A stretch of DNA of 64,000 nucleotides from Candidatus Latescibacterota bacterium. GTDB taxonomy: Bacteria > Latescibacterota > UBA2968 > GCA-2709665. A program made the position numbers and the translations under genes. The first letter of the stretch is position 1, and each line of letters starts with the position of its first letter. The DNA is taken from contig CAXXXF010000014.1 in NCBI GenBank assembly GCA_963667175.2, positions 224,001 through 288,000 on the forward strand, in the 5' to 3' direction. The notes beneath the pieces are model-generated. The model worked only from the letters and a program-made list of their open reading frames with translations, was not told the DNA's origin and made no database searches. Shown piece after piece: positions 1 to 64,000 of the stretch.

Positions 1-1
1 C

Positions 2-562
2 GGAAAGCTGGCCTGCCGGTACCGCGCGAGGGGCCAGCGGGTGCTTCTGGCCGCATGCGATACGTTTCGGGCCGCCGCAATCGACCAGCTTGCAATCTGG
101 GCCCAACGTTCCGGCGCCGACGTCGTTCGCCATCGGCCGGGCGCGGACGCCGCCTCCGTGGCGTTCGATGCCCTTTCCGCCGCCCGGTCCCGCGATATGG
201 ACGTCGTCATCATCGACACCGCGGGGCGCCTCCACACCAGCGTCAATCTGATGGAGGAACTCAAGAAAATCCGCCGCGTCCTGGGCAAATGCGTCCCCGG
301 CGCCCCGCACGAGACCCTGCTGGTTCTGGACGCGACCACCGGGCAGAATGCCGTGGCCCAGGCCAGGCAGTTCCACTCGGACGTCGGCGTTACCGGCCTG
401 GTTCTGGCCAAATTGGACGGAACGGCCAAAGGCGGCGTTGTCATTGCGATTGCCGACGAACTCGGTCTCCCGGTCCGCATGGTCGGCCTGGGCGAGGGTC
501 AGGACGATCTGAGCGACTTCGAACCGGAAGCATTTGTTACAGCGCTTTTTGAAGGGGACTAA
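2..562 (+). CDS. ftsY: Signal recognition particle receptor FtsY (5' truncated by window edge)
   Basis: [22 protein letters not shown] and [12 protein letters not shown]-GTPase motifs; frame open to window start; ends right after the NG domain (no Ffh M domain). Confidence 0.95.
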
Positions 563-566
563 AAGT

Positions 567-682
567 AGCTGATAGCTTTCGGCTCTCAGCCGTCAGCTCG
601 AAGCGAAAATCAGCTCACACGGAGACACAAAGGGAAAGAACAGCTATCAGCAGTCGGCTATCAGCCGTCAGCTTGAGTCAAA
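567..682 (+). repeat. Degenerate 7-bp tandem repeat array (GCT[AT]TCA/GCCGTCA type) ending GCTTGAGTCAA
   Basis: cagctatcagcagtcggctatcagccgtcagcttgagtcaa; similar arrays at 13967-14003, 28972-29003 (rc) and 52762-52809 (rc). Confidence 0.75.
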
Positions 683-732
683 AACATAATCCATTAACGT
701 CGGCGCCGTGATGATGAAGCACCGGAAGGGAC

Positions 733-776
733 GCAGACCTCTCTCCCCGGCCCCTCTCCTAAAGGAAAAGGGGAGT
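733..776 (+). repeat. CCCCTCTCC...GGGGAG palindromic repeat (GCAGACCTC-headed element)
   Basis: gcagacctctctccccggcccctctcctaaaggaaaaggggag; related copies at 14055-14133, 52676-52716 (rc) and 57257-57302 (rc). Confidence 0.7.
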
Positions 777-915
777 AAAACCAGCATAACCGGGCTCACG
801 CTACCATTCGCAATCCAACAATTGTCTAATTCAACAGAAGTCCGTTTGCGGACGTCTCATTCGTGAAAGTTGCCAACGCTTACGTCTACCATCTTACCTC
901 TACCCGATTCTTTGT

Positions 916-2094
916 ATGACTCACATTTATCTCGACAATCAGGCCACGACGCAGGTGGATCCGCGAGTACTGGACGCGATGATGCCCTATTTCAAGGCGG
1001 AATTCGGGAACGCGGCCAGCCGTACCCACAGCTTCGGTTGGGCTGCTGAAGCCGCGGTGGACCGGGCCCGGGAGCAGATTGCGGAACTGATCCGCGCCGA
1101 CGCGAGGGATATCGTCTTCACCAGCGGCGCGACGGAATCCGACAACCTGGCCATCAAGGGCGTGGCTGCCGTGCGACGCGAGAAGGGTGGACACATCATC
1201 ACCCAGACCACCGAACATCACGCCGTCCTGGATTCGTGCAAAGCGCTGGAACGGCGCGGTTTCGACGTTAGCGTCCTGCCGGTAGACCGTTACGGACGCG
1301 TCGAACCGGAAACCGTCTCGGACGAGATCGGCGACAACACCGTGCTCGTCTCCGTTATGGCGGCCAACAACGAGATCGGCACCGTGCAGCCCCTGGACGA
1401 GATCGGCGCCATCTGCAGGGAACGGAACGTCCTCTTCCATTGCGACGCCGCTCAGGCCGTGGGCAAGCTGCCCATCGACGTGCAGGCCCTCGGCATCGAC
1501 CTGCTCTCGATATCCGCCCACAAGCTGTACGGCCCCAAGGGCGTCGGCGCCCTCTACGTTCGCAGCCGGCCTCGTGTGCGTCTCGTGGCGGAAATCGACG
1601 GCGGCGGCCACGAACGGGGCATGCGCTCCGGCACGCTGAACGTGCCGGGTATCGTCGGCCTCGGGGCGGCCTGCGAACTTGCGGGCGCGGAAATGTCCGC
1701 TGAAGGCGTCCGGCTCAGGAGATTGCGCGAGCGACTGAAAACCCGTCTGTTCGACGGACTCGACGACGTCTTCTTCAATGGACATCCGGAGCAGCGACTG
1801 GATGGAAATCTGAACGTCAGCTTCGAAGGCGTGGATGGCGAGAGTCTCATGGTGGGCCTGAGTGAGATCGCGCTCTCTTCCGGCTCCGCCTGCACCTCGG
1901 CGGCGCTGGAACCCTCATACGTGCTGCGGGCGCTGGGGGTTCCGAACCGCCTGGCCGAAAGCAGCATCCGATTCGGCATTGGAAGATTCAACACCGAAAC
2001 CGAAATTGACCACGTGGCTGGGCGAGTCATCGGCGAAGTCGGTCGGTTGCGGGAGATCTCACCCTACGGCAGCACGAGTCAGCCCCGCATGTAG
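916..2094 (+). CDS. iscS: Cysteine desulfurase, IscS/NifS type
   Basis: [20 protein letters not shown] lysine motif [10 protein letters not shown], catalytic loop SSGSACTS. Confidence 0.95.
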
Positions 2095-2098
2095 CAGC

Positions 2099-2202
2099 CC
2101 GTTGATAAAGTCCATCCGGGCTGCCTGCCTGTGCGTTCGCACGCAGACAGGCGTCCGGCCCTTGTGGCCGAAATACGGCGTTGCCTGCCTGCAGCAGGCA
2201 GG
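2099..2202. repeat. MITE-like end (CCGTTGATAAAGTCCATCCGGGCTG) plus two CCTG...CAGG palindromes (2124-2151, 2184-2202)
   Basis: First ~55 bp match 38017-38104 once the nested 33-bp insert there is removed. Confidence 0.75.
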
Positions 2203-2256
2203 CGCTCCCGGGCGCACAATCCCAAGTCCACTGAACACACGACAAGGAACGAACCC

Positions 2257-3075
2257 ATGCAAATGCCACCCGGCATGCCGAAACCGCGCCCCATTCCCGA
2301 CGTCGAGCATATCCTGGCCGTTTCCAGCGGCAAGGGAGGCGTGGGCAAGACCACCGTGAGCGTGAACCTGTCGGTCGCCCTGGCGCGCAATGGGCAGACC
2401 GTCGGCCTGCTCGACGCCGACGTCTACGGGCCCAATGTCCCGATGATGCTGGGCGCTACCGAACAGCCGCGGGCAGTGGACGGCAAGATTATCCCTCTCG
2501 AAAAACACGGGGTCAAACTGATGTCTCTCGGACTCATCGCGGGCGAGGACACTCCCGTGATCTGGCGAGGCCCCATCGTGGGTAAGATGATCCAGCAGTT
2601 CATGTCCGACGTCGCATGGGGCGCGCTGGACTTCCTCGTTGTCGATCTTCCGCCCGGGACCGGCGACGCCCAGCTCACCCTCGCCCAGACCGTTCCGCTC
2701 AGCGGTGCGGTGATCGTTACTACGCCGCAGGACGTTGCGCTGGAAGACGTGACGCGAAGCGTGGAGATGTTCCGCAAAGTGGACGTGCCCGTTCTTGGCG
2801 CCGTGGAAAACATGAGCGCCTTCGCGTGTCCCTGCTGCGGCGAAACCGCGGCCATCTTCGGCACGGGCGGCGGAGATCGAATCGCCCAGGCCTTCAATAT
2901 CCCGCTGCTCGGTCAACTGCCCATCCTTCCGGCCATTCGAGAAGGCGGCGACGCCGGCGACCCGATCGCGGCGGGGAAAACCGACGTGGCACGGACCTTC
3001 CTCGAGATCGCGCGGAAGATCGTGGACCCGATCGACGCCTTCGAGCAGCCGGGACCTCAAATCACGATATCGTGA
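2257..3075 (+). CDS. mrp: Mrp/ApbC/NBP35 iron-sulfur cluster carrier ATPase
   Basis: SGKGGVGKTT, DADVYGP, WRGP, DLPPGTGD, ENMS..CPCC; start moved to ATG 2257 (AAGGA upstream) because the upstream extension is repeat-derived. Confidence 0.92.
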   Translation: MQMPPGMPKPRPIPDVEHILAVSSGKGGVGKTTVSVNLSVALARNGQTVGLLDADVYGPNVPMMLGATEQPRAVDGKIIPLEKHGVKLMSLGLIAGEDTPVIWRGPIVGKMIQQFMSDVAWGALDFLVVDLPPGTGDAQLTLAQTVPLSGAVIVTTPQDVALEDVTRSVEMFRKVDVPVLGAVENMSAFACPCCGETAAIFGTGGGDRIAQAFNIPLLGQLPILPAIREGGDAGDPIAAGKTDVARTFLEIARKIVDPIDAFEQPGPQITIS

Positions 3076-3273
3076 AACGCGCGGATCCGAGTCTACAATA
3101 TTCCAATCCATACGTTCACGTTCCGGGTCTACCGGCAGTCAGGACGGACCCTGACGTCTGGCGATTGTCAGGTGATGTAATTCCTGAACACGGCCAATAA
3201 CCTTTGCCTTCAGGGCCGGAATTGGATACATTACACGCACGTGCTGACAACCTCTTTGCGCCAGGGGGAACTT

Positions 3274-4452
3274 ATGATTACGGCATTTGAATCGCTCATG
3301 GAAAACGTCAGGAGCGAGGTCCGGGGCATTTCACCCGAAGAGGCCCGCGAGCGGATTGACGACCTGCTGCTTCTGGACGTCCGGGAACGGGAGGACTACG
3401 CCGAGGGTTATATCCACGGCGCGGAAAACCTCTCCAGAGGGTTTCTCGAACTGCGCATCGAAACCATGGCGAACGACCGGTCCGGCGCCATTCTGGTCTA
3501 CGGAGACGAGAACCAGGGCGCACTGGCGGCAAGAGATCTGCAGAATATGGGATACGAAAACGTCGTCTACCTCAAGGGAGGTTACGACGCCTGGGTGGAG
3601 GCGGGCCTGCCGGTTCAGCGCGACAGAGCGCTCAGCAAAGCCGAGGTCCAGCGTTACTCAAGGCATCTCCTGGTCCCCGAAGTGGGCGAAAAGGGTCAGG
3701 GCAAGCTGCTGGACGCGAAGGTGCTGATGGTCGGCGCCGGTGGACTGGGCTGTCCGGCAGCCTACTATCTTGCCGCGGCCGGCGTTGGCGCCCTGGGGAT
3801 CGTGGACGCGGACGTGGTGGACGTGACCAATCTACAGCGCCAGATCCTGCACGGCACTTCCGACGTGGGCAGGCCGAAAGCCATCTCCGCGCGCGAGACC
3901 CTGCAAGACCTGAATCCCGGCTGCAAGGTGGTGCCCTACGTCGAGTTTCTCAATTCCGATAACGTGATGGACATAATCGCGGACTACGACCTCGTCGTGA
4001 ACGGCTGCGACAATTTTCCCACGCGTTATATGGTGAACGACGCCTGCGTTTTCGCGCGCAAACCCATCGTAGACGGGAGCATCTTCCGTTTCGAGGGCCA
4101 GGTGACCATCTATCCCTGCGACCTGGAGGGGCCCTGCTACCGGTGCCTCTACCCCGAACCGCCGCCCGCCGAACTGGCGCCGTCGTGCGCCGACGCGGGG
4201 GTTCTGGGCGTACTGCCGGGAACCGTGGGCCTGATTCAGGCCACCGAAGTGGTCAAGCTGATTCTCGGCCAGGGCGAACCCCTGATCGGCAGACTGCTCA
4301 TGTACGACGCGCTGGCCATGAGTTTCCGCACGTTCAAGATCCGGCGCGATCCCGGTTGCCCGGTCTGCGGGGACAATCCGGAGATTACCGAACTGATTGA
4401 CTACGTCGCATTCTGCAGCGGCGTTACGGAGCCCGCCGCAGCGGACGATTGA
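3274..4452 (+). CDS. moeB: Rhodanese-ThiF/MoeB fusion (MoeZ/MoeB-like sulfur-carrier adenylyltransferase)
   Basis: N-terminal rhodanese (LLDVRE, LKGGYDAW), RYSRH, GAGGLG, NLQRQ, CYRC, GVLG and CPVC motifs. Confidence 0.9.
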   Translation: MITAFESLMENVRSEVRGISPEEARERIDDLLLLDVREREDYAEGYIHGAENLSRGFLELRIETMANDRSGAILVYGDENQGALAARDLQNMGYENVVYLKGGYDAWVEAGLPVQRDRALSKAEVQRYSRHLLVPEVGEKGQGKLLDAKVLMVGAGGLGCPAAYYLAAAGVGALGIVDADVVDVTNLQRQILHGTSDVGRPKAISARETLQDLNPGCKVVPYVEFLNSDNVMDIIADYDLVVNGCDNFPTRYMVNDACVFARKPIVDGSIFRFEGQVTIYPCDLEGPCYRCLYPEPPPAELAPSCADAGVLGVLPGTVGLIQATEVVKLILGQGEPLIGRLLMYDALAMSFRTFKIRRDPGCPVCGDNPEITELIDYVAFCSGVTEPAAADD

Positions 4453-4471
4453 AACGCCGCCGGGTCTGCGC

Positions 4472-4517
4472 AAAAAAAAGAAACGCGCCCCAAACGTTCA
4501 GGGCGCGTTTCTTTTTT
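4472..4517. terminator. Bidirectional rho-independent terminator between convergent moeB and groEL
   Basis: A-tract, gaaacgcgccc / gggcgcgtttc stem, T-tract. Confidence 0.85.
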
Positions 4518-4559
4518 CTTTCTCCTCGTTCCCTCTCAGGGAGTGGAGACCGCGCGTTG

Positions 4560-6514
<1,955 letters not shown>

Positions 6515-6592
6515 GTCTCTTACCTCCTTGAAGAAATGAGACGGGATCGGCGTTAAATTTATTCGATCTTTTTAAATCGCTTAACGTCGTTG

Positions 6593-6619
6593 TTAGCACT
6601 CTGAATCGTTGAGTGCTAA
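6593..6619. promoter_or_regulatory. CIRCE operator (HrcA binding site)
   Basis: Perfect TTAGCACTC-N9-GAGTGCTAA upstream of groES. Confidence 0.97.
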
Positions 6620-6628
6620 CGATCGACA

Positions 6629-6657
6629 AATATATCATACCGGCGCATCGTTGGCAA
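6629..6657 (-). promoter_or_regulatory. Putative sigma70 promoter of groESL
   Basis: TTGCCA-N17-TATATT on the minus strand just upstream of CIRCE. Confidence 0.55.
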
Positions 6658-6761
6658 GGAAAATCTCGTGTTCCAATACAACAAAAGACGCCGGGATTCT
6701 TCTCGGAAGACCCGGTGTTATTGTTCCTGCGGCTCGCATGATCAGGATGGCCCGCGGCCGG

Positions 6762-7223
6762 CTATTTCTTATTGTAGAGCGCCTCGAACGCCCGCAACAG
6801 TTCCCGCGATTTCTTCACGTGGGCAACGTCGGTGGTCTGCTTGCATTTCATCGCGGAGACGACCATCTGATGGAGCAACGCCAGTTTCTCGGAATAGGTC
6901 TTGTGCGCAGCCGGATCGTCGCCCTCGGGCGCCTTGATGCGCTGCGCCAGGAAGTACTGCGCCACAATCTCGCGAATGCGGTCCGCATGAGCTTCCTTGT
7001 TGTTCACCCACCGCGCCAGTTGGTTCGCGTTCTTGCCCGGTTCGGCTGAGAGCTGGACGATTAGATTCATCGACTTCTCGATCGTCGTCAGATTCTCCGC
7101 GATGGCGGCGAACCTGGCGGCGTCGCCGTAGATCCCGCAGGGGATCTCACAGTGCGAAACCGCAGACCCGTGAAACGTCAGAAGAAAAAGCGGAAAAAGA
7201 ACTGCCGAAACCAGACGCCTCAT
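6762..7223 (-). CDS. sodN: Nickel superoxide dismutase precursor
   Basis: Hydrophobic leader ending SAVS followed by Ni-hook HCEIPCGIY; NQLARWV, KEAHA; AAGGAG RBS before ATG 7223. Confidence 0.92.
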   Translation of the reverse strand: MRRLVSAVLFPLFLLTFHGSAVSHCEIPCGIYGDAARFAAIAENLTTIEKSMNLIVQLSAEPGKNANQLARWVNNKEAHADRIREIVAQYFLAQRIKAPEGDDPAAHKTYSEKLALLHQMVVSAMKCKQTTDVAHVKKSRELLRAFEALYNKK

Positions 7224-7470
7224 AACGAGATACTCCTTTGAAAGAGGGTAAGCGGATTGTCGAACCGACACGCGCCGCGGGCACGCTTCGATAATCCGTT
7301 GCCGGGACAGAACAACGTTTGATTTTCCCCGCGCCAACCTATATATTCAATGCGAACTCGAACGGTCGTCCACAAGGTAAGGATTTCGCCCCCGTGCATC
7401 AAGAGAATAGCGGTGGCGCCCGCCCTTCGGAATGGTTTCAGGATCTGCGTGACCGGGACGGAAACTCGCG

Positions 7471-9633
7471 ATGCCCATAACCCGCAACCGGGTTCTGAAT
7501 TTCATCTGTAAAGAAGCGGGCCGCCCGCTCAAACCTCGCGAACTGAGCCGGGCGTTGCAAGTGCCCGAACGCGACTACCGGCGACTTCGGCGCCTGCTCA
7601 TCCAACTCGAACGGGAAGGCGCCGTCGTCAGGCTGCGCAACAACCGCTTCGGTCCTCCCGGCCGCCTCAAACTCGCCACGGGTGTGCTGAGCGTCCATCC
7701 CGACGGATTCGGTTTCGTCCGTCGCGACGGCGGAACCCCGGATATATTCGTGGGGCCCGGGGGCCTGCGCGGCGCTTTGCACGGTGACCGTGTCGCGGCC
7801 CGCGTTTCCCGCAGGCGCGGCGGCAAGCCCGAAGGCGAAATCGCCCGCGTACTGGAACGCGGCGCGAGATGCATCATTGGAGTCTATCGCGCCGGTGCGC
7901 GCGTCGGATTTGTGGAACCTGACGATCCCCGATTTCCCAGGGACGTCTACGTCTCCCCGGAAGACGCCGGAGGGTCCCGGGACGGTCAGCTGGTTGTTGT
8001 CCGTCTCAGATCCTGGCGCCCGGAAATTCCCGATCCCGAAGGCGAGATCGTCGAAATCCTGGGATCCCCCGACGACCCCGGCATCGACGTCCTTTCCATC
8101 GCGAAAGAGTACGACCTGCCCATCGAGTTCCCCCCGAACGTACTCGAGGCCGCGGAGGAATTTTCAGACCGGATTCCCGCGGCGGAAATCCGCAACCGGC
8201 GGGACCTCCGCCATCTCGTTTGCATTACCATCGATCCGGAAGACGCCCGCGACCACGACGATGCCGTCTCTCTCGAAGACCTGCCCGGAGGCGGATACCG
8301 TCTGGGCGTGCACGTTGCCGACGTCGGCCACTACGTCAAAGAAGGCGGCCCGCTGGACCAGGAAGCACTGACGAGAGGGACCAGCGTCTACCTCCCCGGC
8401 CGGGCGATTCCCATGCTGCCGGATCGGCTGTCCGGAAACCTGTGCTCGCTCCTGCCGGACAAGGACCGGCTTTCAATCAGCGTCCTCATCGATCTCGACG
8501 GAAACGGGAGATCGGTGAAAGCGGAGATCGTCCCGTCCGTGGTCCGAAGCCGGGCAAAGCTGTCCTACCTGCAGGCCCAGAAGTGTCTCAATGACGGCGG
8601 ACAGACCGGGTCAACGCCCCACGGCGGCCTGATGCGGAAGATGGACGGCCTTCGGAGGCGCATCACCCGCCGGCGGTTGAAGCGAGGCGCGATCGATTTC
8701 AACATTGCCGAACCCCGTCTTGACGTGGACCGGGAGGGCAACGTCACGTCGATTCGCAGGAGCGAACGTCTCGACAGCCACCGGATGATCGAAGAGTTCA
8801 TGCTGCTGGCCAACGAAACCGTGGCCTGCCATCTGCGCGACCGGAATCTGCCCGGCCTTTACCGGGTTCACGAAAGGCCGGATGCGAGCAAACTCTCAGA
8901 ATTCGCGGACACCGCGGCCGCCTTCGGATTCGGGTTTCCACGCCGGGACCGGATACCTTCGGCCGACATTCAGAAGTTTCTTGCGGACGTCGAGGGAAAG
9001 CCCGTCGGCCCGGTTCTGAATGCACGGTTGTTGCAGTCCATGAAGAAAGCCGTCTACTCTCCGGACAACGTCGGCCACTTCGGCCTTGCCTGCGAAAACT
9101 ACACCCACTTCACCTCCCCCATTCGTCGATACCCGGACCTGACGGTCCATCGTCTGCTGAGAGAAGCCGGCGGATTGACCGAAGAACGAATGAACGGGCT
9201 CCGCGAAAGACTGCCTGCTCTGGGCAGGATCACGACCGGCCGTGAAACCGTGGCTCAGGAGGCGGAGAGAGCGTCCATCAAGGTCAAACAGATCCGCTAT
9301 CTGGAAGATCGCGTCGGCGACGTCTTCAACGCCGTGATCGTTGGCGTCCGGTCCATGGGATTCTTCGCACAGCTCGAAGAATTCCTGATCGACGGACTCG
9401 TCAGGGTCAGTACGCTGGCAGACGATACCTACGTGTATCACGAAAGCGAAGGCGCCCTGATTGGAGAACGCCGCGGCAGGCGTTTCAGGCTGGGCGACCC
9501 GGTGGTGGTTCAGGTTGTACGCGCCGACCGGAGATTCCGACGGCTCGATCTCTTCCTTAAAGAAGGTGGGTCCACGGCCGAACGCGGCCGCCGCAGAGCG
9601 AAAGCGGGCATGCGGCGACGACGCCGGCGTTGA
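7471..9633 (+). CDS. rnr: Ribonuclease R
   Basis: HTH and CSD domains (HPDGFGF), TIDPEDARDHDDA, YTHFTSPIRRYPDL, S1 domain, basic tail. Confidence 0.95.
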   Translation: MPITRNRVLNFICKEAGRPLKPRELSRALQVPERDYRRLRRLLIQLEREGAVVRLRNNRFGPPGRLKLATGVLSVHPDGFGFVRRDGGTPDIFVGPGGLRGALHGDRVAARVSRRRGGKPEGEIARVLERGARCIIGVYRAGARVGFVEPDDPRFPRDVYVSPEDAGGSRDGQLVVVRLRSWRPEIPDPEGEIVEILGSPDDPGIDVLSIAKEYDLPIEFPPNVLEAAEEFSDRIPAAEIRNRRDLRHLVCITIDPEDARDHDDAVSLEDLPGGGYRLGVHVADVGHYVKEGGPLDQEALTRGTSVYLPGRAIPMLPDRLSGNLCSLLPDKDRLSISVLIDLDGNGRSVKAEIVPSVVRSRAKLSYLQAQKCLNDGGQTGSTPHGGLMRKMDGLRRRITRRRLKRGAIDFNIAEPRLDVDREGNVTSIRRSERLDSHRMIEEFMLLANETVACHLRDRNLPGLYRVHERPDASKLSEFADTAAAFGFGFPRRDRIPSADIQKFLADVEGKPVGPVLNARLLQSMKKAVYSPDNVGHFGLACENYTHFTSPIRRYPDLTVHRLLREAGGLTEERMNGLRERLPALGRITTGRETVAQEAERASIKVKQIRYLEDRVGDVFNAVIVGVRSMGFFAQLEEFLIDGLVRVSTLADDTYVYHESEGALIGERRGRRFRLGDPVVVQVVRADRRFRRLDLFLKEGGSTAERGRRRAKAGMRRRRRR

Positions 9634-9714
9634 CGTTTACGGACCCTGCGAGCACTTTGACCCATTCGCGAGTTTCCTGCACAACAGTCCTGCATACCGC
9701 CGACAGGAGGGTCG

Positions 9715-11127
9715 ATGGACAACAGTGTCAAACACTTTTGCGGCATCTTCGGCATCTACGGGAATGGCGATGCGGCGAAGCTCACCACGCTGGGTCTGCA
9801 CGCGCTGCAGCACCGGGGCGAGGAGAGCAGCGGCATCGTTTCCGGAAACGGCGAGTACCTGTTTCGCCACACCGAAATGGGACAGGTGGCCGATGTATTC
9901 GCGGAAGCCGGCGTATTGGAGCGGCTTCCCGGCCACCTGGCCATCGGACACAATCGGTATTCGACCACCGGGTCGGACACCCTTTCCAACGCCCAGCCTT
10001 TTCTGGCGGAGTGCCGGGACGCCTTCGTGGCCGTCGCGCACAACGGCAACCTCACCAATACAGCCGAACTCCGCAACGGGATGCAGGACGACGGCGCCAT
10101 CTTTCAGACCACAACCGACAGCGAACTGATCCTCCATCTCGTCGCCAGGTCCCGGGAAGAGAAGATGGTCGATCGCATCATAGGCGCACTGAGGCAGATC
10201 GACGGCGCGTATTCTCTGGTCCTGGCCACGGAAAACCAGCTGTTCGCGGCCCGCGATCCCTTCGGTTTCCGTCCGTTGTGTCTGGGTCAGCTCGGCGATG
10301 CCTGGATCGTTGCGTCCGAGTCATGCGCGCTCGACATCATTTCGGCGCGTTACATTCGCGACGTCGAACCCGGCGAACTCGTGATGATAGACACGCACGG
10401 TCTCCGCGCCTTCACGACCGAGGAGGCCGACCGGCACGCGTTCTGCATTTTCGAATACATCTACTTCTCGAGGCCCGACAGCATCATCTTCGGCGACAAC
10501 GTGGACAAGACCCGGCGCCGGCTGGGCAGACAACTGGCCATCGAGCAGCCTGCCGCCGCGGACATCGCGATCTCCGTGCCGGACTCCAGCAATACCGCGG
10601 CGCTGGGTTACGCCAACCAATCCGGCATCAAACACGAAATCGGTCTGATTCGGAACCACTACGTGGGACGCACGTTTATTACGCCTGGTCAGGACAGCCG
10701 ATCGTCCAAGGTCCGCCTCAAATACAACCCCGTCAGGGGGGTTCTGAATGGAAAGCGCGTGGTTGTCGTGGAAGATTCAATTGTCCGGGGCACGACGCTC
10801 AAACACCTGATTCGAATGTTGCGCGAAGCCGGCGCCCGCCAGGTACACGTCCGCGTGAGCTGCCCTCCAATCGTGGGGCCATGTTTTTACGGCATCGACT
10901 TTCAGACCGAGAAGGAACTGATCGCCAGCGCCAAGACCGTGGAACAGATCCGCGAACACCTTGGCGTGGACAGCCTGGGGTATCTCTCCCTGGACGGCAT
11001 GCTCGGCGTTGCCCCCAATTCTTCTCTTCAGTATTGCACGGCCTGCTTTACGCAGGACTATCCGATCCCCATCGAGAACGAGGCCGGCAAGCTGCTCCTT
11101 GAAAAACGAGCGGGCAACCTTTTTTGA
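9715..11127 (+). CDS. purF: Amidophosphoribosyltransferase (propeptide, Fe-S type)
   Basis: CGIFG after short propeptide, LQHRG, GHNRYST, VEDSIVRGTT, PCFYGID, CTAC. Confidence 0.96.
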   Translation: MDNSVKHFCGIFGIYGNGDAAKLTTLGLHALQHRGEESSGIVSGNGEYLFRHTEMGQVADVFAEAGVLERLPGHLAIGHNRYSTTGSDTLSNAQPFLAECRDAFVAVAHNGNLTNTAELRNGMQDDGAIFQTTTDSELILHLVARSREEKMVDRIIGALRQIDGAYSLVLATENQLFAARDPFGFRPLCLGQLGDAWIVASESCALDIISARYIRDVEPGELVMIDTHGLRAFTTEEADRHAFCIFEYIYFSRPDSIIFGDNVDKTRRRLGRQLAIEQPAAADIAISVPDSSNTAALGYANQSGIKHEIGLIRNHYVGRTFITPGQDSRSSKVRLKYNPVRGVLNGKRVVVVEDSIVRGTTLKHLIRMLREAGARQVHVRVSCPPIVGPCFYGIDFQTEKELIASAKTVEQIREHLGVDSLGYLSLDGMLGVAPNSSLQYCTACFTQDYPIPIENEAGKLLLEKRAGNLF

Positions 11128-11201
11128 TCCAGAACGTAGAAAAAACGGAACGTCAGTGCCTGGTTCGTAACCCATTCTTGCGAATTCTTCAGCGCCTGTT
11201 C

Positions 11202-13112
11202 ATGGATGCACGCAAAATCATCTCGCTCGTCCTTCTGACGGGCATCGCGGGCTGCGCCGCACCCCGGCAGGCTATCGACCCGCCGCAGCCGAAACCCCGC
11301 GGCGCCGACCCGCAGGCGTTGGGTTACTTCATCGACGCCAAACGGTTCGAACTTGCGGGGCAACTCGAAGACGCCGTGGAGGCGCTGAGAGCGGCCATTG
11401 CCATCGACTCCACGGCGGCCACCTTGCACAGTTCGCTGGCCCGCAATCTGATTTCGTTGAACCGGATCGCCGAAGCCGGCGACGTCGCGCGCAAGGCCGT
11501 GCGGCTGGAGCCCCGGGCGCCGGCCCATCGCTGGCTGCTCTATGACGCTCTGGTCAAGGGGCAGCGGGACACGCTGCTGGCCACGGCCCAGCTCGAGGCG
11601 GTCACCCGCCTGAATCCCGCCGATTTCCGGGCCTATGCCCAGTTGCTCCAGATTTACACCGCCAGACGGCAACGCCAGGAAGTCCTCCGTGTACTGGATC
11701 GGGCCGCGTCTGTGCCGGCGCCGAACATCCGGTACGATCTGTTGATCGCCGACGGTTATCAGCGCCTGAATCTGCCTCGCAAGGCAGCCGGCATCTACCG
11801 CCGCATCCTCCATCGCGATCCGGAGCAGGCGCAGATCTGGAATCGCCTTGGCGACCTGACAATCGCCGGAGGCGACACCCTGGGCGCCGCGGCCATCTAT
11901 CGAACGGGGCTCGCACACTTCCGACACCGCCTGAACAAGACGACCCAGGCGTTCTGGCAGAAGCTCATCGCCATCTACGACCGAGAAGACCATCTGGACG
12001 CGCTTGTTTCGGAAACCCCGCCGGACACGCTTTTCCTGGACCGATTGTCCGCCCACCTTCCGCGCAGCATTCCGACGTCGGGCGCCGATAGCATCCTGGT
12101 GAGGCGTCGCTATCGACATACGGAGGTCCTGCTGGACCGCCTTATCCGCGAACTGCCCGAACGACACGATCTGCTTGGCCGGAAGGCATCGCTGCTCCGT
12201 GCGAGTGGCCGGCCGGAAGAAGCCAGACGCGCCTTTCGCAAGGCGATCTCGCTTGACCCGGATCCCTGGTACCGTCTGGGCGTTGCGCGCACCTATCTGA
12301 GCGAACGGGATCTGGACTCCGCGATCGAGATTCTCGATGGACTCTTCGGCGAGACACTCGCGGATTCCGAAATCTATCCCCGGATCGTGTCCGCGCTCGG
12401 ATGGGCGTACGTCGTGAGCAACCGCCCGGCACAGGCGAGGAGGGTCTACAGCCAGGCGGTTGACGCCCGGCCGGGCGAGCTTCGATATCAACTTGAGGTC
12501 GGACGTACTTATCTGGCCGAGAAGAACTGGGAGGCGGCGATTCCCGCCCTGGAGAGCCTGAAGAATCGCCTTCAAGACGACAGGGAACTCTTGGAGGACG
12601 TGCTTTTCGACCTGGGCCACAGTTACGAGCGCGCAGGTCGCTTCGACAGCGCGGTCGCCGTATTTCAGCACCTTCTCGCCCGGGCCCCGGACAACCACAA
12701 GGCGTTGAACTATCTGGGGTACATGTTCGCGGAAAAAGGCATCCGCCTGGGCGAAGCGGAAGACTATATCACACGCGCGCTGAAGGGCGACCCGAAAAAC
12801 GGCGCGTACCTGGACAGCATGGGATGGGTCTACTTCCAGCAACGGCGATACGACGAAGCGATGGAGTACCTCAAGCTCGCGCTCAGGGTCGAAGAACGCA
12901 GGTTCAACGAAATCGAGGCGGCGTTACGCACAGCCGGCCAGCGAGAGAATCTGTCGATCATCCTGGATCACGTGGGCGATGCGGCCCGGGCCCTGGGCAA
13001 CGTCGAGGAAGCCGTCGAACACTGGCAGCGCGCGGCCGATCTGAATCCCGGGAACGAGTCCATACGACGCAAACTGCAATCATTCGGCCCCGATAGCGCA
13101 AGCGGACCCTGA
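11202..13112 (+). CDS. Tetratricopeptide-repeat lipoprotein
   Basis: Lipobox IAGC; many TPR-like repeats; ALNYLGY and AYLDSMGWVYF motifs. Confidence 0.85.
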   Translation: MDARKIISLVLLTGIAGCAAPRQAIDPPQPKPRGADPQALGYFIDAKRFELAGQLEDAVEALRAAIAIDSTAATLHSSLARNLISLNRIAEAGDVARKAVRLEPRAPAHRWLLYDALVKGQRDTLLATAQLEAVTRLNPADFRAYAQLLQIYTARRQRQEVLRVLDRAASVPAPNIRYDLLIADGYQRLNLPRKAAGIYRRILHRDPEQAQIWNRLGDLTIAGGDTLGAAAIYRTGLAHFRHRLNKTTQAFWQKLIAIYDREDHLDALVSETPPDTLFLDRLSAHLPRSIPTSGADSILVRRRYRHTEVLLDRLIRELPERHDLLGRKASLLRASGRPEEARRAFRKAISLDPDPWYRLGVARTYLSERDLDSAIEILDGLFGETLADSEIYPRIVSALGWAYVVSNRPAQARRVYSQAVDARPGELRYQLEVGRTYLAEKNWEAAIPALESLKNRLQDDRELLEDVLFDLGHSYERAGRFDSAVAVFQHLLARAPDNHKALNYLGYMFAEKGIRLGEAEDYITRALKGDPKNGAYLDSMGWVYFQQRRYDEAMEYLKLALRVEERRFNEIEAALRTAGQRENLSIILDHVGDAARALGNVEEAVEHWQRAADLNPGNESIRRKLQSFGPDSASGP

Positions 13113-13113
13113 C

Positions 13114-13917
13114 ATGGCAACCCGCCAGCGGTCCGGAACGCGATCCCTCACGTCAACGCCGCTCCTTTATCTGTTTCTCCTGGCGCTTCCCGGCTGCGCC
13201 GCGTCTCTTTCCCGCCTCCCTGAAGTGGCGCCGGTCTCAACCCCCGCCGACCTGCTGCGCATTGTCACCGCGCGGGCTGACAGCCTCAAGGATCTCGAGG
13301 TCCGCGCCGGCGTCAACATGCGCGTCGACGGCGTCAAGCAAAAGGGGGTTGTCGTACTCTTCTACCGGGCGCCGGGCGCTCTGAAAATCGAGATGAAGGA
13401 CGCGCTGCTCGGCCTTGGCGTCCTCTCGGCCCTGGCTCGCGGCGACTCTCTCTCCATATACCTGCCAAGAACCAACCACTTTCTCGAGGGGCTTTCAGAG
13501 GACGTGCTCCGAACCGTCACCGGCGTGGATCTCACGCCTTACGGGGCCACGCATGCCCTGCTGGGCCTCGTCAACATGTCTCCGCTGAATCTGCCGCGCA
13601 TCGGCGAATTCCAGGCCGACCGGGACAGTCTCAATCTGGAAATCATCGAACCGCTGTGGACGCGCCGCCTGCGTTTCGATCCCCGCACCGCCGTCCTGCT
13701 CGAAGAACGCGTTTATTCGCCACGGGGTCTGTTGATATCCAGCCGAAATCTCTCCGAATACCAGCTGCAGAATGGAATCCCGCTTCCCCGCCGGATGGAG
13801 ATTGTCCAGGGCAGCGACCGGATCCGGATTCAGGTCATCCGCCGGAAGGTCAATTCCGGCGTGCCGGAACACCGGTTTCGGCTGAACGTGCCCCGCGACG
13901 TCATTCATCTCGAATAA
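13114..13917 (+). CDS. LolA/LolB-fold lipoprotein (DUF4292-like)
   Basis: Lipobox LPGC, beta-rich sequence, C-terminal F.L.VP; coupled to the TPR gene. Confidence 0.65.
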   Translation: MATRQRSGTRSLTSTPLLYLFLLALPGCAASLSRLPEVAPVSTPADLLRIVTARADSLKDLEVRAGVNMRVDGVKQKGVVVLFYRAPGALKIEMKDALLGLGVLSALARGDSLSIYLPRTNHFLEGLSEDVLRTVTGVDLTPYGATHALLGLVNMSPLNLPRIGEFQADRDSLNLEIIEPLWTRRLRFDPRTAVLLEERVYSPRGLLISSRNLSEYQLQNGIPLPRRMEIVQGSDRIRIQVIRRKVNSGVPEHRFRLNVPRDVIHLE

Positions 13918-13966
13918 CGCGGCATCGCGACTTCTATCAACGAATCTGGCGCCCTCTCGGACAGAG

Positions 13967-14133
13967 CGATCAGCCATTAGCTTTCAGCCGTCGGCTTGAA
14001 TCAAGAGCAACTGAATTTAAGTCTGCGCCGTGAGGAAACAGGGTCGTAACGGGCGCAGACCTCACCCCCCGGCCTGCCTGCGCCGAGACCTGCTCGGCAG
14101 GCAGGCCCCCTCTCCCGGGGGGAGAGGGGGAGC
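13967..14133 (+). repeat. Heptamer array followed by a CCCCTCTCCC element carrying a 33-bp CCTG...CAGG insert (14073-14105)
   Basis: Same array-then-element order as 567-776; an insert-free version of the host element is at 57257-57302 (rc). Confidence 0.8.
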
Positions 14134-14579
14134 AAAGCTGGGCGCCCTGACCGGGTCACAGCGCGCAGTCGCCACCACTGGCAGAACGCAGGCGCGATCC
14201 ATCGGATTGCTTCTGTCTGTATTCCGGCAGAAGGTCCACTAAATGGGGCCTATACACCTGTTTTTCCAACTCATCTGTCCACGAGGTATGGGCAGTTCAG
14301 GGGGATCGAGTAGATATAGAGGCCCTTTGACCTTAATTCGTAGAAAACAGCAACGCGGAGCCGCGACGAAGCCTTTCGAAACGGGCCGAAATGAGCGTCC
14401 GAAGGGACATCCTTTCCGTTCACGTCCGGGGACCTGAAGGTTCCTGGAAATCCGAAGTCAGATCGCCTTTATTTACTTGCGTATATTCGAATTAACGTTC
14501 CCGAAACATTTCAAATCGAGGTTAATGCTTGACATTTGTAATGCAATCGTTATTTTTTTTGTGAGAAAGGATCTAATTT

Positions 14580-15029
14580 ATGTCTGCAGCAATTGCGCAG
14601 GCAGTGGCTTTTCAAGAAGCATTCAGTAAGATCGAAGCGCCCTGCCAGCGAATAAAACACACGCTTTCCAATAATCTTGAGACTGAGTTCAAGAACGACA
14701 TTGTCCAGCGGACAAAATGGCTCAGTGATTGGATGAGTGTTTTTGAAATTATGATTAAGGAAGATAGCTGGAATGCACTGGAAGACGGCCTGTTGGAATC
14801 GGTTGAGGAGTGTGAAGAATTAACCAAGCTCGCAGAACGATTGTTTTTGTCTATTCTGAAACAACACGACACCACTGCCAATGAACTTTTGAATATGCTC
14901 AGGGCGTTTATTGGACTCTTGCAGGAACTTAGATGGGAAATACTGATTCAGCAGGGGCAAGAAGACAAACCTGTGTCTGATAGAGTTCATGCAACCGCGG
15001 ATTCCTTTATGGAGTCCTTGAGGATATAG
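14580..15029 (+). CDS. Low-GC acidic helical protein, possible antitoxin
   Basis: AT-rich ORF with TTGACA promoter near 14529 and AAGGA RBS; overlaps a RelE-like remnant; acidic C-terminus. Confidence 0.6.
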   Translation: MSAAIAQAVAFQEAFSKIEAPCQRIKHTLSNNLETEFKNDIVQRTKWLSDWMSVFEIMIKEDSWNALEDGLLESVEECEELTKLAERLFLSILKQHDTTANELLNMLRAFIGLLQELRWEILIQQGQEDKPVSDRVHATADSFMESLRI

Positions 15030-15200
15030 AGACGATCAATCTCTATCAATTTACGGATCTGGTATTCGAGAACCATAGCAATTCATTCAAAAAACAATTC
15101 GTCAAGTTACCCCAGCGTAGGCAAGATGCTCTTGAAACTACGCTGGGGTAACTTTTGAATGGTACGCTTTCCGGCGGAAATGATCTTGAAACCCGAATTA
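15020..15200 (+). pseudogene. RelE/ParE-like toxin remnant with internal stop
   Basis: Frame from 15020 reads ...HSNSFKKQFVKLPQRRQDALETTLG*LLNG; no clear start codon; boundaries approximate. Confidence 0.45.
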
Positions 15201-15375
15201 TTCATGAAAGCTGGTGGGTTTGTTATATAATCGGTTGATTTTCAATAACATGAGTGGGGAATATAACGAAAACCCTGATTCGTCCGAAATCCAGTTGACC
15301 GGCGTCATGGCGGGGTGTCAGGCTGACGTGCAATATCGTTTATTTACGCCTCGTTTGGCAACTAACTTCAGACAC

Positions 15376-15607
15376 GGCTTTTTTCGTTTTTATCGTGTGT
15401 TTCGTAATTTCTGATGTTGGTTCTCTCGTGCCTTTGTCGCGCTTTTTGGTTTTCATCGTGTCGATCCTGTCCATCCATGTAAGTTCTGTTTTTGTGGATG
15501 ATTCAGAGTTGTAGCCTTTTTCGTGTATTTCGCGTGTTTCGTAGTTTCTGAAGTTCGTTTTCTTTCGCTTTTGGTTTCTATCCTGTCCATCCTGTCCATC
15601 CATGTTT
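15376..15607 (-). repeat. Alternating 9-bp-period repeats, A type (ACGAAACAC) and B type (CATGGATGGACAGGAT), in order A-B-A-B
   Basis: ttcgtgtatttcgcgtgtttcgtagttt and atcctgtccatcctgtccatccatg; A type also at 58405-58437, B type at 39124-39157 and 52526-52550. Confidence 0.8.
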
Positions 15608-15678
15608 GTTCCGTTTCATGAATTAATAGGAATAGACAATATGTACAGGAAGTATCGAATGAACCCGCTACACTGACC

Positions 15679-17100
15679 ATGTCCGATACCCCGAATCGCA
15701 ACCATTCCCATTTCCATTTCGGCTTTGTGCTCGCCTCGCTCTTCATTGCGCTGACGGTCGGGTTCGGGTACGCGGCTGTCCTCGCTGTACTGATCGGCTT
15801 CCAGATTTCGATGGGCGCCTGGTGGGTCGCCATGCTCCAGGCCCATGGACACGCGCAGCTTCTGGGCTGGATCGGCCTTTTCATCATCGGCGTCAGCCTC
15901 TACTTCCTGCCTCGTCTGGCCGGTACCCCGCTCCGCTATCCCCGGTTTCCGGCGTGGATTCTGCGCTTCCTCGTAACCGGCATCCTGCTCCGCGCCGTTT
16001 CGCAGCCGCTGCTCGCCGCGGGCGCCGAAGGTTCGATCCGCGTCTGCCTTCAATGGGCGCTCGGGTTCTCCGCGCTGCTGGAAACCACGGGCGTGTTCTG
16101 TTACATCGCGCTGCTGGTCGTTACGTTACGCCGCGCCGCGCCGAATCGCCCCGCCCTCCACGCGGTGCGCGTCTTCCTGGCTATTGCGATTGCGGGATGG
16201 GGACTGTATTCGCTGCTCGCCGGCGCCCTCGCGGTTCACGCGAGCCTTGGCGACAGCCCGCTTCTGCACATCGCGTGGAACAGATTCGGCATTGAACTAT
16301 TCATTGGCTTCGTCATCCTTCCGATGGCGATGGCGCTTTCCGTCCGTACGTTTCCGCTCTACCTGCGCCTGCCTGCCGTCCGCTGGCCCGTCGCCCGGTA
16401 CGGTCAGGTCTATCTGCTCGCGCTCATCCTGATCCATGCGCCTGTTCTGGCGCAGCTGTCCGAGACGTCCTTCGCGCCGGAACTAGCCCATCTCTCGCCC
16501 ATCGGAAAGGTCCTGAGAGGCGGAATCCTGCTTCTCTTCATCTGGAAACTGGACATTCTGCTTCGGTGGTATCCTCCATGGACCGTCAATCGCATCGGCG
16601 AACCCGGTCCCGACAGGCGCCCCACGCGTCCGGGCCTGCCGGACTACGGGGAGTTCGGCCGGTTCGATCGCCTTCTCTACGCCGCCTTCGTCTTCCTGGC
16701 CCTCGCCTCTGCGGCCGAACTGCTGGATGGCGCGCTCGCTCTGTTTCGACTCCCCTCTCCCTTCGATCCCGATGCATTGCGCCACACCCATCTCGCGGGG
16801 TTCATCACCCTCCTTCTCCTTGGGATGGCGCCTCGAATGGTACCCGGCTTCCTCCACAAACGCGGCGTGGCCGTTCCGGGCCTGGTGGCTGTCACGTTCT
16901 ATCTCGCGACCGCCGCCGCGGTCTGCCGCATCGCGCCTTTGCTCCTCGCGGAGATTCTGGATCGCGTTCCCTACGGGTTGCCGGTCTCGATGACCGCATT
17001 CGGCCTTTCCGGCCTGCTCGGATGGGCGGCGGCGGCAGTTCTGGCCTGCAATCTCTGGCTGACGTGGCGCAACGCCGACGTCAATGCCGATACGCCCTGA
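15679..17100 (+). CDS. NnrS-like polytopic membrane protein
   Basis: About 12 hydrophobic segments; AHGHAQLLGW, LYFLPR, ALRHTHLAGF, GMAPRMVP. Confidence 0.7.
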   Translation: MSDTPNRNHSHFHFGFVLASLFIALTVGFGYAAVLAVLIGFQISMGAWWVAMLQAHGHAQLLGWIGLFIIGVSLYFLPRLAGTPLRYPRFPAWILRFLVTGILLRAVSQPLLAAGAEGSIRVCLQWALGFSALLETTGVFCYIALLVVTLRRAAPNRPALHAVRVFLAIAIAGWGLYSLLAGALAVHASLGDSPLLHIAWNRFGIELFIGFVILPMAMALSVRTFPLYLRLPAVRWPVARYGQVYLLALILIHAPVLAQLSETSFAPELAHLSPIGKVLRGGILLLFIWKLDILLRWYPPWTVNRIGEPGPDRRPTRPGLPDYGEFGRFDRLLYAAFVFLALASAAELLDGALALFRLPSPFDPDALRHTHLAGFITLLLLGMAPRMVPGFLHKRGVAVPGLVAVTFYLATAAAVCRIAPLLLAEILDRVPYGLPVSMTAFGLSGLLGWAAAAVLACNLWLTWRNADVNADTP

Positions 17101-17161
17101 CCGGCCAAAAAGAAAACGCTCCCGTCGACTGCCGGAAGCGTTTCGATCGTAACGCAGGCGC

Positions 17162-17473
17162 TCAGTCCCGCGCCGGGGCAGGCGCCCGCGGCCTGCGTTG
17201 TCTCTCCTTGACGCGCTTGAGCTGACGGACCATCTTGTCGATCGCGCCGCCAAGCGCGGGGTGAATGACATCCTGTTCGTCGGTGGCCTTCAATATATGG
17301 TTATGGACGTGCACCACAATCTCAACCCGGAACATCCGGTTTTCCCGCTCCAGGGTGATCCGCGTGTCCAGAATCGGTTCATAGAACTGTCTCAGTTTTT
17401 CTGTTTCCTTTTCGATGTACTCCCGCAAGCGGCCGGACACCTCCAGGTTCTTCCCCGTAATTTCCGTTTTCAT
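17162..17473 (-). CDS. hpf: Ribosome hibernation promoting factor (short HPF/RaiA)
   Basis: MKTEITGKNLEVS..LREYI, AIDKMVRQLKR; GGAGG RBS. Confidence 0.88.
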   Translation of the reverse strand: MKTEITGKNLEVSGRLREYIEKETEKLRQFYEPILDTRITLERENRMFRVEIVVHVHNHILKATDEQDVIHPALGGAIDKMVRQLKRVKERQRRPRAPAPARD

Positions 17474-17501
17474 CGCCACCTCCTTGCGCATGGTTGCACG
17501 A

Positions 17502-18362
17502 TCAACCGCCGACTTCTCCACGGGTTCCACCTGCCGTTGAAACGGCGCCTCGCCCTTTGAACCAGATTTCCGCCGCGTTCGCAAACGGCCCCACAATGAA
17601 TAACGCATAGAACGGGGCATAGACCTGTTCATGCAAACGCAATACCGCTTCGACCGCCGCCACGAAAAACGCAACCCAGCACTGGCCCCGCCTGGACTTC
17701 ACCGTTGTCTTCGGATCGGTAATCATAAAGAAGATAAACAGCTGGTACATCGGCCCCGTTATTGGCGCGATGCCGGCCAGATACGCCTGCTCCGACATGT
17801 GACTTCGAACAAATCCCAGCACTAGGAACGAAACCACGTACGTCAGGCAGATGTGCAAGCGCTTTACCCGCCACACGGCCATCCAGCCAAAGATCCAGAT
17901 CACCAGCATGACCCAGACGGCGTTGCCCCACTGAACGCTCAGCCCGGCGGCCATCTCCGGCGCCAGGAAGAACACCGCGCACACGCCGAGATTGGAAGGA
18001 TTCCAGAGATGCCGCCCGCGCCAGCGGATCACGTACTTGGAAAGAATCGACACGGCGCTGCAAAGCGCATAGGGCCAGAGCCAGAGCGAGCGGATCAGAA
18101 TCCCCACACTGATTCCGGTAATGTAACCGCTCACGAAATTTGCTTTGCGGCTTCCGTGCAGCCAACCGAGCACGGCCTCCGCGCCAATGGCAACCGCAAT
18201 CGCCAACGCCGTTTTCGACAGACCCTCGAGAATGCCGAACGTAATCTGACTGCCGACGAGAATGAAGGTGATGAGCGCCGGCGGCAGGAAGCGATGACCG
18301 TCGTTCGACCACCATGCCCGCAATGAAGAGCGGGGCGCAGCCAGGTCCGTGTCCGTAGTCAA
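17502..18362 (-). CDS. RnfD/NqrB-like (UnbU-like) membrane protein
   Basis: SKYVIR..GRHLWNPSN and FIFFMITDPKT motifs; TTG start with GGAGG RBS. Confidence 0.75.
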   Translation of the reverse strand: MTTDTDLAAPRSSLRAWWSNDGHRFLPPALITFILVGSQITFGILEGLSKTALAIAVAIGAEAVLGWLHGSRKANFVSGYITGISVGILIRSLWLWPYALCSAVSILSKYVIRWRGRHLWNPSNLGVCAVFFLAPEMAAGLSVQWGNAVWVMLVIWIFGWMAVWRVKRLHICLTYVVSFLVLGFVRSHMSEQAYLAGIAPITGPMYQLFIFFMITDPKTTVKSRRGQCWVAFFVAAVEAVLRLHEQVYAPFYALFIVGPFANAAEIWFKGRGAVSTAGGTRGEVGG

Positions 18363-18886
18363 CGTATCACCTCCGTTCGAAGGGCCGCGCGCGAAGGCTC
18401 GTGATTCCAAATAAGGACAAAAGTCCGCATCCGGCAACCCAAAAAGCGAGGCGGGCGCCCCGGGCTGCCTAGTGTCCTGTCCCGGAAATAAGTTGCCTGA
18501 ATTCGGCCGTCGAGTCGCCCGGCTCGCAAGGCGCCAGAGCGCAGGCGACCTGGCCAGGTCGACGAGCGAAGGCAACGCTGCGAGACGGGATGAATCGGCG
18601 GAAGAATGGTGAGGTATTATCGGGACAGGACATTAGGTCTTTCGCGGGAATTTCGATTCGCCTATCTTTCGGCCGCCGACGGAAGCCACAGGGCGCCGAA
18701 CGGAGATCGAATCGACGGAAACGACTCCTGTACGTGTATACGCCCGGGGGAACGATCCGGTTGCCTGGCGATATCAATCCGAGGATGCCGGATATCTTCA
18801 TGGGCGACCCGCCGGTCGCCCATGCTACACGTCGGGGTCATTATCCATTCCAGTAACCACAAACCCTGACGTGAAAGGATCCACGA

Positions 18887-20005
18887 ATGCCAAAGGTCCT
18901 CCTTCTGGGCGGCTTCCTGCCCGGCCAGTCCCTCTGGAGCATTCAGCAGGGGTTCAAGCGCATCGGCTACGACGTCCTCTATCAACCCACGCGAGGGTGT
19001 ATCGAGGCCCATCTTGAGGCCGATATCGCGCTGGCGAAGGAGGAGGCCGACGTCATCCCCCCACACGAAACGTGGGACCTGAAATACAGGGATATCGAAG
19101 CGTTCCAGGAAGGTCTGTTCAAGACGATTATCGAACACGAACCGGTACTGCTCATCTGGTGGTTCAGCAAAGACGACCGCCCGCCCGGGCTCATCGCGGA
19201 ACTTCGGGAAAGATTCCCCTGGTGCAAGACCGTCACCCATACGCAGGACGACCCCTGGGACCTGCTGCGGAGCCCTCATTTCACGGCGGAGTTCGAATTC
19301 GCGGCCACGTGTTGCAGAGAAAGCGTGGACGTCTACGCCAGTCGCGGGATACGGGCCATCGTCCTCTACCCGCCGCCGGCGATGGAACTGCATCGGCTCT
19401 CGAGACCGGCGCGACACGAGGAATGTGACTTCTCCGTCACCATCATGTCGCTCTACACAAAAGAAGGCGGCAGCCCGGAGGAGTACCTGGAATCCGAAGA
19501 CCTGGTCAAACGGATCACCCACACCATTCCCTTCCCGCGGCAGCGGGCGCTGCGGCAAGACATGGTCGCCGCGCTGACAGACCTGGGACGGGTGCACGTC
19601 TACGGCGGCCTGGGATTCGGCACGTTCGAAAACCTGCCCCGGTATTCCTATCGCGGCTTCCGGAGCTACATGGAACTTCCGGGCGTGTACAGGGCCTCGA
19701 AGATCAACGTCAACCAGCACAACTCACCCGAAGCGTACGGGTACCTGAATCAACGGGACACCGCAATTACCGGCAGCGGCGGATTCATGTTGACCGATTA
19801 CGTTGCGGGCATCGAGGAAATCTTCGACGTCGGCACGGAGATAGATACGTGGTCCGACCTGGAGGAACTCCGGCAAAAAGCGCGATGGTGGCTCGAACAC
19901 GAAACCCAGCGGAAAAACGCCGCGGCGCGCGCGCAGGACCGAATCCTCAAAGAGTATGGCAACGCGGCCTATGCCAGGAAATTGACTGAATTCGTGAAAG
20001 GATAG
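18887..20005 (+). CDS. CgeB/GT4-like glycosyltransferase
   Basis: DDPW, YRASKINVN, NQRD..ITGSGGFMLTD, C-terminal ARAQDRIL pattern typical of Glyco_trans_1_2. Confidence 0.75.
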   Translation: MPKVLLLGGFLPGQSLWSIQQGFKRIGYDVLYQPTRGCIEAHLEADIALAKEEADVIPPHETWDLKYRDIEAFQEGLFKTIIEHEPVLLIWWFSKDDRPPGLIAELRERFPWCKTVTHTQDDPWDLLRSPHFTAEFEFAATCCRESVDVYASRGIRAIVLYPPPAMELHRLSRPARHEECDFSVTIMSLYTKEGGSPEEYLESEDLVKRITHTIPFPRQRALRQDMVAALTDLGRVHVYGGLGFGTFENLPRYSYRGFRSYMELPGVYRASKINVNQHNSPEAYGYLNQRDTAITGSGGFMLTDYVAGIEEIFDVGTEIDTWSDLEELRQKARWWLEHETQRKNAAARAQDRILKEYGNAAYARKLTEFVKG

Positions 20006-20043
20006 CGAATCCCGGACCGCGACTGACAGGATTCCAGAATGTG

Positions 20044-20077
20044 AAACGCCTCCGGAGGTGACCGGCCGGAGGCGTTT
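20044..20077. terminator. Hairpin between convergent genes (probable terminator)
   Basis: 12-bp stem aaacgcctccgg / ccggaggcgttt. Confidence 0.65.
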
Positions 20078-20084
20078 GTGCGTA

Positions 20085-20842
<758 letters not shown>

Positions 20843-20856
20843 CATGGACGTTTCGC

Positions 20857-21726
20857 CTACCCCGGTTCGGATTCGCCGAGGATACGCAGCGCGTTCCGAT
20901 ACGTCATCTTGTCGTACGCGTCCCGTGGCAACGAAAGGCCCTGGAAGAAATCCATCAGCGCCGTGTCGAAATAGTCCCGACCCCACAGCAGTTTGTCCTG
21001 AAACTCGAGGAGGAATCTCTTTCCGACCGCGGGGTCGCGCTTAAGCGCATTCAGGGCCGAACCCGCCGAGAGGTCCGCCCACAGATTGTCGTACTGGCGC
21101 ATCAGTTCCCACAGTCTTCCTCCCGGAAGTACCGGCGCCCGCGGGTACGACTCTTTGTCATAGAGATCGTCTCCCGAGATGTGCGCCCAGAACCCCGGCG
21201 CGTGACCGATAAACGTGGTTTCCGGGCAGGCCGCGACCGCCCGCTCGAATGCCTCGATACTCCCCCCATACCAGTAGTTCGGTCTGGGATAGTTCCCCCG
21301 GCCATGATTGATGGGATAGTCGAGGTGGATCGTTATGGGCAGTTTCATTTCGGCGCAGGCGTTATAGAGCTGAATCGCGTCCGGATCGTCGAACAGGACC
21401 CGCACCTTCATCTCGCTGGCAACCTGAATGCCGTGTATCTCATGCGCCGCCCGCAGGCGGTCCGCCGCGTCGGGCCGTTTCGGATGCGGGAAATAGCCCA
21501 GCACGAAGCGGTCGCGCGCCTCCCTTCCCACCTGCAGCACGTCTTCCAGCGGAATGCCCACCCCGCCCGGAGGCAGGGCTTTGTGATAGGACGGATCGTA
21601 TTCGTCTTCCGGCGCCTCCCAGGTAAACAGCCACATCCTGTCGATGCCCTGTTCATCCATATTGTTCAAAATCCTCTTTGCATCGTAACCGTGCCAGTTC
21701 GGATGGTTGTGGGCGTCAATCAGCAT
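20857..21726 (-). CDS. Amidohydrolase_2 family protein
   Basis: IDAHNH, ITIHL, FIGHAPGFW, LLWGRDY, NALRIL. Confidence 0.88.
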   Translation of the reverse strand: MLIDAHNHPNWHGYDAKRILNNMDEQGIDRMWLFTWEAPEDEYDPSYHKALPPGGVGIPLEDVLQVGREARDRFVLGYFPHPKRPDAADRLRAAHEIHGIQVASEMKVRVLFDDPDAIQLYNACAEMKLPITIHLDYPINHGRGNYPRPNYWYGGSIEAFERAVAACPETTFIGHAPGFWAHISGDDLYDKESYPRAPVLPGGRLWELMRQYDNLWADLSAGSALNALKRDPAVGKRFLLEFQDKLLWGRDYFDTALMDFFQGLSLPRDAYDKMTYRNALRILGESEPG

Positions 21727-21910
21727 CTTGTCTTACCTCCCTGTAGAAATCTCCCACGTTTTATCCCGGTCTGCCGGGCCTCCGTTCGGCGCGAACAAAC
21801 GACTTGACAAATCACCCGAACCCGATAATATGGGACGCGCAATCCGGAGACAGGCCCGCCTGCGCGGACGGCCGCCACGTTGTATCGCGTTCATGACGGA
21901 AAGGAATCGA

Positions 21911-23125
21911 ATGGCCGGACAATCCAACGGAAGACGGGTGAACCTCGCCATGGTGGGCTGCGGCGGCATCGCCGGCGCGCACCTCAGGGGATACGCCGAA
22001 CTCCTCGAGAAAAACGAAACGCGTTTTCGCATTGTCGCTGCCGTGGACGACGTCCCGGAACGCGCCAGGGAAATGGCAGACCGAATTGAGAGTCACACCG
22101 GCGAGCCGGTAAACGCCTACAGGACCGTGGAAGAACTGCTCAACGGCGAGAAACATCTGGACGGCGCCGATATCTGCGGCCCTCACGGTCTGCATCACGT
22201 CCTGGCCTGCGAGCTTCTTGCCGGCGGCGTGCATATTCTCTGCGAAAAACCCATCGGCATCACGGTGAAAGCCACGAAAAAGATAATCGCCGCGGCAAAG
22301 AAACACAAACGCATTGCCGCAACGGCCGAACAGTGCCGCCGCAGCGTCGGACAGCGCGCCATCCATTGGGCCTTCAACGCGGGCGGGCTGCTGGGAGAAC
22401 CCCGCTTCTGGCTGGCTGCCAGCGCCACCTGGCAGGACCCGCAGAAGTTTCCGGACTGGCACTGGCGCGTGGACCGTCGGCTGGGCGGGTGCGGCATGGT
22501 GATGGACAGCGGCGCCCACTGGGTGGATACAATGCGCTACTGGTTCGGCGAAATAGACAGCGTCTACGCCCGCGTGGAGCAAATTGAAAAACGCCCGCAC
22601 CGGAAGGGACGACGAATCATCAACGACACGCGAGAAGACTTCTGGACCAGCATCTTCAATTTCAAGAGCGGCGTTATCGGCACCTGGTCCTGGACCAACA
22701 GCGCCCCCGGCAAGGGATTCCTGCAACTCAATCTGACGGGCAGCAAGGGAACCCTTGTGGAGTACGATATCTTCCATCCGGCGGCAAGCACGCTTCGCGG
22801 CGAGTGTCAGTTGCAGGATGGCGTTTCGTACAGCATGGAACGCGTTGTGGGTATGTATCGGAGGAGCTTGAGCAAAGAAGAGAACCAACGCCTGTTTCCC
22901 CATGGCATCACCGGCGGCATGCCCCTGGAACTCAGGGACTTTATTGACGCGATCAGCACCGGGCGCAACGTGGAAATCGATGCGGAGGAAGGTCTGCGCA
23001 GCAAGGCAGTGAGTGAAGCGCTGTACGAATCGGGCAAATCCCGCGAAGTCGTCAAGGTAAATGACGTGCTCAGCGGAAAGGTCAACGCCTACCAGCGCGA
23101 CATCGACGAATACTGGCAGTTGTAA
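21911..23125 (+). CDS. Gfo/Idh/MocA oxidoreductase
   Basis: VGCGGIA, CEKP, DSGAHWVD. Confidence 0.88.
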   Translation: MAGQSNGRRVNLAMVGCGGIAGAHLRGYAELLEKNETRFRIVAAVDDVPERAREMADRIESHTGEPVNAYRTVEELLNGEKHLDGADICGPHGLHHVLACELLAGGVHILCEKPIGITVKATKKIIAAAKKHKRIAATAEQCRRSVGQRAIHWAFNAGGLLGEPRFWLAASATWQDPQKFPDWHWRVDRRLGGCGMVMDSGAHWVDTMRYWFGEIDSVYARVEQIEKRPHRKGRRIINDTREDFWTSIFNFKSGVIGTWSWTNSAPGKGFLQLNLTGSKGTLVEYDIFHPAASTLRGECQLQDGVSYSMERVVGMYRRSLSKEENQRLFPHGITGGMPLELRDFIDAISTGRNVEIDAEEGLRSKAVSEALYESGKSREVVKVNDVLSGKVNAYQRDIDEYWQL

Positions 23126-23174
23126 TGCGCCCGAGCGGAGGCGACCCGTGCGAGGTCGACCCGGGGTTTCGAGA

Positions 23175-23207
23175 CCTGTCTGCCGCGCGATGCTTGGCGC
23201 AGGCAGG
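23175..23207. repeat. 33-bp CCTG...CAGG palindromic element
   Basis: cctgtctgccgcgcgatgcttggcgcaggcagg between convergent genes. Confidence 0.75.
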
Positions 23208-23241
23208 CGGGAGAACGTCTACCTGTCTGGGGGAAAGTACA

Positions 23242-25089
23242 TCAGGACTGTTGCAGAGCGGCGCGCTCGGCCGCGAAAGTCTGCAGGAGCTGTTCCGTAT
23301 CCTGCTGGAATCGTTCCACCGGCTCGTGAATCTGGTGCCGGAACTCCTCGCAGGTTGCCTGGTAGTACTCCTGAGCCGCCCCGCGGAACACGGCGGCGTG
23401 CTGTTGAAGCGTCCGGTGGTCGTCCTGAAAATGCTCGAGGCGGTCGTGAAGCGTCCGCATCAGACGGCTGGCGTACGCCCCCATGTTTTTTCGGTAGGCC
23501 GCGCGATAACCATTGCGGAAGTGTTCCAGGTGCTCGATCGCCTCGTCCAGAAACGTCTTCACTTCGTCGACCTGCAACGCGCGCTGTGTCGTCAGAATCA
23601 GGTGATGGCCCTGGACGGCCAGCCGCACCGCGTCGGACAGACTGGCGGGATGTTTGACGAGCACCTGCAAGAGGAATTTCCAGTATTCCGACCGGTAATT
23701 CCTGTTCCAGACGCCCTGCCGCCAGATTGAACGGAAGAACGCCCTGACTTCCTGCATCCGGATCGGCATGCTGCCGACGGGCTGGCGTTTCCGGTGACTG
23801 AAGAACGTCAGGCACCGCTCGAAGAAAACCTGCGGACTGTTCAAAATTTCGACCGTCTTCCGGTGCCGGTCAAGCAGCGCGTCCGGGTCGATCACGGGGA
23901 CGTAGCTCAATTCACGACTGAAAATGCCGGAATCTCCTGTGTACTTCGCGCCTTCCACCAGCCGCCCCTGCCGGCTGAATCTTTTATAATCCGGAGTATC
24001 CCGCAATACGCCGAGGATGCCCACCATAGCTACCGGAATGCCCGCCTCACGGATGAAGGCGATGGTCCGTTCCGCGATATCGTCCGGATCAGTATCCAGC
24101 CCGATAATGAAGCCCGCCTGCACCTCGAATCCGGTCTCCTGGAGAATCTTCACCTTGTCCATGAGCGGCGTCTCGCCCTGCAGGTTTTTCTGTGCGCCCA
24201 TGAATTTCAGGCTTTCCTCTACCGGAGACTCGATTCCGGCGAATACCTTGTCGAACCCCGCGCTGTACATGGCCTCGAGCAGTTCAGGATCGTCGCTGAC
24301 GCGAATGCTGGCCTGGGTGTGGAACTGAAAAGGATAGCCGCGCTCCTGCTGCCAAGGCACGACCTCATCCGTAAGCGCGTGGCGGATGGCCTCCCGATTC
24401 CCTACGAAGTTATCGTCGACCGCCATCACGGCGCCGCGCCATCCCGCGTTGTAGAGCGCATCGAGTTCCTGAATCATCCTGCTCTTGCTCTTCAGTCGTG
24501 TCGTCTTCCCATAGAGCGACGGAATATTGCAGAAGGTACAGCTTTCCGGACACCCGCGCGTGACCTGGATCACCATATTGCTGTAGTCGTCAAAGTCGAT
24601 GAGGGACCAGCGGGGCAGCGGCGTTACGGCCAGATCCTGAAAACTCCCGCGACGGTCCACGTATTCCCGGATGACCTCTCCCGAAGCGTTGGCGAGCCGG
24701 TCGACGATATCCATAAAGCCGTTCTCGGCCTCACCCAGGTAGAATACTCCGTTACCCTCGATTTCTTCGTAATATTGGGTCGGCAGCGGGCCGCCGTTCA
24801 GGACGGGAACCCCTATTCGGTTGCAGCGCGCAATCACGTCTTCCAACGAGTGCCAGTGAATGATCATTGACGACGTGATCACGATATCCGCCCATTCGAG
24901 ATCCTCGTCGATCAGCGGGTGGGTGTTCATATCGACCATGCGCAGGTTATAGGAATCGGGCATCATACCGGCAATGGTAAGGAGCCCCAGCGGCGGGAAT
25001 GCGACCTTCTTGTCGATCATTTTCAGGGCTTCGTCAAAACTCCAGAACGTCACGGGATTCTGGGGACTGATCAGCAACGCATTCGGCAT
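23242..25089 (-). CDS. B12-binding radical SAM protein (DUF4070/HpnP-like)
   Basis: FPPLGLLT cobalamin-binding start, RGCPESCTFC, DDNFVGN, GFIIGLDTD. Confidence 0.88.
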   Translation of the reverse strand: MPNALLISPQNPVTFWSFDEALKMIDKKVAFPPLGLLTIAGMMPDSYNLRMVDMNTHPLIDEDLEWADIVITSSMIIHWHSLEDVIARCNRIGVPVLNGGPLPTQYYEEIEGNGVFYLGEAENGFMDIVDRLANASGEVIREYVDRRGSFQDLAVTPLPRWSLIDFDDYSNMVIQVTRGCPESCTFCNIPSLYGKTTRLKSKSRMIQELDALYNAGWRGAVMAVDDNFVGNREAIRHALTDEVVPWQQERGYPFQFHTQASIRVSDDPELLEAMYSAGFDKVFAGIESPVEESLKFMGAQKNLQGETPLMDKVKILQETGFEVQAGFIIGLDTDPDDIAERTIAFIREAGIPVAMVGILGVLRDTPDYKRFSRQGRLVEGAKYTGDSGIFSRELSYVPVIDPDALLDRHRKTVEILNSPQVFFERCLTFFSHRKRQPVGSMPIRMQEVRAFFRSIWRQGVWNRNYRSEYWKFLLQVLVKHPASLSDAVRLAVQGHHLILTTQRALQVDEVKTFLDEAIEHLEHFRNGYRAAYRKNMGAYASRLMRTLHDRLEHFQDDHRTLQQHAAVFRGAAQEYYQATCEEFRHQIHEPVERFQQDTEQLLQTFAAERAALQQS

Positions 25090-25446
25090 GTACCAACCCT
25101 TTCAACGAACACACAAAGAGACCGCCCTTACGGAAACGGCCGGACAATCGCAGCAGGTCGTCTGTCCGCGCCGGCGGTTTGAATCATCGACCCGCCCGAT
25201 CCGCGCGGACATCAGGCGCTTTCAGACTATAATATAACGGTTTTTGGGATTCGCGCCACCGTAAAAGTGACCGGCTTCGAGGCCCCGATGCCGGGAACGT
25301 CGCGCCGCCAGGCCGATGTTCCCTTGGCTCCGGAACGGACAGGAGATTACCCTTGACAGGGCGTCCGGAACCGCCGTAACATATTGAAGAAACGCCATGT
25401 CCGGGCGTCACCGGATTTGTTCGTCCACTATTCACGGGGAAATGCC

Positions 25447-26184
25447 TTGGCCCTGACCGAAGAGGATCTGTGGTATTTCAACCACACCGGCATCTACAGG
25501 GTTCCGGAAACCCTGCCGGACGATCTCGTCGGACGCCTGAACGCCGTGACCGACGAACAGATCCGGGGGATGATCGAACCGGTTGTCTGGGAGAAATCCG
25601 GCTCTCGCGGACCCGGCGACGTGCGCCGGCTCTCGAAGATCCTCTCCCGTGACCGTACTTATCTCCACGCGGCCACTCATCCTCGTGTTCTGGATCCACT
25701 CACATCCATTCTCGGCCCGAATATCGAATTGCTCACGAACAAACACAATCACATCATGGTCCGCCCGCCTGGATCAGAAACCGTCTACTGGCACAGCGGA
25801 GAAGAACCCTACCAGCCCGCACTGGTTACGGCCCTCATCTACCTCGAGGAGTCCACTCTGGACAATGGCTGCGTCCGCATCGTGCCGGGAAGCCATCGGC
25901 GTCCGTTCAGGCGTCCGCGACGTCCGGACGGGGAGTTCGAGACCTCCGACCTATTCACCAAATCTCTCCCCGTGCCGATGCCGCGCGGGGGTGTCCTGCT
26001 GTTCAACGACGCATGCTTCCACGGTTCCGGCGCCAACAATTCGACCGTTTCCCGAAGGAGCATGACACTGGGTTACCAGACGCACGCCGCCCACGACGTC
26101 ATCAAAGAGGACCCTGAAAAAATCCTCGTCGCGGGCGAACGAATCTATATCGGTCATCCGCACCCTTTCCCCCGGGTCGAGTAA
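25447..26184 (+). CDS. PhyH-family Fe(II)/2-oxoglutarate enzyme with H-S-G motif (candidate halogenase)
   Basis: WHSGE, ALIYLEE..DNGCVRIVPGSH, FHGSGAN.S..SRR; start codon uncertain (TTG 25447). Confidence 0.85.
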   Translation: MALTEEDLWYFNHTGIYRVPETLPDDLVGRLNAVTDEQIRGMIEPVVWEKSGSRGPGDVRRLSKILSRDRTYLHAATHPRVLDPLTSILGPNIELLTNKHNHIMVRPPGSETVYWHSGEEPYQPALVTALIYLEESTLDNGCVRIVPGSHRRPFRRPRRPDGEFETSDLFTKSLPVPMPRGGVLLFNDACFHGSGANNSTVSRRSMTLGYQTHAAHDVIKEDPEKILVAGERIYIGHPHPFPRVE

Positions 26185-26196
26185 GAGGAGACGCCG

Positions 26197-26868
26197 ATGG
26201 ACGGCATACACGATATGGGCGGGATGCACGGATTCGGCCCGGTCGTACGCGAAGAAGACGAACCCCTGTTCCATCATGAGTGGGAAAGGCGCGTGCTGGG
26301 CATCGCCGTTGCCACACCCGTGCCCGTGCCCGGCGGTTCGCGCAACAACATCGAAAACATGGACCCTGCCCACTATCTGTCGTCCACCTACTACGAAAAG
26401 TGGCTACACTCCAGGGTCAAGGGCCTGATCGATGCCGGCGCCCTTACAGCGAACGAGCTGGAGACGAGAATGGCGCTGCTCCGGAAGAGGCCGGACGCCG
26501 AAACACCGGTCCACCCCGACCCGGACGGCGTCCGCGCTGACCTCGCGAGCCGAGGAACGGCTCCATCCACACCATCGCAAGCGGACGTGCGGCCGCAATA
26601 TCAAGAAGGCGACCCGGTACTGGCGCTGAACCTCCACCCTGAAGGGCACACCCGGCTTCCGCGGTACGTCCGGGGAAAAACGGGCACGATCGCGCGCTTT
26701 TACGGTATCCACGACCTTCAGGACGCCGAATTGCCCCGCGGGTGCGTGCGCCGCGAACAACCGCTGTATGCCGTGCGCTTCGCATCCCGCGAACTGTGGG
26801 GGGAGTGTGCCGAAGCCGGTAGCGCAGTCTATCTGGATATGTGGGAAGGCTATCTGGAACCCGTGTAA
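26197..26868 (+). CDS. nthB: Nitrile hydratase beta subunit
   Basis: MDGIHDMGGMHGFGP, WERR, YYEKW, HTRLPRYVRGK, WEGYLEP. Confidence 0.95.
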   Translation: MDGIHDMGGMHGFGPVVREEDEPLFHHEWERRVLGIAVATPVPVPGGSRNNIENMDPAHYLSSTYYEKWLHSRVKGLIDAGALTANELETRMALLRKRPDAETPVHPDPDGVRADLASRGTAPSTPSQADVRPQYQEGDPVLALNLHPEGHTRLPRYVRGKTGTIARFYGIHDLQDAELPRGCVRREQPLYAVRFASRELWGECAEAGSAVYLDMWEGYLEPV

Positions 26869-26898
26869 TCACAACTGGAACAGAGAGGGCCCGTTGCC

Positions 26899-27507
26899 AT
26901 GAGCAGACATGAAGACACGGTACCGAGCGGGCCCGACGCGGCGCTACGCACACGAGCGCTGGAGTCGCTCCTGGTTGAGAAGGGTCTGGTCACGACCGAA
27001 CGCATAGACGAAGTCGTGAACATGTACGAGAACGACGTCGGCCCGCTCAACGGCGCCAGAGTGGTGGCCCGCGCCTGGACGGACCCCGACTACAGGCGGA
27101 GACTGCTGGAAGACGGCAGAGCGGCGATTGCGGAACTGGGCTTCAGCGGCAGGGAGGGCGCTGAGATCGTCGTTCTGGAAAACACGCCGGAAGTCCACAA
27201 CGTTGTGGTTTGCACCCTGTGCTCCTGTTATCCCTGGCAGGTGCTCGGCCTGCCGCCCGGATGGTACAAGTCCTACGCCTACCGCTCCCGACTCGTCCGG
27301 GAACCGAGAGCCGTACTGAAGGAGTTCGACCTTCATCTGCCCGATTCGGTGGAGGTCCGTGTCTGGGACAGCAACTCGGATCTCCGCTATATGGTACTCC
27401 CGGAACGTCCCGGCGGCACGGAAGGCTTTACCGAGGAGGCGCTTGTCCCGCTCGTCACGCGCGACGCGATGATCGGCGTTGCCAGGCTCGATTCCCCATC
27501 GACGTGA
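26899..27507 (+). CDS. nthA: Nitrile hydratase alpha subunit, cobalt type
   Basis: [10 protein letters not shown] metal-binding motif (Thr/Tyr pattern of Co-type enzymes). Confidence 0.96.
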
Positions 27508-27573
27508 GACGAGCATGATCCGTGGAATCGACAGGAAGATTGCGGACGCGGAAACGACCTTGCGATCCGTCAA

Positions 27574-28557
27574 TCAGGCGCCCACGTTAACCGGCCGGCC
27601 CTCCCGCGCCGACCTGTAGACGGCCTCCAGCAACGCCACTGTCCGGCGGCCTTCCCGCCCGTGGACCCGGAGCGGCGTCCTTCTCTCCACGGCGCTGACC
27701 ACGTCCTCCACGATATTCTGAAGTGGATTCTCCACCGTCGCCAGCCGTTCCTGCAGACCCTCGCCGAATACCTTCATGCCGCCGGTCAGCACGTCTTCGA
27801 TCAGCACCCCGCCGTCCGATCCGTGAACTTCCGCGCTGAAATACGCACTCGACGGAAACGTGGTGGTTCCGACAATCGTGCCTTTCGCGCCGCTCTCGAA
27901 ATTCACGATCGCCAGCCCGATATCCTCAGTCTCGATCTCGTGATTCATGACGGCCATTTCACCATAGACCGAAACCGCGTCGCCCATAAACCAGCACAGC
28001 ACGTCCAGGAGGTGCGCCCCCTGGTTGGCGAGCGATCCGCCCCCGTCCATCTTCCACGTCCCACGCCAGCCGCCGCTCGCCTCGAAATAGGACGCCGCCC
28101 GGAACCACTTGAAACGCACCTCGCCGAGAATGGGCTTGCCGAGCCAGCCCCGCCTCAGCGCTTCGGCCACGCGCCAGTTGTTGTCGACGTACCGGCTCTG
28201 GTAGTCCACGCCGCAGAGCACGCCGGCCTCGTCGCAGGCCGCGATCAACCGGTCGCACGCGTCGGTCGACACGTCCATGGGCTTGGTCGTGATCACGTGT
28301 TTGGCCGCGCGGGCTGCCCGGATGCCCAGGTCGGCGTGGGTCCCGCTGGGGGTCATCACCATCACCACGTCCACGTCCGCCCGATCAAGCGCCGCGTTCA
28401 GGTCCGTCGTGCCCTCCACGTCCAGTTCGGAACTCACCTTTTCCAGGCGCGTTCGGTCCAGGTCCACCACGACCTTCAACTCCGCGCCGTCCGTGGCGTG
28501 GATCAGTCTGGACCGGTTGTGTCCCATTCCCAGGCCGACAACCGCGAATCCGACCAT
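27574..28557 (-). CDS. Gfo/Idh/MocA oxidoreductase
   Basis: VGLGMG, TKPM, WRGTWKMDGGGSLANQGAH. Confidence 0.88.
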   Translation of the reverse strand: MVGFAVVGLGMGHNRSRLIHATDGAELKVVVDLDRTRLEKVSSELDVEGTTDLNAALDRADVDVVMVMTPSGTHADLGIRAARAAKHVITTKPMDVSTDACDRLIAACDEAGVLCGVDYQSRYVDNNWRVAEALRRGWLGKPILGEVRFKWFRAASYFEASGGWRGTWKMDGGGSLANQGAHLLDVLCWFMGDAVSVYGEMAVMNHEIETEDIGLAIVNFESGAKGTIVGTTTFPSSAYFSAEVHGSDGGVLIEDVLTGGMKVFGEGLQERLATVENPLQNIVEDVVSAVERRTPLRVHGREGRRTVALLEAVYRSAREGRPVNVGA

Positions 28558-28664
28558 GTCTGATAGCCTCCCCTGTTGATCTGTCCCAAAAAGACGTCAC
28601 CATTTCCCACAGTTCTCTTTTTGCCTTGGATTCTTCCCCACCCCTTAACTTCCCCTATTCCCTT

Positions 28665-28775
28665 GCCCTTTTTCTTGCTTCGCCCAAGAAAAAGGGCGAA
28701 AAAGAAGGGCGCCTGCCTGCGCAACGTACTGCGCTGCAGGCAGGCCGCTCAAACGCTGCGGGGCTGCTTTTCCGC
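28665..28775. repeat. Intergenic structured element: 13-bp hairpin, nested 33-bp CCTG...CAGG (28712-28744), CGCTCAAAC
   Basis: gccctttttcttg / caagaaaaagggc perfect stem at 28665-28697. Confidence 0.6.
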
Positions 28776-29029
28776 GAACCGCCTCTGTGAAGAAACATTG
28801 CGCCGTTGCCCTGTAACCCTCGCAGGCGTTCCTGGACGCTCGTGCTGGACGGACTAGCGAGGAAAAGCCCCTACCCGACGACCGGGCGGGCGAAGGGGAT
28901 TCCAGGCAGGTCTGTCTCACGGAGTCCCAGTCGTTCCGCCGTCTTCCTTTCGCTGTTTGTCTTTGATTTTGGCAGACGGCTGAATGCTGACAGCTGAAAG
29001 CTGCCTTTTGCTGCTTCTCGTCCCGCGAA

Positions 29030-29983
29030 TCAGCCGAACAGTTCCCGTACCCGACTCACGGCGTGGGCCGACAATGTCTTCCCGGCGGCGTTGACGATGT
29101 CATCCAGTTGTGCCGGCGTCTTCGCCCCGGGGATGACCGTGGAAACCGCGGGATTCGAAAGGACGAACCGCAACGCCGCGTCGACCATGGAATCCGCCTC
29201 CTCCAGCAGAAAATCCAGCTTTCCGACCTGCGCCGCCGTCTCTCTCACCCTCTCTGACGTGTACCTGATACTCCGCAGGTCGTCCGCGGGAAATTCGGTA
29301 CGTTCATTGTACTTTCCCGTCAGCCAGCCGGAAGCCAGGGGCACCCGCGCGATCATGCCCACGCCCTTTTCCAGCGCCGCGGGAAACAGGGCGTCGCCTT
29401 CCTTCTGCTGAAGGATGTTGTACACCAGCTGAATCGCCTCGGCGCCGCCCTCCATCGCGCGCAGTCCTTCCTCCACAACCACGTCGGAGGTTTCGACCGG
29501 ACTGATCGAAACGCCCCACGCACAAATCTTGCCCGACCCCTTCAGGTCTCTCATCAACCCGAACAGGGCGTCGGTCATGCCCTCCAGCGGCGGGCCGTGC
29601 AACAGATACAGATCCACGGTATCTCGCTCCAGGCGCGTAAGACTCGCGTCCAGCGCGCCAAGGATATACGGTTCGGAGAAATCCTGCCCCGGCGCCGCGA
29701 GACTCATCCCAACCTTGGTGCAGATCACGGCATCGTTCTTGTTTTCGTACAAACCCAGACCCACCAGCACCTCGCTCTTGCCGCGGCCGTACGCATCCGC
29801 TGTATCATAGAATGTCACACCGCGCGCCCAGGAACGGCGGACGGTGTCAATCGACCCCATGACGTCCACACCGGACCAGCCGGTGGGGCTGCCTCCCCGG
29901 AATGACGCGCCGCCGATCGGCCAGCAACCCAACCCCACTTCCGAGATCCGTATTCCCGTTCGTCCAAGTTCCCGAGACCTCAT
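29030..29983 (-). CDS. Aldo/keto reductase
   Basis: LGRTGIRISEVGLG, DTADAYG, DLYLLH, RVPLASGWL, VIPGAK. Confidence 0.9.
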   Translation of the reverse strand: MRSRELGRTGIRISEVGLGCWPIGGASFRGGSPTGWSGVDVMGSIDTVRRSWARGVTFYDTADAYGRGKSEVLVGLGLYENKNDAVICTKVGMSLAAPGQDFSEPYILGALDASLTRLERDTVDLYLLHGPPLEGMTDALFGLMRDLKGSGKICAWGVSISPVETSDVVVEEGLRAMEGGAEAIQLVYNILQQKEGDALFPAALEKGVGMIARVPLASGWLTGKYNERTEFPADDLRSIRYTSERVRETAAQVGKLDFLLEEADSMVDAALRFVLSNPAVSTVIPGAKTPAQLDDIVNAAGKTLSAHAVSRVRELFG

Positions 29984-30024
29984 CCTGCCCTCCCTCTTTC
30001 ATCAGTACGATGCCTGCGCGGGGG

Positions 30025-31209
30025 TCAATCCGCCAATGCAAACGCCTCGCGTTCCCGACGGAGCAACCCCTCCGGATCCACCCACTGACTCACCACCAGT
30101 GAAATCAACGCCAGGACCGCGCCGCTGAAAAAGATCACCTGGTAGCCGAAGTAACGCCACACCAGCCCGCCGATCAGCGGCGCAGCCACGGCTGCGAAAT
30201 GGTTCATTGTCACACCCATGGACAGCGTGGGTTTCAGGTCCTCCTGCGGCGCGATCTTGTGCAGGTACGTGGTCAGCGCGATGCCCCCGAAGAAGATAAG
30301 GTTGTCCAGGCAATATAGCACGTACAGCGTCGGACGGTGCTGAATTGCGCCATATCCGAAGAAAACGAAGGCCAGCCCGATATAGCTCCAGCTGAGCACC
30401 GCCCGCTCTCCATACATGTCCACCATCCGGCCCATCAACGGGGCCGTTAACGTAATCAGCGTCTGATTGATGAGCACGAGCGCCATCGTCGTCTCCACGG
30501 GCATCCCATGGACTTTCACCAGCGCGAAGATGGCAAACGTAATAAACATCTGCTTTCGGCAACCCTGAAGAAAATTCAGCGCGTAATACAGGCCGTAGCG
30601 GCGTCGGAACACGAAACTCTTCTCCCGAACGTCCGGGCGCCTTCTGCTGGCGAAGAAGATCGTCAGTCCGCCCAGCGCGGTGATCGCTCCCGCGCCCACG
30701 AACAGCCAGTCGTAGCGGATCAGATGGAAAACGAGATTGCAGACCCCGATGGTCAGCAGCCACGCCAGGGCATGAACGCTCCGCAACTGACCCAGCCATT
30801 TTCCTTTCTTTCCCTCGGGCGAAAACCGCAACGCCATGGACTGTTCCATGGGGATCCAGCAATGGAACCCGATGCCCCACAGCGCCGAATATACCGCGAG
30901 GGAAAACACGGTATACACGTCGGCGTACGCGGCAAGCCCGGCGCCCATCACCAGCAGGGAAACACCCGCGACGACAGGTGGCGCCACGCGCATCATGAGC
31001 GCGATGAAGAACGCATTCAGGAATCCCGACGTCTCCCGCAGGGCTTCCACGTACCCGAGTTCGTGCGGCTCGATGCCCAGGCGATCCACGGCGAAGTTGT
31101 TGTACAACGTGAGTTGCACGCCAAAGAACACGCCGACGGAAAACGCCGCCGCGGCCAGCAGTTTGAAATCCCGGTTCCATTCGGAAAACGGATTGCCGAT
31201 CCGGATCAA
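30025..31209 (-). CDS. MFS transporter
   Basis: About 12 transmembrane segments, GRMVDMYGER motif; TTG start with GGAG RBS. Confidence 0.82.
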   Translation of the reverse strand: MIRIGNPFSEWNRDFKLLAAAAFSVGVFFGVQLTLYNNFAVDRLGIEPHELGYVEALRETSGFLNAFFIALMMRVAPPVVAGVSLLVMGAGLAAYADVYTVFSLAVYSALWGIGFHCWIPMEQSMALRFSPEGKKGKWLGQLRSVHALAWLLTIGVCNLVFHLIRYDWLFVGAGAITALGGLTIFFASRRRPDVREKSFVFRRRYGLYYALNFLQGCRKQMFITFAIFALVKVHGMPVETTMALVLINQTLITLTAPLMGRMVDMYGERAVLSWSYIGLAFVFFGYGAIQHRPTLYVLYCLDNLIFFGGIALTTYLHKIAPQEDLKPTLSMGVTMNHFAAVAAPLIGGLVWRYFGYQVIFFSGAVLALISLVVSQWVDPEGLLRREREAFALAD

Positions 31210-31280
31210 TTGTGGCTCCGATCGGGGGAAGGACGTTCGGGTGTCCTGCCTTGCACATTTGACCGGACGAGAACAGAGGG

Positions 31281-31646
31281 CTAGTCCACGTCCACAACCA
31301 CGCGCACGCCGACAACGCGGACCGGGTAGACCCGCACGCGGAACCGATCGGGCTCGATCAGGGCGCGGCCGGTGGCCAGGTCGAATTGCCAGCCGTGCCA
31401 GGGGCAGGTCAGGATTTCGCCCACGCGGCCGTAGGTGATTTCCTCGCCGGGACGGCACGGCAGGGCGGTACCGCCCACGTTTCCGGCGGACAGCGGGGCG
31501 CCCTGATGGGGACAGATATCGCGCAACGCGAAAAACCGGCGGCCGCGTCGGACCACCGTCAACGCCCTCCCTCCCGCTGCCACCCGACGTGGCCGGCCGG
31601 GCCCGAAGTCCTCAACTGACCCGATATCGATTGTCTTCAAGGCCAT
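31281..31646 (-). CDS. Rieske [2Fe-2S] ferredoxin
   Basis: CPHQG and CPWHGW. Confidence 0.9.
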
Positions 31647-32733
31647 AGAAAGCCGCCGCGTTTTCGGACAGAATGCGTTGTCTGAGGGCGCCTTTGATGA
31701 CCCGCGGCAGGGCCCGGTCCGGGGCGTCGAAGTCCCAGTGGGGGTAATCGGTGGCAAACATCAGGAAGTCGTCACGCCCGATCATATCCAGAATGGACAG
31801 CAGGTGCCGCGTATCGGCGGGTTCCTCCATGGGCTGCGTCGTGGCGCGGAAGTGATCCAGGATGTATTCGCTTGGCAGCCTCCGGAGCCAGGGCACTTCG
31901 CCGCGCAGCCCCCGGTAGTTCTTGTCCAGCCGCCACATGAGCGCCGGAAGCCAGGCAAATCCTCCCTCGATGAGGGCCGCCCGGGCGAACGGCAATTCCT
32001 CGAAAACGCCTTCGCATACCAGGCTGATGACCTGGGCTTCGAAGGCCTGCGACATTCCCGTGTGATCCTCGATATAGTAGGACGGCCAGCCGCTGGCGGT
32101 AATGGGATTGCCGCCGCCGCCAAAGTGGATGCCTACCGGCAGGTCGGCGGCAGCCGCCGCGCGAAAGATGGGCCTGAATTCGCGTCGGCCGTAGGGGGCG
32201 TATGAGCGCACGAGCAGCAGCACCTGTACGAAGCGACGGTCGACGGCGAGGCGCTCGATCTCGGCCGCGGCGGCCTCTGCGTCCTGGATATTGACGACGA
32301 TGGAGCCGCGCCAGCGCCGGTCGGCGTCAAGCCATGCCTCCCGGGTCCATTCGTTGACCGCCCGCTGCAGCGCGTTGGCAAGGTCGATATTTCGCACGGA
32401 CGACACCGCGACGAGCGGGTTGAGGACCGCATAGTCGATATCCCACGTGTCGAGCAGTTGCTCCCGGGCGAAATCGGCGTCTGTCCCCGGCTTTTTTCCG
32501 TTTGACGGCCACGCGTCGCGCCGGGCGGCCTGGGCATAGAGCTTCGGATAGATTGAAACCGACGGGATCGTAAACCCGGACTGCTTCACGTACGCCTGCC
32601 ACCGGCTCGACAGATGGGGCAGGAGTTCGTCGATGCAGTCGGGATAATTGTGGACGTCCGCGTCGATCAGGGTCACATCGGACTTTCGGCCGTTTGTCGC
32701 CGGCGCCTCGGATTCCGCGGTTGTTCGTACCAT
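31612..32733 (-). CDS. Amidohydrolase_2 family protein
   Basis: [30 protein letters not shown]. Confidence 0.9.
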
Positions 32734-32773
32734 GGATCGTTCCTTTACGCAAACGAGCGATGAGCGAATCGTG

Positions 32774-33715
32774 TCAATTCCCCAACGGCTCCCACACGGC
32801 GCCGAAGATGTGTCTCAATCGCGCCATGTCTTCGTCCGGCAGCGGCGGCCCGAGAATGGCCTTCACGTTGGCTTCCAGGTGTTCGACGTTCGCCGTGCCC
32901 GTAAGCACCGTACCCATCGCCGGATGGGACGCCACGTATTTGTATGCGGCGGCCGGCAGCGAATTCACGTGTCCCTTGACGAGCCAGCCCAGCGGATCCT
33001 CGTCCGGCACCGAATCCCTCTTTATCAGCCCGTTCTCCTTCGCGTAGGCGATGCGCTCGGCCAACACCTCCGGCCTGCTCAGCGCCCGGCGTACGGCCAC
33101 CATACAGATCACGCCCACGTTCTTTTCCAGGCACATCGGCAGGACGCTGTGCTCCGCCGTGGGACTGATCATGTTGTACCCGACCATTGCCGTATCAAAA
33201 TGGTCGTCAGCCAGCGCCATTGGAAACATCTCGTGTCGGGGATCCTGTGAATACGTCTCCGATACGCCCAGAAAGCGGAATTTCCCCTGCTCCTGCAGGC
33301 GCGTCATCACCGGCAGAAAGATGTCGATCGTGCGGGCGTAATCTTCCGGCTTTACGCCGTGAAACTGCATGATGTCGATCACGTCCACCCTGAGCCGCGC
33401 AAGACTTCGCTCCACGGAGGCGACCACGTCTTCGGGCCTGGCGGTGCGGTCGTCCCGCGCCACCTGTACCTTTGTGGCCAGCACGTAGTCGTCCCGCGGC
33501 ACGGCCGCCAGCGCCCTGCCGAGAATGGCCTCGCTTTCCCCGTACCCCGCGGCGGTATCGAAGAAATTAACACCCAGTTCCAGCGCCCTGCGCACCATCC
33601 GGCCGGCATCGGCCTCCGGAACGCCGGAACTCTGTCCGAATTGACTCGGGCCGCCCGTTCCGATGCCCAGCGCGGAAACGCGAAGACCGGTTCGTCCAAG
33701 CGTGCCGTATTTCAT
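32774..33715 (-). CDS. Aldo/keto reductase
   Basis: [25 protein letters not shown]. Confidence 0.88.
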
Positions 33716-34150
33716 ACAGGTATCCCCCGGAATTCGCGCTTTTTATGGCTATTGTCCCACTGTGCCGGTTTGCCGCGAAAAAACACAGGCCACAAAGGGC
33801 ACCAACACACAAGAGTTCACACCTGTCCAGGTTCGTCTTCTCCGAATTATGCTGGACGGCAGTGACTATTTATCAAATATGGCGCCAACCGTCAAGCGCT
33901 TCGGCAAGCGACGACTGACTGATTCCCGGCGCTGACCCCGGTTTCCGAGCCCCCGGGCCCTGCCGTCCCGGCGGTCCAAATTACGCTTGCGGATTCACCT
34001 CGCTTTCGAAATACTGATGTGCCGGTCATCGGTACCTCTTCGATGCCCGCGCGTGCGCAAACGGCGCCTCTGACAACTTCCCGCGCGTGGATGATCTCCT
34101 GCACGAAAGGGAACATCCGCGTTGGGTGTCACAGATAACAAGGAGCGCAA

Positions 34151-37100
34151 GTGAATCTCTACACACCGGAACAGATCCGACTCGCCCGGCAACGCGCGGC
34201 GGCTGACCCCGACGCGGAAAAAGTCGCCGGGCGTATCATTGAAGACGCGAATCCGTGGCTGGAGCGGGACCAGGACTTCATCCGTACGCTGATGCCCGGA
34301 CCCGAAATACCGCGGAGCTGGACGATCAACTTCGTCAGCGGGTGTCCCGTCCACGGCAGCGGACCCGACGGTTACGGCGGGTATGCGCAGGGCGGGTGGA
34401 TACACGACCCCTTCACCGACAAATGGCGCGTGACATGCGCCGTGGGCGGCGAGTCCTATCCCAGCAACGACTTCGAGGCGTTCTACCAAAGCGGCATGGA
34501 AGACCGGAGCCTGCTCACCGGACCCTACGCGGACGACGGATGGGGCTGGCGGGGCGAAAACGCGCCCTTTCGGCACTGGTTCATCGCCTATTGCTGTTGC
34601 AGTACGTGGAACGCCGTCGTCGCCGGCCTCACCTCACTCTCGCAGGCTTATCTGCTCAGCGGCGACTGCCGGTACGCCCACAAAGCGCTCGTCATTCTGG
34701 ACCGACTTGCCGAGGTCTATCCGCACATGGACTACAGCAGGCAATCCATGTACGCGCTGGAGTTCTCGCCGGGCTATACGGGGAAGATGAACGACCTTAT
34801 TTCCGAATCGGGCACCGTGCGCCGGCTGTGCCACGCCCTGGATGCCGTCCGCGGCGCCATCCCGTACGACCCCGTCTTCAGTTCGGACGCGGACGGACTC
34901 CGCCGAAAAATCGAGGCCGGCATTATCGGCGCGAGCCTCGAAGGTATCTACCGGGGCGACGTCCGAAGCAACTACGGCGGCCACCAGGAAGCCCTGTTGA
35001 TCGCGGCACTCGCCTCGGGAGACCGGAATGAAATCGAAAAAGCCGTCGACTGGACGATGAACAACACCGGTGAAGCCACGGAACTCAAGGAAATGCTCAC
35101 CCATTTCGACGGGTACATCTTTCGCGACAAGGCCGCGCACGCGGAAGGGATCAACTTCGCGCTGGACAACCTGATCTTCCGTGAGGGCATGGGCTGGGAG
35201 AGTTCCCCGAGCTACAACAGCAGCTGGGTCGCGCACCTTACCGTGATCGCCCGCCTGCTGGAAGACCAGGGCATTCGGCTCTGGGACAGGCCGAAGTTCA
35301 GGCGCATGTACCGCTGGGCGGCGGAAATGACCTGCCTCGACCGCTTCACCCCGTGCATTGGCGACGCCGGCGCCACGACGGGCGGCTACGTCGCCCCTGG
35401 AAGCGATACCCTGCAGGAGGCGTACAGAGCCACGGGAGACCCTTTCGTCGGCGAACTGGTGCGAAGGGAGAAAACCGGCTTCAACAGCTTCGAATCGCTG
35501 CTGGAAGAACCTGTTGAACCTTCACCGAACGCCGACGGCGCCGCTGCACTCAGAGAAATAAATGCCGGAAGCCGTCTCATGGGAGGTTTCGGCCTGGCCC
35601 TGCTGCGGTCCGGGCGAGGCCGTGAACGAACCGCTGTTGCGCTGTACTACGGAAGGGCGGCCACCGAGCACGCGCATTTCGACCGTCTCAACGTCGAACT
35701 CTTCGCGTACGGCCGAAAGCTCATCCCCGACCTCGGTTACGGCGAACACGCCGCCGAGGGCGACCGACCCGCGGTATGGACCAAGAACACCCTGGCCCAC
35801 GCAACGGTCGTCGTGGACGGCCGGCGGCAGGATACACAGGGGCCAGGCAGGCTGGAGCAATTCGTGAGGGCGGGAGACCTGACCTGGGTGCAGGTCGACG
35901 CACCGGAAACCTATCACCATACGTCCGAGTACCGGCGGACGCTCGCGCTCATCGAAGTCGGGAAGGACGCCCGCTACGTCCTCGACGCCTTCCGGGTGGC
36001 GGGCGGGACGCGGCACGACTACAGCCTGCACGGATTCGAGGGCGAGTTCGCGGCGGACGATGTCGCGCTCACCCCTCCGCAGCAGCAGGGCACACTGGCA
36101 GGTCCGGAAGTGCCCTACGGCGCCATATATGACGACGACGGCCTTACCGACCCGCTGAAGAAGGGCCGCTCGTATTATACCTACCGGGGCGGCGGATACT
36201 CGTATCTGTACGATGCGCAACGCGGTCATCCGATCGCGGCGTGGTCCTCGACGTGGCGCGACCCGAAGACCGGCATCGGCCTGAGTACGACGTTCCTGCC
36301 CTCCGAAGAAGCGATCGTCGCCCACGGTGACCCACCCAGAAAACCGGGCAATCCGAAGCAACTCACCTGGGTGCTGCTGCGCAACGAAGGGCAAGGCGCG
36401 GTCAGCCGCTTTGTGGCTGTACACGAACCCTTTAGAGGCGAAAAGAAAATCCAGGGCGTCGAACAACTGGATGCCGGCGGCGATACCCTCGCGCTGAAGG
36501 TAAGACATCGAACCGGCGAAGATACGGTCCGCCACGCCCCCGGCCCGTCCGGCGGCAGCTTCAGTCTGGCCCGTCACGACACCGAGGGAAGGCTGGTTTC
36601 CCTGCACCAGTCAGGCTCCGGATGCATCAGTGCCGGTGGGCATTCCCTCTCCATTGAAAAGCCTGTGCAGGGAAAAGTCGTGGAAATCGATCCGGGGTCT
36701 TCCTCGATTACCGTAGAACGCGCCCCCGGGAGCCAGGCCTTTCGCGCAGCGGGTCTCAGGGGTGAGGTCGCTCGCATCGGGAACCCCCGCCGCGCCACCG
36801 CCTACAATATCACGGCCGTGGAAGGCAAGGGGCGGCGTTATCGCATCCGGTTCGGCGACGACAGTTTCCGAATCGGCCGGTTCGAGATTACCGGGCGCAA
36901 CCCCGATGGATCAGGCCTGTCCACCAAAACGAACCTGTATATGGCGGCGCAGGGATATTATCGCGGCGCCTGGCTCACGGACAAGGACCACGCGGTCTGG
37001 CTGCCCGTTGACGACGTTACGCTCGCGCCTCACAGCCCCGGCGTGCGGCGCGATGCCGGCATCCGGCTGGTGGGCAGACACCTGTCTGCCGCGCCGGGCG

Positions 37101-37303
37101 CCTGTCTGCGTGCGGGCGACAGCACGCACAGGCAGGCGGCACAGGCAGACGACCTCGCCGCGAGGTTCAACGTCGGCGAGATTGCCTATCTTTACGACGT
37201 CGGGCCGGGAGACACGGTAGCGGTCACGCCGACGGCCACGGCCACCAGGCAAAGGGACGGGCGATTCCGAATCCGGTCCAACTGCAGGGCGACCCTGGAC
37301 TGA
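34151..37303 (+). CDS. Large heparinase II/III-like (polysaccharide lyase fold) protein containing an in-frame repeat insertion
   Basis: ESSPSY, IGD, HAHFDRL, IPDLGY, HATVVVDG, YRRTL; GTG start with AAGGAG RBS. Confidence 0.75.
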   Translation: MNLYTPEQIRLARQRAAADPDAEKVAGRIIEDANPWLERDQDFIRTLMPGPEIPRSWTINFVSGCPVHGSGPDGYGGYAQGGWIHDPFTDKWRVTCAVGGESYPSNDFEAFYQSGMEDRSLLTGPYADDGWGWRGENAPFRHWFIAYCCCSTWNAVVAGLTSLSQAYLLSGDCRYAHKALVILDRLAEVYPHMDYSRQSMYALEFSPGYTGKMNDLISESGTVRRLCHALDAVRGAIPYDPVFSSDADGLRRKIEAGIIGASLEGIYRGDVRSNYGGHQEALLIAALASGDRNEIEKAVDWTMNNTGEATELKEMLTHFDGYIFRDKAAHAEGINFALDNLIFREGMGWESSPSYNSSWVAHLTVIARLLEDQGIRLWDRPKFRRMYRWAAEMTCLDRFTPCIGDAGATTGGYVAPGSDTLQEAYRATGDPFVGELVRREKTGFNSFESLLEEPVEPSPNADGAAALREINAGSRLMGGFGLALLRSGRGRERTAVALYYGRAATEHAHFDRLNVELFAYGRKLIPDLGYGEHAAEGDRPAVWTKNTLAHATVVVDGRRQDTQGPGRLEQFVRAGDLTWVQVDAPETYHHTSEYRRTLALIEVGKDARYVLDAFRVAGGTRHDYSLHGFEGEFAADDVALTPPQQQGTLAGPEVPYGAIYDDDGLTDPLKKGRSYYTYRGGGYSYLYDAQRGHPIAAWSSTWRDPKTGIGLSTTFLPSEEAIVAHGDPPRKPGNPKQLTWVLLRNEGQGAVSRFVAVHEPFRGEKKIQGVEQLDAGGDTLALKVRHRTGEDTVRHAPGPSGGSFSLARHDTEGRLVSLHQSGSGCISAGGHSLSIEKPVQGKVVEIDPGSSSITVERAPGSQAFRAAGLRGEVARIGNPRRATAYNITAVEGKGRRYRIRFGDDSFRIGRFEITGRNPDGSGLSTKTNLYMAAQGYYRGAWLTDKDHAVWLPVDDVTLAPHSPGVRRDAGIRLVGRHLSAAPGACLRAGDSTHRQAAQADDLAARFNVGEIAYLYDVGPGDTVAVTPTATATRQRDGRFRIRSNCRATLD
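37081..37149. repeat. Nested CCTG...CAGG elements (33 bp outer + 36 bp inner) inside the CDS
   Basis: Outer 37081-37100 plus 37137-37149, inner 37101-37136; 69 bp total, frame preserved. Confidence 0.85.
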
Positions 37304-37340
37304 AAATCCGCCTGCAGTCGTCTCGACAGTGGTCTTTCCG

Positions 37341-37425
37341 TTCTGTGCATTTTGTGCTTTTTGTGGCGATTGTTCGTATTGACCGGCAAATGCAATAGCC
37401 ACAAGAGGCACAAAAACACAAAAAA
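37341..37425. repeat. Back-to-back inverted pair of 9-bp-period C-type repeats (GCCACAAAA/GGCACAAAA)
   Basis: ttctgtgcattttgtgctttttgtggc ... gccacaagaggcacaaaaacacaaaa; related copies near 33789 and 58456. Confidence 0.65.
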
Positions 37426-37592
37426 GACCACACCTGTGTGAAGTCGTCTTATCCGTGATTATGGTCATCAGTGAAGGGAATTATAACCCAAAGTCACATT
37501 ACTTCGTCAATACCCGAAAGTTCGAAATATATACTTGACAAGACATACAATCTCCGGTACTTTTCCAGTATACAAAACCGGAGGTTGCCTTG

Positions 37593-37835
37593 ATGAATAC
37601 GAAGTCGATTTTCAACGCCGACAACTTCCGCATGGCTATCTTCCTGCTTACCCTGATAGGTTCGACATGGGGTACGATGTGGACTTTTTCCTCAAGGCTC
37701 GAAGACAAACTCACGAGACGAATTGACAGATTGGAAGACAAGATAGACACGAGGTTTGATAAGATCGAAACCCGCCTCAATTCCTTTGGTGAACGTATTG
37801 CCAGAAATGAAACACGTTTGGACGCCTTGAAATAG
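37593..37835 (+). CDS. Small transmembrane plus coiled-coil protein (DUF1640-like)
   Basis: GGAGG RBS, TTGACA upstream; hydrophobic helix then RLEDKLTRRIDRLEDKIDTRFDKIETRL repeats. Confidence 0.7.
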   Translation: MNTKSIFNADNFRMAIFLLTLIGSTWGTMWTFSSRLEDKLTRRIDRLEDKIDTRFDKIETRLNSFGERIARNETRLDALK

Positions 37836-38016
37836 ACCCCCGCCTTACCACCTGCCATCCTTCAAGCCATACCGAAAATTCCCTATCGCTTTTTCCTGTT
37901 CCGATCCACGGTGTTCAATTCCATGTCCATAACCACCTCCCGCGCCAACTTTTGCGTGGTGTCAATGCTCACCTCTACTTCCATCTCCGGCTTCGGGGGA
38001 CCGTACCCCTGACACC

Positions 38017-38162
38017 CCGTTGATAAAGTCCATCCGGGCTGCCTGTCTGTGCGTGTCCGCCTGCCTGCGCAGTGCCCTGCGCTGCAGGCAGGCACGCAGA
38101 CAGGCGCGTTTTGTCTTCGACCACAATAGATCGGCCTCGCCTGCAGAGCGACTTTTCAACGG
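38017..38162. mobile_element. MITE-like unit with CCGTTGA(T)AAAGTC inverted ends and two nested CCTG elements
   Basis: 38017-38030 vs gacttttcaacgg 38150-38162; left part repeated at 2099-2153. Confidence 0.7.
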
Positions 38163-38201
38163 ACTGCGAAGCCAAATATGACTTTGGGTTACCTACTAAA
38201 T

Positions 38202-38233
38202 AAAGGGCGGCCGGGTTCTCCCGGTCGCCCTTT
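38202..38233. terminator. Rho-independent terminator
   Basis: aaagggcggccggg-ttct-cccggtcgcccttt downstream of the minus-strand gene. Confidence 0.75.
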
Positions 38234-38256
38234 TCGTTTGCGCGTTTGAATGTCCG

Positions 38257-39075
38257 CTAACCTGAACCGCGCAACGCGGTGAAGAACCGAACGTCGGCCC
38301 TGGCCAGGTCGATGACCGTGTCCACCGGCTCCCCGCTGTACTCGCTGTGGAAGCTCAGGGGTCCGTCGAAGTTCACCGCCCGGAACGCGCGCAACAAGGC
38401 AGGCCAATCTCCGAACCCCTCGCCCAGCCGCACCACCCGCGCGCGCCAGCTCAATTTGCCGTTCTGCAGCAGCGGCTGGCGGATCAGGTCCTTGAGCGCC
38501 ACAACGGACAGATGCGACCTGACGATGTTCAGCGCCAGTTCGATCGGCTCTCCGCAGACGGAAAGATGCCCGGGGTCGGCAAACACGCCGATATGCCGCG
38601 GATCGAATCCCTTTACCGCGTTCATGGCCGCGCACGAGTTCAGGCCCATTGACAACCCCGAGTGATTGTGCACCACGGTCTGGACCCCGTGTCTCTCGGA
38701 GAGGGTCTGAAAGCCTTCGAGATGCTCCCGGACCGCGTCCAGTTCTTCCCAATAGTCCATCCCCGCGGACCAGTGCCAGTATCCCAGCTTGACGTGATTC
38801 ACGCCCGCTTCGCCACAGGCCGCGTACAGGCGCTCCGCGTAATCCATCTCCGGCCTGGTAAAGTCGCCCGGCGTGGTGACCAGGGGAATGGAAAGCCCTT
38901 CATCGGCAAACCGCCTGGCGGCGTCGGGCAGCGCGGTTTCCACGTTCTCCGGATGTACCGGATAGCCCGGGCGCACGCACAGGTCGGCGCCCTCTACGCC
39001 GACCGATTTCAACGCGCCGATGATGCCGGACACGTCCAGGCCCTCCAGGTGTTTCGTAAACATGATGGTTTTCAT
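38257..39075 (-). CDS. Sugar phosphate isomerase/epimerase (xylose isomerase-like TIM barrel)
   Basis: MFTKHL, DLCVRPG, HNHSG, DPGH, ALKD, LGEGFGDW, SFHSEY. Confidence 0.85.
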   Translation of the reverse strand: MKTIMFTKHLEGLDVSGIIGALKSVGVEGADLCVRPGYPVHPENVETALPDAARRFADEGLSIPLVTTPGDFTRPEMDYAERLYAACGEAGVNHVKLGYWHWSAGMDYWEELDAVREHLEGFQTLSERHGVQTVVHNHSGLSMGLNSCAAMNAVKGFDPRHIGVFADPGHLSVCGEPIELALNIVRSHLSVVALKDLIRQPLLQNGKLSWRARVVRLGEGFGDWPALLRAFRAVNFDGPLSFHSEYSGEPVDTVIDLARADVRFFTALRGSG

Positions 39076-39507
39076 TGGGTTTCTCCATCGGTATGCGACG
39101 GGCTTCTCTTATTCAGAAACCGATCAGGATTTTCAGGATTAACAGGATGGACAGGATAAGAACGAAAAAAACACGAGAAAGGCACGAGAAAACGAGGAAC
39201 GGCAGTGAATCGATTCACCACAGACCGCGCGTGGTCAATCCGGCCAACCTGACACCCCAACACTGCGCCGGCCAGCTCGATTCCAAATTCTTGAAGGTCT
39301 TCGTTACATTCTCCGCTAATGTTATTAAAAATTAGGGGCTTATATACTTAACTTGACAGCGTGATTTTGGGGTAAATCATTACGGAATTAATAGATAGGA
39401 GGTCGTCCTGACGGTGTTTTGGTGGCAAGGGGGGGTTCATCTGGAACCTGAATCACAGGAGGAGACTGAGGCGTTGTATCTATTGACTCATACGCTTTTT
39501 CAAGAAT

Positions 39508-39756
39508 TTAAAGGTCGTCGATCCTCGTGAGGGTTCTGTAGCTATTGACATCATTGAATCGGGCGATAAGTAGTCTGTCGTTCAGATCGATACAGTCGTC
39601 TATCATTCCTCTCAGTTTTTCAACGGTAGTTCCATATCGCTCGATTACCCAGACGGTTCTAAGAACCTTGACAGCCCCCAACCCCTCGAGCCGTTCATTT
39701 ATCCTATCGTGGTTTTGTCCAGGTTTCATCAGGTCGTAGCTGATTAGATATTTCAT
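39508..39756 (-). CDS. Stand-alone Cas2/VapD-like ferredoxin-fold protein
   Basis: MKYLISYDL start, KVLRTVW, NDRLLI; 82 aa. Confidence 0.65.
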   Translation of the reverse strand: MKYLISYDLMKPGQNHDRINERLEGLGAVKVLRTVWVIERYGTTVEKLRGMIDDCIDLNDRLLIARFNDVNSYRTLTRIDDL

Positions 39757-39759
39757 GTT

Positions 39760-40143
39760 CTATCCCTTTGATTGTTGAAGATCTCGTCGAAGTCCGCGAA
39801 GTTCCGTCAATACTTCTCCGAGTTCCGTTGGAGGGTCTTGGTCGTGAAGGAATTTTCGAAAAACAGATAGAAGATATTTTCGGTCGAATACGATCACTAG
39901 CTGTCGCCGATGACCATCATGGGACTGAGCATACGACTCATGAAATGGGATCATTTGTGGGCGTCCGTGGGAGTCCGGTTTTTCCTTATAGTGGGTGCAG
40001 TCTATCGTTAGGTGGAGATATTGAGGTGCTCCTAGAACCTCCTCAATGCGAATCGACTCTGAAAGCTGAACCGACGGCGTTTTTCCGAACCATTCTTGAG
40101 TGGGTTGTGCGAGTAAGGTGATGTGAGTAATGAGATCGTTCAT
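39760..40143 (-). CDS. Hypothetical protein
   Basis: AAGGAGG RBS before ATG 40143; ends 3 nt upstream of the Cas2-like gene. Confidence 0.6.
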   Translation of the reverse strand: MNDLITHITLLAQPTQEWFGKTPSVQLSESIRIEEVLGAPQYLHLTIDCTHYKEKPDSHGRPQMIPFHESYAQSHDGHRRQLVIVFDRKYLLSVFRKFLHDQDPPTELGEVLTELRGLRRDLQQSKG

Positions 40144-40242
40144 TGTAAACCTCCTTCGGGAAGTTATGTATGTAATCGACCCATGAATATGGCAAAAATA
40201 CCTCAAACACACAACCTGAAATCCTCGCGAGCAAAACTAGGC

Positions 40243-40290
40243 ATTTAGCTTGACTTCATTGTTGTTATTCTGTATCTTATTGGTGTACAA
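40243..40290 (+). promoter_or_regulatory. Duplicated ~48-bp promoter module (second copy 41790-41837)
   Basis: TTGACT-N17-TATCTT in both copies, with conserved flanks. Confidence 0.6.
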
Positions 40291-40494
40291 TAATTTAGGA
40301 ATGTCGGGAGAAATGGAAGACCCTCGCAGTTTGGTAGACCGGTCATGAGGTGAACCGTCGAGACGTCTCCAGCCGTCTCTCGGACCTCTCCCATTGTCTT
40401 TATGGATCGAAATATTACATAATTAGTAGATAGGAGGTTGGAATGAAGAAGAAGGCGAAAGAGAGGATCACGATCATTATACGGGAACCGGGGT

Positions 40495-40707
40495 CTAAGA
40501 AGAGTCGGCCCTTATCTCTTCGATCATCTCCTGTAAACGAGAGATCAACTGAGACTTGGCGTACTTCCGGGCATCATCGAGAGACTCAACGCCCTCAATG
40601 TCCTCAATCTCATAGATAATCTGGATGTCCAGATCTTTCTTGAAGACGACATCAAATTGGATTCGGTATTTGTTGTCGTCTACCTCGTTTGCCAAGATGT
40701 AGAGCAT
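40495..40707 (-). CDS. Small acidic hypothetical protein
   Basis: AGGAGG RBS upstream; 70 aa. Confidence 0.55.
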   Translation of the reverse strand: MLYILANEVDDNKYRIQFDVVFKKDLDIQIIYEIEDIEGVESLDDARKYAKSQLISRLQEMIEEIRADSS

Positions 40708-41070
40708 TCTATCCTCCTACGGTTTGAGTGTGACGGACTAAAAACTAGGCATTTTAATTAACGTAGTCGTCTGGAGAGGAAGAGTCCTCCGGTGACGAAA
40801 TGCAGTGCGCGTCCCGATTTGGATGTTTCTTCATCGCCGAAAAAGACCATGAGTAGGACGGCGATTATCCAGATGATCAGGGTGAAGTCATTGCTGATTG
40901 AGGTTCGGAGTCCTTCTGAGGATGGAGGAGAAGATCTCTGACGAATTCATGGTTGCTCCTTGGACTGGAATAAAAAACCCTGACGCAGTCGTCAGGGTTT
41001 GCTATTGTGGAGAAAAAGGGAAAGCGGTATTTTGCTTTCAAACAATCTCAAAAGCTGTTCGAGGCAATAT

Positions 41071-41571
41071 ATGGAAAAAGATACGCTTGACCTATCCTAT
41101 GACATTGCGATTCGGGCTTATGAGACAGCTAGGGCTCGGTTGGACGAGGTAAATCGGTTTTTCAATATCGTAGCTTCCACTTCTCTGTCGTTGGCCCTTT
41201 CGGTACCCATTTTGGTAAGAGTTTTAAACATCGAGAAGTTCACATGGTGGTTTTTCTTCGCCCTGTGTCTATTTGTAGTGACGTATGGGTTGTGTGCCAT
41301 CGGCAGGCTATGGGGTCATCTCATTTTTCTGCATCCAGGACTCATCCATGAGAATTACCAAGACATGGATGATGTGTCGTTTAAGCGGGAGATCCTTTAC
41401 TGGTCTGGCGACCATTGTGGCAAAAACCTGAACCTCATAGAGAGCAAATGGAGGATGGCCGTAGGGGCAATGGTAACACTCGGCTGTCAGGCTATTTGTT
41501 CGGTTTTTTGGGTCCTTGACCTCGATCTGTTCCTCTTGGTGGAGCTGATGGTTGTCTTCCGACTACTTTAG
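41071..41571 (+). CDS. Hypothetical membrane protein (about 3 transmembrane helices)
   Basis: GAGG RBS; hydrophobic helices; low GC. Confidence 0.65.
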   Translation: MEKDTLDLSYDIAIRAYETARARLDEVNRFFNIVASTSLSLALSVPILVRVLNIEKFTWWFFFALCLFVVTYGLCAIGRLWGHLIFLHPGLIHENYQDMDDVSFKREILYWSGDHCGKNLNLIESKWRMAVGAMVTLGCQAICSVFWVLDLDLFLLVELMVVFRLL

Positions 41572-41662
41572 GATCTACACTTTCGGTATAATCTCTTGAT
41601 CTTACCTGTGCTCCCGGGTCCGGTTTATTTCCGTTCCCATTTTTCTTTTCGTCCTCTGACAT
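41492..41662 (-). CDS. 56-aa low-complexity peptide overlapping the membrane protein gene convergently
   Basis: GGAGG RBS; MSEDEKKNGNGNKPDPGAQVRSRDYTESVDPKVVGRQPSAPPRGTDRGQGPKKPNK; below the ORF-track cut-off. Confidence 0.45.
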   Translation of the reverse strand: MSEDEKKNGNGNKPDPGAQVRSRDYTESVDPKVVGRQPSAPPRGTDRGQGPKKPNK

Positions 41663-41868
41663 TGCAAGAGCCTCCGGCGATTGTGGGATGGTCTACCTCT
41701 GACTTTCATGGTAATGTGTTTTTCTCTTTTTGTCAATGGTTTTTGGGCCGAAAAGGGATAGGTTGTGCCGTCTCTCCGCAAGACTACGTATTTAACTTGA
41801 CTTCGTCGTTGTTCTTCTGTATCTTATTGGTGTGCAACAGGTTAGGGGCCGATAGGATGGTGGAGAAC

Positions 41869-41991
41869 ATGGGACGGCATAATGAGACGCATAAGGGGTC
41901 TGGAAAGGCAGAACGTGACGGCATCTCGGTGATCGAGTTGGCGGAAGGGTTTCCGGACGAGGCGTCTGTGTACTCGGCAGTCACCTTGTGA
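41869..41991 (+). pseudogene. IS1595-family transposase N-terminal fragment
   Basis: GSGKAERDGISVIELAEGFPDEAS resembles the leader preceding the Zn ribbon of IS1595 transposases (recalled, not searched). Confidence 0.55.
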
Positions 41992-42007
41992 ACTCCAACG
42001 TGAGAGC

Positions 42008-43122
42008 TTATGATTCGACTAAGTCACGTAGTGGTCGTCCCTCGGCGTCTCTCCAGACTCTTAGCCCATTTCTGCTGCCAGCCAAAAGGAAGCATGCCGC
42101 ACCAGACGAGGTATTGAAGGTCTGATCCGAACTCAACCTAAGCGTGGTACCCTCGTCTACCAGGATTCCCTCGTCCATCAAGGCCTTCCTCATCGTGGCG
42201 TACTGTTTCGGCAGGGTGGGAAGTTCGTCTTTCACGGCCTGCGAACCACTCAGCACCACAAAGCTACCTTCGCCGTCATAACGCGCTCTGGCTTGTACGC
42301 CTTTGGAGTTCATCAACAGATGCAACGGGTACTCCAGATCCTCCAGAGCCTCGTCGGTTTCTCCCTCCTCCACCTCAGGTTCATCTGCTAGCTCATTGCC
42401 ACGTTCCAAAGCGGACTTTAGTCGAGCGTCGATCAGGTCTCTTTTACGAACTGTGCAAAAGCCTGTTGAACCAGAGGAGTGAACTGCTCTATTCTCTGCT
42501 TTGTCTTGGATCCGGGATAGTCAATTCGGGTCAGGATTAGTCGTACAAAGTCGTCGCAAGGCTTCCTCATCTCCTCGGTAAGCGCACGTTTAATCTCATT
42601 GGTGTACTTCAGTTTTCGCGCAGTTTCCACGGTTTCCTCAGGATCAAAATTGTCCTTGTGGAACTGCTTGAGTTGGCCGACCTGCAAGTCTGTGAAGTCC
42701 AGCATGTTGAACTCGAAGAACGGCCTCATGTCCATTCTCCCTGAATCGTCCAGGTCGGAGTAGAAGCGATAAACGATGCCGTCTGTTAAAATGCCGAACC
42801 GGGCACTGGTGGCCGAAAAGTAACGGAAGAGTTGAGATTCCTGCTCCACCCTCAGGTTAGCCCCGTGCCTTTTCGCCTCGATGAGTACGACAGGCGTACC
42901 GTCCAACTTAAGGGCATAGTCCACCTTCTCGCCTTTCTTGGTGCCAACGTCCGCTATGAACTCTGGAACGACTTCGGTTGGATCGAAGATGTTGTAGCCC
43001 AGCATCTGAATGAAGGGCATAACGAGGGAGGTCTTTGTCGCCTCCTCCGTATTCAGATGTTCGAGCCGGGCCTCGTATCTCTTCGACCTTGTCCGCACAT
43101 CGTCTATGAAGTCCATTGCCAA
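42008..43122 (-). pseudogene. HsdR_N (type I restriction-like nuclease domain) fused to DUF4357, split by a frameshift near 42440
   Basis: TEEATKTSLVMPFIQMLGY, KKGEKVDYA, IEAK, LTDG..YRFY; alternative frame continues DLIDARLKSALE into FVVLSGS..SSGAA..SRNGLRVW. Confidence 0.8.
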
Positions 43123-43174
43123 CTCCTTCCGAGATATTGTCAGCTGAACAGTGACACGCTACTAAGAAAGTATA

Positions 43175-44185
43175 CTATATCTGCGACTGATAGATCCTGT
43201 CGACGAGATCCATGGTCTTTACCGCATCGTCCAGGCACGTCTCCGGCTGATTTCCCGCTCGGATGCATTCCATAAAGTGACGGTTGGTATCGTACGCGCC
43301 GTACGCGCGCCAGGTATCGTCGCCGCCGCCGAGATGGAACGGATCGAGCACTTCCACCGGATCGTCCTTATTATCCGCGAATACCTTTCCGCCTTCTTCC
43401 GGGTCCCCGAATACCGAAATGCCGGGCGAGTGGATTTCCACGGAGAAGATGCGGCGCCCCGTCATCCAGTTGGTGAGCAGCACGCCGGTTGCCCCGGTAC
43501 TGAACCGCACCAGCGCCAGGTATATGTTGGTGTGGGTTGATCCCTCCCGCCGGACGTCGCTGGCCACGGATTCCACCTCGCCGCCGCAGAGATAGCGGAG
43601 CGTGTCCACCGCATGAATGGCGTCGGACGTCAGGATGTCGATCGCTCCCCGGTAGTACGGCGCCCCGCCCACGGCGTTCTTGTAGAAGGTGGACACGGCG
43701 CTGTGAACGGCCCCCCGCTTCTCGCAAAGCTCCTTGCCGTACCGGATCACCGGCGCAAACCGCCTCTGGAACGTCACGCCCGTAAGCACGTTGTGTTTCT
43801 TCGCAATCAGCGCCATCTGCCGGGTCTGTTCCGTCGTCATCGCAGGGGGTTTTTCGATGAACAGGTGGCAACCCATCTCCATCACCGTTGCCCCGATATC
43901 GTACAGATGATGGGGCGGCATGATGGCGTAGACCGCATCCGGTTCTTCCTTTTCGATCATCTCTCTGTAGTCCGAATACCGCCCCTGAATTCCGAACCGA
44001 TCGGCCGCGTCCGCCATGCGTTGCTCGCTCAGTTCTGAGACGGCCACCATCTCAACGCCCTCTAACGCCTTGAGAGAGGGATAATGCGCGCTGGTGGCGC
44101 GACCTCCTGCGCCAATCATCGCCACGCGGACGGTCTTCTTCGGCTGGGTCTCGCCTGCTGTTGCGTTCTTCCGGCTCTTGGCCAC
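43175..44185 (-). CDS. Gfo/Idh/MocA oxidoreductase
   Basis: IGAGGRA, FIEKPP, FQRRF, DAIHAVD. Confidence 0.88.
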   Translation of the reverse strand: MAKSRKNATAGETQPKKTVRVAMIGAGGRATSAHYPSLKALEGVEMVAVSELSEQRMADAADRFGIQGRYSDYREMIEKEEPDAVYAIMPPHHLYDIGATVMEMGCHLFIEKPPAMTTEQTRQMALIAKKHNVLTGVTFQRRFAPVIRYGKELCEKRGAVHSAVSTFYKNAVGGAPYYRGAIDILTSDAIHAVDTLRYLCGGEVESVASDVRREGSTHTNIYLALVRFSTGATGVLLTNWMTGRRIFSVEIHSPGISVFGDPEEGGKVFADNKDDPVEVLDPFHLGGGDDTWRAYGAYDTNRHFMECIRAGNQPETCLDDAVKTMDLVDRIYQSQI

Positions 44186-44228
44186 ACTCGCCTCCAGTCA
44201 GCCCGACAGGGTAAATACACCGTTACGG

Positions 44229-45182
44229 TCAACGATAGACCGCCTGGATCAACGCCCGCATATACCCCACCACAAACGCGCGCCCTCCCCAGAACGTGGA
44301 GTCCGTGTTCGGGAAACCGGGCGTATGATCCATCATGAACGGTCCCTCGAAACCCACTTCCTTGTAGGTCCGCATCGCCTCGTACATGTCCTGGTCTCCC
44401 TCGTCCACGAAGACCTCTTGAAAGCTCCTGGATCCGCCCCGGATATTCCTGAAATGCACGTACACGATTTTGTCCCGGCCCCCAATGTCCCGGATCGCGC
44501 CGCATACATCCTCGTCCATCTCCGCGACGCAGCCCTGGCAGAACAACATAGCATTGCTGTGGCTGGGGACCATATCGAAAATGTGATGATATTGTTCGAG
44601 GGTGGACACGATCCTGGCAGCGCCTGCCATAGGTTCCGGAATCGGCGGATCGTCGGGGTGAAGCGCCATGCGAACGTCGTTCTCTTCCGCCACCGGGATC
44701 ACGCGTTCCAGGAAATACCGGATATTCTCCAGGATCTTCTCCTCGGAGATCGCCTTGTCGGGATAGTACGGCGGATCCACCATGAATTTCTCGTAATCGA
44801 ACGTACTGTACCGGGCGCCGCCCCGGCCGGGAGGTACGGACTCGGTTCGGAAATTTCCCGCGGGTTTGAAATTGTATCCCAGCGTGGGAATGCCGACCTC
44901 GCCCATACTTCTCAAGAGCTGGCGCCATGCGTCGATCTTCTCGTCGCGGTCATCGAGAGCAAGCGAGATCTCGTCCCATCCGGTTGCCGCCAGGTTGGTG
45001 AGCTTCAACCCGTGGGATTCGGCCAGCGTCTTAAGGTCCCTCCAGAGTTCCGTCCGGTCCCTGCCCTGGCGGACGTCCGGCGGGATGGCGTTCACCGTCA
45101 GATAATCCACTCCGATCGCCTTGAAAAAACTCAGCGTATCGTCGTTGATCTGGTCCCAGGGAAGCTGTTCCTGTATATACAT
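44229..45182 (-). CDS. uxuA: Mannonate dehydratase-family protein
   Basis: GYNF, ALHPDDPP, FCQG, VHFRN, F.EVFVDEG, MMDH.P. Confidence 0.85.
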   Translation of the reverse strand: MYIQEQLPWDQINDDTLSFFKAIGVDYLTVNAIPPDVRQGRDRTELWRDLKTLAESHGLKLTNLAATGWDEISLALDDRDEKIDAWRQLLRSMGEVGIPTLGYNFKPAGNFRTESVPPGRGGARYSTFDYEKFMVDPPYYPDKAISEEKILENIRYFLERVIPVAEENDVRMALHPDDPPIPEPMAGAARIVSTLEQYHHIFDMVPSHSNAMLFCQGCVAEMDEDVCGAIRDIGGRDKIVYVHFRNIRGGSRSFQEVFVDEGDQDMYEAMRTYKEVGFEGPFMMDHTPGFPNTDSTFWGGRAFVVGYMRALIQAVYR

Positions 45183-45218
45183 TTCGATATTCCTCCCGTT
45201 TGCGAAACTGAGATTCGT

Positions 45219-46190
45219 CTACCCGTAGACCGTCTGTATCAATGCGCGGATATATCCCACGGCATAGGCGTGCCCGGCCCTGGATTGAACGTCTCCCGGG
45301 ATGCCCGGCGTGTGATCCATCATGAAAGGTCCGTCGAACCCGACCTCCCTGTAGACCTCCATGGCCCGGCGCATGTTCACGTCGCCCTCGTCCAGAAACA
45401 CCTCCTGGAAACTGGGCAGGGCCCCGCGCACGTTTCTGAAATGCACGAATACGATCTTGTTGCGACGCCCCATCTCGCGGATGGTTTCATACACGTCCAC
45501 GCCCATTTCGGTCACGCAGCCCTGGCAGAACAGCATCCCGTTGCCGTCGCCCGGCGCGGCCGCGAAGATCCGCCGATAGTGGTCCAGCGTGGACACGATC
45601 TGGGCAACGCCGCCAAGCGGTTCCGGGATGGGCGGGTCGTCCGGGTGGAGCGCCATTTTTACCCCCGCCTTTTCGGCGGCCGGTACCGCACACTCCAGGA
45701 AAACCCTCATGTTCGCCCAGATCTCCGCTTCGTCGACCGGAGGATCATGGGGTTGGGGCCTGTTTCGTGAGAACGTCTCGTAATCGAACGTGCTGTATAC
45801 GGACCCGCCCCGGCCAAGCGGCACAGAGGGCGTGCGGAAGTTGCCCATCGGTTTGAAGTTGTACCCCAGCGCGGGTATGCCCGCCTCGCCCATACACTGC
45901 AGCATGCGGCGCCATGCGTCGAGCTTGTCGTCGCGATCGGGAAGGCCGAACGCCAGTTCGTCCCACCCGGCCATAAAGATGCTGTACAACGCCATTCCGT
46001 GGGCTTCCACCTTCTCTTTCGCGGCTTCGAAGAACGGGCGGCTGTCCCTGCCGTCGCGCAGATCCATCGTCGGATCCAGCCTGTGCATCGCGCGGATATC
46101 CAGGCAGATCATGTCCGCCCCGATCGCTCGCGAAAACCGCAGCGTCTCATCGTTGAAATCAGCCCAGGAGACGTGATCCTGAATCGTCAT
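45219..46190 (-). CDS. uxuA: Mannonate dehydratase-family protein (tandem paralogue)
   Basis: Same motifs as its neighbour; ATG 46190 overlaps the upstream stop. Confidence 0.85.
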   Translation of the reverse strand: MTIQDHVSWADFNDETLRFSRAIGADMICLDIRAMHRLDPTMDLRDGRDSRPFFEAAKEKVEAHGMALYSIFMAGWDELAFGLPDRDDKLDAWRRMLQCMGEAGIPALGYNFKPMGNFRTPSVPLGRGGSVYSTFDYETFSRNRPQPHDPPVDEAEIWANMRVFLECAVPAAEKAGVKMALHPDDPPIPEPLGGVAQIVSTLDHYRRIFAAAPGDGNGMLFCQGCVTEMGVDVYETIREMGRRNKIVFVHFRNVRGALPSFQEVFLDEGDVNMRRAMEVYREVGFDGPFMMDHTPGIPGDVQSRAGHAYAVGYIRALIQTVYG

Positions 46191-47344
46191 GTCCGTGATC
46201 CTCGGGCCAGAAGCCGTGAAATGCCGAACATCTCGCGGTTCGTCGCATCGGCTTCGCCGGTACACAACTTCGCCAGAATCTCCCCGATCGCGGATGAGAA
46301 CTTGAACCCGTGCCCCGAGCAGGGCGAGGCAATGATCACCTGCTCGACGTCGGGATAATAATCCACGATCCACCGCGTATACGGAAGATTCGTGTACATG
46401 CAGACGTGGCTCTCGACAACGGGTCCCGCGGCGTCGGGGATAAATCTCTCCACCAGCGGGCGAATCTCCGCCTCATCCTCCGGGGTGGTCGTCCGATCCA
46501 GCGTTTCGGGGTCTACGCCCGCACGTCCGCAGTGCAATGCCGCCTTGAAACCCCGCCCGAAATCCGGCTGGCAGTAAAACGAAACCCCGTCCTCACACAC
46601 CCATGTGTTGTTGGGACAGCACCCGGACGCGAACATCTCCGGGTTCCGCAGCGGCCGGAAGAAAAACAGCGTCATCCGCTCGATTTCGACCGGAAGCGCC
46701 AGATTCGCCACGAGCCGGGAGACCCAGGCGCCCGCGCTGACGACGAGCCTGGCTGCCGATATTTCGCCCGACTTCAATCTCACCCGCACCGCGCTTCCAA
46801 CCTGCGTCCAGTCCAGAACCGGGCAATCGAAGTTCAACTCCGCACCCGCGTTTTCCGCCAGACTCAGATGCGCGTTGATGCAGGCTTCGGGAAAGACGGC
46901 GCCAGCCCGCGGCTCGAAGATCCCCTCCCAGCCGTCATCGACCCGGAACATGGGATACCGCTGACGCACCGTTTCAGCCGGAACCTGCTCGACTGGAATA
47001 TTGAACGCGCGGGCGCTTTCCAGAACCCCGAGACGTTCGGCCCCGCCGGGCGGCCGCATGGACAGGTGGCCGTACGTCCGGACGAGCTCCGCGCCGCTTT
47101 CGTCTTCCAGCGCTTCCCACAGCGCGTAAGCGCGTCGAATCAAGTTTACGTAAGCCGGCCCGCTGGCATAGGCCTCGCGGATCACCCGCGCGTATCCGTG
47201 CGACGAGCCGTGCGCGTGCGGCGGACGATAGCGGTCGAACCCCGCCACCCGCAGTCCGCGCTTTGCCAGATGATAGACCGCCGCGCTGCCCATCGCGCCC
47301 AGCCCGGCCACCACCACGTCAACCGTCGACCCGCCGTTTCCCAT
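46187..47344 (-). CDS. solA: Monomeric sarcosine oxidase / N-methyltryptophan oxidase
   Basis: GLGAMGS, HGSSHG..RVIR, covalent-FAD VCMYT, CSGHGFKF. Confidence 0.85.
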   Translation of the reverse strand: MGNGGSTVDVVVAGLGAMGSAAVYHLAKRGLRVAGFDRYRPPHAHGSSHGYARVIREAYASGPAYVNLIRRAYALWEALEDESGAELVRTYGHLSMRPPGGAERLGVLESARAFNIPVEQVPAETVRQRYPMFRVDDGWEGIFEPRAGAVFPEACINAHLSLAENAGAELNFDCPVLDWTQVGSAVRVRLKSGEISAARLVVSAGAWVSRLVANLALPVEIERMTLFFFRPLRNPEMFASGCCPNNTWVCEDGVSFYCQPDFGRGFKAALHCGRAGVDPETLDRTTTPEDEAEIRPLVERFIPDAAGPVVESHVCMYTNLPYTRWIVDYYPDVEQVIIASPCSGHGFKFSSAIGEILAKLCTGEADATNREMFGISRLLARGSRT

Positions 47345-47434
47345 AGGACGGATCATGTAGCCCGCCCCGAACAAAGTCAAGCCCGTAATGAAAGCACAGC
47401 CGACCGGCGACTCTTTGTGTACTCCCCTGTCCGG

Positions 47435-48799
47435 CTATCCTCCCAGCCTGCCCAGGACGTTGCGGGTGATCCGCGTGACGGGACCGTCGTCGCGGTAGAG
47501 GCCGTGCGACCATTCCATGGTTGCCGCCGTGAAGACGGTCCCCCTGAACTCGGTCTCGTTGACGGCGATGGTCGCATAGAACCGGTCGTAATGAATGCCG
47601 AGGTCGGCGTTGAATCCGTGGTCTTCGGCGTCTCCGATGGCGATGATCCGGTAGTGCGGGCTGATCCCGTCGCTGCCGGTGAAGTACGGCTTTCCTTCCC
47701 TGAACTCGATGTCGCCGCCGTCACATTCCACGCCGACGATCGAGTCCTCGCGCCCGAACTCGTCCCCTTCCTCCAAACCGGTCCCCTCGAACGCCCAGTG
47801 GTCGGGCCGGCTCACGCGAAAGAATCCGTACTCCCCGCTTGTGGGCGCGATGAACACGCCGGGCGTCCGGGTCTTCGCGTGGACGGCGGCCGAATAGGAA
47901 ACCCCGATGGTGCGCTGGCGAAGGTTGTCGATCCCGCGGAGTAAGGAGGTGTGCGGGTCATCAGGCGTGCCCAGCGGGTGTTTCTTGTACCGGGTCTTGG
48001 CGCAATAGAGCTGTCTCCCGTTGCCCCTCGTCTCCACCAGGTGCGAGAACGAGTTTCCCGCCAGCACGATCAGGTTCCCGCCGCGGGCCACGAACCGCTG
48101 AAGCTGTTCGCACTCCTCCCGGCTGGTATACTCGCCGTGTCCGATCCTCAGATGTGCCGCATAATTGTCGAGAAGCTCCGGTTCCCGGTCGTGGTCCGCG
48201 TTGATACAATAGTCCACGGAATATCCCTCGGCGTCCAGCCAGGAGGTGATGAACTGGTCCCAGGCGTAGAATCCGCCCATGATGTCCGGTTGCAGCGGAC
48301 GCTCGAACGTCACCAGGTCGCTGTGGGTTCGGTCGGTGGACAGATAGTGGAAGAGACTCTTGCCGCCCACCGGGTTGTAGGCGGCATAGGTATTGGTCTC
48401 GATGGTCAGAAGCATCGGGGCGGAGGGAACGCGAGGACGGACCACGAACAGGATTTCGCGGACCCCCTGGGCGGTGGGGAAGCCGGCGACGTAGACGCCG
48501 CTCTTCCAGTCGTTCGGGACGCGGAACGTCACCGTCTCGGGCCAGTCGAATCCGTCGCGATAGCCGAACGCGGGGATCGGAGGAAGCGCGCCGCGCAGGT
48601 TGGCGATCTCCTTGACAAGACGGCGGCGGGCGCCTTCGTGGTACACGAACACGTCGTAGTACGATCTGGAATTCGAGATATGGAAGGTGACTTCCTCTCC
48701 CTGAAACACACTCATCGGACTGGCGTAACCGCCCTCTCTCAATTTCCAGTACCGCGTTGCGTCCTGTTCGTAGTGGGCGAAAATGTGTTCGCGTTTCAC
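47435..48799 (-). CDS. N,N-dimethylformamidase large-subunit-like protein
   Basis: WKSGVYV, TNTYAAYN, GHGEY, GGNL..LAGN, HWAFEGTG, VGVECD, VFTAAT; GTG start. Confidence 0.72.
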   Translation of the reverse strand: MKREHIFAHYEQDATRYWKLREGGYASPMSVFQGEEVTFHISNSRSYYDVFVYHEGARRRLVKEIANLRGALPPIPAFGYRDGFDWPETVTFRVPNDWKSGVYVAGFPTAQGVREILFVVRPRVPSAPMLLTIETNTYAAYNPVGGKSLFHYLSTDRTHSDLVTFERPLQPDIMGGFYAWDQFITSWLDAEGYSVDYCINADHDREPELLDNYAAHLRIGHGEYTSREECEQLQRFVARGGNLIVLAGNSFSHLVETRGNGRQLYCAKTRYKKHPLGTPDDPHTSLLRGIDNLRQRTIGVSYSAAVHAKTRTPGVFIAPTSGEYGFFRVSRPDHWAFEGTGLEEGDEFGREDSIVGVECDGGDIEFREGKPYFTGSDGISPHYRIIAIGDAEDHGFNADLGIHYDRFYATIAVNETEFRGTVFTAATMEWSHGLYRDDGPVTRITRNVLGRLGG

Positions 48800-48825
48800 A
48801 GGATCTCCTTAACCTGAATAATTCA

Positions 48826-50535
48826 CCTAAGGCGGCTTCGCTTTGCTCAGCCGCAACCAAAAAGGTGGTAGTCAAGAGCAGTTTGTTTTGTGGTATGAAA
48901 AACGGCGTTCGTCCTTTATGATGGTGGTCCCAACCGCCATCAACCCAAGGAGGAACGCCGTGAACGACTTCGTGGACCAATATAATGAAAAAATCAGTGG
49001 CGTGGTATCGTGTTTTGATCGGGTTTTGTTCAAGGGGTACCTGCCGCTGGGATTTGGCAATGCGATGGAGCGTTTCATGGGTAATCAGGGTTTTTTGTTG
49101 AAGGACTTCAAGCGTTTTGTGACGTCGCATTCCAAAACGATCAAAGCCCACGCGGAGGCGGTGGCGAGCAGGCACAAGCGCCCGTTCCTCTATCTCGACC
49201 GCAACACCGTCAGGAAAGAGGAGGAAGCGCGACGCATCGCCCAACGAGATGGGATCACCCGCGGCCTGGTCTGTGTGTTCCGCGCCGTGGAAGGCTGTCA
49301 GAGTTTCAAGCTGGTTCCAGGGGAAGGAAGGCCTCGCCTGCTCAACGCCCGGCGGAAGTGCCTGTGCTACTACTTCTACTATATCGACCGTGAGTTCGGG
49401 TTGCTGCATATCCGCATCCAGTCCTGGTTCCCCCTGGTGGTGCAGGTCTGTCTCAATGGCCACGAATACCTGGCGCGCAAGCTCGATAAAAACGGCATTG
49501 CCTATGAAAAAGCAGACAACGCGTTTCTATGGATCGACGACGTGGCCCGGGCGCAACGCTTTGCCGATCGTTTTGTCGAGAAGAATTGGCCGCGCATTCT
49601 CTCCGGGCTTGCCCGCAGGGTCAACCCCCTGCTCAAAGACCTGCTTTCGGGAATGGACTATTACTGGGTCGTTGACCAGGCTGAGTTCGCCACCGACGTG
49701 ATGTTCACAAGCCCCCACGCCCTGAAGGTGCTGTATGAAAATCTGCTCAGACATACGGTGCTGTGCTTCTCCCCCCAGGACATCCTGACCTTCCTGGGAC
49801 GCAAACTCCACGGCAACTTTCAGGGCGAAGTCCTCACGGACTTCAAAAACAAACGCCAACCCGGCGCACGGGTCAAACACCGGATGTGTGAGAACTGGAT
49901 GAAAATGTACGACAAACACGGGCGCGTACTACGCATAGAGACAGTGATCAACCATCCAAGGCAGTTCAAGGTCCGCCGCTGGGGCATACGCCAAGGACAA
50001 CGCGTGATGGGCTGGTATCCCATGGCCAAAGGCGTGGCCAACCTCTACCGCTATCGGGAAATCTCATTGAAGGCCAACCAACACTACCTTCATGCGCTGG
50101 CAGCAGCACCAGACACCGCGAAGAGCCGTCACAGCCTCACCACACTTGCCCGACCACGCAGGCACAGGGGGCGTACCTATCGGGGCTTCAATCCCGCCGA
50201 CACCCGCGACCTCGACCTCTTCACCGCCGTCCTGAAAGGCGAACACGCCCTGATGGGCTTCCGCAATCGGGACATCCGAAAACACCTCTTCAAACAACCC
50301 AGAACCCTCGACCAGCGCCGACGGCAGGCCAACGCCGTCAGCCGACTTCTCAAACGCCTACACGTCCGAGGCCTGATCGCCAAAATCCCACGGTCCAGAA
50401 GATGGCGCGTCACACAGGCCGGACACGTCACACTCGCGACTTCACTGACACTATACCACAAGCACACAAACCCTATCCAAGCAGCATGAACAAACTTCTA
50501 CGCATCTTGCGTTGAAGTCTTACTGTAAGACTCTA
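48826..50535 (+). mobile_element. Putative IS-like element with terminal hairpins and no terminal inverted repeats (boundaries approximate)
   Basis: gcggct / agccgc hairpin at 48832-48854; agtcttac-t-gtaagact palindrome at 50516-50532; single large basic ORF. Confidence 0.55.
48960..50489 (+). CDS. 509-aa transposase-like protein with KMYDK..LRIET motif and C-terminal winged helix
   Basis: AAGGAGG RBS before GTG 48960; SCFDRVLFKG, YYFYYIDREFG, GHEY, KMYDK, GFRNRD, LKRLHVRGLIAKIPRSRRWRVT. Confidence 0.7.
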   Translation: MNDFVDQYNEKISGVVSCFDRVLFKGYLPLGFGNAMERFMGNQGFLLKDFKRFVTSHSKTIKAHAEAVASRHKRPFLYLDRNTVRKEEEARRIAQRDGITRGLVCVFRAVEGCQSFKLVPGEGRPRLLNARRKCLCYYFYYIDREFGLLHIRIQSWFPLVVQVCLNGHEYLARKLDKNGIAYEKADNAFLWIDDVARAQRFADRFVEKNWPRILSGLARRVNPLLKDLLSGMDYYWVVDQAEFATDVMFTSPHALKVLYENLLRHTVLCFSPQDILTFLGRKLHGNFQGEVLTDFKNKRQPGARVKHRMCENWMKMYDKHGRVLRIETVINHPRQFKVRRWGIRQGQRVMGWYPMAKGVANLYRYREISLKANQHYLHALAAAPDTAKSRHSLTTLARPRRHRGRTYRGFNPADTRDLDLFTAVLKGEHALMGFRNRDIRKHLFKQPRTLDQRRRQANAVSRLLKRLHVRGLIAKIPRSRRWRVTQAGHVTLATSLTLYHKHTNPIQAA

Positions 50536-50547
50536 AACATTAACTAA

Positions 50548-52525
50548 GTAGAGTCGAGATGTGGCGCGGTGGTTTAGGAGTGGCCTATCTGTTTCCGCCC
50601 CTTTCGTCTGGCGGTGCCTCAATAGCCGCTCCGTGCTCCGTTTCCACGTCCCGCTCATCGAACCGGACGTGCGGATTTACCGCATCCGGCTCTCGGACAA
50701 GGAGTCATGCGTTCGCCCACGGAAGGTTGCGCGCCTGTACTTCCAGCCGGGTCAGGCCCAACGTGTTGTAGAGGACCTGGTCGTGGAAGCGTGACCTTCC
50801 CTTTCCCGGTATTCGGTACTTGTTGCACAACCACCAGCGGAGCCGTTTCCGGGTGTGGCTGTCCACACTCCGATAGGCTTTGCTGGCCAGACCAAGACGG
50901 AAGTAGTTGCCCCACCCTGCCAGCATTCGGTTCAGGTGGGCAATCCGTTCTTGATGGTCTTTCAGCAACCACCGGCGCGCCGTTGCCTCGCTGATGGCCC
51001 GGCAGATGTGCCGGATGGCCTTCTTTGCCGGGCGCGTGCCGATATAGGCCTTTCCCGTCTTTGGCGAGTAACAGCGGCCGATGGTGTAGCCCAGAAAGTC
51101 AAATCGTCCTTCCGGGAGCGTGCATATGCCCGTCTTCTGCTCGTTCACCGTCAACTTAAGCGCTTTCATGATGGATCGCATCGCACGCATCGCTTCTTCT
51201 GCACTGCCGCGACAGCAGATCACAAAATCATCCGCGTAGTTGACAATATGAGCCTCCAGACGTTGCTGATGTCCCCGAAATTGCCATCCCAGAATGAACC
51301 GCCGCATATACAGGTTCGCCAACAGCGGGGAGATCGGGGCGCCTTGCGGTGTCCCCCTTCCCTGATCCTTGTTCGGCGTCGCTCGACGTTTGCGGCCCCG
51401 CTTGTCGGTCTCCTCAATCGGCGCGGTCAGCCACAGCTTGATCAGGCGCAGCATACGCCCGTCACTGATGCGTCGCGCCACCGATTTCATCAACTCGGCA
51501 TGCGGGATCGTGTCGAAGTAGCCGCTCAAGTCGGCGTCGATCACCTGCGTATGGCCGCGGCTCACCAGACTGTGAACCGCATTGATGGCGTCGTGCGCAC
51601 TCCGTTTTGGGCGATACGCATACTGTTCCGCCGGCAGGTCCGCCTCAAAGATCGGCTCCAAGACCAGCATCGCCGCGGTTTGCACCACCCGATCCTTCAC
51701 CGTCGGGATGCCCAACGGCCTTTGCTTCCCGTTCGGCTTGGGGATATATACCCGACGGATCGGAGACACCCGATACGATTTGCTCCTTACGGCTTCCGAC
51801 AGTTCGCCTAACCACCGCTTTTGCCCGTATGACTCGATATCCGCAAACGTCTCGCCGTCCGCGCCCGCCGCGCCGCCGTTGGCCTTGCAGCAGCGGTACG
51901 CATAAAGCAGGATGTCCTCGCGATATACTTTGTCATACAGCGCGTAGAATCGGTAGCCGGGCGATTCCTTCGCTTTGGCATGCAACGTCTTCTGCAACTT
52001 CCGAACCTTTTCCGGAGGTCTTAGGCTCATGCCAATCTCCAGGCTCTCGCTCCTTTGACGTTGCCCTTGAACCAAGGCCCCTTCCCTCCACCGGCATTAC
52101 CCGGCTTCTCGGGTACTACGGGCCTCTCCGCCACCCCACACGGCCCGGCCTGACCCTCACGGGCGTCCGGTTGGTGTCTTTACACCACCGAGGGGGCTTC
52201 CCGTGTTGCGTCGGAACTCCTTGTATACGTGCCTTCGCCATTACCCCGGCGGGACCGTTGGATGCGCGCGTTGCTCTCTTTTTCCAACGACGGCGGCCTT
52301 CCCCGATCCATGGGCGGGTCGGCTCCCGCATTACCTTTTTCGAGGCCTGCTCAGCGTTCACTCACGTTTCGGCCCGCATACTCGCCAGGTCGCCTTGCGA
52401 CCCTCTACACCGGAGGCTTCGGAGATGTCGTTGCCTACGTCCCCGCTCCGATTGCTACCGACCGCAGCAACACTTGTCGGGTGGGACTCTCACCCACTGA
52501 AGTTCCGCGCCTTTTCACGGCGCAC
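50548..52525 (-). mobile_element. Group II intron (1978 nt) encoding an RT/maturase
   Basis: 5' GTGCG at 52525, domain V GAGCCGGATGCGGTAAATCCGCACGTCCGGTTC, 3' CGACTCTAC at 50548. Confidence 0.95.
50705..52030 (-). CDS. ltrA: Group II intron reverse transcriptase/maturase lacking an endonuclease domain
   Basis: RPLGIPTVKDRVVQ, DADLSGYFD, GTPQGAPISPLLAN, YADD, FDFLG, GWGNYF; ends after the X domain. Confidence 0.96.
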   Translation of the reverse strand: MSLRPPEKVRKLQKTLHAKAKESPGYRFYALYDKVYREDILLYAYRCCKANGGAAGADGETFADIESYGQKRWLGELSEAVRSKSYRVSPIRRVYIPKPNGKQRPLGIPTVKDRVVQTAAMLVLEPIFEADLPAEQYAYRPKRSAHDAINAVHSLVSRGHTQVIDADLSGYFDTIPHAELMKSVARRISDGRMLRLIKLWLTAPIEETDKRGRKRRATPNKDQGRGTPQGAPISPLLANLYMRRFILGWQFRGHQQRLEAHIVNYADDFVICCRGSAEEAMRAMRSIMKALKLTVNEQKTGICTLPEGRFDFLGYTIGRCYSPKTGKAYIGTRPAKKAIRHICRAISEATARRWLLKDHQERIAHLNRMLAGWGNYFRLGLASKAYRSVDSHTRKRLRWWLCNKYRIPGKGRSRFHDQVLYNTLGLTRLEVQARNLPWANA

Positions 52526-52628
52526 CATGGATGGGCAGGATGAACAGGATAAAGACCAAAGAGCAGGACAAATGCTCACGATTCCGGGCAAAACCGATGG
52601 ATCCATACCTCCGTCCGCGGCGCCACAC

Positions 52629-52652
52629 GGTCGGTTCGCGAACCGCCCCTAC
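52629..52652 (-). repeat. GTAG-type REP
   Basis: Minus strand gtaggggcggttcgcgaaccgacc. Confidence 0.65.
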
Positions 52653-52675
52653 GAAAAAACGGTCTCTCCGTTTGG

Positions 52676-52809
52676 CTCCCCCTCTCCCCTTGGGATACGG
52701 GGCCGGGGGGAGAGGTCGCGCACGAGCGGAGAGATATGGATGTTGAATTTGATCTTGGAATTTGACTCAAGCTGACTGCTGACCGCTGACCGCTGAAAGC
52801 TGATAGCTG
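52676..52809 (-). repeat. CCCCTCTCC element plus heptamer array ending GCTTGAGTCAA
   Basis: Reverse-complement arrangement of 567-776. Confidence 0.7.
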
Positions 52810-52903
52810 TTTTTCGACTTGGGAAACGTGATTCGCCTTCGTATCTTGTGGGCGCACTCTTCCGCGGTTTTGTGCACGTTGACCTTCAACAAGGAGATCA
52901 TCG

Positions 52904-53929
52904 ATGAAACGGATGACCATTCGTTCGCTTTTCCTTGCGGTGGCCGGGTTTGCCATTACCGGGCTCAGTCACGCAGGCACACTTGACGACGTACGGGCGA
53001 GAGGGCACCTTCAATGCGGCATCAACACAGGGTTGGCGGGCTTTGCTTTTACGGACGATCAAGGGAACTGGAGAGGATTTGACGTCGCGCTGTGTAAAGG
53101 CGTTGCGGCAGCGGTATTTGGCGACGCATCAAAGGTCAAATACACCAACCTGACTGGAAAGACCCGTTTTGAGGCGCTTAAGGCAGGTGAAATTGACGTC
53201 CTCTCGAGGAACACGACGTGGACGTACAGTCGGGACGTCGATCTCAAACTGACTTTTCTGGGCGTGAGTTTCTACGACGGCCAGGGGTTTATGGTTCCCG
53301 CATCGTTAGGCGTCTCCAGCGCAACCGAACTCAGTGGCGCTTCGGTGTGCATCCAGACCGGTACGACGACGGAACTGAACCTGGCCGACTATTTCCGTCG
53401 CAACGATATGAACTACGAGCCTGTTCCAATCGAATCGAATGAAGAAGCGCGTCAGAATTACCTGAGCGGACGATGCGACGTCTATACGACGGACCGTTCG
53501 GGACTTGCCGCAACTCGCGCAGCCCTGGACAATCCCGATGACCACGTCGTCCTGCCGGAGACCATATCCAAAGAACCCCTGGGGCCACTCGTTCGACACG
53601 GCGATGACGAATGGGGTGACGTGGTTCGCTGGGTACTGAACGTTCTGATCATCGCTGAAGAAAAGGGGATCACTTCAGACAACGTCGCTGAAATAGCCGG
53701 TCAGATGAGCAAGGACGCTGAAATCAACAGAATGCTCGGCTCTGAGGGCGAATACGGCGCAATGCTCGGACTGAGCCCGGACTGGGCAGTTAACGTCATT
53801 TCTTCGGTTGGCAACTACGGCCAGATATTCGAACGATATCTCGGTGTGAAAACCGACATCGGACTTGAACGAGGCGTGAATGCTCTGTGGACCGATGGCG
53901 GCTTGCTGTACGCTCCTCCGTACCGCTAA
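52904..53929 (+). CDS. aapJ: General L-amino acid ABC transporter substrate-binding protein
   Basis: Signal peptide; RNTTWT, YDGQGF, GTTTE, ISKEPLGP, VGNYG, LLYAPP. Confidence 0.93.
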   Translation: MKRMTIRSLFLAVAGFAITGLSHAGTLDDVRARGHLQCGINTGLAGFAFTDDQGNWRGFDVALCKGVAAAVFGDASKVKYTNLTGKTRFEALKAGEIDVLSRNTTWTYSRDVDLKLTFLGVSFYDGQGFMVPASLGVSSATELSGASVCIQTGTTTELNLADYFRRNDMNYEPVPIESNEEARQNYLSGRCDVYTTDRSGLAATRAALDNPDDHVVLPETISKEPLGPLVRHGDDEWGDVVRWVLNVLIIAEEKGITSDNVAEIAGQMSKDAEINRMLGSEGEYGAMLGLSPDWAVNVISSVGNYGQIFERYLGVKTDIGLERGVNALWTDGGLLYAPPYR

Positions 53930-54015
53930 GAAGATAGTGCATGCAATTTGTATGCGCCAACATTGTTCGAGCCCCGACAGAGAAAATTCATCGATTGTTT
54001 TTCCGTGTGAGAGTT

Positions 54016-55173
54016 ATGCTGGGAAACCTCTGGCGTGAAAAAAAGCCTCGGCAACTGATCATTCAGATCGTTGCGATTGTCGCCGCACTGTCGCTACTCG
54101 GCTTCTTCGGTCGGAATGCGCTCAACAACCTCGAACTGATTGGCCGAGACGTCAATTACGCATTTCTGTTCACACCATCCAACTACGACATCAATCAACA
54201 TCTGATCGAATACGACTCGCGCAGCACCCATCTTCGAGCGACCATTGTCGGTGTCATCAATACGGCTCTGGTCGCTTTTTTTGGAATCTTACTCGCAACC
54301 GTTATTGGATTTACCGCGGGTGTCGCGCGCCTGTCCTCGAACTTCCTGGTCAACAGGATTTCTTACGGTTTCGTTGAATTCAGCCGAAACGTTCCGGTTC
54401 TGCTGTGGATACTGTTGTGTCATGGGGTGATTGTTCACAATCTGCCTCACCCCAGGCAGGCATTGTCGGCGTACGATTTGTTTTTCCTGACCAATCGCGG
54501 TGTCTATTCGCCGAAACCTGTATTCGAACCTGCGTTCTGGGGTGTTGTTGCGGCGCTGGCTGTGGCTATTGGCGGCGCCTGTTGTTTTTACCGGTTCGCA
54601 AAACAGAGACAGGAACGGACCGGACAACAGGTTCCCGTGTACTGGACCAACGTCTCAGCGATCATTGCGCTTCCGCTGCTGGCGTTCTGGCTTCTCGGGT
54701 TTCCGGTTGAGTTCGAATTCCCTGCCTTCAAGAGGTTCAACTTTGAAGGCGGGTTGGTCCTGAGTCCGGAGTTTCTCGCATTGACACTTGCGCTCGGGGT
54801 CTATACGGGGGCTTTCATCGCTGAAATTGTCAGATCGGGAATCCTGGCCGTCAGTCACGGCCAGACCGAAGCCGCTTACGCATTGGGTATCAAGCCGAAT
54901 TTCACCATGCGGCTGATCATATTGCCGCAGGCGCTGCGGATTATCGTCCCACCGTTGATCAGCCAGTATCTCAATTTAACCAAGAATTCATCTCTTGCCA
55001 TCGCCGTCGGGTATATGGATATCGTGGCAACGATTGGCGGTATTTCGCTGAACCAGACGGGCCGTGCGTTGGAATGCATGTCCATCGTTCTGGCCATTTA
55101 TCTTTCCATCTCACTGTCGATATCCGCGTTTATGAACTGGTACAACAAGAGAATCTCACTGGTGGAGCGATGA
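54016..55173 (+). CDS. aapQ: Amino acid ABC transporter permease
   Basis: ARLSSN, AFIAEIVRSGI..V..GQTEAA, NLTKNSSLA. Confidence 0.9.
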   Translation: MLGNLWREKKPRQLIIQIVAIVAALSLLGFFGRNALNNLELIGRDVNYAFLFTPSNYDINQHLIEYDSRSTHLRATIVGVINTALVAFFGILLATVIGFTAGVARLSSNFLVNRISYGFVEFSRNVPVLLWILLCHGVIVHNLPHPRQALSAYDLFFLTNRGVYSPKPVFEPAFWGVVAALAVAIGGACCFYRFAKQRQERTGQQVPVYWTNVSAIIALPLLAFWLLGFPVEFEFPAFKRFNFEGGLVLSPEFLALTLALGVYTGAFIAEIVRSGILAVSHGQTEAAYALGIKPNFTMRLIILPQALRIIVPPLISQYLNLTKNSSLAIAVGYMDIVATIGGISLNQTGRALECMSIVLAIYLSISLSISAFMNWYNKRISLVER

Positions 55174-55177
55174 ACAG

Positions 55178-56296
55178 ATGACCGGGAGTTCGCCCGAGCA
55201 GGAAAACCATCAGGAATTGCCGCCGCCGAGGACCCAGGTTGGCGTCGTCGGTTGGATTCGCGGGAATTTACTTTCGAGCCCGACCGATATCGTACTGACG
55301 GCGTTGTCGATCTACCTGCTGTACGAGTTGATCCCGCCCATTGCCAACTGGATGTTCTTCGACGCGGTATTTGCAGACGTCGAACACCGAAGAGAGTGCC
55401 GGGAAATCGGAGCGGGCGCCTGTTGGGCCGTTGTGTGGAAGCGATTCGATCAGTTTATGTACGGATTCTATCCGGAACATTTACGCTGGCGCGTCAATCT
55501 GACGTTTGGGTTGCTTTTCGTCGCCCTGATCCCGTTGCTGTACGACCGCGTCAAAGGGCGGAGATACCTGCTCCGGTTACCATTGATCTATCCGGTCTTC
55601 GCGTTCTGTATGCTGTGGGGCGGGTGGTTCGGACTGGCGCCTGTCGAGTCATCCAAATTCGGCGGTTTCCTGCTGACAATGCTGATCGGCGTGACTGGAA
55701 TCGTCGTTTCCCTTCCACTTGGCGTTGCGCTGTCGCTGGGACGTCACTCGTCGATGCCGGTTGTCAGGACGCTCAGCATCTGGTACATCGAATTCATCCG
55801 CGGCGTACCGCTGATCACTTTGCTGTTCGTCGCCTCAACGCTGTTGAATTATTTCATGCCGCCCGGCACGTACTTCGATCTGTTGCTTCGCGTCATCATT
55901 ATCGTGATCATGTTTTCGGCTGCATATCTCGCCGAAGTCGTTCGAGGCGGTCTGGCGGCAATTCCGCAGGGACAGTACGAAGCAGCCGATGCGCTGGGTC
56001 TGAACTATGCAAAAAGCATCCGGTTGATCATATTGCCTCAGGCACTGAAAATATCCATACCCGGCATCATGAACACCTTTATCGGACTGTATAAGGATAC
56101 GACCCTGGTCATCGTCGTCGGCCTCCTCGATCCTCTCGGAATCGGCCGCGCGGCGCTTGCCGACTCAAGATGGCAGGGACTATCGACTGAACTGTACATA
56201 TTCGTCGCGATGGGCTTCTTCATCTCATGTTTTGCCATGTCGCGATACTCGCTCTACCTCGAACGGAAGCTGGATACCGGCTACAAGAACGATTAG
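55178..56296 (+). CDS. aapM: Amino acid ABC transporter permease
   Basis: [31 protein letters not shown]. Confidence 0.9.
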
Positions 56297-56307
56297 AGGA
56301 TAATCAA

Positions 56308-57087
56308 ATGAACAGTGACGCAACAGACACAGCCGTCAGCGAACGCGACGACCGGATTGCGATCGAAATTACAGACATGCACAAGTGGTTTGGCAAGTTC
56401 CACGTCTTGAACGACATCAATCTCACCGTCGAGCGCGGAGAAAGAATCGTCATCTGCGGTCCCTCGGGCTCCGGCAAGTCAACGCTGATCCGCTGTATCA
56501 ACCACCTGGAGGAACATCAACGCGGGCGCATCACGGTTGACGGTATCTCGCTGACCGACAATCTGAAGAATATCGCGAACATCCGGCGGGAAGTCGGCAT
56601 GGTGTTTCAGCAGTTCAATCTGTTTCCCCACCTGACCGTCCTGGAAAACTGCACGCTGGCGCCAATCTGGGCGAGAAAGATGCCTAAACGGGAGGCTGAA
56701 GAAACAGCGATGCGGTATCTGAAGCGAGTACGGATTCCGGAACAGGCGTCGAAGTATCCCGGGCAACTGTCGGGCGGTCAACAGCAACGGGTCGCAATCG
56801 CCCGCAGCTTGTGCATGAACCCGAAGATCATGCTATTCGACGAACCCACTTCGGCGCTGGACCCGGAGATGATCAAAGAAGTGCTTGACGTGATGATTGA
56901 GCTCGCGAAAAGCGGCATGACCATGCTGGTGGTCACGCACGAAATGGGATTTGCAAAAACCGTCGCCAATCGCGTCATTTTCATGGACGAAGGGCGAATC
57001 ATCGAAGAGAACAGTCCGGACGAGTTCTTCGACAATCCAAAAAACGACCGGACAAAGCTGTTTCTCAGTCAGATACTGACACAATAA
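56308..57087 (+). CDS. aapP: Amino acid ABC transporter ATP-binding protein
   Basis: [28 protein letters not shown]. Confidence 0.93.
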
Positions 57088-57302
57088 AGGAAGAAGGAAG
57101 AAGGGAAAAGGAAGAAGGAGGAAGGAAGAACGAAAATGTGTTGGTGACTATTTCGTTTGTGACGACCGTAATCGGAGTCTCATACGAGACCTACTCCCTA
57201 TCCCCCTTCCCGGGGGGAAGGGGGGAACTTTCATCCCTTGAAGTATGCCCGGTTCTGCTCCCCCTCTCCCCCTGGGAGAGGGGGCCGGGGGGAGAGGTCT
57301 GC
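57087..57302. repeat. Purine heptamer array (AAGGAAG) plus two CCCCT...GGGG palindromic elements
   Basis: aaggaagaaggaagaagggaaaaggaag...; elements at 57191-57228 and 57257-57302. Confidence 0.7.
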
Positions 57303-57315
57303 ATCCCGCCCAACG

Positions 57316-57747
57316 TCACCCCATGTCTTCCGGCGCGACAAGCGCGGCCATCATCTCGGCTTCCGCGACCAGGTCCTCGCCCACGAACGCCCTGCCGGCA
57401 ACGCGGCACACGCTACGCCGTTTCCGCAACACTTCCGCCTCGAGTCGCAGCTGATCGCCCGGCGTTACAGGACGTCTGAACCGGGCCTTGTCGATTCCCA
57501 TGAACATCGGTATCAGGCCGGACGCTTCTCCCATCAAGATACCGGCGGTCTGAGCGAGCGCTTCCACAATCAGCACGCCAGGCATCACGGGCCGCCCCGG
57601 GAAATGGCCGGCGAAGAACGGCTCGTTGGCGCTGACGTTTTTCAGCCCCACCACCCTGCGGTCCGGTTCCAGCTCCAGAATCCGGTCCACCAGCAGAAAC
57701 GGGTACCGATGCGGCAGGATTCTCTGAATCGCGTCTACGTCCAACAC
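57316..57747 (-). CDS. fabZ: 3-hydroxyacyl-ACP dehydratase
   Basis: [30 protein letters not shown]. Confidence 0.96.
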
Positions 57748-57792
57748 AGCCTGATCTCCTCTCTCATTCCGGACTCCGGGCAGACCAGAACA

Positions 57793-58371
57793 CTACCGGA
57801 TCGGACCGGCACCTGACCCCGGCCTCTGCCTGTCGCCTGCCTCCAGGTCTTTATTCAACTCGTCCAGCACCTTCTCCGTCAGATCGTAGTCTTCGTTGAA
57901 ATAAACCACGGAGGCCGCATTCAGCACAAAGTCGTAACCGTTTTCCTTGGACACCCGGGAAATCACCTCGTTGACGCGTTTCAGCAACGGCGAAAGCAAT
58001 TCCTGCTGCTTCAGCGCCAGCTTACCCCGCTCCGGATCTGTAATCTGGGCAAGAAACCGCTGCAATTCCTCCTCCTGCCGCTTCAGCGCCTGTTCCTCTT
58101 CCCGCCGCCTGTTCTCCATGTACATCACCTTCTGGCGTTCGAAGGTGGTCTGCTTCTTTCTGTATGCGCTCTCGAGCTTCTTGAGTTCCTTCTGCAGTTC
58201 CCCTTCATACTGGTTGTATTCTCTTTCGGCCTCCTGGAACGGCTTGTATTTCGTCCGAATCTCGTTCGGATCGAAATAGCCGATCTTCGCCTGCGCCCAG
58301 GCCGAGGACGCCACGACCAGACACGCCGTCAGGCCGCATAGGGAAACCAGGAAGCGATATCTGAAATCCAT
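57793..58371 (-). CDS. skp: Periplasmic chaperone Skp/OmpH
   Basis: Signal peptide, KIGYFD, coiled coil, GYDFVL, DLTEKVL; downstream of bamA. Confidence 0.88.
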   Translation of the reverse strand: MDFRYRFLVSLCGLTACLVVASSAWAQAKIGYFDPNEIRTKYKPFQEAEREYNQYEGELQKELKKLESAYRKKQTTFERQKVMYMENRRREEEQALKRQEEELQRFLAQITDPERGKLALKQQELLSPLLKRVNEVISRVSKENGYDFVLNAASVVYFNEDYDLTEKVLDELNKDLEAGDRQRPGSGAGPIR

Positions 58372-58404
58372 AATGAATCTCCCTCCCACGTTTGGAAACC
58401 ACTT

Positions 58405-58573
58405 AAAAACTACGAAACACGCGAAAAAAACGAAAAATCCGTAGCTGAATTCAATGGCCGCAAGAGGCCTGCATGCAGCGCCTGTCTGCCTGCCTGCAGC
58501 GCAGGGCACTGCGCAGGCAGGCGTACACGCACAGGCAGGCAGGGCACTGCGCATGCAGGCGCAAAACCACAAT
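58405..58573. repeat. A-type nonamer repeat plus a C-type repeat interrupted by triple-nested CCTG...CAGG elements (58468-58559)
   Basis: Inner 58489-58521, middle 58481-58539, outer 58468-58559. Confidence 0.85.
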
Positions 58574-58648
58574 GTGGCACGTCAGCCTGGCAATGCCGCA
58601 ATTTTCATCATCGTTGGCGCCCCAACGGGGCATGGCGTGGCAACCGTC

Positions 58649-61045
58649 TTAGAAAAATTGCGGACCGAACTGGAAATGGGTTACCATCTGTGGCTTCTGG
58701 CCATCCACGCGCCGCCTGTCAAAACCCCAGGCGAAGTCAAATCCCATAATGCCGACAACAGGGGCAATCATTCGAAATCCGACGCCCATCGACCGTCTTA
58801 AATCGAAGATACTCGCTTCTGAGATACTGTCCCACGCATTGCCCGCGTCCGCGAACGCGAGGGCGTAGAACTGCTGTTTCACGATGGGCAGGGTGAGTTC
58901 AAGGTTGAAGAGCAGCTGCGAATTCCCTCCGTCCGGAACGCCGCTGATACGCGGACCCAGCGACTGTTCGGGATAGCCGCGAACCATCGTGCCTTCGAAT
59001 ATATTCACACCTCCGGGCACATAACGCTCGTTGAACGGCACGTCGGAACTGTTGTACGGCTTCACGAGACCGAGAGTCGTCTTCAGACTCAACGCGACAC
59101 GCCACGCGACCGGGAAATAGAAGCTGGTGATGAGATCGTGCTTGAAGAAATCCGTATTGCCGCCAAGGGGGCCGCCGGCAATTGTGGGAGAGTAGGAAAA
59201 CACGGATCCGCTGGTGGCGAAAACCGGCAGGTCCCGGCTGTTTCGCGTGAAGTTCAGATTCACGCTGCTGGTGACGTTGTCGCGAAATGCAGTATCGGAG
59301 GCCTGGTCGAAGTCTTCGGCGAAATTCCGGAATTCAACCTGCTGGATGCGGTACCCGATGGAAACCCGTGAGAAATCGGGCCAGACCAGACGGCGTCCAA
59401 CCGTGGCCAGGGCGCCCTGTCTGCGTTCGTCGAAACCGCTGTAGTACCGCCGGGTGGTTCTGAACAGCAGACCGGACAGACTCGTGGGCGTATTCAGCAA
59501 CCAGGGCTCCGTAAAGCCGGCCCTGAACGACTGCCGCCTGTCTCCGAACTCCAGCTGGAATTCCAGTTGCTGCCCGTTGCCCATGAAGTTCGGGACCTGC
59601 AGCGCGACGGTTCCCAGCAGGCCGTCGTACTGGCTGTAACCCGCGCCGACGGACGCCGTGCCCGTGGATTTCTCCTCCACCGCAAATATCACATCCAGTT
59701 CGGATGACTCCTCCACGGGTTTCAGCTCCGGCGCCACGTTGCTGAAATAGTTCAACTGTTGAATATTCCTCATGCTTCGCTCGATGCCGGACCTTCGAAA
59801 GGTCTGGCCCGGGCGTAACCAGAGCTCCCTGCGGATCACCCTGTCTTTTGTCTTCGTATTTCCCGAAATGGTAATCTGCCGAATCTTCCACGGCTTGTTT
59901 TCCACAATGTCGAAATGGACGTTGATCGTGTGCGGCGCCTCCGCCTGTCTTTCCTGGACCGCGACGGAAGCCGTGATATAGCCGATATCGCTGTACAGAT
60001 TCTGGATTTCCACCTGGGATTTGTCCTTGAGCTCGGAACTGTAAACGTCCCCGGCCTTGGCAACGATCATCCTGTCGATACCAGCGTCCCTGACGCGTTC
60101 GTTTCCGTCCCAGGTAATCTTCCCGAACCTGTGCAGAGGTCCCTCATCCAGGTAAATGTCGATAAAGAGATTCGCCTTCGCGTCGTCGTAATACAGGCTG
60201 TCGCGCAGAATCTCGGCGTTGCGGTATCCATTCGACTGGTAAAACGCCAGCAGCGCCTGCTTGTCTTCCTGATAGGTGTCGTCCGCGAACTGGTTCCGGC
60301 GCAGAATGCCCCCGACCTGTTTGGTCTCTTTCATCGCCTTGCGGAGTTTCTTGCCTTCGAACGCCTGATTGCCGAAGAACTGAATTCGGCGCAGCTTCAC
60401 CTTGCGCCCTTCGTTCACGGTGAACGTGAGCAGAACCTGACCCTCTTCATTCGGGTCGCCCTGCTTCCCCTCGACCCCGGCAAGGAGGTATCCCTCTTCC
60501 TTGTAAAGGTCGACGATCTTGTTTTCTGCGCGCCTGACGTCATGCGGCGACAGCCACTGTCTCTCAATGAATGCCAGCGTTTTCTTCAGTTTCTTGGATT
60601 TGATCCCCTTGTTGCCTTCGAAACGGACGTCGTCCAGCTTGGGATGTTCTTCCACGACGATCACAACGGCCACGCCTTCGTCCACGTTCGGATCGGCGTA
60701 GACCTGAATGTCCGAAAAGATGTTCAATCGGTGGAGATTGCGAATCACGCGCGGCGGGTCGTCCGGCAACGTGAGTCGCTGTCCCTCCGCCAGCCCGGAG
60801 GAAAACTTGATCAGCGACGCTTCGGTGATCCGATTGCCCTCGACCCTGATCTCGGTGATGACGGGCGCCTGTTGCGCCGTCGCCGTACCGGGAGACGCAA
60901 AGTCCATCAGCACCAGGAAAACTGCGAAAAAGAATCCGAACAAAGCCGCTCGCCTCCGCAACGCCAGACTGAAATATTCAGAGAATTTCAAACCCGGGCC
61001 CACATCGAACAAACGCTCCGTCAACCCAAAAGTTCCTGCCATCAC
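58649..61045 (-). CDS. bamA: Outer membrane protein assembly factor BamA
   Basis: POTRA repeats (GNTKTKDRVIRREL), VRGY loop, FADAGNAW, C-terminal FF; start uncertain. Confidence 0.93.
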   Translation of the reverse strand: MMAGTFGLTERLFDVGPGLKFSEYFSLALRRRAALFGFFFAVFLVLMDFASPGTATAQQAPVITEIRVEGNRITEASLIKFSSGLAEGQRLTLPDDPPRVIRNLHRLNIFSDIQVYADPNVDEGVAVVIVVEEHPKLDDVRFEGNKGIKSKKLKKTLAFIERQWLSPHDVRRAENKIVDLYKEEGYLLAGVEGKQGDPNEEGQVLLTFTVNEGRKVKLRRIQFFGNQAFEGKKLRKAMKETKQVGGILRRNQFADDTYQEDKQALLAFYQSNGYRNAEILRDSLYYDDAKANLFIDIYLDEGPLHRFGKITWDGNERVRDAGIDRMIVAKAGDVYSSELKDKSQVEIQNLYSDIGYITASVAVQERQAEAPHTINVHFDIVENKPWKIRQITISGNTKTKDRVIRRELWLRPGQTFRRSGIERSMRNIQQLNYFSNVAPELKPVEESSELDVIFAVEEKSTGTASVGAGYSQYDGLLGTVALQVPNFMGNGQQLEFQLEFGDRRQSFRAGFTEPWLLNTPTSLSGLLFRTTRRYYSGFDERRQGALATVGRRLVWPDFSRVSIGYRIQQVEFRNFAEDFDQASDTAFRDNVTSSVNLNFTRNSRDLPVFATSGSVFSYSPTIAGGPLGGNTDFFKHDLITSFYFPVAWRVALSLKTTLGLVKPYNSSDVPFNERYVPGGVNIFEGTMVRGYPEQSLGPRISGVPDGGNSQLLFNLELTLPIVKQQFYALAFADAGNAWDSISEASIFDLRRSMGVGFRMIAPVVGIMGFDFAWGFDRRRVDGQKPQMVTHFQFGPQFF

Positions 61046-61050
61046 CTTAA

Positions 61051-61260
61051 GCAGTGGTCAGTGGTCAGTGGTCAGTTAAAGGCGGTGAGAGGGTAGACGT
61101 TAGACGTGAGATGATATGATTGCGCCGTGCGGTTTCATTGCTTGCCAAAGGCATATAGGAACATCCAGTCAGGCAATGACGTCTTCTACCGTCTCCCGTC
61201 TCACCGATTTCAGGCGCCCTCACCTCCCGGCCACGTAAAGGCAGTGGTCAATGGTCAGTG
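61051..61260. repeat. Cluster of heptamer arrays (CAGTGGT; AGACGTG with inverted partner)
   Basis: cagtggtcagtggtcagtggtcagt; gtagacgttagacgtgaga vs ctaccgtctcccgtctcacc. Confidence 0.65.
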
Positions 61261-61483
61261 AGAGCAGCCGTCACCTTCCATTTGTACCCTGGAGCGGCAA
61301 ATAGGCGACGTCCAGGCCCCACCAAAGGAGAGTATGAGGATCTAAAGTACAGGATGTTCCCCGTAATGTATCCACTGTTCCGTACCGCAAAATTGGGCCC
61401 GGCCGTACGTCCGGACCCAACTGGTCATGATCGCAGTGAAACGAGCGTAAATCCCGGTATACGCCCACGCGACAGGCGCCCCT

Positions 61484-63952
61484 TCATTCCTCCGAAACAC
61501 GATCCATCACTTCCCGGTCGGCGTTGGCGGCAACCGCATTGGCATCCACAAATTGGAGCCCGTCACCCTTCTTGCTGATGCGCACCTCGCTCCCGGCGGT
61601 GAACTTGCCCTGCAGTATTTCTTCCGCCATGGGATCTTCCACCAGCTTCTGAATGGTGCGCTTCAGCTGACGCGCGCCGTAAGTCGGGTCGTACCCCTTT
61701 TCCGCCAGCAGCGCCTTGGCCCCCGGCGTGAGGCTGATCGCGATCTCCCGCTCCTTGAGGCGATCGAATATCTCCGCAATTTCGAGGTCGACGATCTGGA
61801 TGATCTCTTTCCGTTCGAGGGGATTGAAGACGACCATTTCGTCGAGCCGGTTCAAAAACTCGGGATTGAACGTTTTTTTGAGTTCCTCCTCGACGCGCTC
61901 CACCATCTTTTCACGGATGCTCTTCTTGTCGGACCGTTTGAATCCGAGCCCTCCGGCATTGGCCAGGTCGCGCGTGCCGAGATTGGACGTCATGATCAGG
62001 ATTGTATTCCTGAAATTGACCTTCCGGCCGAAGCTGTCGGTCAGACGCCCCTCGTCCAGGACCTGCAGGAGCAGGTTGAACACGTCAGGATGGGCTTTTT
62101 CAATCTCGTCGAGCAAAACCACCGAATAGGGCTTTCTGCGCACCTTTTCGGTCAGCTGACCGCCCTCGTCGTATCCAACGTATCCCGGCGGCGCCCCGAT
62201 CAGCCGGGAAACCGCGAACTTCTCCATATACTCCGACATATCCACCGTGATGAGCGCTTCCTCGTCGTCGAACAGGTACCTGGCGAGCGCCTGCGCCAGA
62301 TAGGTCTTGCCCACGCCCGTAGGCCCCAGGAAAAGAAACGTGCCGATGGGTCGATTCGGGTCTTTCAGCCCCGCCCGCGTCCGGCGGATGGAGCGGCAGA
62401 CCGTATCGACCGCCTCGTCCTGGCCGACCACCCGGCTCTTCACCTTCTCTCCCATGCGGAGCAGCTTCTCCGATTCCTCCTGCGCCAGCCGGAACGCGGG
62501 AATGCCCGTCATGCTGGAAATCACTTCCGCGATATCCTGCTCGGTCACCTCCACCACTTCGTCGCGGACCTTCTGCTCCCACTCCTGGCGCATCTCGTCG
62601 ACCTGTTCCTTCAGCTTCCGCTCCTGGTCTCTGAGCTTGGCCGCCTCTTCGAACTGCTGGCTGTTCGCAGCCGCGTTCTTCTGCCGCGTAATGTCCTCGA
62701 TTTCGAGTTCGAGCGTCTTGATTTCTTCAGGCGGGTTCAACCGGCCGAGTCGTACGCGGGATCCGGTTTCGTCGATCACGTCGATCGCCTTGTCAGGCAG
62801 ATGCCGGTCGCTGATATAACGGTCGGCCATGCGAACGGCGCTCTCAACCGCGTCCTCGGTATAGGTGACCAGATGGTGGGCCTCGAATTTCTCTTTCAGA
62901 CCCTTGAGGATGTCTATGGCGTCGTCCACCGACGGCGAATCGACCAGAATGGTCTGAAAACGGCGTTCCAGCGCGCCGTCCTTCTCGATGTACTTGCGGT
63001 ATTCGTCCAGCGTGGTGGCGCCGATGCACTGGAGTTCGCCCCTCGAAAACGCCGGCTTGAACATGTTGGAGGCGTCCAGCGTTCCCTCGGCACTCCCGGC
63101 GCCAACGATCGTATGCAACTCGTCGATGAAAATTACGACGTCCTTGTTCTGCTGGAGCTCGTTCATGACCGCCTTGATGCGCTCTTCGAACTGACCGCGG
63201 TACTTGGTTCCCGCGACCATGCCGCCCATATCCAGCGTAACGATGCGTTTGTCCGCCAACAACTGCGGCACGCGGCGTTCCACGATGCGCTGGGCGAGAC
63301 CTTCGACGATCGCCGTTTTCCCCACCCCCGGTTCTCCGATGAGCACCGGGTTGTTCTTCTTGCGCCGGCTGAGCACCTGAGACACCCGTTCAATCTCCCG
63401 CTCCCTGCCGATGACCGGATCCAGCTTGCCCTCGCGCGCCAGTTCGGTCAGATCGCGACCGAAGTGGTCCAGATACGGGGTCTTGCTCTTCTTCTTTTCG
63501 CGTTTACCCGTCGGCTTCCCCTGCAAAACAGCAATCACCTCCTCCTTCACGGTCTTGTAGTCGACGCCAAATCCCACCAGAATCTGCGCGGCAATCGTCT
63601 CTTTGTCCTTCACGAGCGCCACCAGCAGATGACAGGTTCGAACGTCCCGGCTCTTCATCTCTTTGGCTTCGGAGGCCGCGATTTCGAGTATCTGCTTTGC
63701 CCTCGGCGTGAAGGGCACGTCGCCCATGGTCATCGACCCGCCGGAATACGCGACATAGTCGTCGATCGACTGTTTGATCTTGTCCAGGTTCAATCCCAGA
63801 TTCAACATCACGTTAACGGCCGAGCCCTTTCCCTCCCGGATGATGCCAAGCAACAGGTGCTCGCTGCTGATGTGATTATTGCCCAGCCGGGCCGCCTCTT
63901 CGCGGACCAGTCGCATCACTCGCTTCACCCGATCCGAAAATCTGCTGTTCAT
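61484..63952 (-). CDS. clpC: ATP-dependent Clp protease ATPase subunit ClpC
   Basis: Clp N repeats, [11 protein letters not shown] motif [21 protein letters not shown] ClpP-docking loop. Confidence 0.95.
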
Positions 63953-64000
63953 GGGATATGTCTCCTCCGAACCCTCATCTATGGCCGCAGGGCCGCGTCT

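Follow-up and report, generated by a model that had tools for sequence, protein, structure and literature searches.

Dispersed inverted-repeat-bounded repeats as probable homing targets of an endonuclease-less group II intron in a Latescibacterota genome

In a Candidatus Latescibacterota genome, the nearest relatives of which are MAGs of the same phylum, we found an active-looking group II intron without an endonuclease domain which, very probably, recognises its targets in the IIB manner (Rfam D1D4-4 type) and retrohomes into dispersed MITE-like repeats. The genome contains 26 complete copies of the intron, divided into subfamilies A (12 copies), B (6) and C (8), and 21 of these 26 lie within repeats (9/12, 4/6 and 8/8, respectively, with one of the C sites truncated at its 5' side). 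B and C are sister subfamilies that differ in EBS1 and EBS3 and are found in two other dispersed repeats. Two subfamily A copies, one full-length and one devoid of an ORF, are located in the window, that is, the whole stretch of 64,000 nucleotides analysed here. We show the anatomy, the EBS/IBS covariation, the enrichment in repeats and the youth of the introns relative to their flanks, and infer splicing, retrohoming, mobilisation in trans and any advantage that the repeat offers as a harmless place to land.

The intron and its protein

The full-length copy (Table 1) is read on the minus strand from 5' GUGCG at 52525 to 3' ...CUCUAC at 50548. It matches the Rfam models RF02003 (D1-D4) at 52499-52362 with 102 bits (cut-off 49) and RF00029 (D5/D6) at 50694-50548 with 41.6 bits (cut-off 40). 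The hallmarks of a group II ribozyme are present, namely the 5' GUGYG, the domain I-IV core, domain V, a domain VI with bulged A and the 3' AY end (UAC). In the consensus structure of domain VI, based on 33 sequences, compensatory change was observed in 12 of the 26 pairs, and the bulged A at 50554 is also found there.

Table 1. Coordinates of the intron, its recognition elements and the repeat features in the window
Feature	Position	Strand	Basis
Full-length group II intron, subfamily A, 1978 nt	50548-52525	-	Rfam matches; ends from 26 aligned genomic copies and differing flanks
Domain V	50660-50694	-	RF00029 alignment; fold recovers the hairpin
Extended domain VI, about 105 nt, bulged A at 50554	50551-50656	-	Fold z = -3.67
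Intron-encoded protein, 441 aa, reverse transcriptase and maturase, without endonuclease domain	50705-52030	-	Pfam
Remnant of the 3' exon, TTAGTTAATGT, truncated by an IS-like element; IBS3 is the T at 50547	50537-50547	-	
EBS3 (A) in GGGGUA[A]U	52241	-	Pairs with the first 3'-exon base
EBS1 CAUGGAU, terminal loop of a 4-bp stem	52306-52312	-	Stem covariation and EBS1-IBS1 covariation
EBS2 region AAAAAGGUAAU, 11-nt 5' bulge between two helices	52330-52340	-	Variable segment flanked by covariation-supported helices
IBS1 AUCCAUG	52526-52532	-	Complementary to EBS1 over 7 bp
5' exon with IBS1 at its end, a copy of module 2, the dispersed repeat of 9-bp period	52526-52595	-	
ORF-less subfamily A copy, 758 nt, non-repeat site	20085-20842	-	5' exon ends in GTCCATG
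Composite dispersed repeat, module 1 (about 20 copies) and module 2 (about 50 copies), 17-nt inverted repeats at the ends	15193-15630	+	BLAST coverage
Empty subfamily-B-type site ATTCA/TGAAA within the composite repeat	15200-15209	+	
Empty homing site ATCCATG/T inside a repeat copy	15473-15480	+	
Empty homing site ATCCATG/T inside a repeat copy	15598-15605	+	

The encoded protein matches RVT_1 (2.5e-36) and GIIM (4.6e-13) in Pfam, with no HNH or other Pfam family beyond these two, and stops about 30 residues past GIIM. The D/En region that follows the X domain is absent, which is a feature of endonuclease-less lineages, that is, classes C, D, E and F (PMC3552965). The nearest solved relative of the protein is the GsI-IIC reverse transcriptase (1e-53). 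The ORF is situated within domain IV. In the genome, the reverse transcriptase ORF is intact in 10/10 full-length copies, and YADD is present. Relatives were found in Acidobacteriota, Planctomycetota, Myxococcota and Rhodocyclaceae; their overlap with the class F hosts named in PMC3552965 is only a lead towards class F.

The ORF-less derivatives measure 758-762 nt. The one in the window was confirmed to lie outside any repeat, 14 nt past the TAG stop of a 289-aa ORF (20857-21726), and a hairpin then follows at 20073-20048. In both introns of the window, the 3' exon begins with T (50547 and 20084). The features described in the initial annotation were all recovered where it had placed them.

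Pairing between the intron and its target sites

The loop CCCG-CCCAUGGAU-CGGG, which displays CAUGGAU in the full-length intron and again at 20628-20622 in the ORF-less copy, had been proposed as EBS1, and the comparative data uphold this assignment. In the local structure of domain I (34 diverse sequences), the 26 pairs are 96.9% paired and 15 of them, the stem of the loop included, show compensatory change, values attained by 0/500 shuffles. Furthermore, changes in EBS1 are matched by changes in the 5-7 bases that end the exon across the three subfamilies of the genome (CAUGGAU/AUCCAUG in A, UGAAU/AUUCA in B and UGUCAGC/GCUGACA in C). Among 32 relatives from elsewhere, the mean anchored EBS1-IBS1 pairing was 5.84, against 2.46 in shuffled pairs, with none of 2000 shuffles equalling the observed value. 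A single-sequence thermodynamic fold of the domain I segment, which the initial annotation had suggested as a check of the loop, did not recover the EBS1 hairpin and gave an alternative one (z = +1.59); the hairpin rests on comparative evidence.

In 31/32 relatives (27 of them by Watson-Crick pairs), EBS3, which lies in an internal loop, is paired with the base that opens the 3' exon, compared with 14.1 expected, and again 0/2000 shuffles equalled this. In the genome itself, subfamily A has A as its EBS3 base and T in the exon, subfamily B has G and C/T, and subfamily C has U and A.

The initial annotation saw no shared IBS2. This was roughly right, since the EBS2 region that we located in a variable bulge of domain I pairs, in subfamily A, with the repeat over 3-4 bp only. 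Family-wide, its pairing with positions -19 to -8 is weak though present, with a mean of 4.19 against 3.60 in shuffles, 1/2000 of which attains it. Another candidate for EBS2, GCAGG, was rejected in favour of the variable bulge, being invariant across the family and situated in an internal loop opposite EBS3.

Homing to stop codons was considered and rejected as well. A TAR triplet is present at -18 to -13 in 19/35 relatives, but it ends a long ORF (at least 200 codons) at only four of the loci that were examined. As it rarely terminates a long ORF, we read the triplet as a recognition motif.

Group IIC introns recognise a DNA stem-loop together with a very short IBS1. Here, in contrast, recognition proceeds through a 7-bp IBS1 and EBS3, and the 5' exons of 45 repeat copies revealed no significant hairpin (mean fold z = -0.23, with 4/45 below -1.5), which led us to reject a terminator-type, IIC-like target.

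Distribution among repeats and its possible causes

As initially claimed, the 5' exon of the full-length intron (52526-52550, minus strand: ATCCTGTTCATCCTGCCCATCCATG) belongs to a repeat with a 9-bp period and ends in ATCCATG. The repeat unit is YATCCTGNN. A genome-wide count gave 45 instances of the repeat motif YATCCTGNNYATCCATG and none of the same pattern reversed. The pattern CCT-N4-ATCCATG followed by either T or an intron has 52 genomic matches, 45 of which fit the stricter repeat pattern. The two uninterrupted ATCCATG/T junctions reported for the window were confirmed, and both lie inside a composite (A/B) repeat of about 438 bp whose inverted arms (15193-15209 and 15614-15630, 17 nt) are 82% complementary; the ends ATTCATGAAA are common to seven composite repeats. 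The target repeat of subfamily C is shorter (about 155 bp, about 16 elements) and has inverted arms of 15 nt (87%). Empty target copies number 36 for A, 12 for B and 8 for C, out of 45, 16 and 16 repeat loci of the three types.

Since inverted repeats bound them, these target repeats look like MITEs, that is, short, non-coding, multi-copy elements with terminal inverted repeats. No transposase matching the repeats was found in an unsystematic survey. A neighbouring 548-aa ORF, without match in Pfam or NCBIfam, was rejected as their transposase, because the IS-like element to which it belongs ends differently and is inserted at varied sites.

The initial annotation had suggested comparing the insertions with all TCCATG sites, and the comparison turned out positive, with insertions strongly favouring the repeat over all (A)TCCATG sites. 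Subfamily A is inserted in the repeat in 9/12 cases, whereas repeats account for 45/699 ATCCATG sites genome-wide (binomial p = 3.5e-9); a Fisher test of occupied versus empty sites gave p = 8e-11.

Such an enrichment might also be produced by survivorship, if the intron entered many TCCATG-like sites and only the harmless insertions in intergenic repeats lasted. We consider this improbable. A crude map leaves about 14% of the genome outside ORFs, and of the 654 ATCCATG sites outside repeats only one is occupied. It is true that, on the same crude map, the empty repeat copies are nearly all intergenic, that three A copies at non-repeat sites attest to ectopic insertion, and that one of these, flanked by a stop codon and a hairpin, is likewise in a harmless position. 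Nevertheless, the occupied sites share more than IBS1, having CCT at -14 to -12 and, at +1 to +6, a 3' exon of the form T[ATG]AGTT, which was found in 9/9 occupied repeat sites against 12/36 empty ones (p = 3e-4). Moreover, the pairing of EBS1 and EBS3 is near perfect, as retrohoming predicts. The preferred T[ATG]AGTT 3' exon is also present at twelve repeat sites that are still empty.

The age of the introns relative to their surroundings bears on a second alternative, namely that a single insertion took place in a repeat (MITE), which was then transposed or duplicated carrying the intron along. Within each subfamily the introns differ little (98.7-99.9% identity), but the sequences immediately around them show an identity of no more than 55-72% in A and 55-62% in B. 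This points to recent and separate insertions rather than to passive transport; the introns are young relative to their flanks, and we infer that they were recently active. The flanks of subfamily C are fairly alike (81-91%), and the dispersal of the repeats and the inverted repeats that bound them would also suit passive transport. Against it, the 9-bp arrays vary in unit number and sequence among occupied copies, the genome has empty as well as occupied copies of one repeat, and three A and two B copies have inserted where there is no repeat and only the IBS motifs are shared. Taken together, these data make transport by the repeat highly improbable.

The view of the repeat as a renewable safe harbour, put forward in the initial annotation, stands in part. 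A safe harbour fits the nearly always intergenic position of the empty repeat copies. The renewable part is not borne out; the repeat copies are old, with flanks 55-72% identical.

A third alternative concerns the nature of the repeats, which might be regulatory modules of the host (promoters or 5'-UTRs) in whose transcripts introns are tolerated or co-opted. Module 1 has a sigma-70-like ATGAAA-16-TATAAT (10/12 matches) at 15204-15231, directed at the A site, and most module-1 copies keep TATAAT or TGTAAT; the repeat motif is, in addition, retained in four genomes. The promoter scan was weak, though, with 3 hits versus 1.0 +/- 1.0 in shuffles, the orientation of the repeat copies to neighbouring ORFs is mixed, and the terminal inverted repeats suggest a transposon-like origin. 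We find a regulatory role of this kind barely credible and, in any case, it would leave the route of the intron into the repeat unchanged.

In one related genome (G001), the same pairing of intron and repeat was found, with 7/7 examined copies of the same EBS1 in the same repeat type, and 3/4 examined 3' exons were not of the T[ATG]AGTT form. Another genome (G003) contains 31 copies of the repeat motif, yet 0/4 of its parsed introns have this EBS1, so the repeat appears to be older than this intron specificity.

Contigs assembled from four public runs contained no exon-exon or empty-site joint at the locus, the short-read contigs breaking in the intron. One DNA contig from a public run skips 50694-52075, which is consistent with the ORF-less copies. 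In a public RNA run, the intron pieces are only 90-95% alike and cannot show transcription of this particular copy.

Proposed mechanism, known systems and significance

We propose that the excised intron RNA and its 441-aa reverse transcriptase/maturase would reverse-splice into DNA at sites chosen by three pairings, in which CAUGGAU of EBS1 would bind ATCCATG, the A of EBS3 would bind the T next to it, and EBS2 would make a weak contact near the CCT at -14 to -12. Contacts of the protein with flanking bases probably add to these, around -17 to -10 (TA-CCYG) and at +3 to +6 (AGTT). The full site is almost confined to one intergenic repeat family bounded by inverted repeats, and the intron would for this reason have accumulated there. 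Two sister lineages have altered EBS1 and EBS3 and are settled in two other dispersed repeats. The ORF-less derivatives encode no protein and would therefore need splicing and mobilisation in trans, presumably provided by the ten intact proteins.

A broader reading, which we offer tentatively, is that one endonuclease-less lineage may have radiated in a Latescibacterota-like clade into variants specialised on different MITE-like repeats (at least three in this genome, and more in G001 and G002), with ORF-less derivatives parasitising the coding copies.

The idea itself is not new, as divergence of specificity and insertion into other mobile DNA are known for the introns of Thermosynechococcus (PMC2882425) and for RmInt1. 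In Thermosynechococcus elongatus, the TeI3/TeI4 introns comprise 28 related copies, grouped into families by EBS1/2/3 (Mohr, Ghanem and Lambowitz 2010; PMC2882425). As in the present case (28 versus 26 copies), they form tens of close copies split by EBS, many ORF-less copies use the proteins of others, other mobile DNA and intergenic sites are preferred, and insertions at a few sites with poor matches are attributed to retrotransposition. The repeated targets of TeI3/TeI4 are, however, other introns and an IS200-family element, in contrast to the short, non-coding elements with inverted repeats at their ends that are the targets in the present genome. Further differences lie in the RNA type (Rfam D1D4-4 with an extended domain VI in our case) and in the host (here a Latescibacterota-like genome); the argument from thermophily is inapplicable, and our case is one of sequence analysis.

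RmInt1 and its relatives (Sinorhizobium, ISRm2011-2; PMC1802570, PMC4181065, PMC4615759) are similarly endonuclease-less, have a multi-copy mobile element as target and have diverged in specificity, but the target of RmInt1 is an insertion sequence and not a non-coding repeat. A bias towards the lagging-strand template, which would be expected of endonuclease-less introns, was reported for RmInt1, and none was detectable here, where 15/26 copies are co-oriented with the local GC skew, which is noisy and patchy on these contigs. The class C (IIC) introns of terminators and attC sites (PMC4424553) resemble our case in the recurrent use of a non-coding landing feature present in many copies. The nested introns of Methanosarcina acetivorans (PMC4424553) do so in homing repeatedly into selfish DNA, a 'perpetual homing site', which in that case is another group II intron and here a separate repeat family.

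The Pseudomonas putida KT2440 intron found near REP elements (Tobes and Pareja 2006, PMC1525189) is also tied to short extragenic repeats. In that species, 2/9 copies are associated with REP elements, in a passage given without EBS/IBS analysis, compared with 21/26 copies in repeats and explicit pairing rules in the present genome. Apart from these 2/9 copies, we found no paper on group II introns homing into MITEs or REP-like repeats in a search without subscription journals or supplementary files, by which absence from print is not established.

Our understanding of group II intron biology is unchanged by this case. What it does is to carry the principle established in Thermosynechococcus and Sinorhizobium over to non-coding repeats of small size and to a phylum that is uncultured and little known. 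It also provides a clean natural data set on harmless intron multiplication, with 26 copies, three EBS1/EBS3 codes, filled as well as empty targets and a second genome. Studies of targeting or of reverse transcriptases could, in turn, draw on the small ORF-less introns and on the encoded proteins, which are intact and lack an endonuclease domain.

If the broader reading is true, the repeat, the intron and the ORF-less intron would make up a three-tier nest of selfish elements, in which retargeting occurs mainly through changes in EBS1 and EBS3 while the distal TA-CCYG contact is retained. Should this distal motif be an anchor read by the protein throughout the whole RNA class, the pre-adaptation of the YATCCTGNN repeat as a target would be explained, and simple natural rules would be at hand for reprogramming introns of this type.

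The intron and its target-reading sites

The group II intron that closes at 50548 carries an intact protein gene in domain IV (table). The 441-aa product has a YADD motif and, among relatives of solved structure, is closest to the GsI-IIC reverse transcriptase (1e-53). A domain search found nothing after RVT_1 and GIIM, and the protein therefore lacks an endonuclease domain. As the initial annotation had read them, the 5' exon ends in ...ATCCTGTTCATCCTGCCCATCCATG, T is the first 3'-exon base, and intact ATCCATG|T junctions lie at 15473-15480 and 15598-15605.

Features of the window (window positions)
Feature	Position	Strand	Detail
Complete group II intron, subfamily A	50548-52525	-	GUGCG start at 52525, CUCUAC end at 50548
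Domain I-IV match, RF02003	52499-52362	-	Rfam, 102 bits
Candidate EBS2	52340-52330		11-nt bulge 5' of inner helix
ORF within domain IV	50705-52030	-	441 aa; RVT_1 and GIIM domains
Domain V/VI match, RF00029	50694-50548	-	Rfam
Domain VI	50551-50656	-	about 105 nt
Second intron copy, subfamily A	20085-20842		shorter, ORF-less
Composite repeat, modules 1 and 2	15193-15630		438 bp
Sigma-70-like site in module 1	15204-15231	+	ATGAAA-16-TATAAT, 10/12 matches
Multi-copy element	48826-50536	+	1711 bp
ORF of multi-copy element	48843-50489		548 aa
Subfamily-B-type homing sequence	48810-48825		TTAACCTGAATAATTCA
G/C-rich inverted segment	52640-52720		ccccctctcccc...ggggggagagg
7-bp-unit arrays	52770-52809, 28975-29003, 641-673		AGCTGAC x5.7, GCTGAAA x3.6, plus a 14-bp unit
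Heptamer array	61052-61076		like CCACTG(N)

The CAUGGAU loop had been proposed as EBS1. Because folding of the single sequence misses the hairpin, this assignment rests on comparative evidence, which upholds it. The intron protein was used to gather 80 related loci from other genomes, the closest (82-91% amino-acid identity) in three Candidatus Latescibacterota MAGs and the others across many phyla. In an alignment of 34 diverse sequences, five helices were written around the loop and their pairs counted: 96.9% of cells were paired, with compensatory change in 15 of 26 pairs, values reached by none of 500 shuffles, and pairing fell to 33-53% when the partner columns were slid. The loop tops a 4-bp stem, two of whose pairs covary. 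Among 32 relatives whose exons are known, EBS1 paired on average 5.84 bases with its own 5' exon end, against 2.46 when exons were swapped (0/2000 shuffles as high). For the EBS3 candidate, 31 of them (27 by Watson-Crick pairing) showed a pair with the base that opens the 3' exon, where 14.1 were expected. EBS2 gave a weaker signal in the same set (4.19 vs 3.60; 1/2000 shuffles as high). In subfamily A the contact between EBS2 and the repeat is limited to 3-4 bp, which agrees with the earlier remark that no shared IBS2 was seen.

Domain VI usually measures 30-45 nt and is far longer here. The extension is kept across phyla among 32 related loci compared at their 3' ends: the segments GGAAACGG and CGAAAG do not vary, and 12 of the 26 predicted pairs have compensatory changes. 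The 3' extensions described in PMC3261151 follow domain VI, whereas this one is internal to it.

Three subfamilies and their target repeats

In the 5.52-Mb assembly of 18 contigs, where the window corresponds to C14:224001-288000, a BLAST census with the intron recovered 26 complete copies and two fragments. The domain I alignment splits the complete copies into three subfamilies differing in the candidate EBS1 loop. Subfamily A (loop CCCAUGGAU; four full-length and eight ORF-less copies of 758-762 nt) follows 5' exons ending in (A/G)TCCATG, subfamily B (loop CCUGAAUUU; six full-length) those ending in ...ATTCA, and subfamily C (loop AUUGUCAGC; eight ORF-less) those ending in GCTGACA, so loop and exon change together. 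The N of GGGGUA[N]U also follows the first 3'-exon base: subfamily A has A with exon T, subfamily B has G with C or T, and subfamily C has U with A. The 441-aa ORF is intact in every one of the 10 full-length copies, and the assembly holds no further group II reverse transcriptase. One subfamily C copy (contig C13 of this genome, 174459-175517) measures 1059 nt rather than 761 nt, with about 300 extra internal bases.

The target of subfamily A is module 2, a dispersed repeat of 9-bp period. The genome has 45 instances of its motif YATCCTGNNYATCCATG and none of the reversed control pattern; subfamily A introns occupy nine of the 45 sites, leaving 36 empty ones, nearly all intergenic on a crude ORF map. 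Measured against all 699 ATCCATG sites, 9 of 12 insertions fall in the 45 repeat sites (p = 3.5e-9; occupied versus empty sites, Fisher test, p = 8e-11). Together with the covariation of EBS1, this enrichment supports the initial reading of a repeat-homing intron. The three remaining copies occupy (A/G)TCCATG sites, each preceded by a TAG at a distance of about 15 nt; in the case of the ORF-less copy in the window, this triplet terminates a 289-aa ORF, and there is a hairpin downstream of the intron. T[ATG]AGTT stands at +1 to +6 in all nine occupied repeat sites, compared with 12 of the 36 that are empty (p = 3e-4), and therefore bases past IBS3 seem to matter in this genome.

Subfamily B has 4 of its 6 copies at ...CCTGAA(A/T)TATTCA|(T/C)GAAAACCGGTGG..., the left edge of the ~180-bp module 1 (16 copies counted, 12 empty). 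All eight subfamily C copies, one of them 5'-truncated, lie in one ~155-bp repeat, of which eight more copies are empty. Its inverted ends span 15 nt (87% complementarity); in locus L111 (139-293, contig C17) they read TTATTACGGGGAGCA and TGCTCCTGGTAATAA, and the 3' part of the element has 7-bp-period CCACTG(N) units; a similar heptamer array lies in the window, the remainder of the element being absent there. In the window, modules 1 and 2 form a composite with 17-nt inverted ends (82%); common ATTCATGAAA ends were read in seven composites, and a single one can bear a B intron at the left terminus together with an A site close to the right one. Since both targets have inverted-repeat ends, these repeats look, at the sequence level, like MITEs; no matching transposase was found. 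The sigma-70-like site of module 1 reads toward the 9-bp array and the downstream gene; its -10-like hexamer is conserved in most copies, and the B insertion point overlaps its -35-like hexamer.

Within subfamilies the introns are 98.7-99.9% identical, against 55-72% (A), 55% (B) and 81% (C) for the 60 nt on the 5' side and 50-60%, 62% and 91%, respectively, for the 40 nt on the 3' side. This favours independent insertions over hitch-hiking, and indicates that the introns are much younger than the surrounding repeat copies.

Related genomes and neighbouring elements

In the related genome G001, 11 of the 19 matches were retrieved, and each of the seven copies examined that display the CAUGGAU loop is located in a TATCCTG-type repeat; the T[ATG]AGTT rule fails there, 3 of 4 examined 3' exons differing. 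G003 has 31 copies of the repeat motif and this EBS1 in none of four parsed introns, and therefore the repeat family appears older and more widespread than the CAUGGAU specificity. G002 has eight ORF-less copies with a different EBS1 in another conserved context. These (L091, L094, L097, L100, L102, L105, L107 and L109; 756 nt each, loop GCUUGCGAA) share the site TAACCT(T/C)GATTCGC(A/T)A|TT(C/T)TTC(G/C)GGGA(A/C)GTAAAA(C/T)CGAAT. Farther upstream the sequence is unique to each, indicating that the target is another dispersed repeat with its left edge at about -17.

A scan of the 5' exons of loci L005-L079 (positions -18 to -10) showed that TA(A/G) at about -16 to -14, often followed by CCYG, is present in 19 of the 35 non-redundant targets, compared with 3.2% of the 6-nt windows taken upstream as a control. 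It is the stop of a long ORF (at least 200 codons) in only four loci, plus the ORF-less copy in the window. In introns of this type the protein may read TA(A/G)-CCYG as a distal part of the target, a motif to which the 9-bp repeat unit YATCCTG is similar.

Between the intron's 3' splice site and the 1711-bp element downstream there are 11 bp; the left junction of the element comes directly after the B-type homing sequence. At least 10 copies exist (91-99.9% DNA identity, some truncated); the others have unrelated flanks, one within a module-2 repeat on contig C18. Its protein has no match in Pfam or NCBIfam, and the ends that were inspected reveal neither terminal inverted repeats nor an obvious target duplication. 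Several short dispersed repeat families are abundant in the genome. The G/C-rich segment sits just upstream of the intron's repeat, and similar segments adjoin heptamer arrays elsewhere.

Public runs X1, X3 and X6, labelled sponge metagenome, contain pieces identical or near-identical to window 49000-54000, including X1 pieces of 975 and 347 nt without differences; most long pieces fall on the multi-copy IS-like element. These matches give no more than a hint of the habitat, and the best-matching run may be the assembly's own sample.

Probable retrohoming into dispersed repeats

On sequence grounds, the best reading is ordinary retrohoming by an endonuclease-less IIB-type intron. The site would be chosen by EBS1, EBS3 and weak EBS2 pairing, with probable help from protein contacts. 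Since a dispersed repeat is almost the only place where the full site occurs, the intron could reach many loci at little host cost; changes in EBS1 and EBS3 would have opened two more repeat families, and the ORF-less introns would rely on the 10 intact proteins. Contigs from public runs showed no spliced or empty-site joint at the locus, and no replication-strand bias was detected (15/26 copies).

A review describes three bacterial target modes, namely homing sites, terminators and attC (PMC4424553). Class C behaviour is excluded, since IBS1 is 7 nt long and the 5' exon lacks a hairpin; the window intron falls in the homing-site mode, its homing site being inside a repeat. Mohr et al. (PMC2882425) had already described this strategy in T. 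elongatus, ISRm2011-2 is the homing target of RmInt1 (PMC1802570, PMC4181065, PMC4615759), and in P. putida 2 of 9 intron copies are near REPs (PMC1525189). The repeat-homing intron extends a known strategy and is no new principle. What is new is the host lineage, the use of short non-coding repeats with inverted-repeat bounds as targets, and the way in which three specificities correspond one-to-one to three repeats.

Follow-up and report, generated by a model that had tools for sequence, protein, structure and literature searches.

Nested hairpin elements of about 30 bp are gained or lost as exact units in a Latescibacterota genome and recur in other bacterial phyla

RESULTS

A three-level nest in the bamA-skp spacer

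The window, by which we mean the whole 64,000-nucleotide stretch of DNA analysed, carries a 248-bp insertion in a bamA-skp spacer, and the open reading frames (ORFs) beside it encode Omp85/POTRA and OmpH proteins. The insertion consists of a repeated host element of ~145 bp and a nest of short hairpin elements, which were delimited by direct reading, pattern matching and a scripted dissection, as follows.

58398..58645: insertion in the bamA-skp spacer, 248 bp, the ~145-bp repeated host element plus the nest
58468..58559: three-level nest, 92 bp (33 bp in 26 bp in 33 bp; direct reading and scripted dissection)
58489..58521: innermost element, type I, 33 bp, CCTGCCTGCAGCGCAGGGCACTGCGCAGGCAGG (pattern match and dissection)
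58481-58488 plus 58522-58539: middle element, 26 bp without the inner element (dissection)
58468-58480 plus 58540-58559: outer element, 33 bp, with the variant termini CCTGCATG..CATGCAGG (dissection)

The 248-bp block was missing at the orthologous site in two relatives (G009 and G012, 92-95% identity), in which the flanks abut. Empty copies of the host element (..GCCACAAGAGG^CGCAAAACCACA..) were found on contigs C4, C10 and C18 of the genome; what the original prediction had described as a nonamer repeat around the nest is really part of this ~145-bp element. The three nested elements that it had placed at 58468-58559 were found, except that the middle one, at 26 bp, is incomplete: it is a relative of a 30-bp type II family (CCTGTCTGCGTGCG..CGCACAGGCAGG; 19 copies at no more than one mismatch) and is 4 bp (CGTG) shorter, so that nesting at this level is not perfectly clean. 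The innermost element has the type I architecture of a 7-bp outer stem, a 2- to 3-nt bulge, a 6-bp inner stem and a 4-nt loop, and identical twin 33-mers stand in two further, unrelated contexts in the genome. The outer 33-mer differs from it by C>A at position 6 and G>T at position 28, two positions that form a pair, as expected of the compensatory change proposed earlier. As single-stranded DNA, the innermost element folds with -14.4 kcal/mol (z, -3.36) and the whole 92-bp nest with -36.6 kcal/mol (z, -3.77).

Copies in the window and in the genome

The pattern CCTGYCTG...CAGRCAGG was matched nine times in the window (0.01 matches expected), a number reached in none of 100 shuffles. All five 33-bp copies named in the original prediction were recovered by this search, and its figure of at least 12 copies was borne out, 12 being counted when four interrupted hosts are included (the outer copy at 37081, the host at 38042, the middle copy at 58481 and the outer copy at 58468). 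The copies outside the bamA-skp spacer were the following.

2124..2151: type II element, 28 bp, at site 3 of a host MITE (TIR CAGYCCGTTGAAAAAGTC; pattern match)
2184..2202: minimal form, 19 bp, termini plus a 3-nt loop, at site 2 of the same host MITE
14073..14105: type I element, 33 bp, inside the repeat ..cctctccccccgg^ccccctctccc.. (pattern match)
23175..23207: element between convergent ORFs, 33 bp, flanks A^C (pattern match)
28712..28744: type I element, 33 bp, within a further repeated host sequence (pattern match)
37081..37149: nested pair, outer 33 bp (37081-37100 plus 37137-37149), inner 36 bp (37101-37136)
38042..38104: type I in type II, 30-bp host (38042-38059 plus 38093-38104), 33-bp insert 38060-38092

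The nested pair at 37081-37149 makes up 23 in-frame codons towards the 3' end of a heparinase II/III-like ORF (34151-37303, plus strand; translation and Pfam), and its outer copy terminates in CAGGCAGA, not in CAGGCAGG as had been given. Two pairs of filled and empty hosts had also been put forward. That of 14055 (filled) and 57257 (reverse complement, empty) was right, the empty form of the repeat that hosts the 14073 copy being found at ~57240-57290 (reverse complement) in the window and 8 to 11 times in the genome. The other, 38042 against 2124, sets a 30-mer host against a related 28-mer of a different family; true empty 30-mers corresponding to the 38042 host are present elsewhere in the genome. 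The composite at 38042-38104 folds with -28.3 kcal/mol (z, -6.12). The whole host-MITE composite that carries 2124-2151 was absent in G009 and G012, and the gap in G009 that corresponds to 28712-28744 holds an empty copy of the host repeat. The 19-mer at 2184-2202, CCTGCCTGCCGCAGGCAGG, equals the site-2 33-mer without its inner 14 bases and, to judge by this, is probably a collapsed relic of a 33-mer.

A genome-wide search with the same pattern returned 281 copies of 19 to 41 bp, against none for a backward control pattern. Their lengths had modes at 33, 19, 30 and 28 bp, with 33 bp accounting for 81 of the 281, so that the predicted length mode exists genome-wide, and one identical 33-mer was present in at least three unrelated genomic contexts. 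Although 76.5% of the genome consists of stop-free frames of at least 300 codons, no more than 78 of the 281 copies, a minority, lay within such frames, and these were mostly near frame ends. Crude gene calling placed 66 copies between co-directional, 32 between convergent and 18 between divergent genes and 165 'in gene'; since it overcalled genes (87% 'coding'), the intergenic classes are a rough hint. Most copies stood alone (178 of 219 clusters were singlets), none of 49 adjacent pairs was a same-family inverted doublet, and CRISPR-like regular arrays with unique spacers were not seen in the genome. Recurring spacings of 32, 36 and 54 bp between copies reflect fixed positions within one host repeat. 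In an Rfam scan of the window at gathering score, group II intron models were the only matches, with nothing for the hairpins. We consider that the CCTG elements are probably non-autonomous mobile DNA of 27 to 36 bp, plus collapsed forms of 19 to 21 bp, in which each element would be a hairpin closed by fixed terminal inverted repeats of 8 to 9 bp, CCTG(C/T)CTGC...GCAG(G/A)CAGG.

Empty sites, quantised inserts and nesting

Because their hosts are repeats, an exact empty paralogous site (junction match of 12+12 bases) was found for 141 of the 281 copies. Excision offsets among these cases were (0,0) in 118, (-1,-1) in 115 and (+1,+1) in 107, the ambiguity expected when a blunt insert lies in G^C; among copies with A^T flanks, (0,0) was the only possible offset. 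Junctions were blunt, without target duplication, and a 2-bp 'GC' duplication fails in the 49 of 162 distinct contexts that are not G^C and in 20 of 20 loci of Thiorhodospira sibirica.

At three sites of one host MITE the extra bases took only the values 0/30/63, 0/19/33/58 and 0/28/54. Site 2 was empty in 24 copies and carried +19 bp in 37, +33 bp in 4 and +58 bp in 1, and site 3 was empty in 62 and carried +28 bp in 27 and +54 bp in 1; 37 of the 51 19-mers in the genome sit at one site of this MITE. When 268 innermost copies were removed in silico, 30 outer elements were reconstituted (17 of 33 bp and 11 of 30 bp; in a shifted-excision control scored by pattern match alone, 13 to 30 matches were obtained at every shift), and of these 30, 22 were identical to stand-alone copies and 6 more differed by no more than two mismatches. 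The 'Russian dolls' arise because insertion often occurs at the boundary between stem and loop of a copy already in place. Of the 20 loci in T. sibirica, 5 were self-nested, at GACGCA^CGCGG.

Whether gained or lost, the elements behave as exact units; their junctions are blunt and fall for the most part between purine and pyrimidine, and larger repeats carry them passively. Both the discreteness of the unit and its nesting had been anticipated in the original prediction, the first now seen in exact empty sites and quantised insert lengths and the second in the reconstituted outer elements. We hold with high confidence that the CCTG elements are discrete mobile units.

Differences between strains and close relatives

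Presence and absence were compared between near-identical strains with assembled contigs from other samples, not reads, one run of which may be the window's own source. The locus 37081-37149 existed in three states, empty, outer only, and outer plus inner: a contig of run X2 skips the 69 bp of 37081-37149 and one of run X1 just the inner 36 bp (37101-37136), each with 255 matching letters on each side. Another X2 contig skips exactly the 33 bp of 38060-38092 (side, 145). The 33 bp at 28712-28744 are skipped by two contigs of X2 and one of X3, which is weaker evidence because the sides of the joints are short (27 to 30). A 77-bp 'replaced' joint at 38054-38132 probably stems from other repeat copies, and neither this joint nor the one at 28710-28744 was relied upon. 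RNA runs contained less than a tenth of the sampled words and did not enter the comparison. Filled and empty forms were reproduced by independent runs at depths equal to those of the flanks.

Clean empty sites, as had been predicted, were thus found both in these contigs and in relatives. In G009 and G012 the 37081 nest is absent and its site is empty (gacA^Cgacc), and the 23175 copy is absent, with an unrelated 13-bp segment in its place. Within one genus the copy number ranges from 0 to 281, and only 9 of 140 genomes in a survey of the phylum had 66 copies or more. Any single polymorphic site could formally be explained as a loss instead of a gain.

Target site and strand

Among 162 distinct contexts, G stood at -1 in 133, G or A at -1 in 150 and C at +1 in 129, in agreement with the predicted R^C bias, and flank logos had G at -1 and C at +1 only. 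G^C was the target in 113 of the 162, compared with 8.6% GC dinucleotides genome-wide. Across phyla, a purine was found at -1 in 49 of 63 matches and a pyrimidine at +1 in 55 of 63. T. sibirica has the flanks A^A, C^C, A^C, A^T and G^T and G^C at none of 20 loci, so that G^C is a preference and not a requirement. No specific tetra- or pentanucleotide target of the IS200/IS605 type was seen in these contexts, which have at most an R^Y preference. Insertion at palindrome centres was observed in 14 of the 162 contexts (flank stems of at least 5, versus 3.3% of random G^C sites), and as a general rule it was rejected.

Orientation was not biased with respect to GC skew, whether the strand was defined by the wobble described below (30 versus 31 and 17 versus 14) or by the bulge (20 versus 21 and 11 versus 20), in a test that is blurred by copies riding on larger repeats. 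Absence of strand bias counts against an IS608-like lagging-strand single-strand mechanism, since such a mechanism would predict a bias.

Hairpin structure and a possible single-strand mechanism

Pairing was kept in 94.8% of cells across 66 distinct 33-mers of many taxa, and 24 cells have double changes, compared with 6.2 ± 2.0 in shuffles, none of 500 of which reached 24. Fold z-scores of the elements as single-stranded DNA ranged from -2 to -6. In the type II family a T:G (U:G) wobble is kept on one strand across phyla. What is conserved in the elements is the hairpin alone, as seen in the covariation, a fixed GC bulge and the T:G wobble fixed on one strand.

An element of this size is far too short to circularise as duplex DNA and only its hairpin is conserved, which suggests that the moving form is a single-stranded hairpin; we consider transposition through such an intermediate somewhat better supported than not. 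An enzyme acting in trans would release the hairpin by cleavage at G^CCTG and CAGG^C and join it into target DNA that is itself single-stranded. The likeliest candidate is a nuclease-ligase of the HUH/Y1 type, as in the chemistry of IS200/IS605, RAYT and Helitron, all of which insert without target duplication. An HUH-type mobiliser is a tentative assignment, to which we give rather less than even weight.

Spread across phyla and phage contigs

An exact scan of one genome per species gave at least 114 matches, with titles from more than 10 phyla among the matches listed, and 63 of the 114 listed cross-phylum matches share the same two-stem register. The same 33-mers and 27- to 30-mers recur in many phyla, in phage contigs and in cultured T. 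sibirica (ATCC 700588), which has 51 near-identical copies; a Pelomicrobium genome has 12 copies, two MAGs have 32 and 28, and viral contigs have 16 loci, of which ~11 are typical. Independent burst lineages include G024, T. sibirica and MAGs of Lentisphaerae and Desulfarculaceae. The mini-elements alone match between phyla, whereas the host backbones differ, and a larger conserved unit was therefore rejected. When a 33-mer was searched against PLSDB plasmids, the best E value was 0.3 and none of the matches was convincing. The occurrence of near-identical sequences in many phyla and in phage contigs argues that the elements spread horizontally, and judged by these matches the CCTG family is not lineage specific.

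Candidate enzymes and alternative explanations

The original prediction had found no mobilising enzyme identifiable in the window, and extension of the search to the whole genome had the same outcome. TnpB was rejected (a single locus, without a CCTG core within 3 kb), as were an unknown IS-like family of 1.72 kb ('D'), which was not found in four hosts from other phyla and of which fragments occur in the copy-free genome G008, and IS110 (none of seven copies viewed inserted in or beside CCTG elements). Six candidate pairs in the genome for a long autonomous element with the same ends were likewise dismissed; none is repeated, and the best spans ordinary ORFs.

The elements might instead be ordinary REP elements mobilised by the genome's own RAYTs, a reading that we regard as unlikely. 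Like REPs, they are small hairpins that are present in many copies and lie mostly outside genes, and the genome possesses at least six RAYT-like genes; it has no canonical IS200 TnpA, the three PF01797 matches being RAYT-like. Orthologues of the C3- or C12-type RAYTs (at least 66% identity) were found in 8 of 9 genomes with 66 copies or more, compared with 2 of 32 with 23 or fewer, and in one of these two low-copy genomes the gene has a stop codon. In T. sibirica, which has two Y1-like genes, a homologue of the C3 type was found (42% identity over 184 amino acids), and RAYT-linked REP stems have CCTGCC/GGCAGG in common with the element termini. The association with copy number is one among relatives and hence not independent; moreover, G024 has 120 copies without a C3/C12-type gene, and G008 has a C7-type RAYT and no copies. 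In the immediate surroundings of the genes, CCTG elements lie 245 bp and ~430 bp from the RAYT at C7:62896-63498, and in G009 one stands 10 bp past a RAYT stop codon, but in the window's genome (G000) the distance from RAYT-like genes to the nearest element ranges from 245 bp to 29 kb, none of the RAYT-like genes viewed lies between two inverted CCTG elements, a CCTG core was found within 1.5 kb of none of eight Y1 loci in G024 and G041-G044, and a CCTG element was found at one of six further RAYT loci. Each RAYT type is instead flanked by a different REP of its own (GTAGGGGCAGGTTTSAAACCTGCCCCTAC, CGAGGGCAGGGATGCCCTCG or GTAGCACAAACTG...), and in other genera 11, 2 and 5 GAGGGCA..TGCCCTC hairpins surround the C3-type gene (G009, G016 and G007, respectively). 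CCTG elements have no GT(A/G)G or CGTC tag, the genome's GTAG-headed REPs being other sequences, and their clustering, described above, includes no REPIN-type doublets. They also cross phyla, unlike REPIN-RAYT systems, which are described as mostly vertically inherited (bioRxiv 10.1101/2022.05.22.493013, in the part available). RAYTs as cognate partners were rejected on the evidence of their flanking REPs; the non-independent association across genomes remains.

Spread through RNA, in which a transcribed hairpin would be copied back into DNA by a reverse transcriptase, appears improbable. Such a route has reportedly been proposed by Elhai and colleagues (2008) for cyanobacterial SDR elements, and it would suit the wobble retained on one strand of type II across phyla, the several copies in co-transcribed spacers or 5' leaders and the presence in the genome of ~10 group II introns with reverse transcriptase and ~15 ORF-less derivatives. 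T:G wobbles are, however, tolerated in DNA hairpins too, and the inserts are full length and quantised, without poly-A or other tails and without 5' truncations. In a reverse transcriptase survey confined to the group II maturase domain, this domain was not found in four of nine high-copy genomes (G006, G009, G015 and G024, three of them single-contig assemblies), and in another high-copy genome, G016, it was a weak remnant only. The group II intron reverse transcriptase does not track the elements and was rejected as their mobiliser.

Still less probable, in our estimate, is that the elements are non-mobile passengers of larger repeats, whose presence and absence would reflect precise hairpin deletion (by slippage or cruciform resolution) and gene conversion. 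Repeat hosts do provide the empty paralogues of the 141 copies, most 19-mers share a single MITE site, and the 19/20-mers resemble tip deletions of 33-mers at the same sites. The arrangement G|C...G|C gives 1 to 2 bases of microhomology at both junctions, and RusA resolvase cuts 5' of CC, which stands at both junctions. Deletion is nevertheless unable to create copies, and identical 33-mers occur in unrelated unique contexts; A^T, A^A and C^C junctions are without microhomology; three different elements occupy the same host site; one copy lies within a conserved ORF of which two sister species and one strain have an uninterrupted version; and host backbones are wholly different between phyla while the elements are the same. 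Hairpin-induced mis-assembly or sequencing error has a negligible probability: assemblers can be misled by palindromes, and the window belongs to an 18-contig draft, but the artefact is refuted by relatives with single-contig genomes, a cultured isolate and viral contigs, all of which contain these nests and families, and by independent runs that give filled and empty forms at flank-equal depths.

DISCUSSION

Presence of the same CCTG element in many phyla speaks for a portable mechanism and against a peculiarity of one lineage. We put forward as a speculation, with more doubt than confidence, that they constitute a pan-bacterial, horizontally spreading hairpin transposon of ~30 nt that would consist of nothing but its own recognition site and be moved by a class of enzyme not yet recognised as a transposase (not cognate RAYTs, group II reverse transcriptase or TnpB). 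If true, this would be the smallest mobile DNA known, and a new enzyme capable of seamless cut-and-paste of a 30-nt sequence would be of interest to builders of genome-engineering tools.

To our knowledge, the multiplication of REP-like hairpins has been an open question for forty years, and transposition of such small units in vivo has hardly been caught. CCTG elements offer a clean handle on it, in that their boundaries are exact, their states are quantised and one locus has an intermediate, 'outer only' allele, and a recent burst in a cultured, non-pathogenic host, T. sibirica, makes the mobilising activity testable. The elements also remodel operon spacers (bamA-skp), lengthen proteins in frame by 11 to 23 residues, build long perfect palindromes and confound assembly and repeat annotation of metagenome genomes. 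A literature search returned no paper on bacteria that describes these motifs or comparable palindromic repeats of Latescibacterota.

Several known systems resemble the CCTG elements in part. IS200/IS605 elements have two different subterminal hairpins, insert 3' of a fixed target of 4 to 5 nt and show a strand bias that follows replication. With these, Helitrons and IS91 the CCTG elements share the lack of target duplication, insertion next to or between fixed nucleotides and the hairpin as signal, and the single-strand intermediates of such systems could accommodate a 30-nt element. In contrast to IS200/IS605, the CCTG element is one hairpin in its entirety, and no cognate TnpA was found. 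Its target is at most R^Y, and a strand bias was not seen among copies many of which ride on other repeats.

MITEs are 70 to 300 bp and make target duplications, and Rickettsia palindromic elements are longer than CCTG elements and lineage restricted. Those MITEs that derive from DDE transposons, including Correia/NEMIS and Nezha, and the Rickettsia elements, palindromic repeats in frame inside protein-coding genes, are both covered in the consulted part of PMC3733652. CCTG elements resemble MITEs in that they are non-autonomous, end in inverted repeats and have a patchy distribution with copy numbers that rise in bursts, but they measure 19 to 36 bp and have blunt junctions, and no longer element with the same ends was found in the genome. 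Like the Rickettsia elements they have in-frame genic copies, although only a minority of copies is genic.

REPs are described as GC-rich imperfect palindromes of 20 to 40 bp, in hundreds per genome and mostly extragenic, whose movement is attributed to an HUH Y1 enzyme that acts on single-strand hairpins, with occasional in-frame genic copies (PMC2817692, PMC3116915 and PMC3733652, as far as consulted). In the same sections, their hallmark is given as a conserved head, GT(A/G)G (or CGTC), that is left unpaired at one end (PMC2817692, PMC3733652). The RAYT gene is described as having a cognate REP on either side, the two being inverted relative to each other (PMC2817692), and the REPIN, an inverted doublet, as the replicative unit (PMC3116915). 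CCTG elements are likewise short, GC-rich imperfect palindromes in high copy number, mainly extragenic and in some cases in frame in genes. They differ from REPs in having no head tag, in standing singly, in being self-nested and near-identical across phyla, and in that the RAYTs present have other cognate REPs and none is flanked by an inverted CCTG pair.

In behaviour the CCTG elements also resemble the SDR elements. Elhai and colleagues are said to have described SDR1 to SDR8 in 2008 as dispersed repeats of ~21 to 27 nt, with hairpin potential backed by compensatory changes, which reportedly insert into their own copies and into mini-transposons or tandem short repeats and are confined to one cyanobacterial subgroup (Nostocales families). 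We know of no enzyme assigned to them. SDR5 is described as inserted precisely between the third and fourth bases of HIP1 (PMC4390886, consulted in part). CCTG elements are also very small, form a hairpin with compensatory changes, insert exactly and nest in themselves; by analogy, exact insertion and self-nesting would indicate that they work like SDRs, not that they belong to them. In sequence they are probably unrelated to the SDRs. They are defined by terminal inverted repeats of 8 to 9 bp, their hosts, by the titles of the matches listed, are not cyanobacteria but members of many phyla as well as phage contigs, and for them a three-state polymorphism is shown here at the level of strains.

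Structure and polymorphism of the focal nest

At 58468-58559, three CCTG elements (mini-elements of 19 to 36 bp with ends CCTG(C/T)CTG...CAG(G/A)CAGG) lie one within another.

Units of the focal nest
58489-58521: inner unit, 33 bp (sequence reading and scripted dissection)
58481-58488 and 58522-58539: middle unit, 26 bp
58468-58480 and 58540-58559: outer unit, 33 bp

Only two positions, 6 and 28, separate the outer from the inner unit; they form a base pair (C-G becoming A-T), and the proposed compensatory change is therefore real. The triple nest of the original prediction stands in its three units but is not perfectly clean, since the middle unit is 4 bases shorter than its 30-bp family. As single-stranded DNA, the units folded well (z −2.0 to −6.1) and the whole nest folded at −36.6 kcal/mol; an Rfam search of the window returned no family match for the CCTG hairpins. 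The motif CCTGYCTG-N3-25-CAGRCAGG had 9 matches in the window versus 0.01 expected, and pattern matches and four interrupted hosts together make 12, in line with the at least 12 copies claimed.

Two relatives, G009 and G012 (92 to 95% identity, syntenic across the whole window), were aligned to it. Missing in both were the 248 bp at 58398-58645, which comprise a host repeat and the focal nest in the bamA-skp spacer (the flanks abut, and the spacer is just a few bases), the 69-bp nest at 37081-37149 (empty site gacA^Cgacc), and the 33-mer at 23175, in whose place was an unrelated 13-bp segment. The bamA-skp spacer insert includes a 92-bp near-perfect palindrome, probably inside a single transcription unit. 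In all three genomes, intergenic gaps (57087-57305, 32745-32773, and 28608-28971 in the window, and their G009/G012 counterparts) hold other repeat families (e.g., ggtgagacgtaagacgggagacgg.. units and cccctctcc..ggagagggg hairpins), with differences among the species at almost every spacer.

For 22500-39500, the comparison used assembled contigs from four public sequencing runs that contain the window, and the window itself may derive from one of these runs. The presence/absence differences sought between strains were exact (69, 36, and 33 bp). In X2, exactly 69 bp were missing at 37079/37149 (255 letters matched to either side) and 33 bp at 38058/38092 (side, 145). In X1, the gap at 37099/37136 covered the inner 36 bp alone (side, 255). 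X2 and X3 contigs lacked 33 bp at 28710/28744 (short sides). Locus 37081-37149, an in-frame segment close to the end of a heparinase II/III-like open reading frame (ORF) to which it adds 11 or 23 residues, thus occurs among these contigs in three states (empty, outer-only, and outer-plus-inner), as stepwise insertion predicts.

Genome-wide census, target site, and nesting

In the 5.52-Mb draft genome, the motif had 281 copies versus 0 for a backward control pattern. The genome-wide length histogram was modal, with 33 bp commonest (81 of 281 copies), followed by 19 (51), 30 (36), 28 (32), 20 (17), and 36 bp (15). In G104, a genome of the same class, the control pattern (GGACRGAC..GTCYGTCC) had 55 matches and the real motif 0; the 55 apparently belong to a separate hairpin family whose termini are mirrored. 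Common to the many sequence families among the 281 copies were only 8 to 9 terminal bases. In type I (~33 bp), CCTGCCT is followed by a GC bulge, a variable 6-bp stem, a loop of 3 to 5 nt, and AGGCAGG; type II (27 to 30 bp) is CCTGTCTGCGTGCG..CGCACAGGCAGG, one strand of which invariably has a T:G wobble at position 5. The elements are mostly extragenic: 78 of 281 copies, most of them near frame ends, lay in stop-free frames of ≥300 codons, versus 76.5% of the genome. Singlets made up 178 of 219 element clusters, inverted same-family doublets 0 of 49 adjacent pairs in the genome, and no orientation bias versus GC skew was seen, in a comparison blurred by the many copies that ride on larger repeats.

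For 141 of 281 copies, the joined 12 + 12 flanking bases were found exactly elsewhere in the genome, as empty paralogous sites. The only common excision offsets were (0,0), (−1,−1), and (+1,+1), because CCTG...CAGG between G and C gives exactly such ambiguity; A^T-flanked copies permit (0,0) alone, and the element is therefore exactly CCTG...CAGG, without target duplication. The expected flanking-base bias was evident in 162 distinct contexts (G at −1 in 133, C at +1 in 129), with G^C in 113 versus 8.6% GC dinucleotides in the genome. Three sites of one host MITE (terminal repeats CAGYCCGTTGAAAAAGTC) carried only quantised inserts.

Insert lengths at three sites of the host MITE (number of copies)
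Site 1: 0 bp (51), 30 bp (8), 63 bp (5)
Site 2: 0 bp (24), 19 bp (37), 33 bp (4), 58 bp (1)
Site 3: 0 bp (62), 28 bp (27), 54 bp (1)

The 63-bp insert at site 1 is a 30-mer with a 33-mer inside, and three different elements occupy site 2. Since the 19-mers at site 2 are the 33-mer without its inner stem-loop, and 19/20-mers alternate with 33-mers at other hosts too, we read the 19- to 21-bp class as probable collapsed relics rather than proven movers.

Once 268 innermost copies had been removed in silico, 30 more elements were whole again across the junctions (33 bp in 17 cases, 30 bp in 11), 22 of them identical to stand-alone copies and another 6 within two mismatches; a second round gave one additional element. 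These identities and the host-MITE inserts carry the argument for nesting, and pattern matches after shifted excision carry no weight, since the pattern does not constrain the interior. Resident copies were hit at the stem-loop boundary, e.g., CCTGTCTGCGTG^CGGACACG....

When 66 distinct 33-mers (from the genome, other phyla, and viral contigs) were aligned without gaps, 94.8% of cells paired, the first and last 9 columns being fixed by the search, and hence uninformative, and the signal coming from pairs 12-24 to 15-21. Covariation was apparent in 24 double-change cells versus 6.2 ± 2.0 in shuffles (0 of 500 reached 24), a count that is not a probability, since the sequences are related; slid controls were far lower. 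It is their structure that CCTG elements conserve.

Distribution across phyla and phages

Copy number ranged from 0 to 281 inside one genus (41 relatives searched). At least one match was present in 69 of 140 genomes of the phylum, and ≥66 copies in only 9, eight from the window's family and one from a sister family. Exact matches to CCTGCCTGC-N15-GCAGGCAGG, sought in a single genome of each species, numbered at least 114 loci. Among 80 matches listed, 14 were Candidatus Latescibacterota MAGs, with element-plus-flank sequences like the window's; those listed also included Verrucomicrobiota, Lentisphaerae, Kiritimatiellae, Planctomycetota, Methylomirabilota, Nitrospira, Patescibacteria, Omnitrophota, Elusimicrobia, Bacteroidota, Chloroflexi, Desulfobacterota, Thiorhodospira sibirica ATCC 700588, and a Pelomicrobium isolate. 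The elements have thus spread horizontally. Whole-genome counts were 51 in T. sibirica, 12 in Pelomicrobium, 32 in a Lentisphaerae MAG, and 28 in a Desulfarculaceae MAG, and types I and II co-occurred in the other-phylum genomes counted.

The bulged two-stem register was the same in 63 of 114 matches listed, with a purine at −1 in 49 and a pyrimidine at +1 in 55 of these 63; gain or loss of the hairpin unit is exact and blunt at R^Y. At 20 loci in T. sibirica, 5 elements were self-nested at GACGCA^CGCGG, 10 lay within one other repeat, and none had G^C flanks. Blunt insertion is therefore the general rule, and the bias to G^C a local one.

Elements were present at sixteen viral-contig loci, about 11 of which are typical; in some cases related phages share the site. 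At three loci on related phage contigs (L164, L165, and L168), the 33-mer ends right at a GGAGGA-like ribosome-binding site, 5 to 10 bases before ATG, so that the hairpin could occlude or expose translation initiation.

Search for the mobilising enzyme

As originally predicted, no mobilising enzyme was found in the window, and no gene of the genome could be linked to CCTG elements.

Other mobile elements in the window
48817-50540 (+): IS-like 1.72-kb repeat (family D), 12 genome copies
50541-52581 (−): full group II intron with RT/maturase, ~10 genome copies, abutting the family D element
20083-20850 (−): ORF-less group II intron derivative, 758-bp copy, ~15 genome copies, absent from G009 and G012

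Family D ends in CTAAGG...CTCTAA, with subterminal hairpins and without terminal inverted repeats. Its ORF (510 to 552 aa) had >3,900 metagenome homologues, mostly on ~1.7- to 2.2-kb contigs, and no match in Pfam and NCBIfam searches; it is an unclassified, widespread transposable element. As candidate movers, family D was absent from four other-phylum hosts, TnpB had a single locus in the genome with no CCTG element nearby, IS110 copies were not associated with CCTG elements, and the genome had no long autonomous element with the same ends.

The RAYT-like Y1 genes (REP-associated tyrosine transposases) of the genome are of three types (C7/C8, C3, and C12), each flanked by its own REP, unlike the CCTG hairpins. 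The C3 type retains GAGGGCA..TGCCCTC REPs in other genera, and its T. sibirica homologue (42% identity) has yet another REP. CCTG cores lay ≤1.5 kb from Y1 genes at 0 of 8 loci, and a CCTG element was present at 1 of 6 further RAYT loci. Close C3- or C12-type orthologues occurred in 8 of 9 high-copy versus 2 of 32 low-copy genomes, and so the suggested RAYT co-occurrence was found between genomes, which are kin, but not in neighbourhood or REP. That CCTG elements belong to a REP/RAYT system, as this association would suggest, is unlikely: one genome (G024) has 120 copies without a close C3- or C12-type orthologue, repeat-rich genomes may simply retain both RAYTs and elements, and CCTG elements fail on head motif, RAYT flanking, and doublets.

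Two RAYT genes outside the window (G000 C7:59528-60130 and C7:62896-63498) have their own REP, GTAGGGGCAGGTTTSAAACCTGCCCCTAC, in the reading frame, encoding ..VGAGLKPAPT... In relatives G007, G009, G011 (two), and G016, open frames of 1,203 to 1,441 aa with a C3-type RAYT-like domain, 10 to 14 kb from a short C3-type RAYT gene, may represent fusion or read-through.

Mechanism and comparison with known systems

CCTG elements are very probably mobile units. An RNA intermediate is improbable, a group II intron RT as mover not being found in 4 of 9 high-copy genomes. Between phyla, only the mini-elements are common and host backbones are not; that they are passengers of larger repeats with precise deletion only is very improbable. 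An artefact is practically excluded.

For mobile units, we lean towards a single-strand hairpin as the moving form. A 27- to 36-bp unit presumably could not circularise as a duplex, and constraint would act on the intrastrand hairpin, with its fixed bulge and strand-specific wobble. The hallmark of HUH single-strand transposition (IS200/IS605, IS91, and Helitrons) is that insertion falls between fixed nucleotides without duplication. On these three grounds, we propose that an enzyme acting in trans, tentatively HUH-type, would cut the hairpin at G^CCTG and CAGG^C and paste it into target DNA that is single-stranded; this enzyme may be an off-target RAYT or one borne by phages or plasmids.

Literature on these motifs as palindromic, extragenic, MITE, or hairpin repeats, or on Latescibacterota repeats, held no description at title/abstract level, a negative limited by the supplements of PMC3733652, PMC3116915, PMC2817692, and PMC4390886, which could list untagged hairpin families. 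As a family of ultrashort hairpin mobile elements, the CCTG elements are real and unusually clean, with cross-phylum reach, and a cultured host offers a place to find their mobiliser. Target duplication, size, and parent IS set MITEs apart from CCTG elements. The elements work like REPs, without the three features noted of REP/RAYT systems (excerpts of PMC3733652, PMC3116915, and PMC2817692). Although, given the different hosts, they are on present evidence unlikely to be members of the cyanobacterial SDR family, their likeness to SDR elements, compared by description, is even closer, in exact insertion (PMC4390886), self-nesting, and tiny size.
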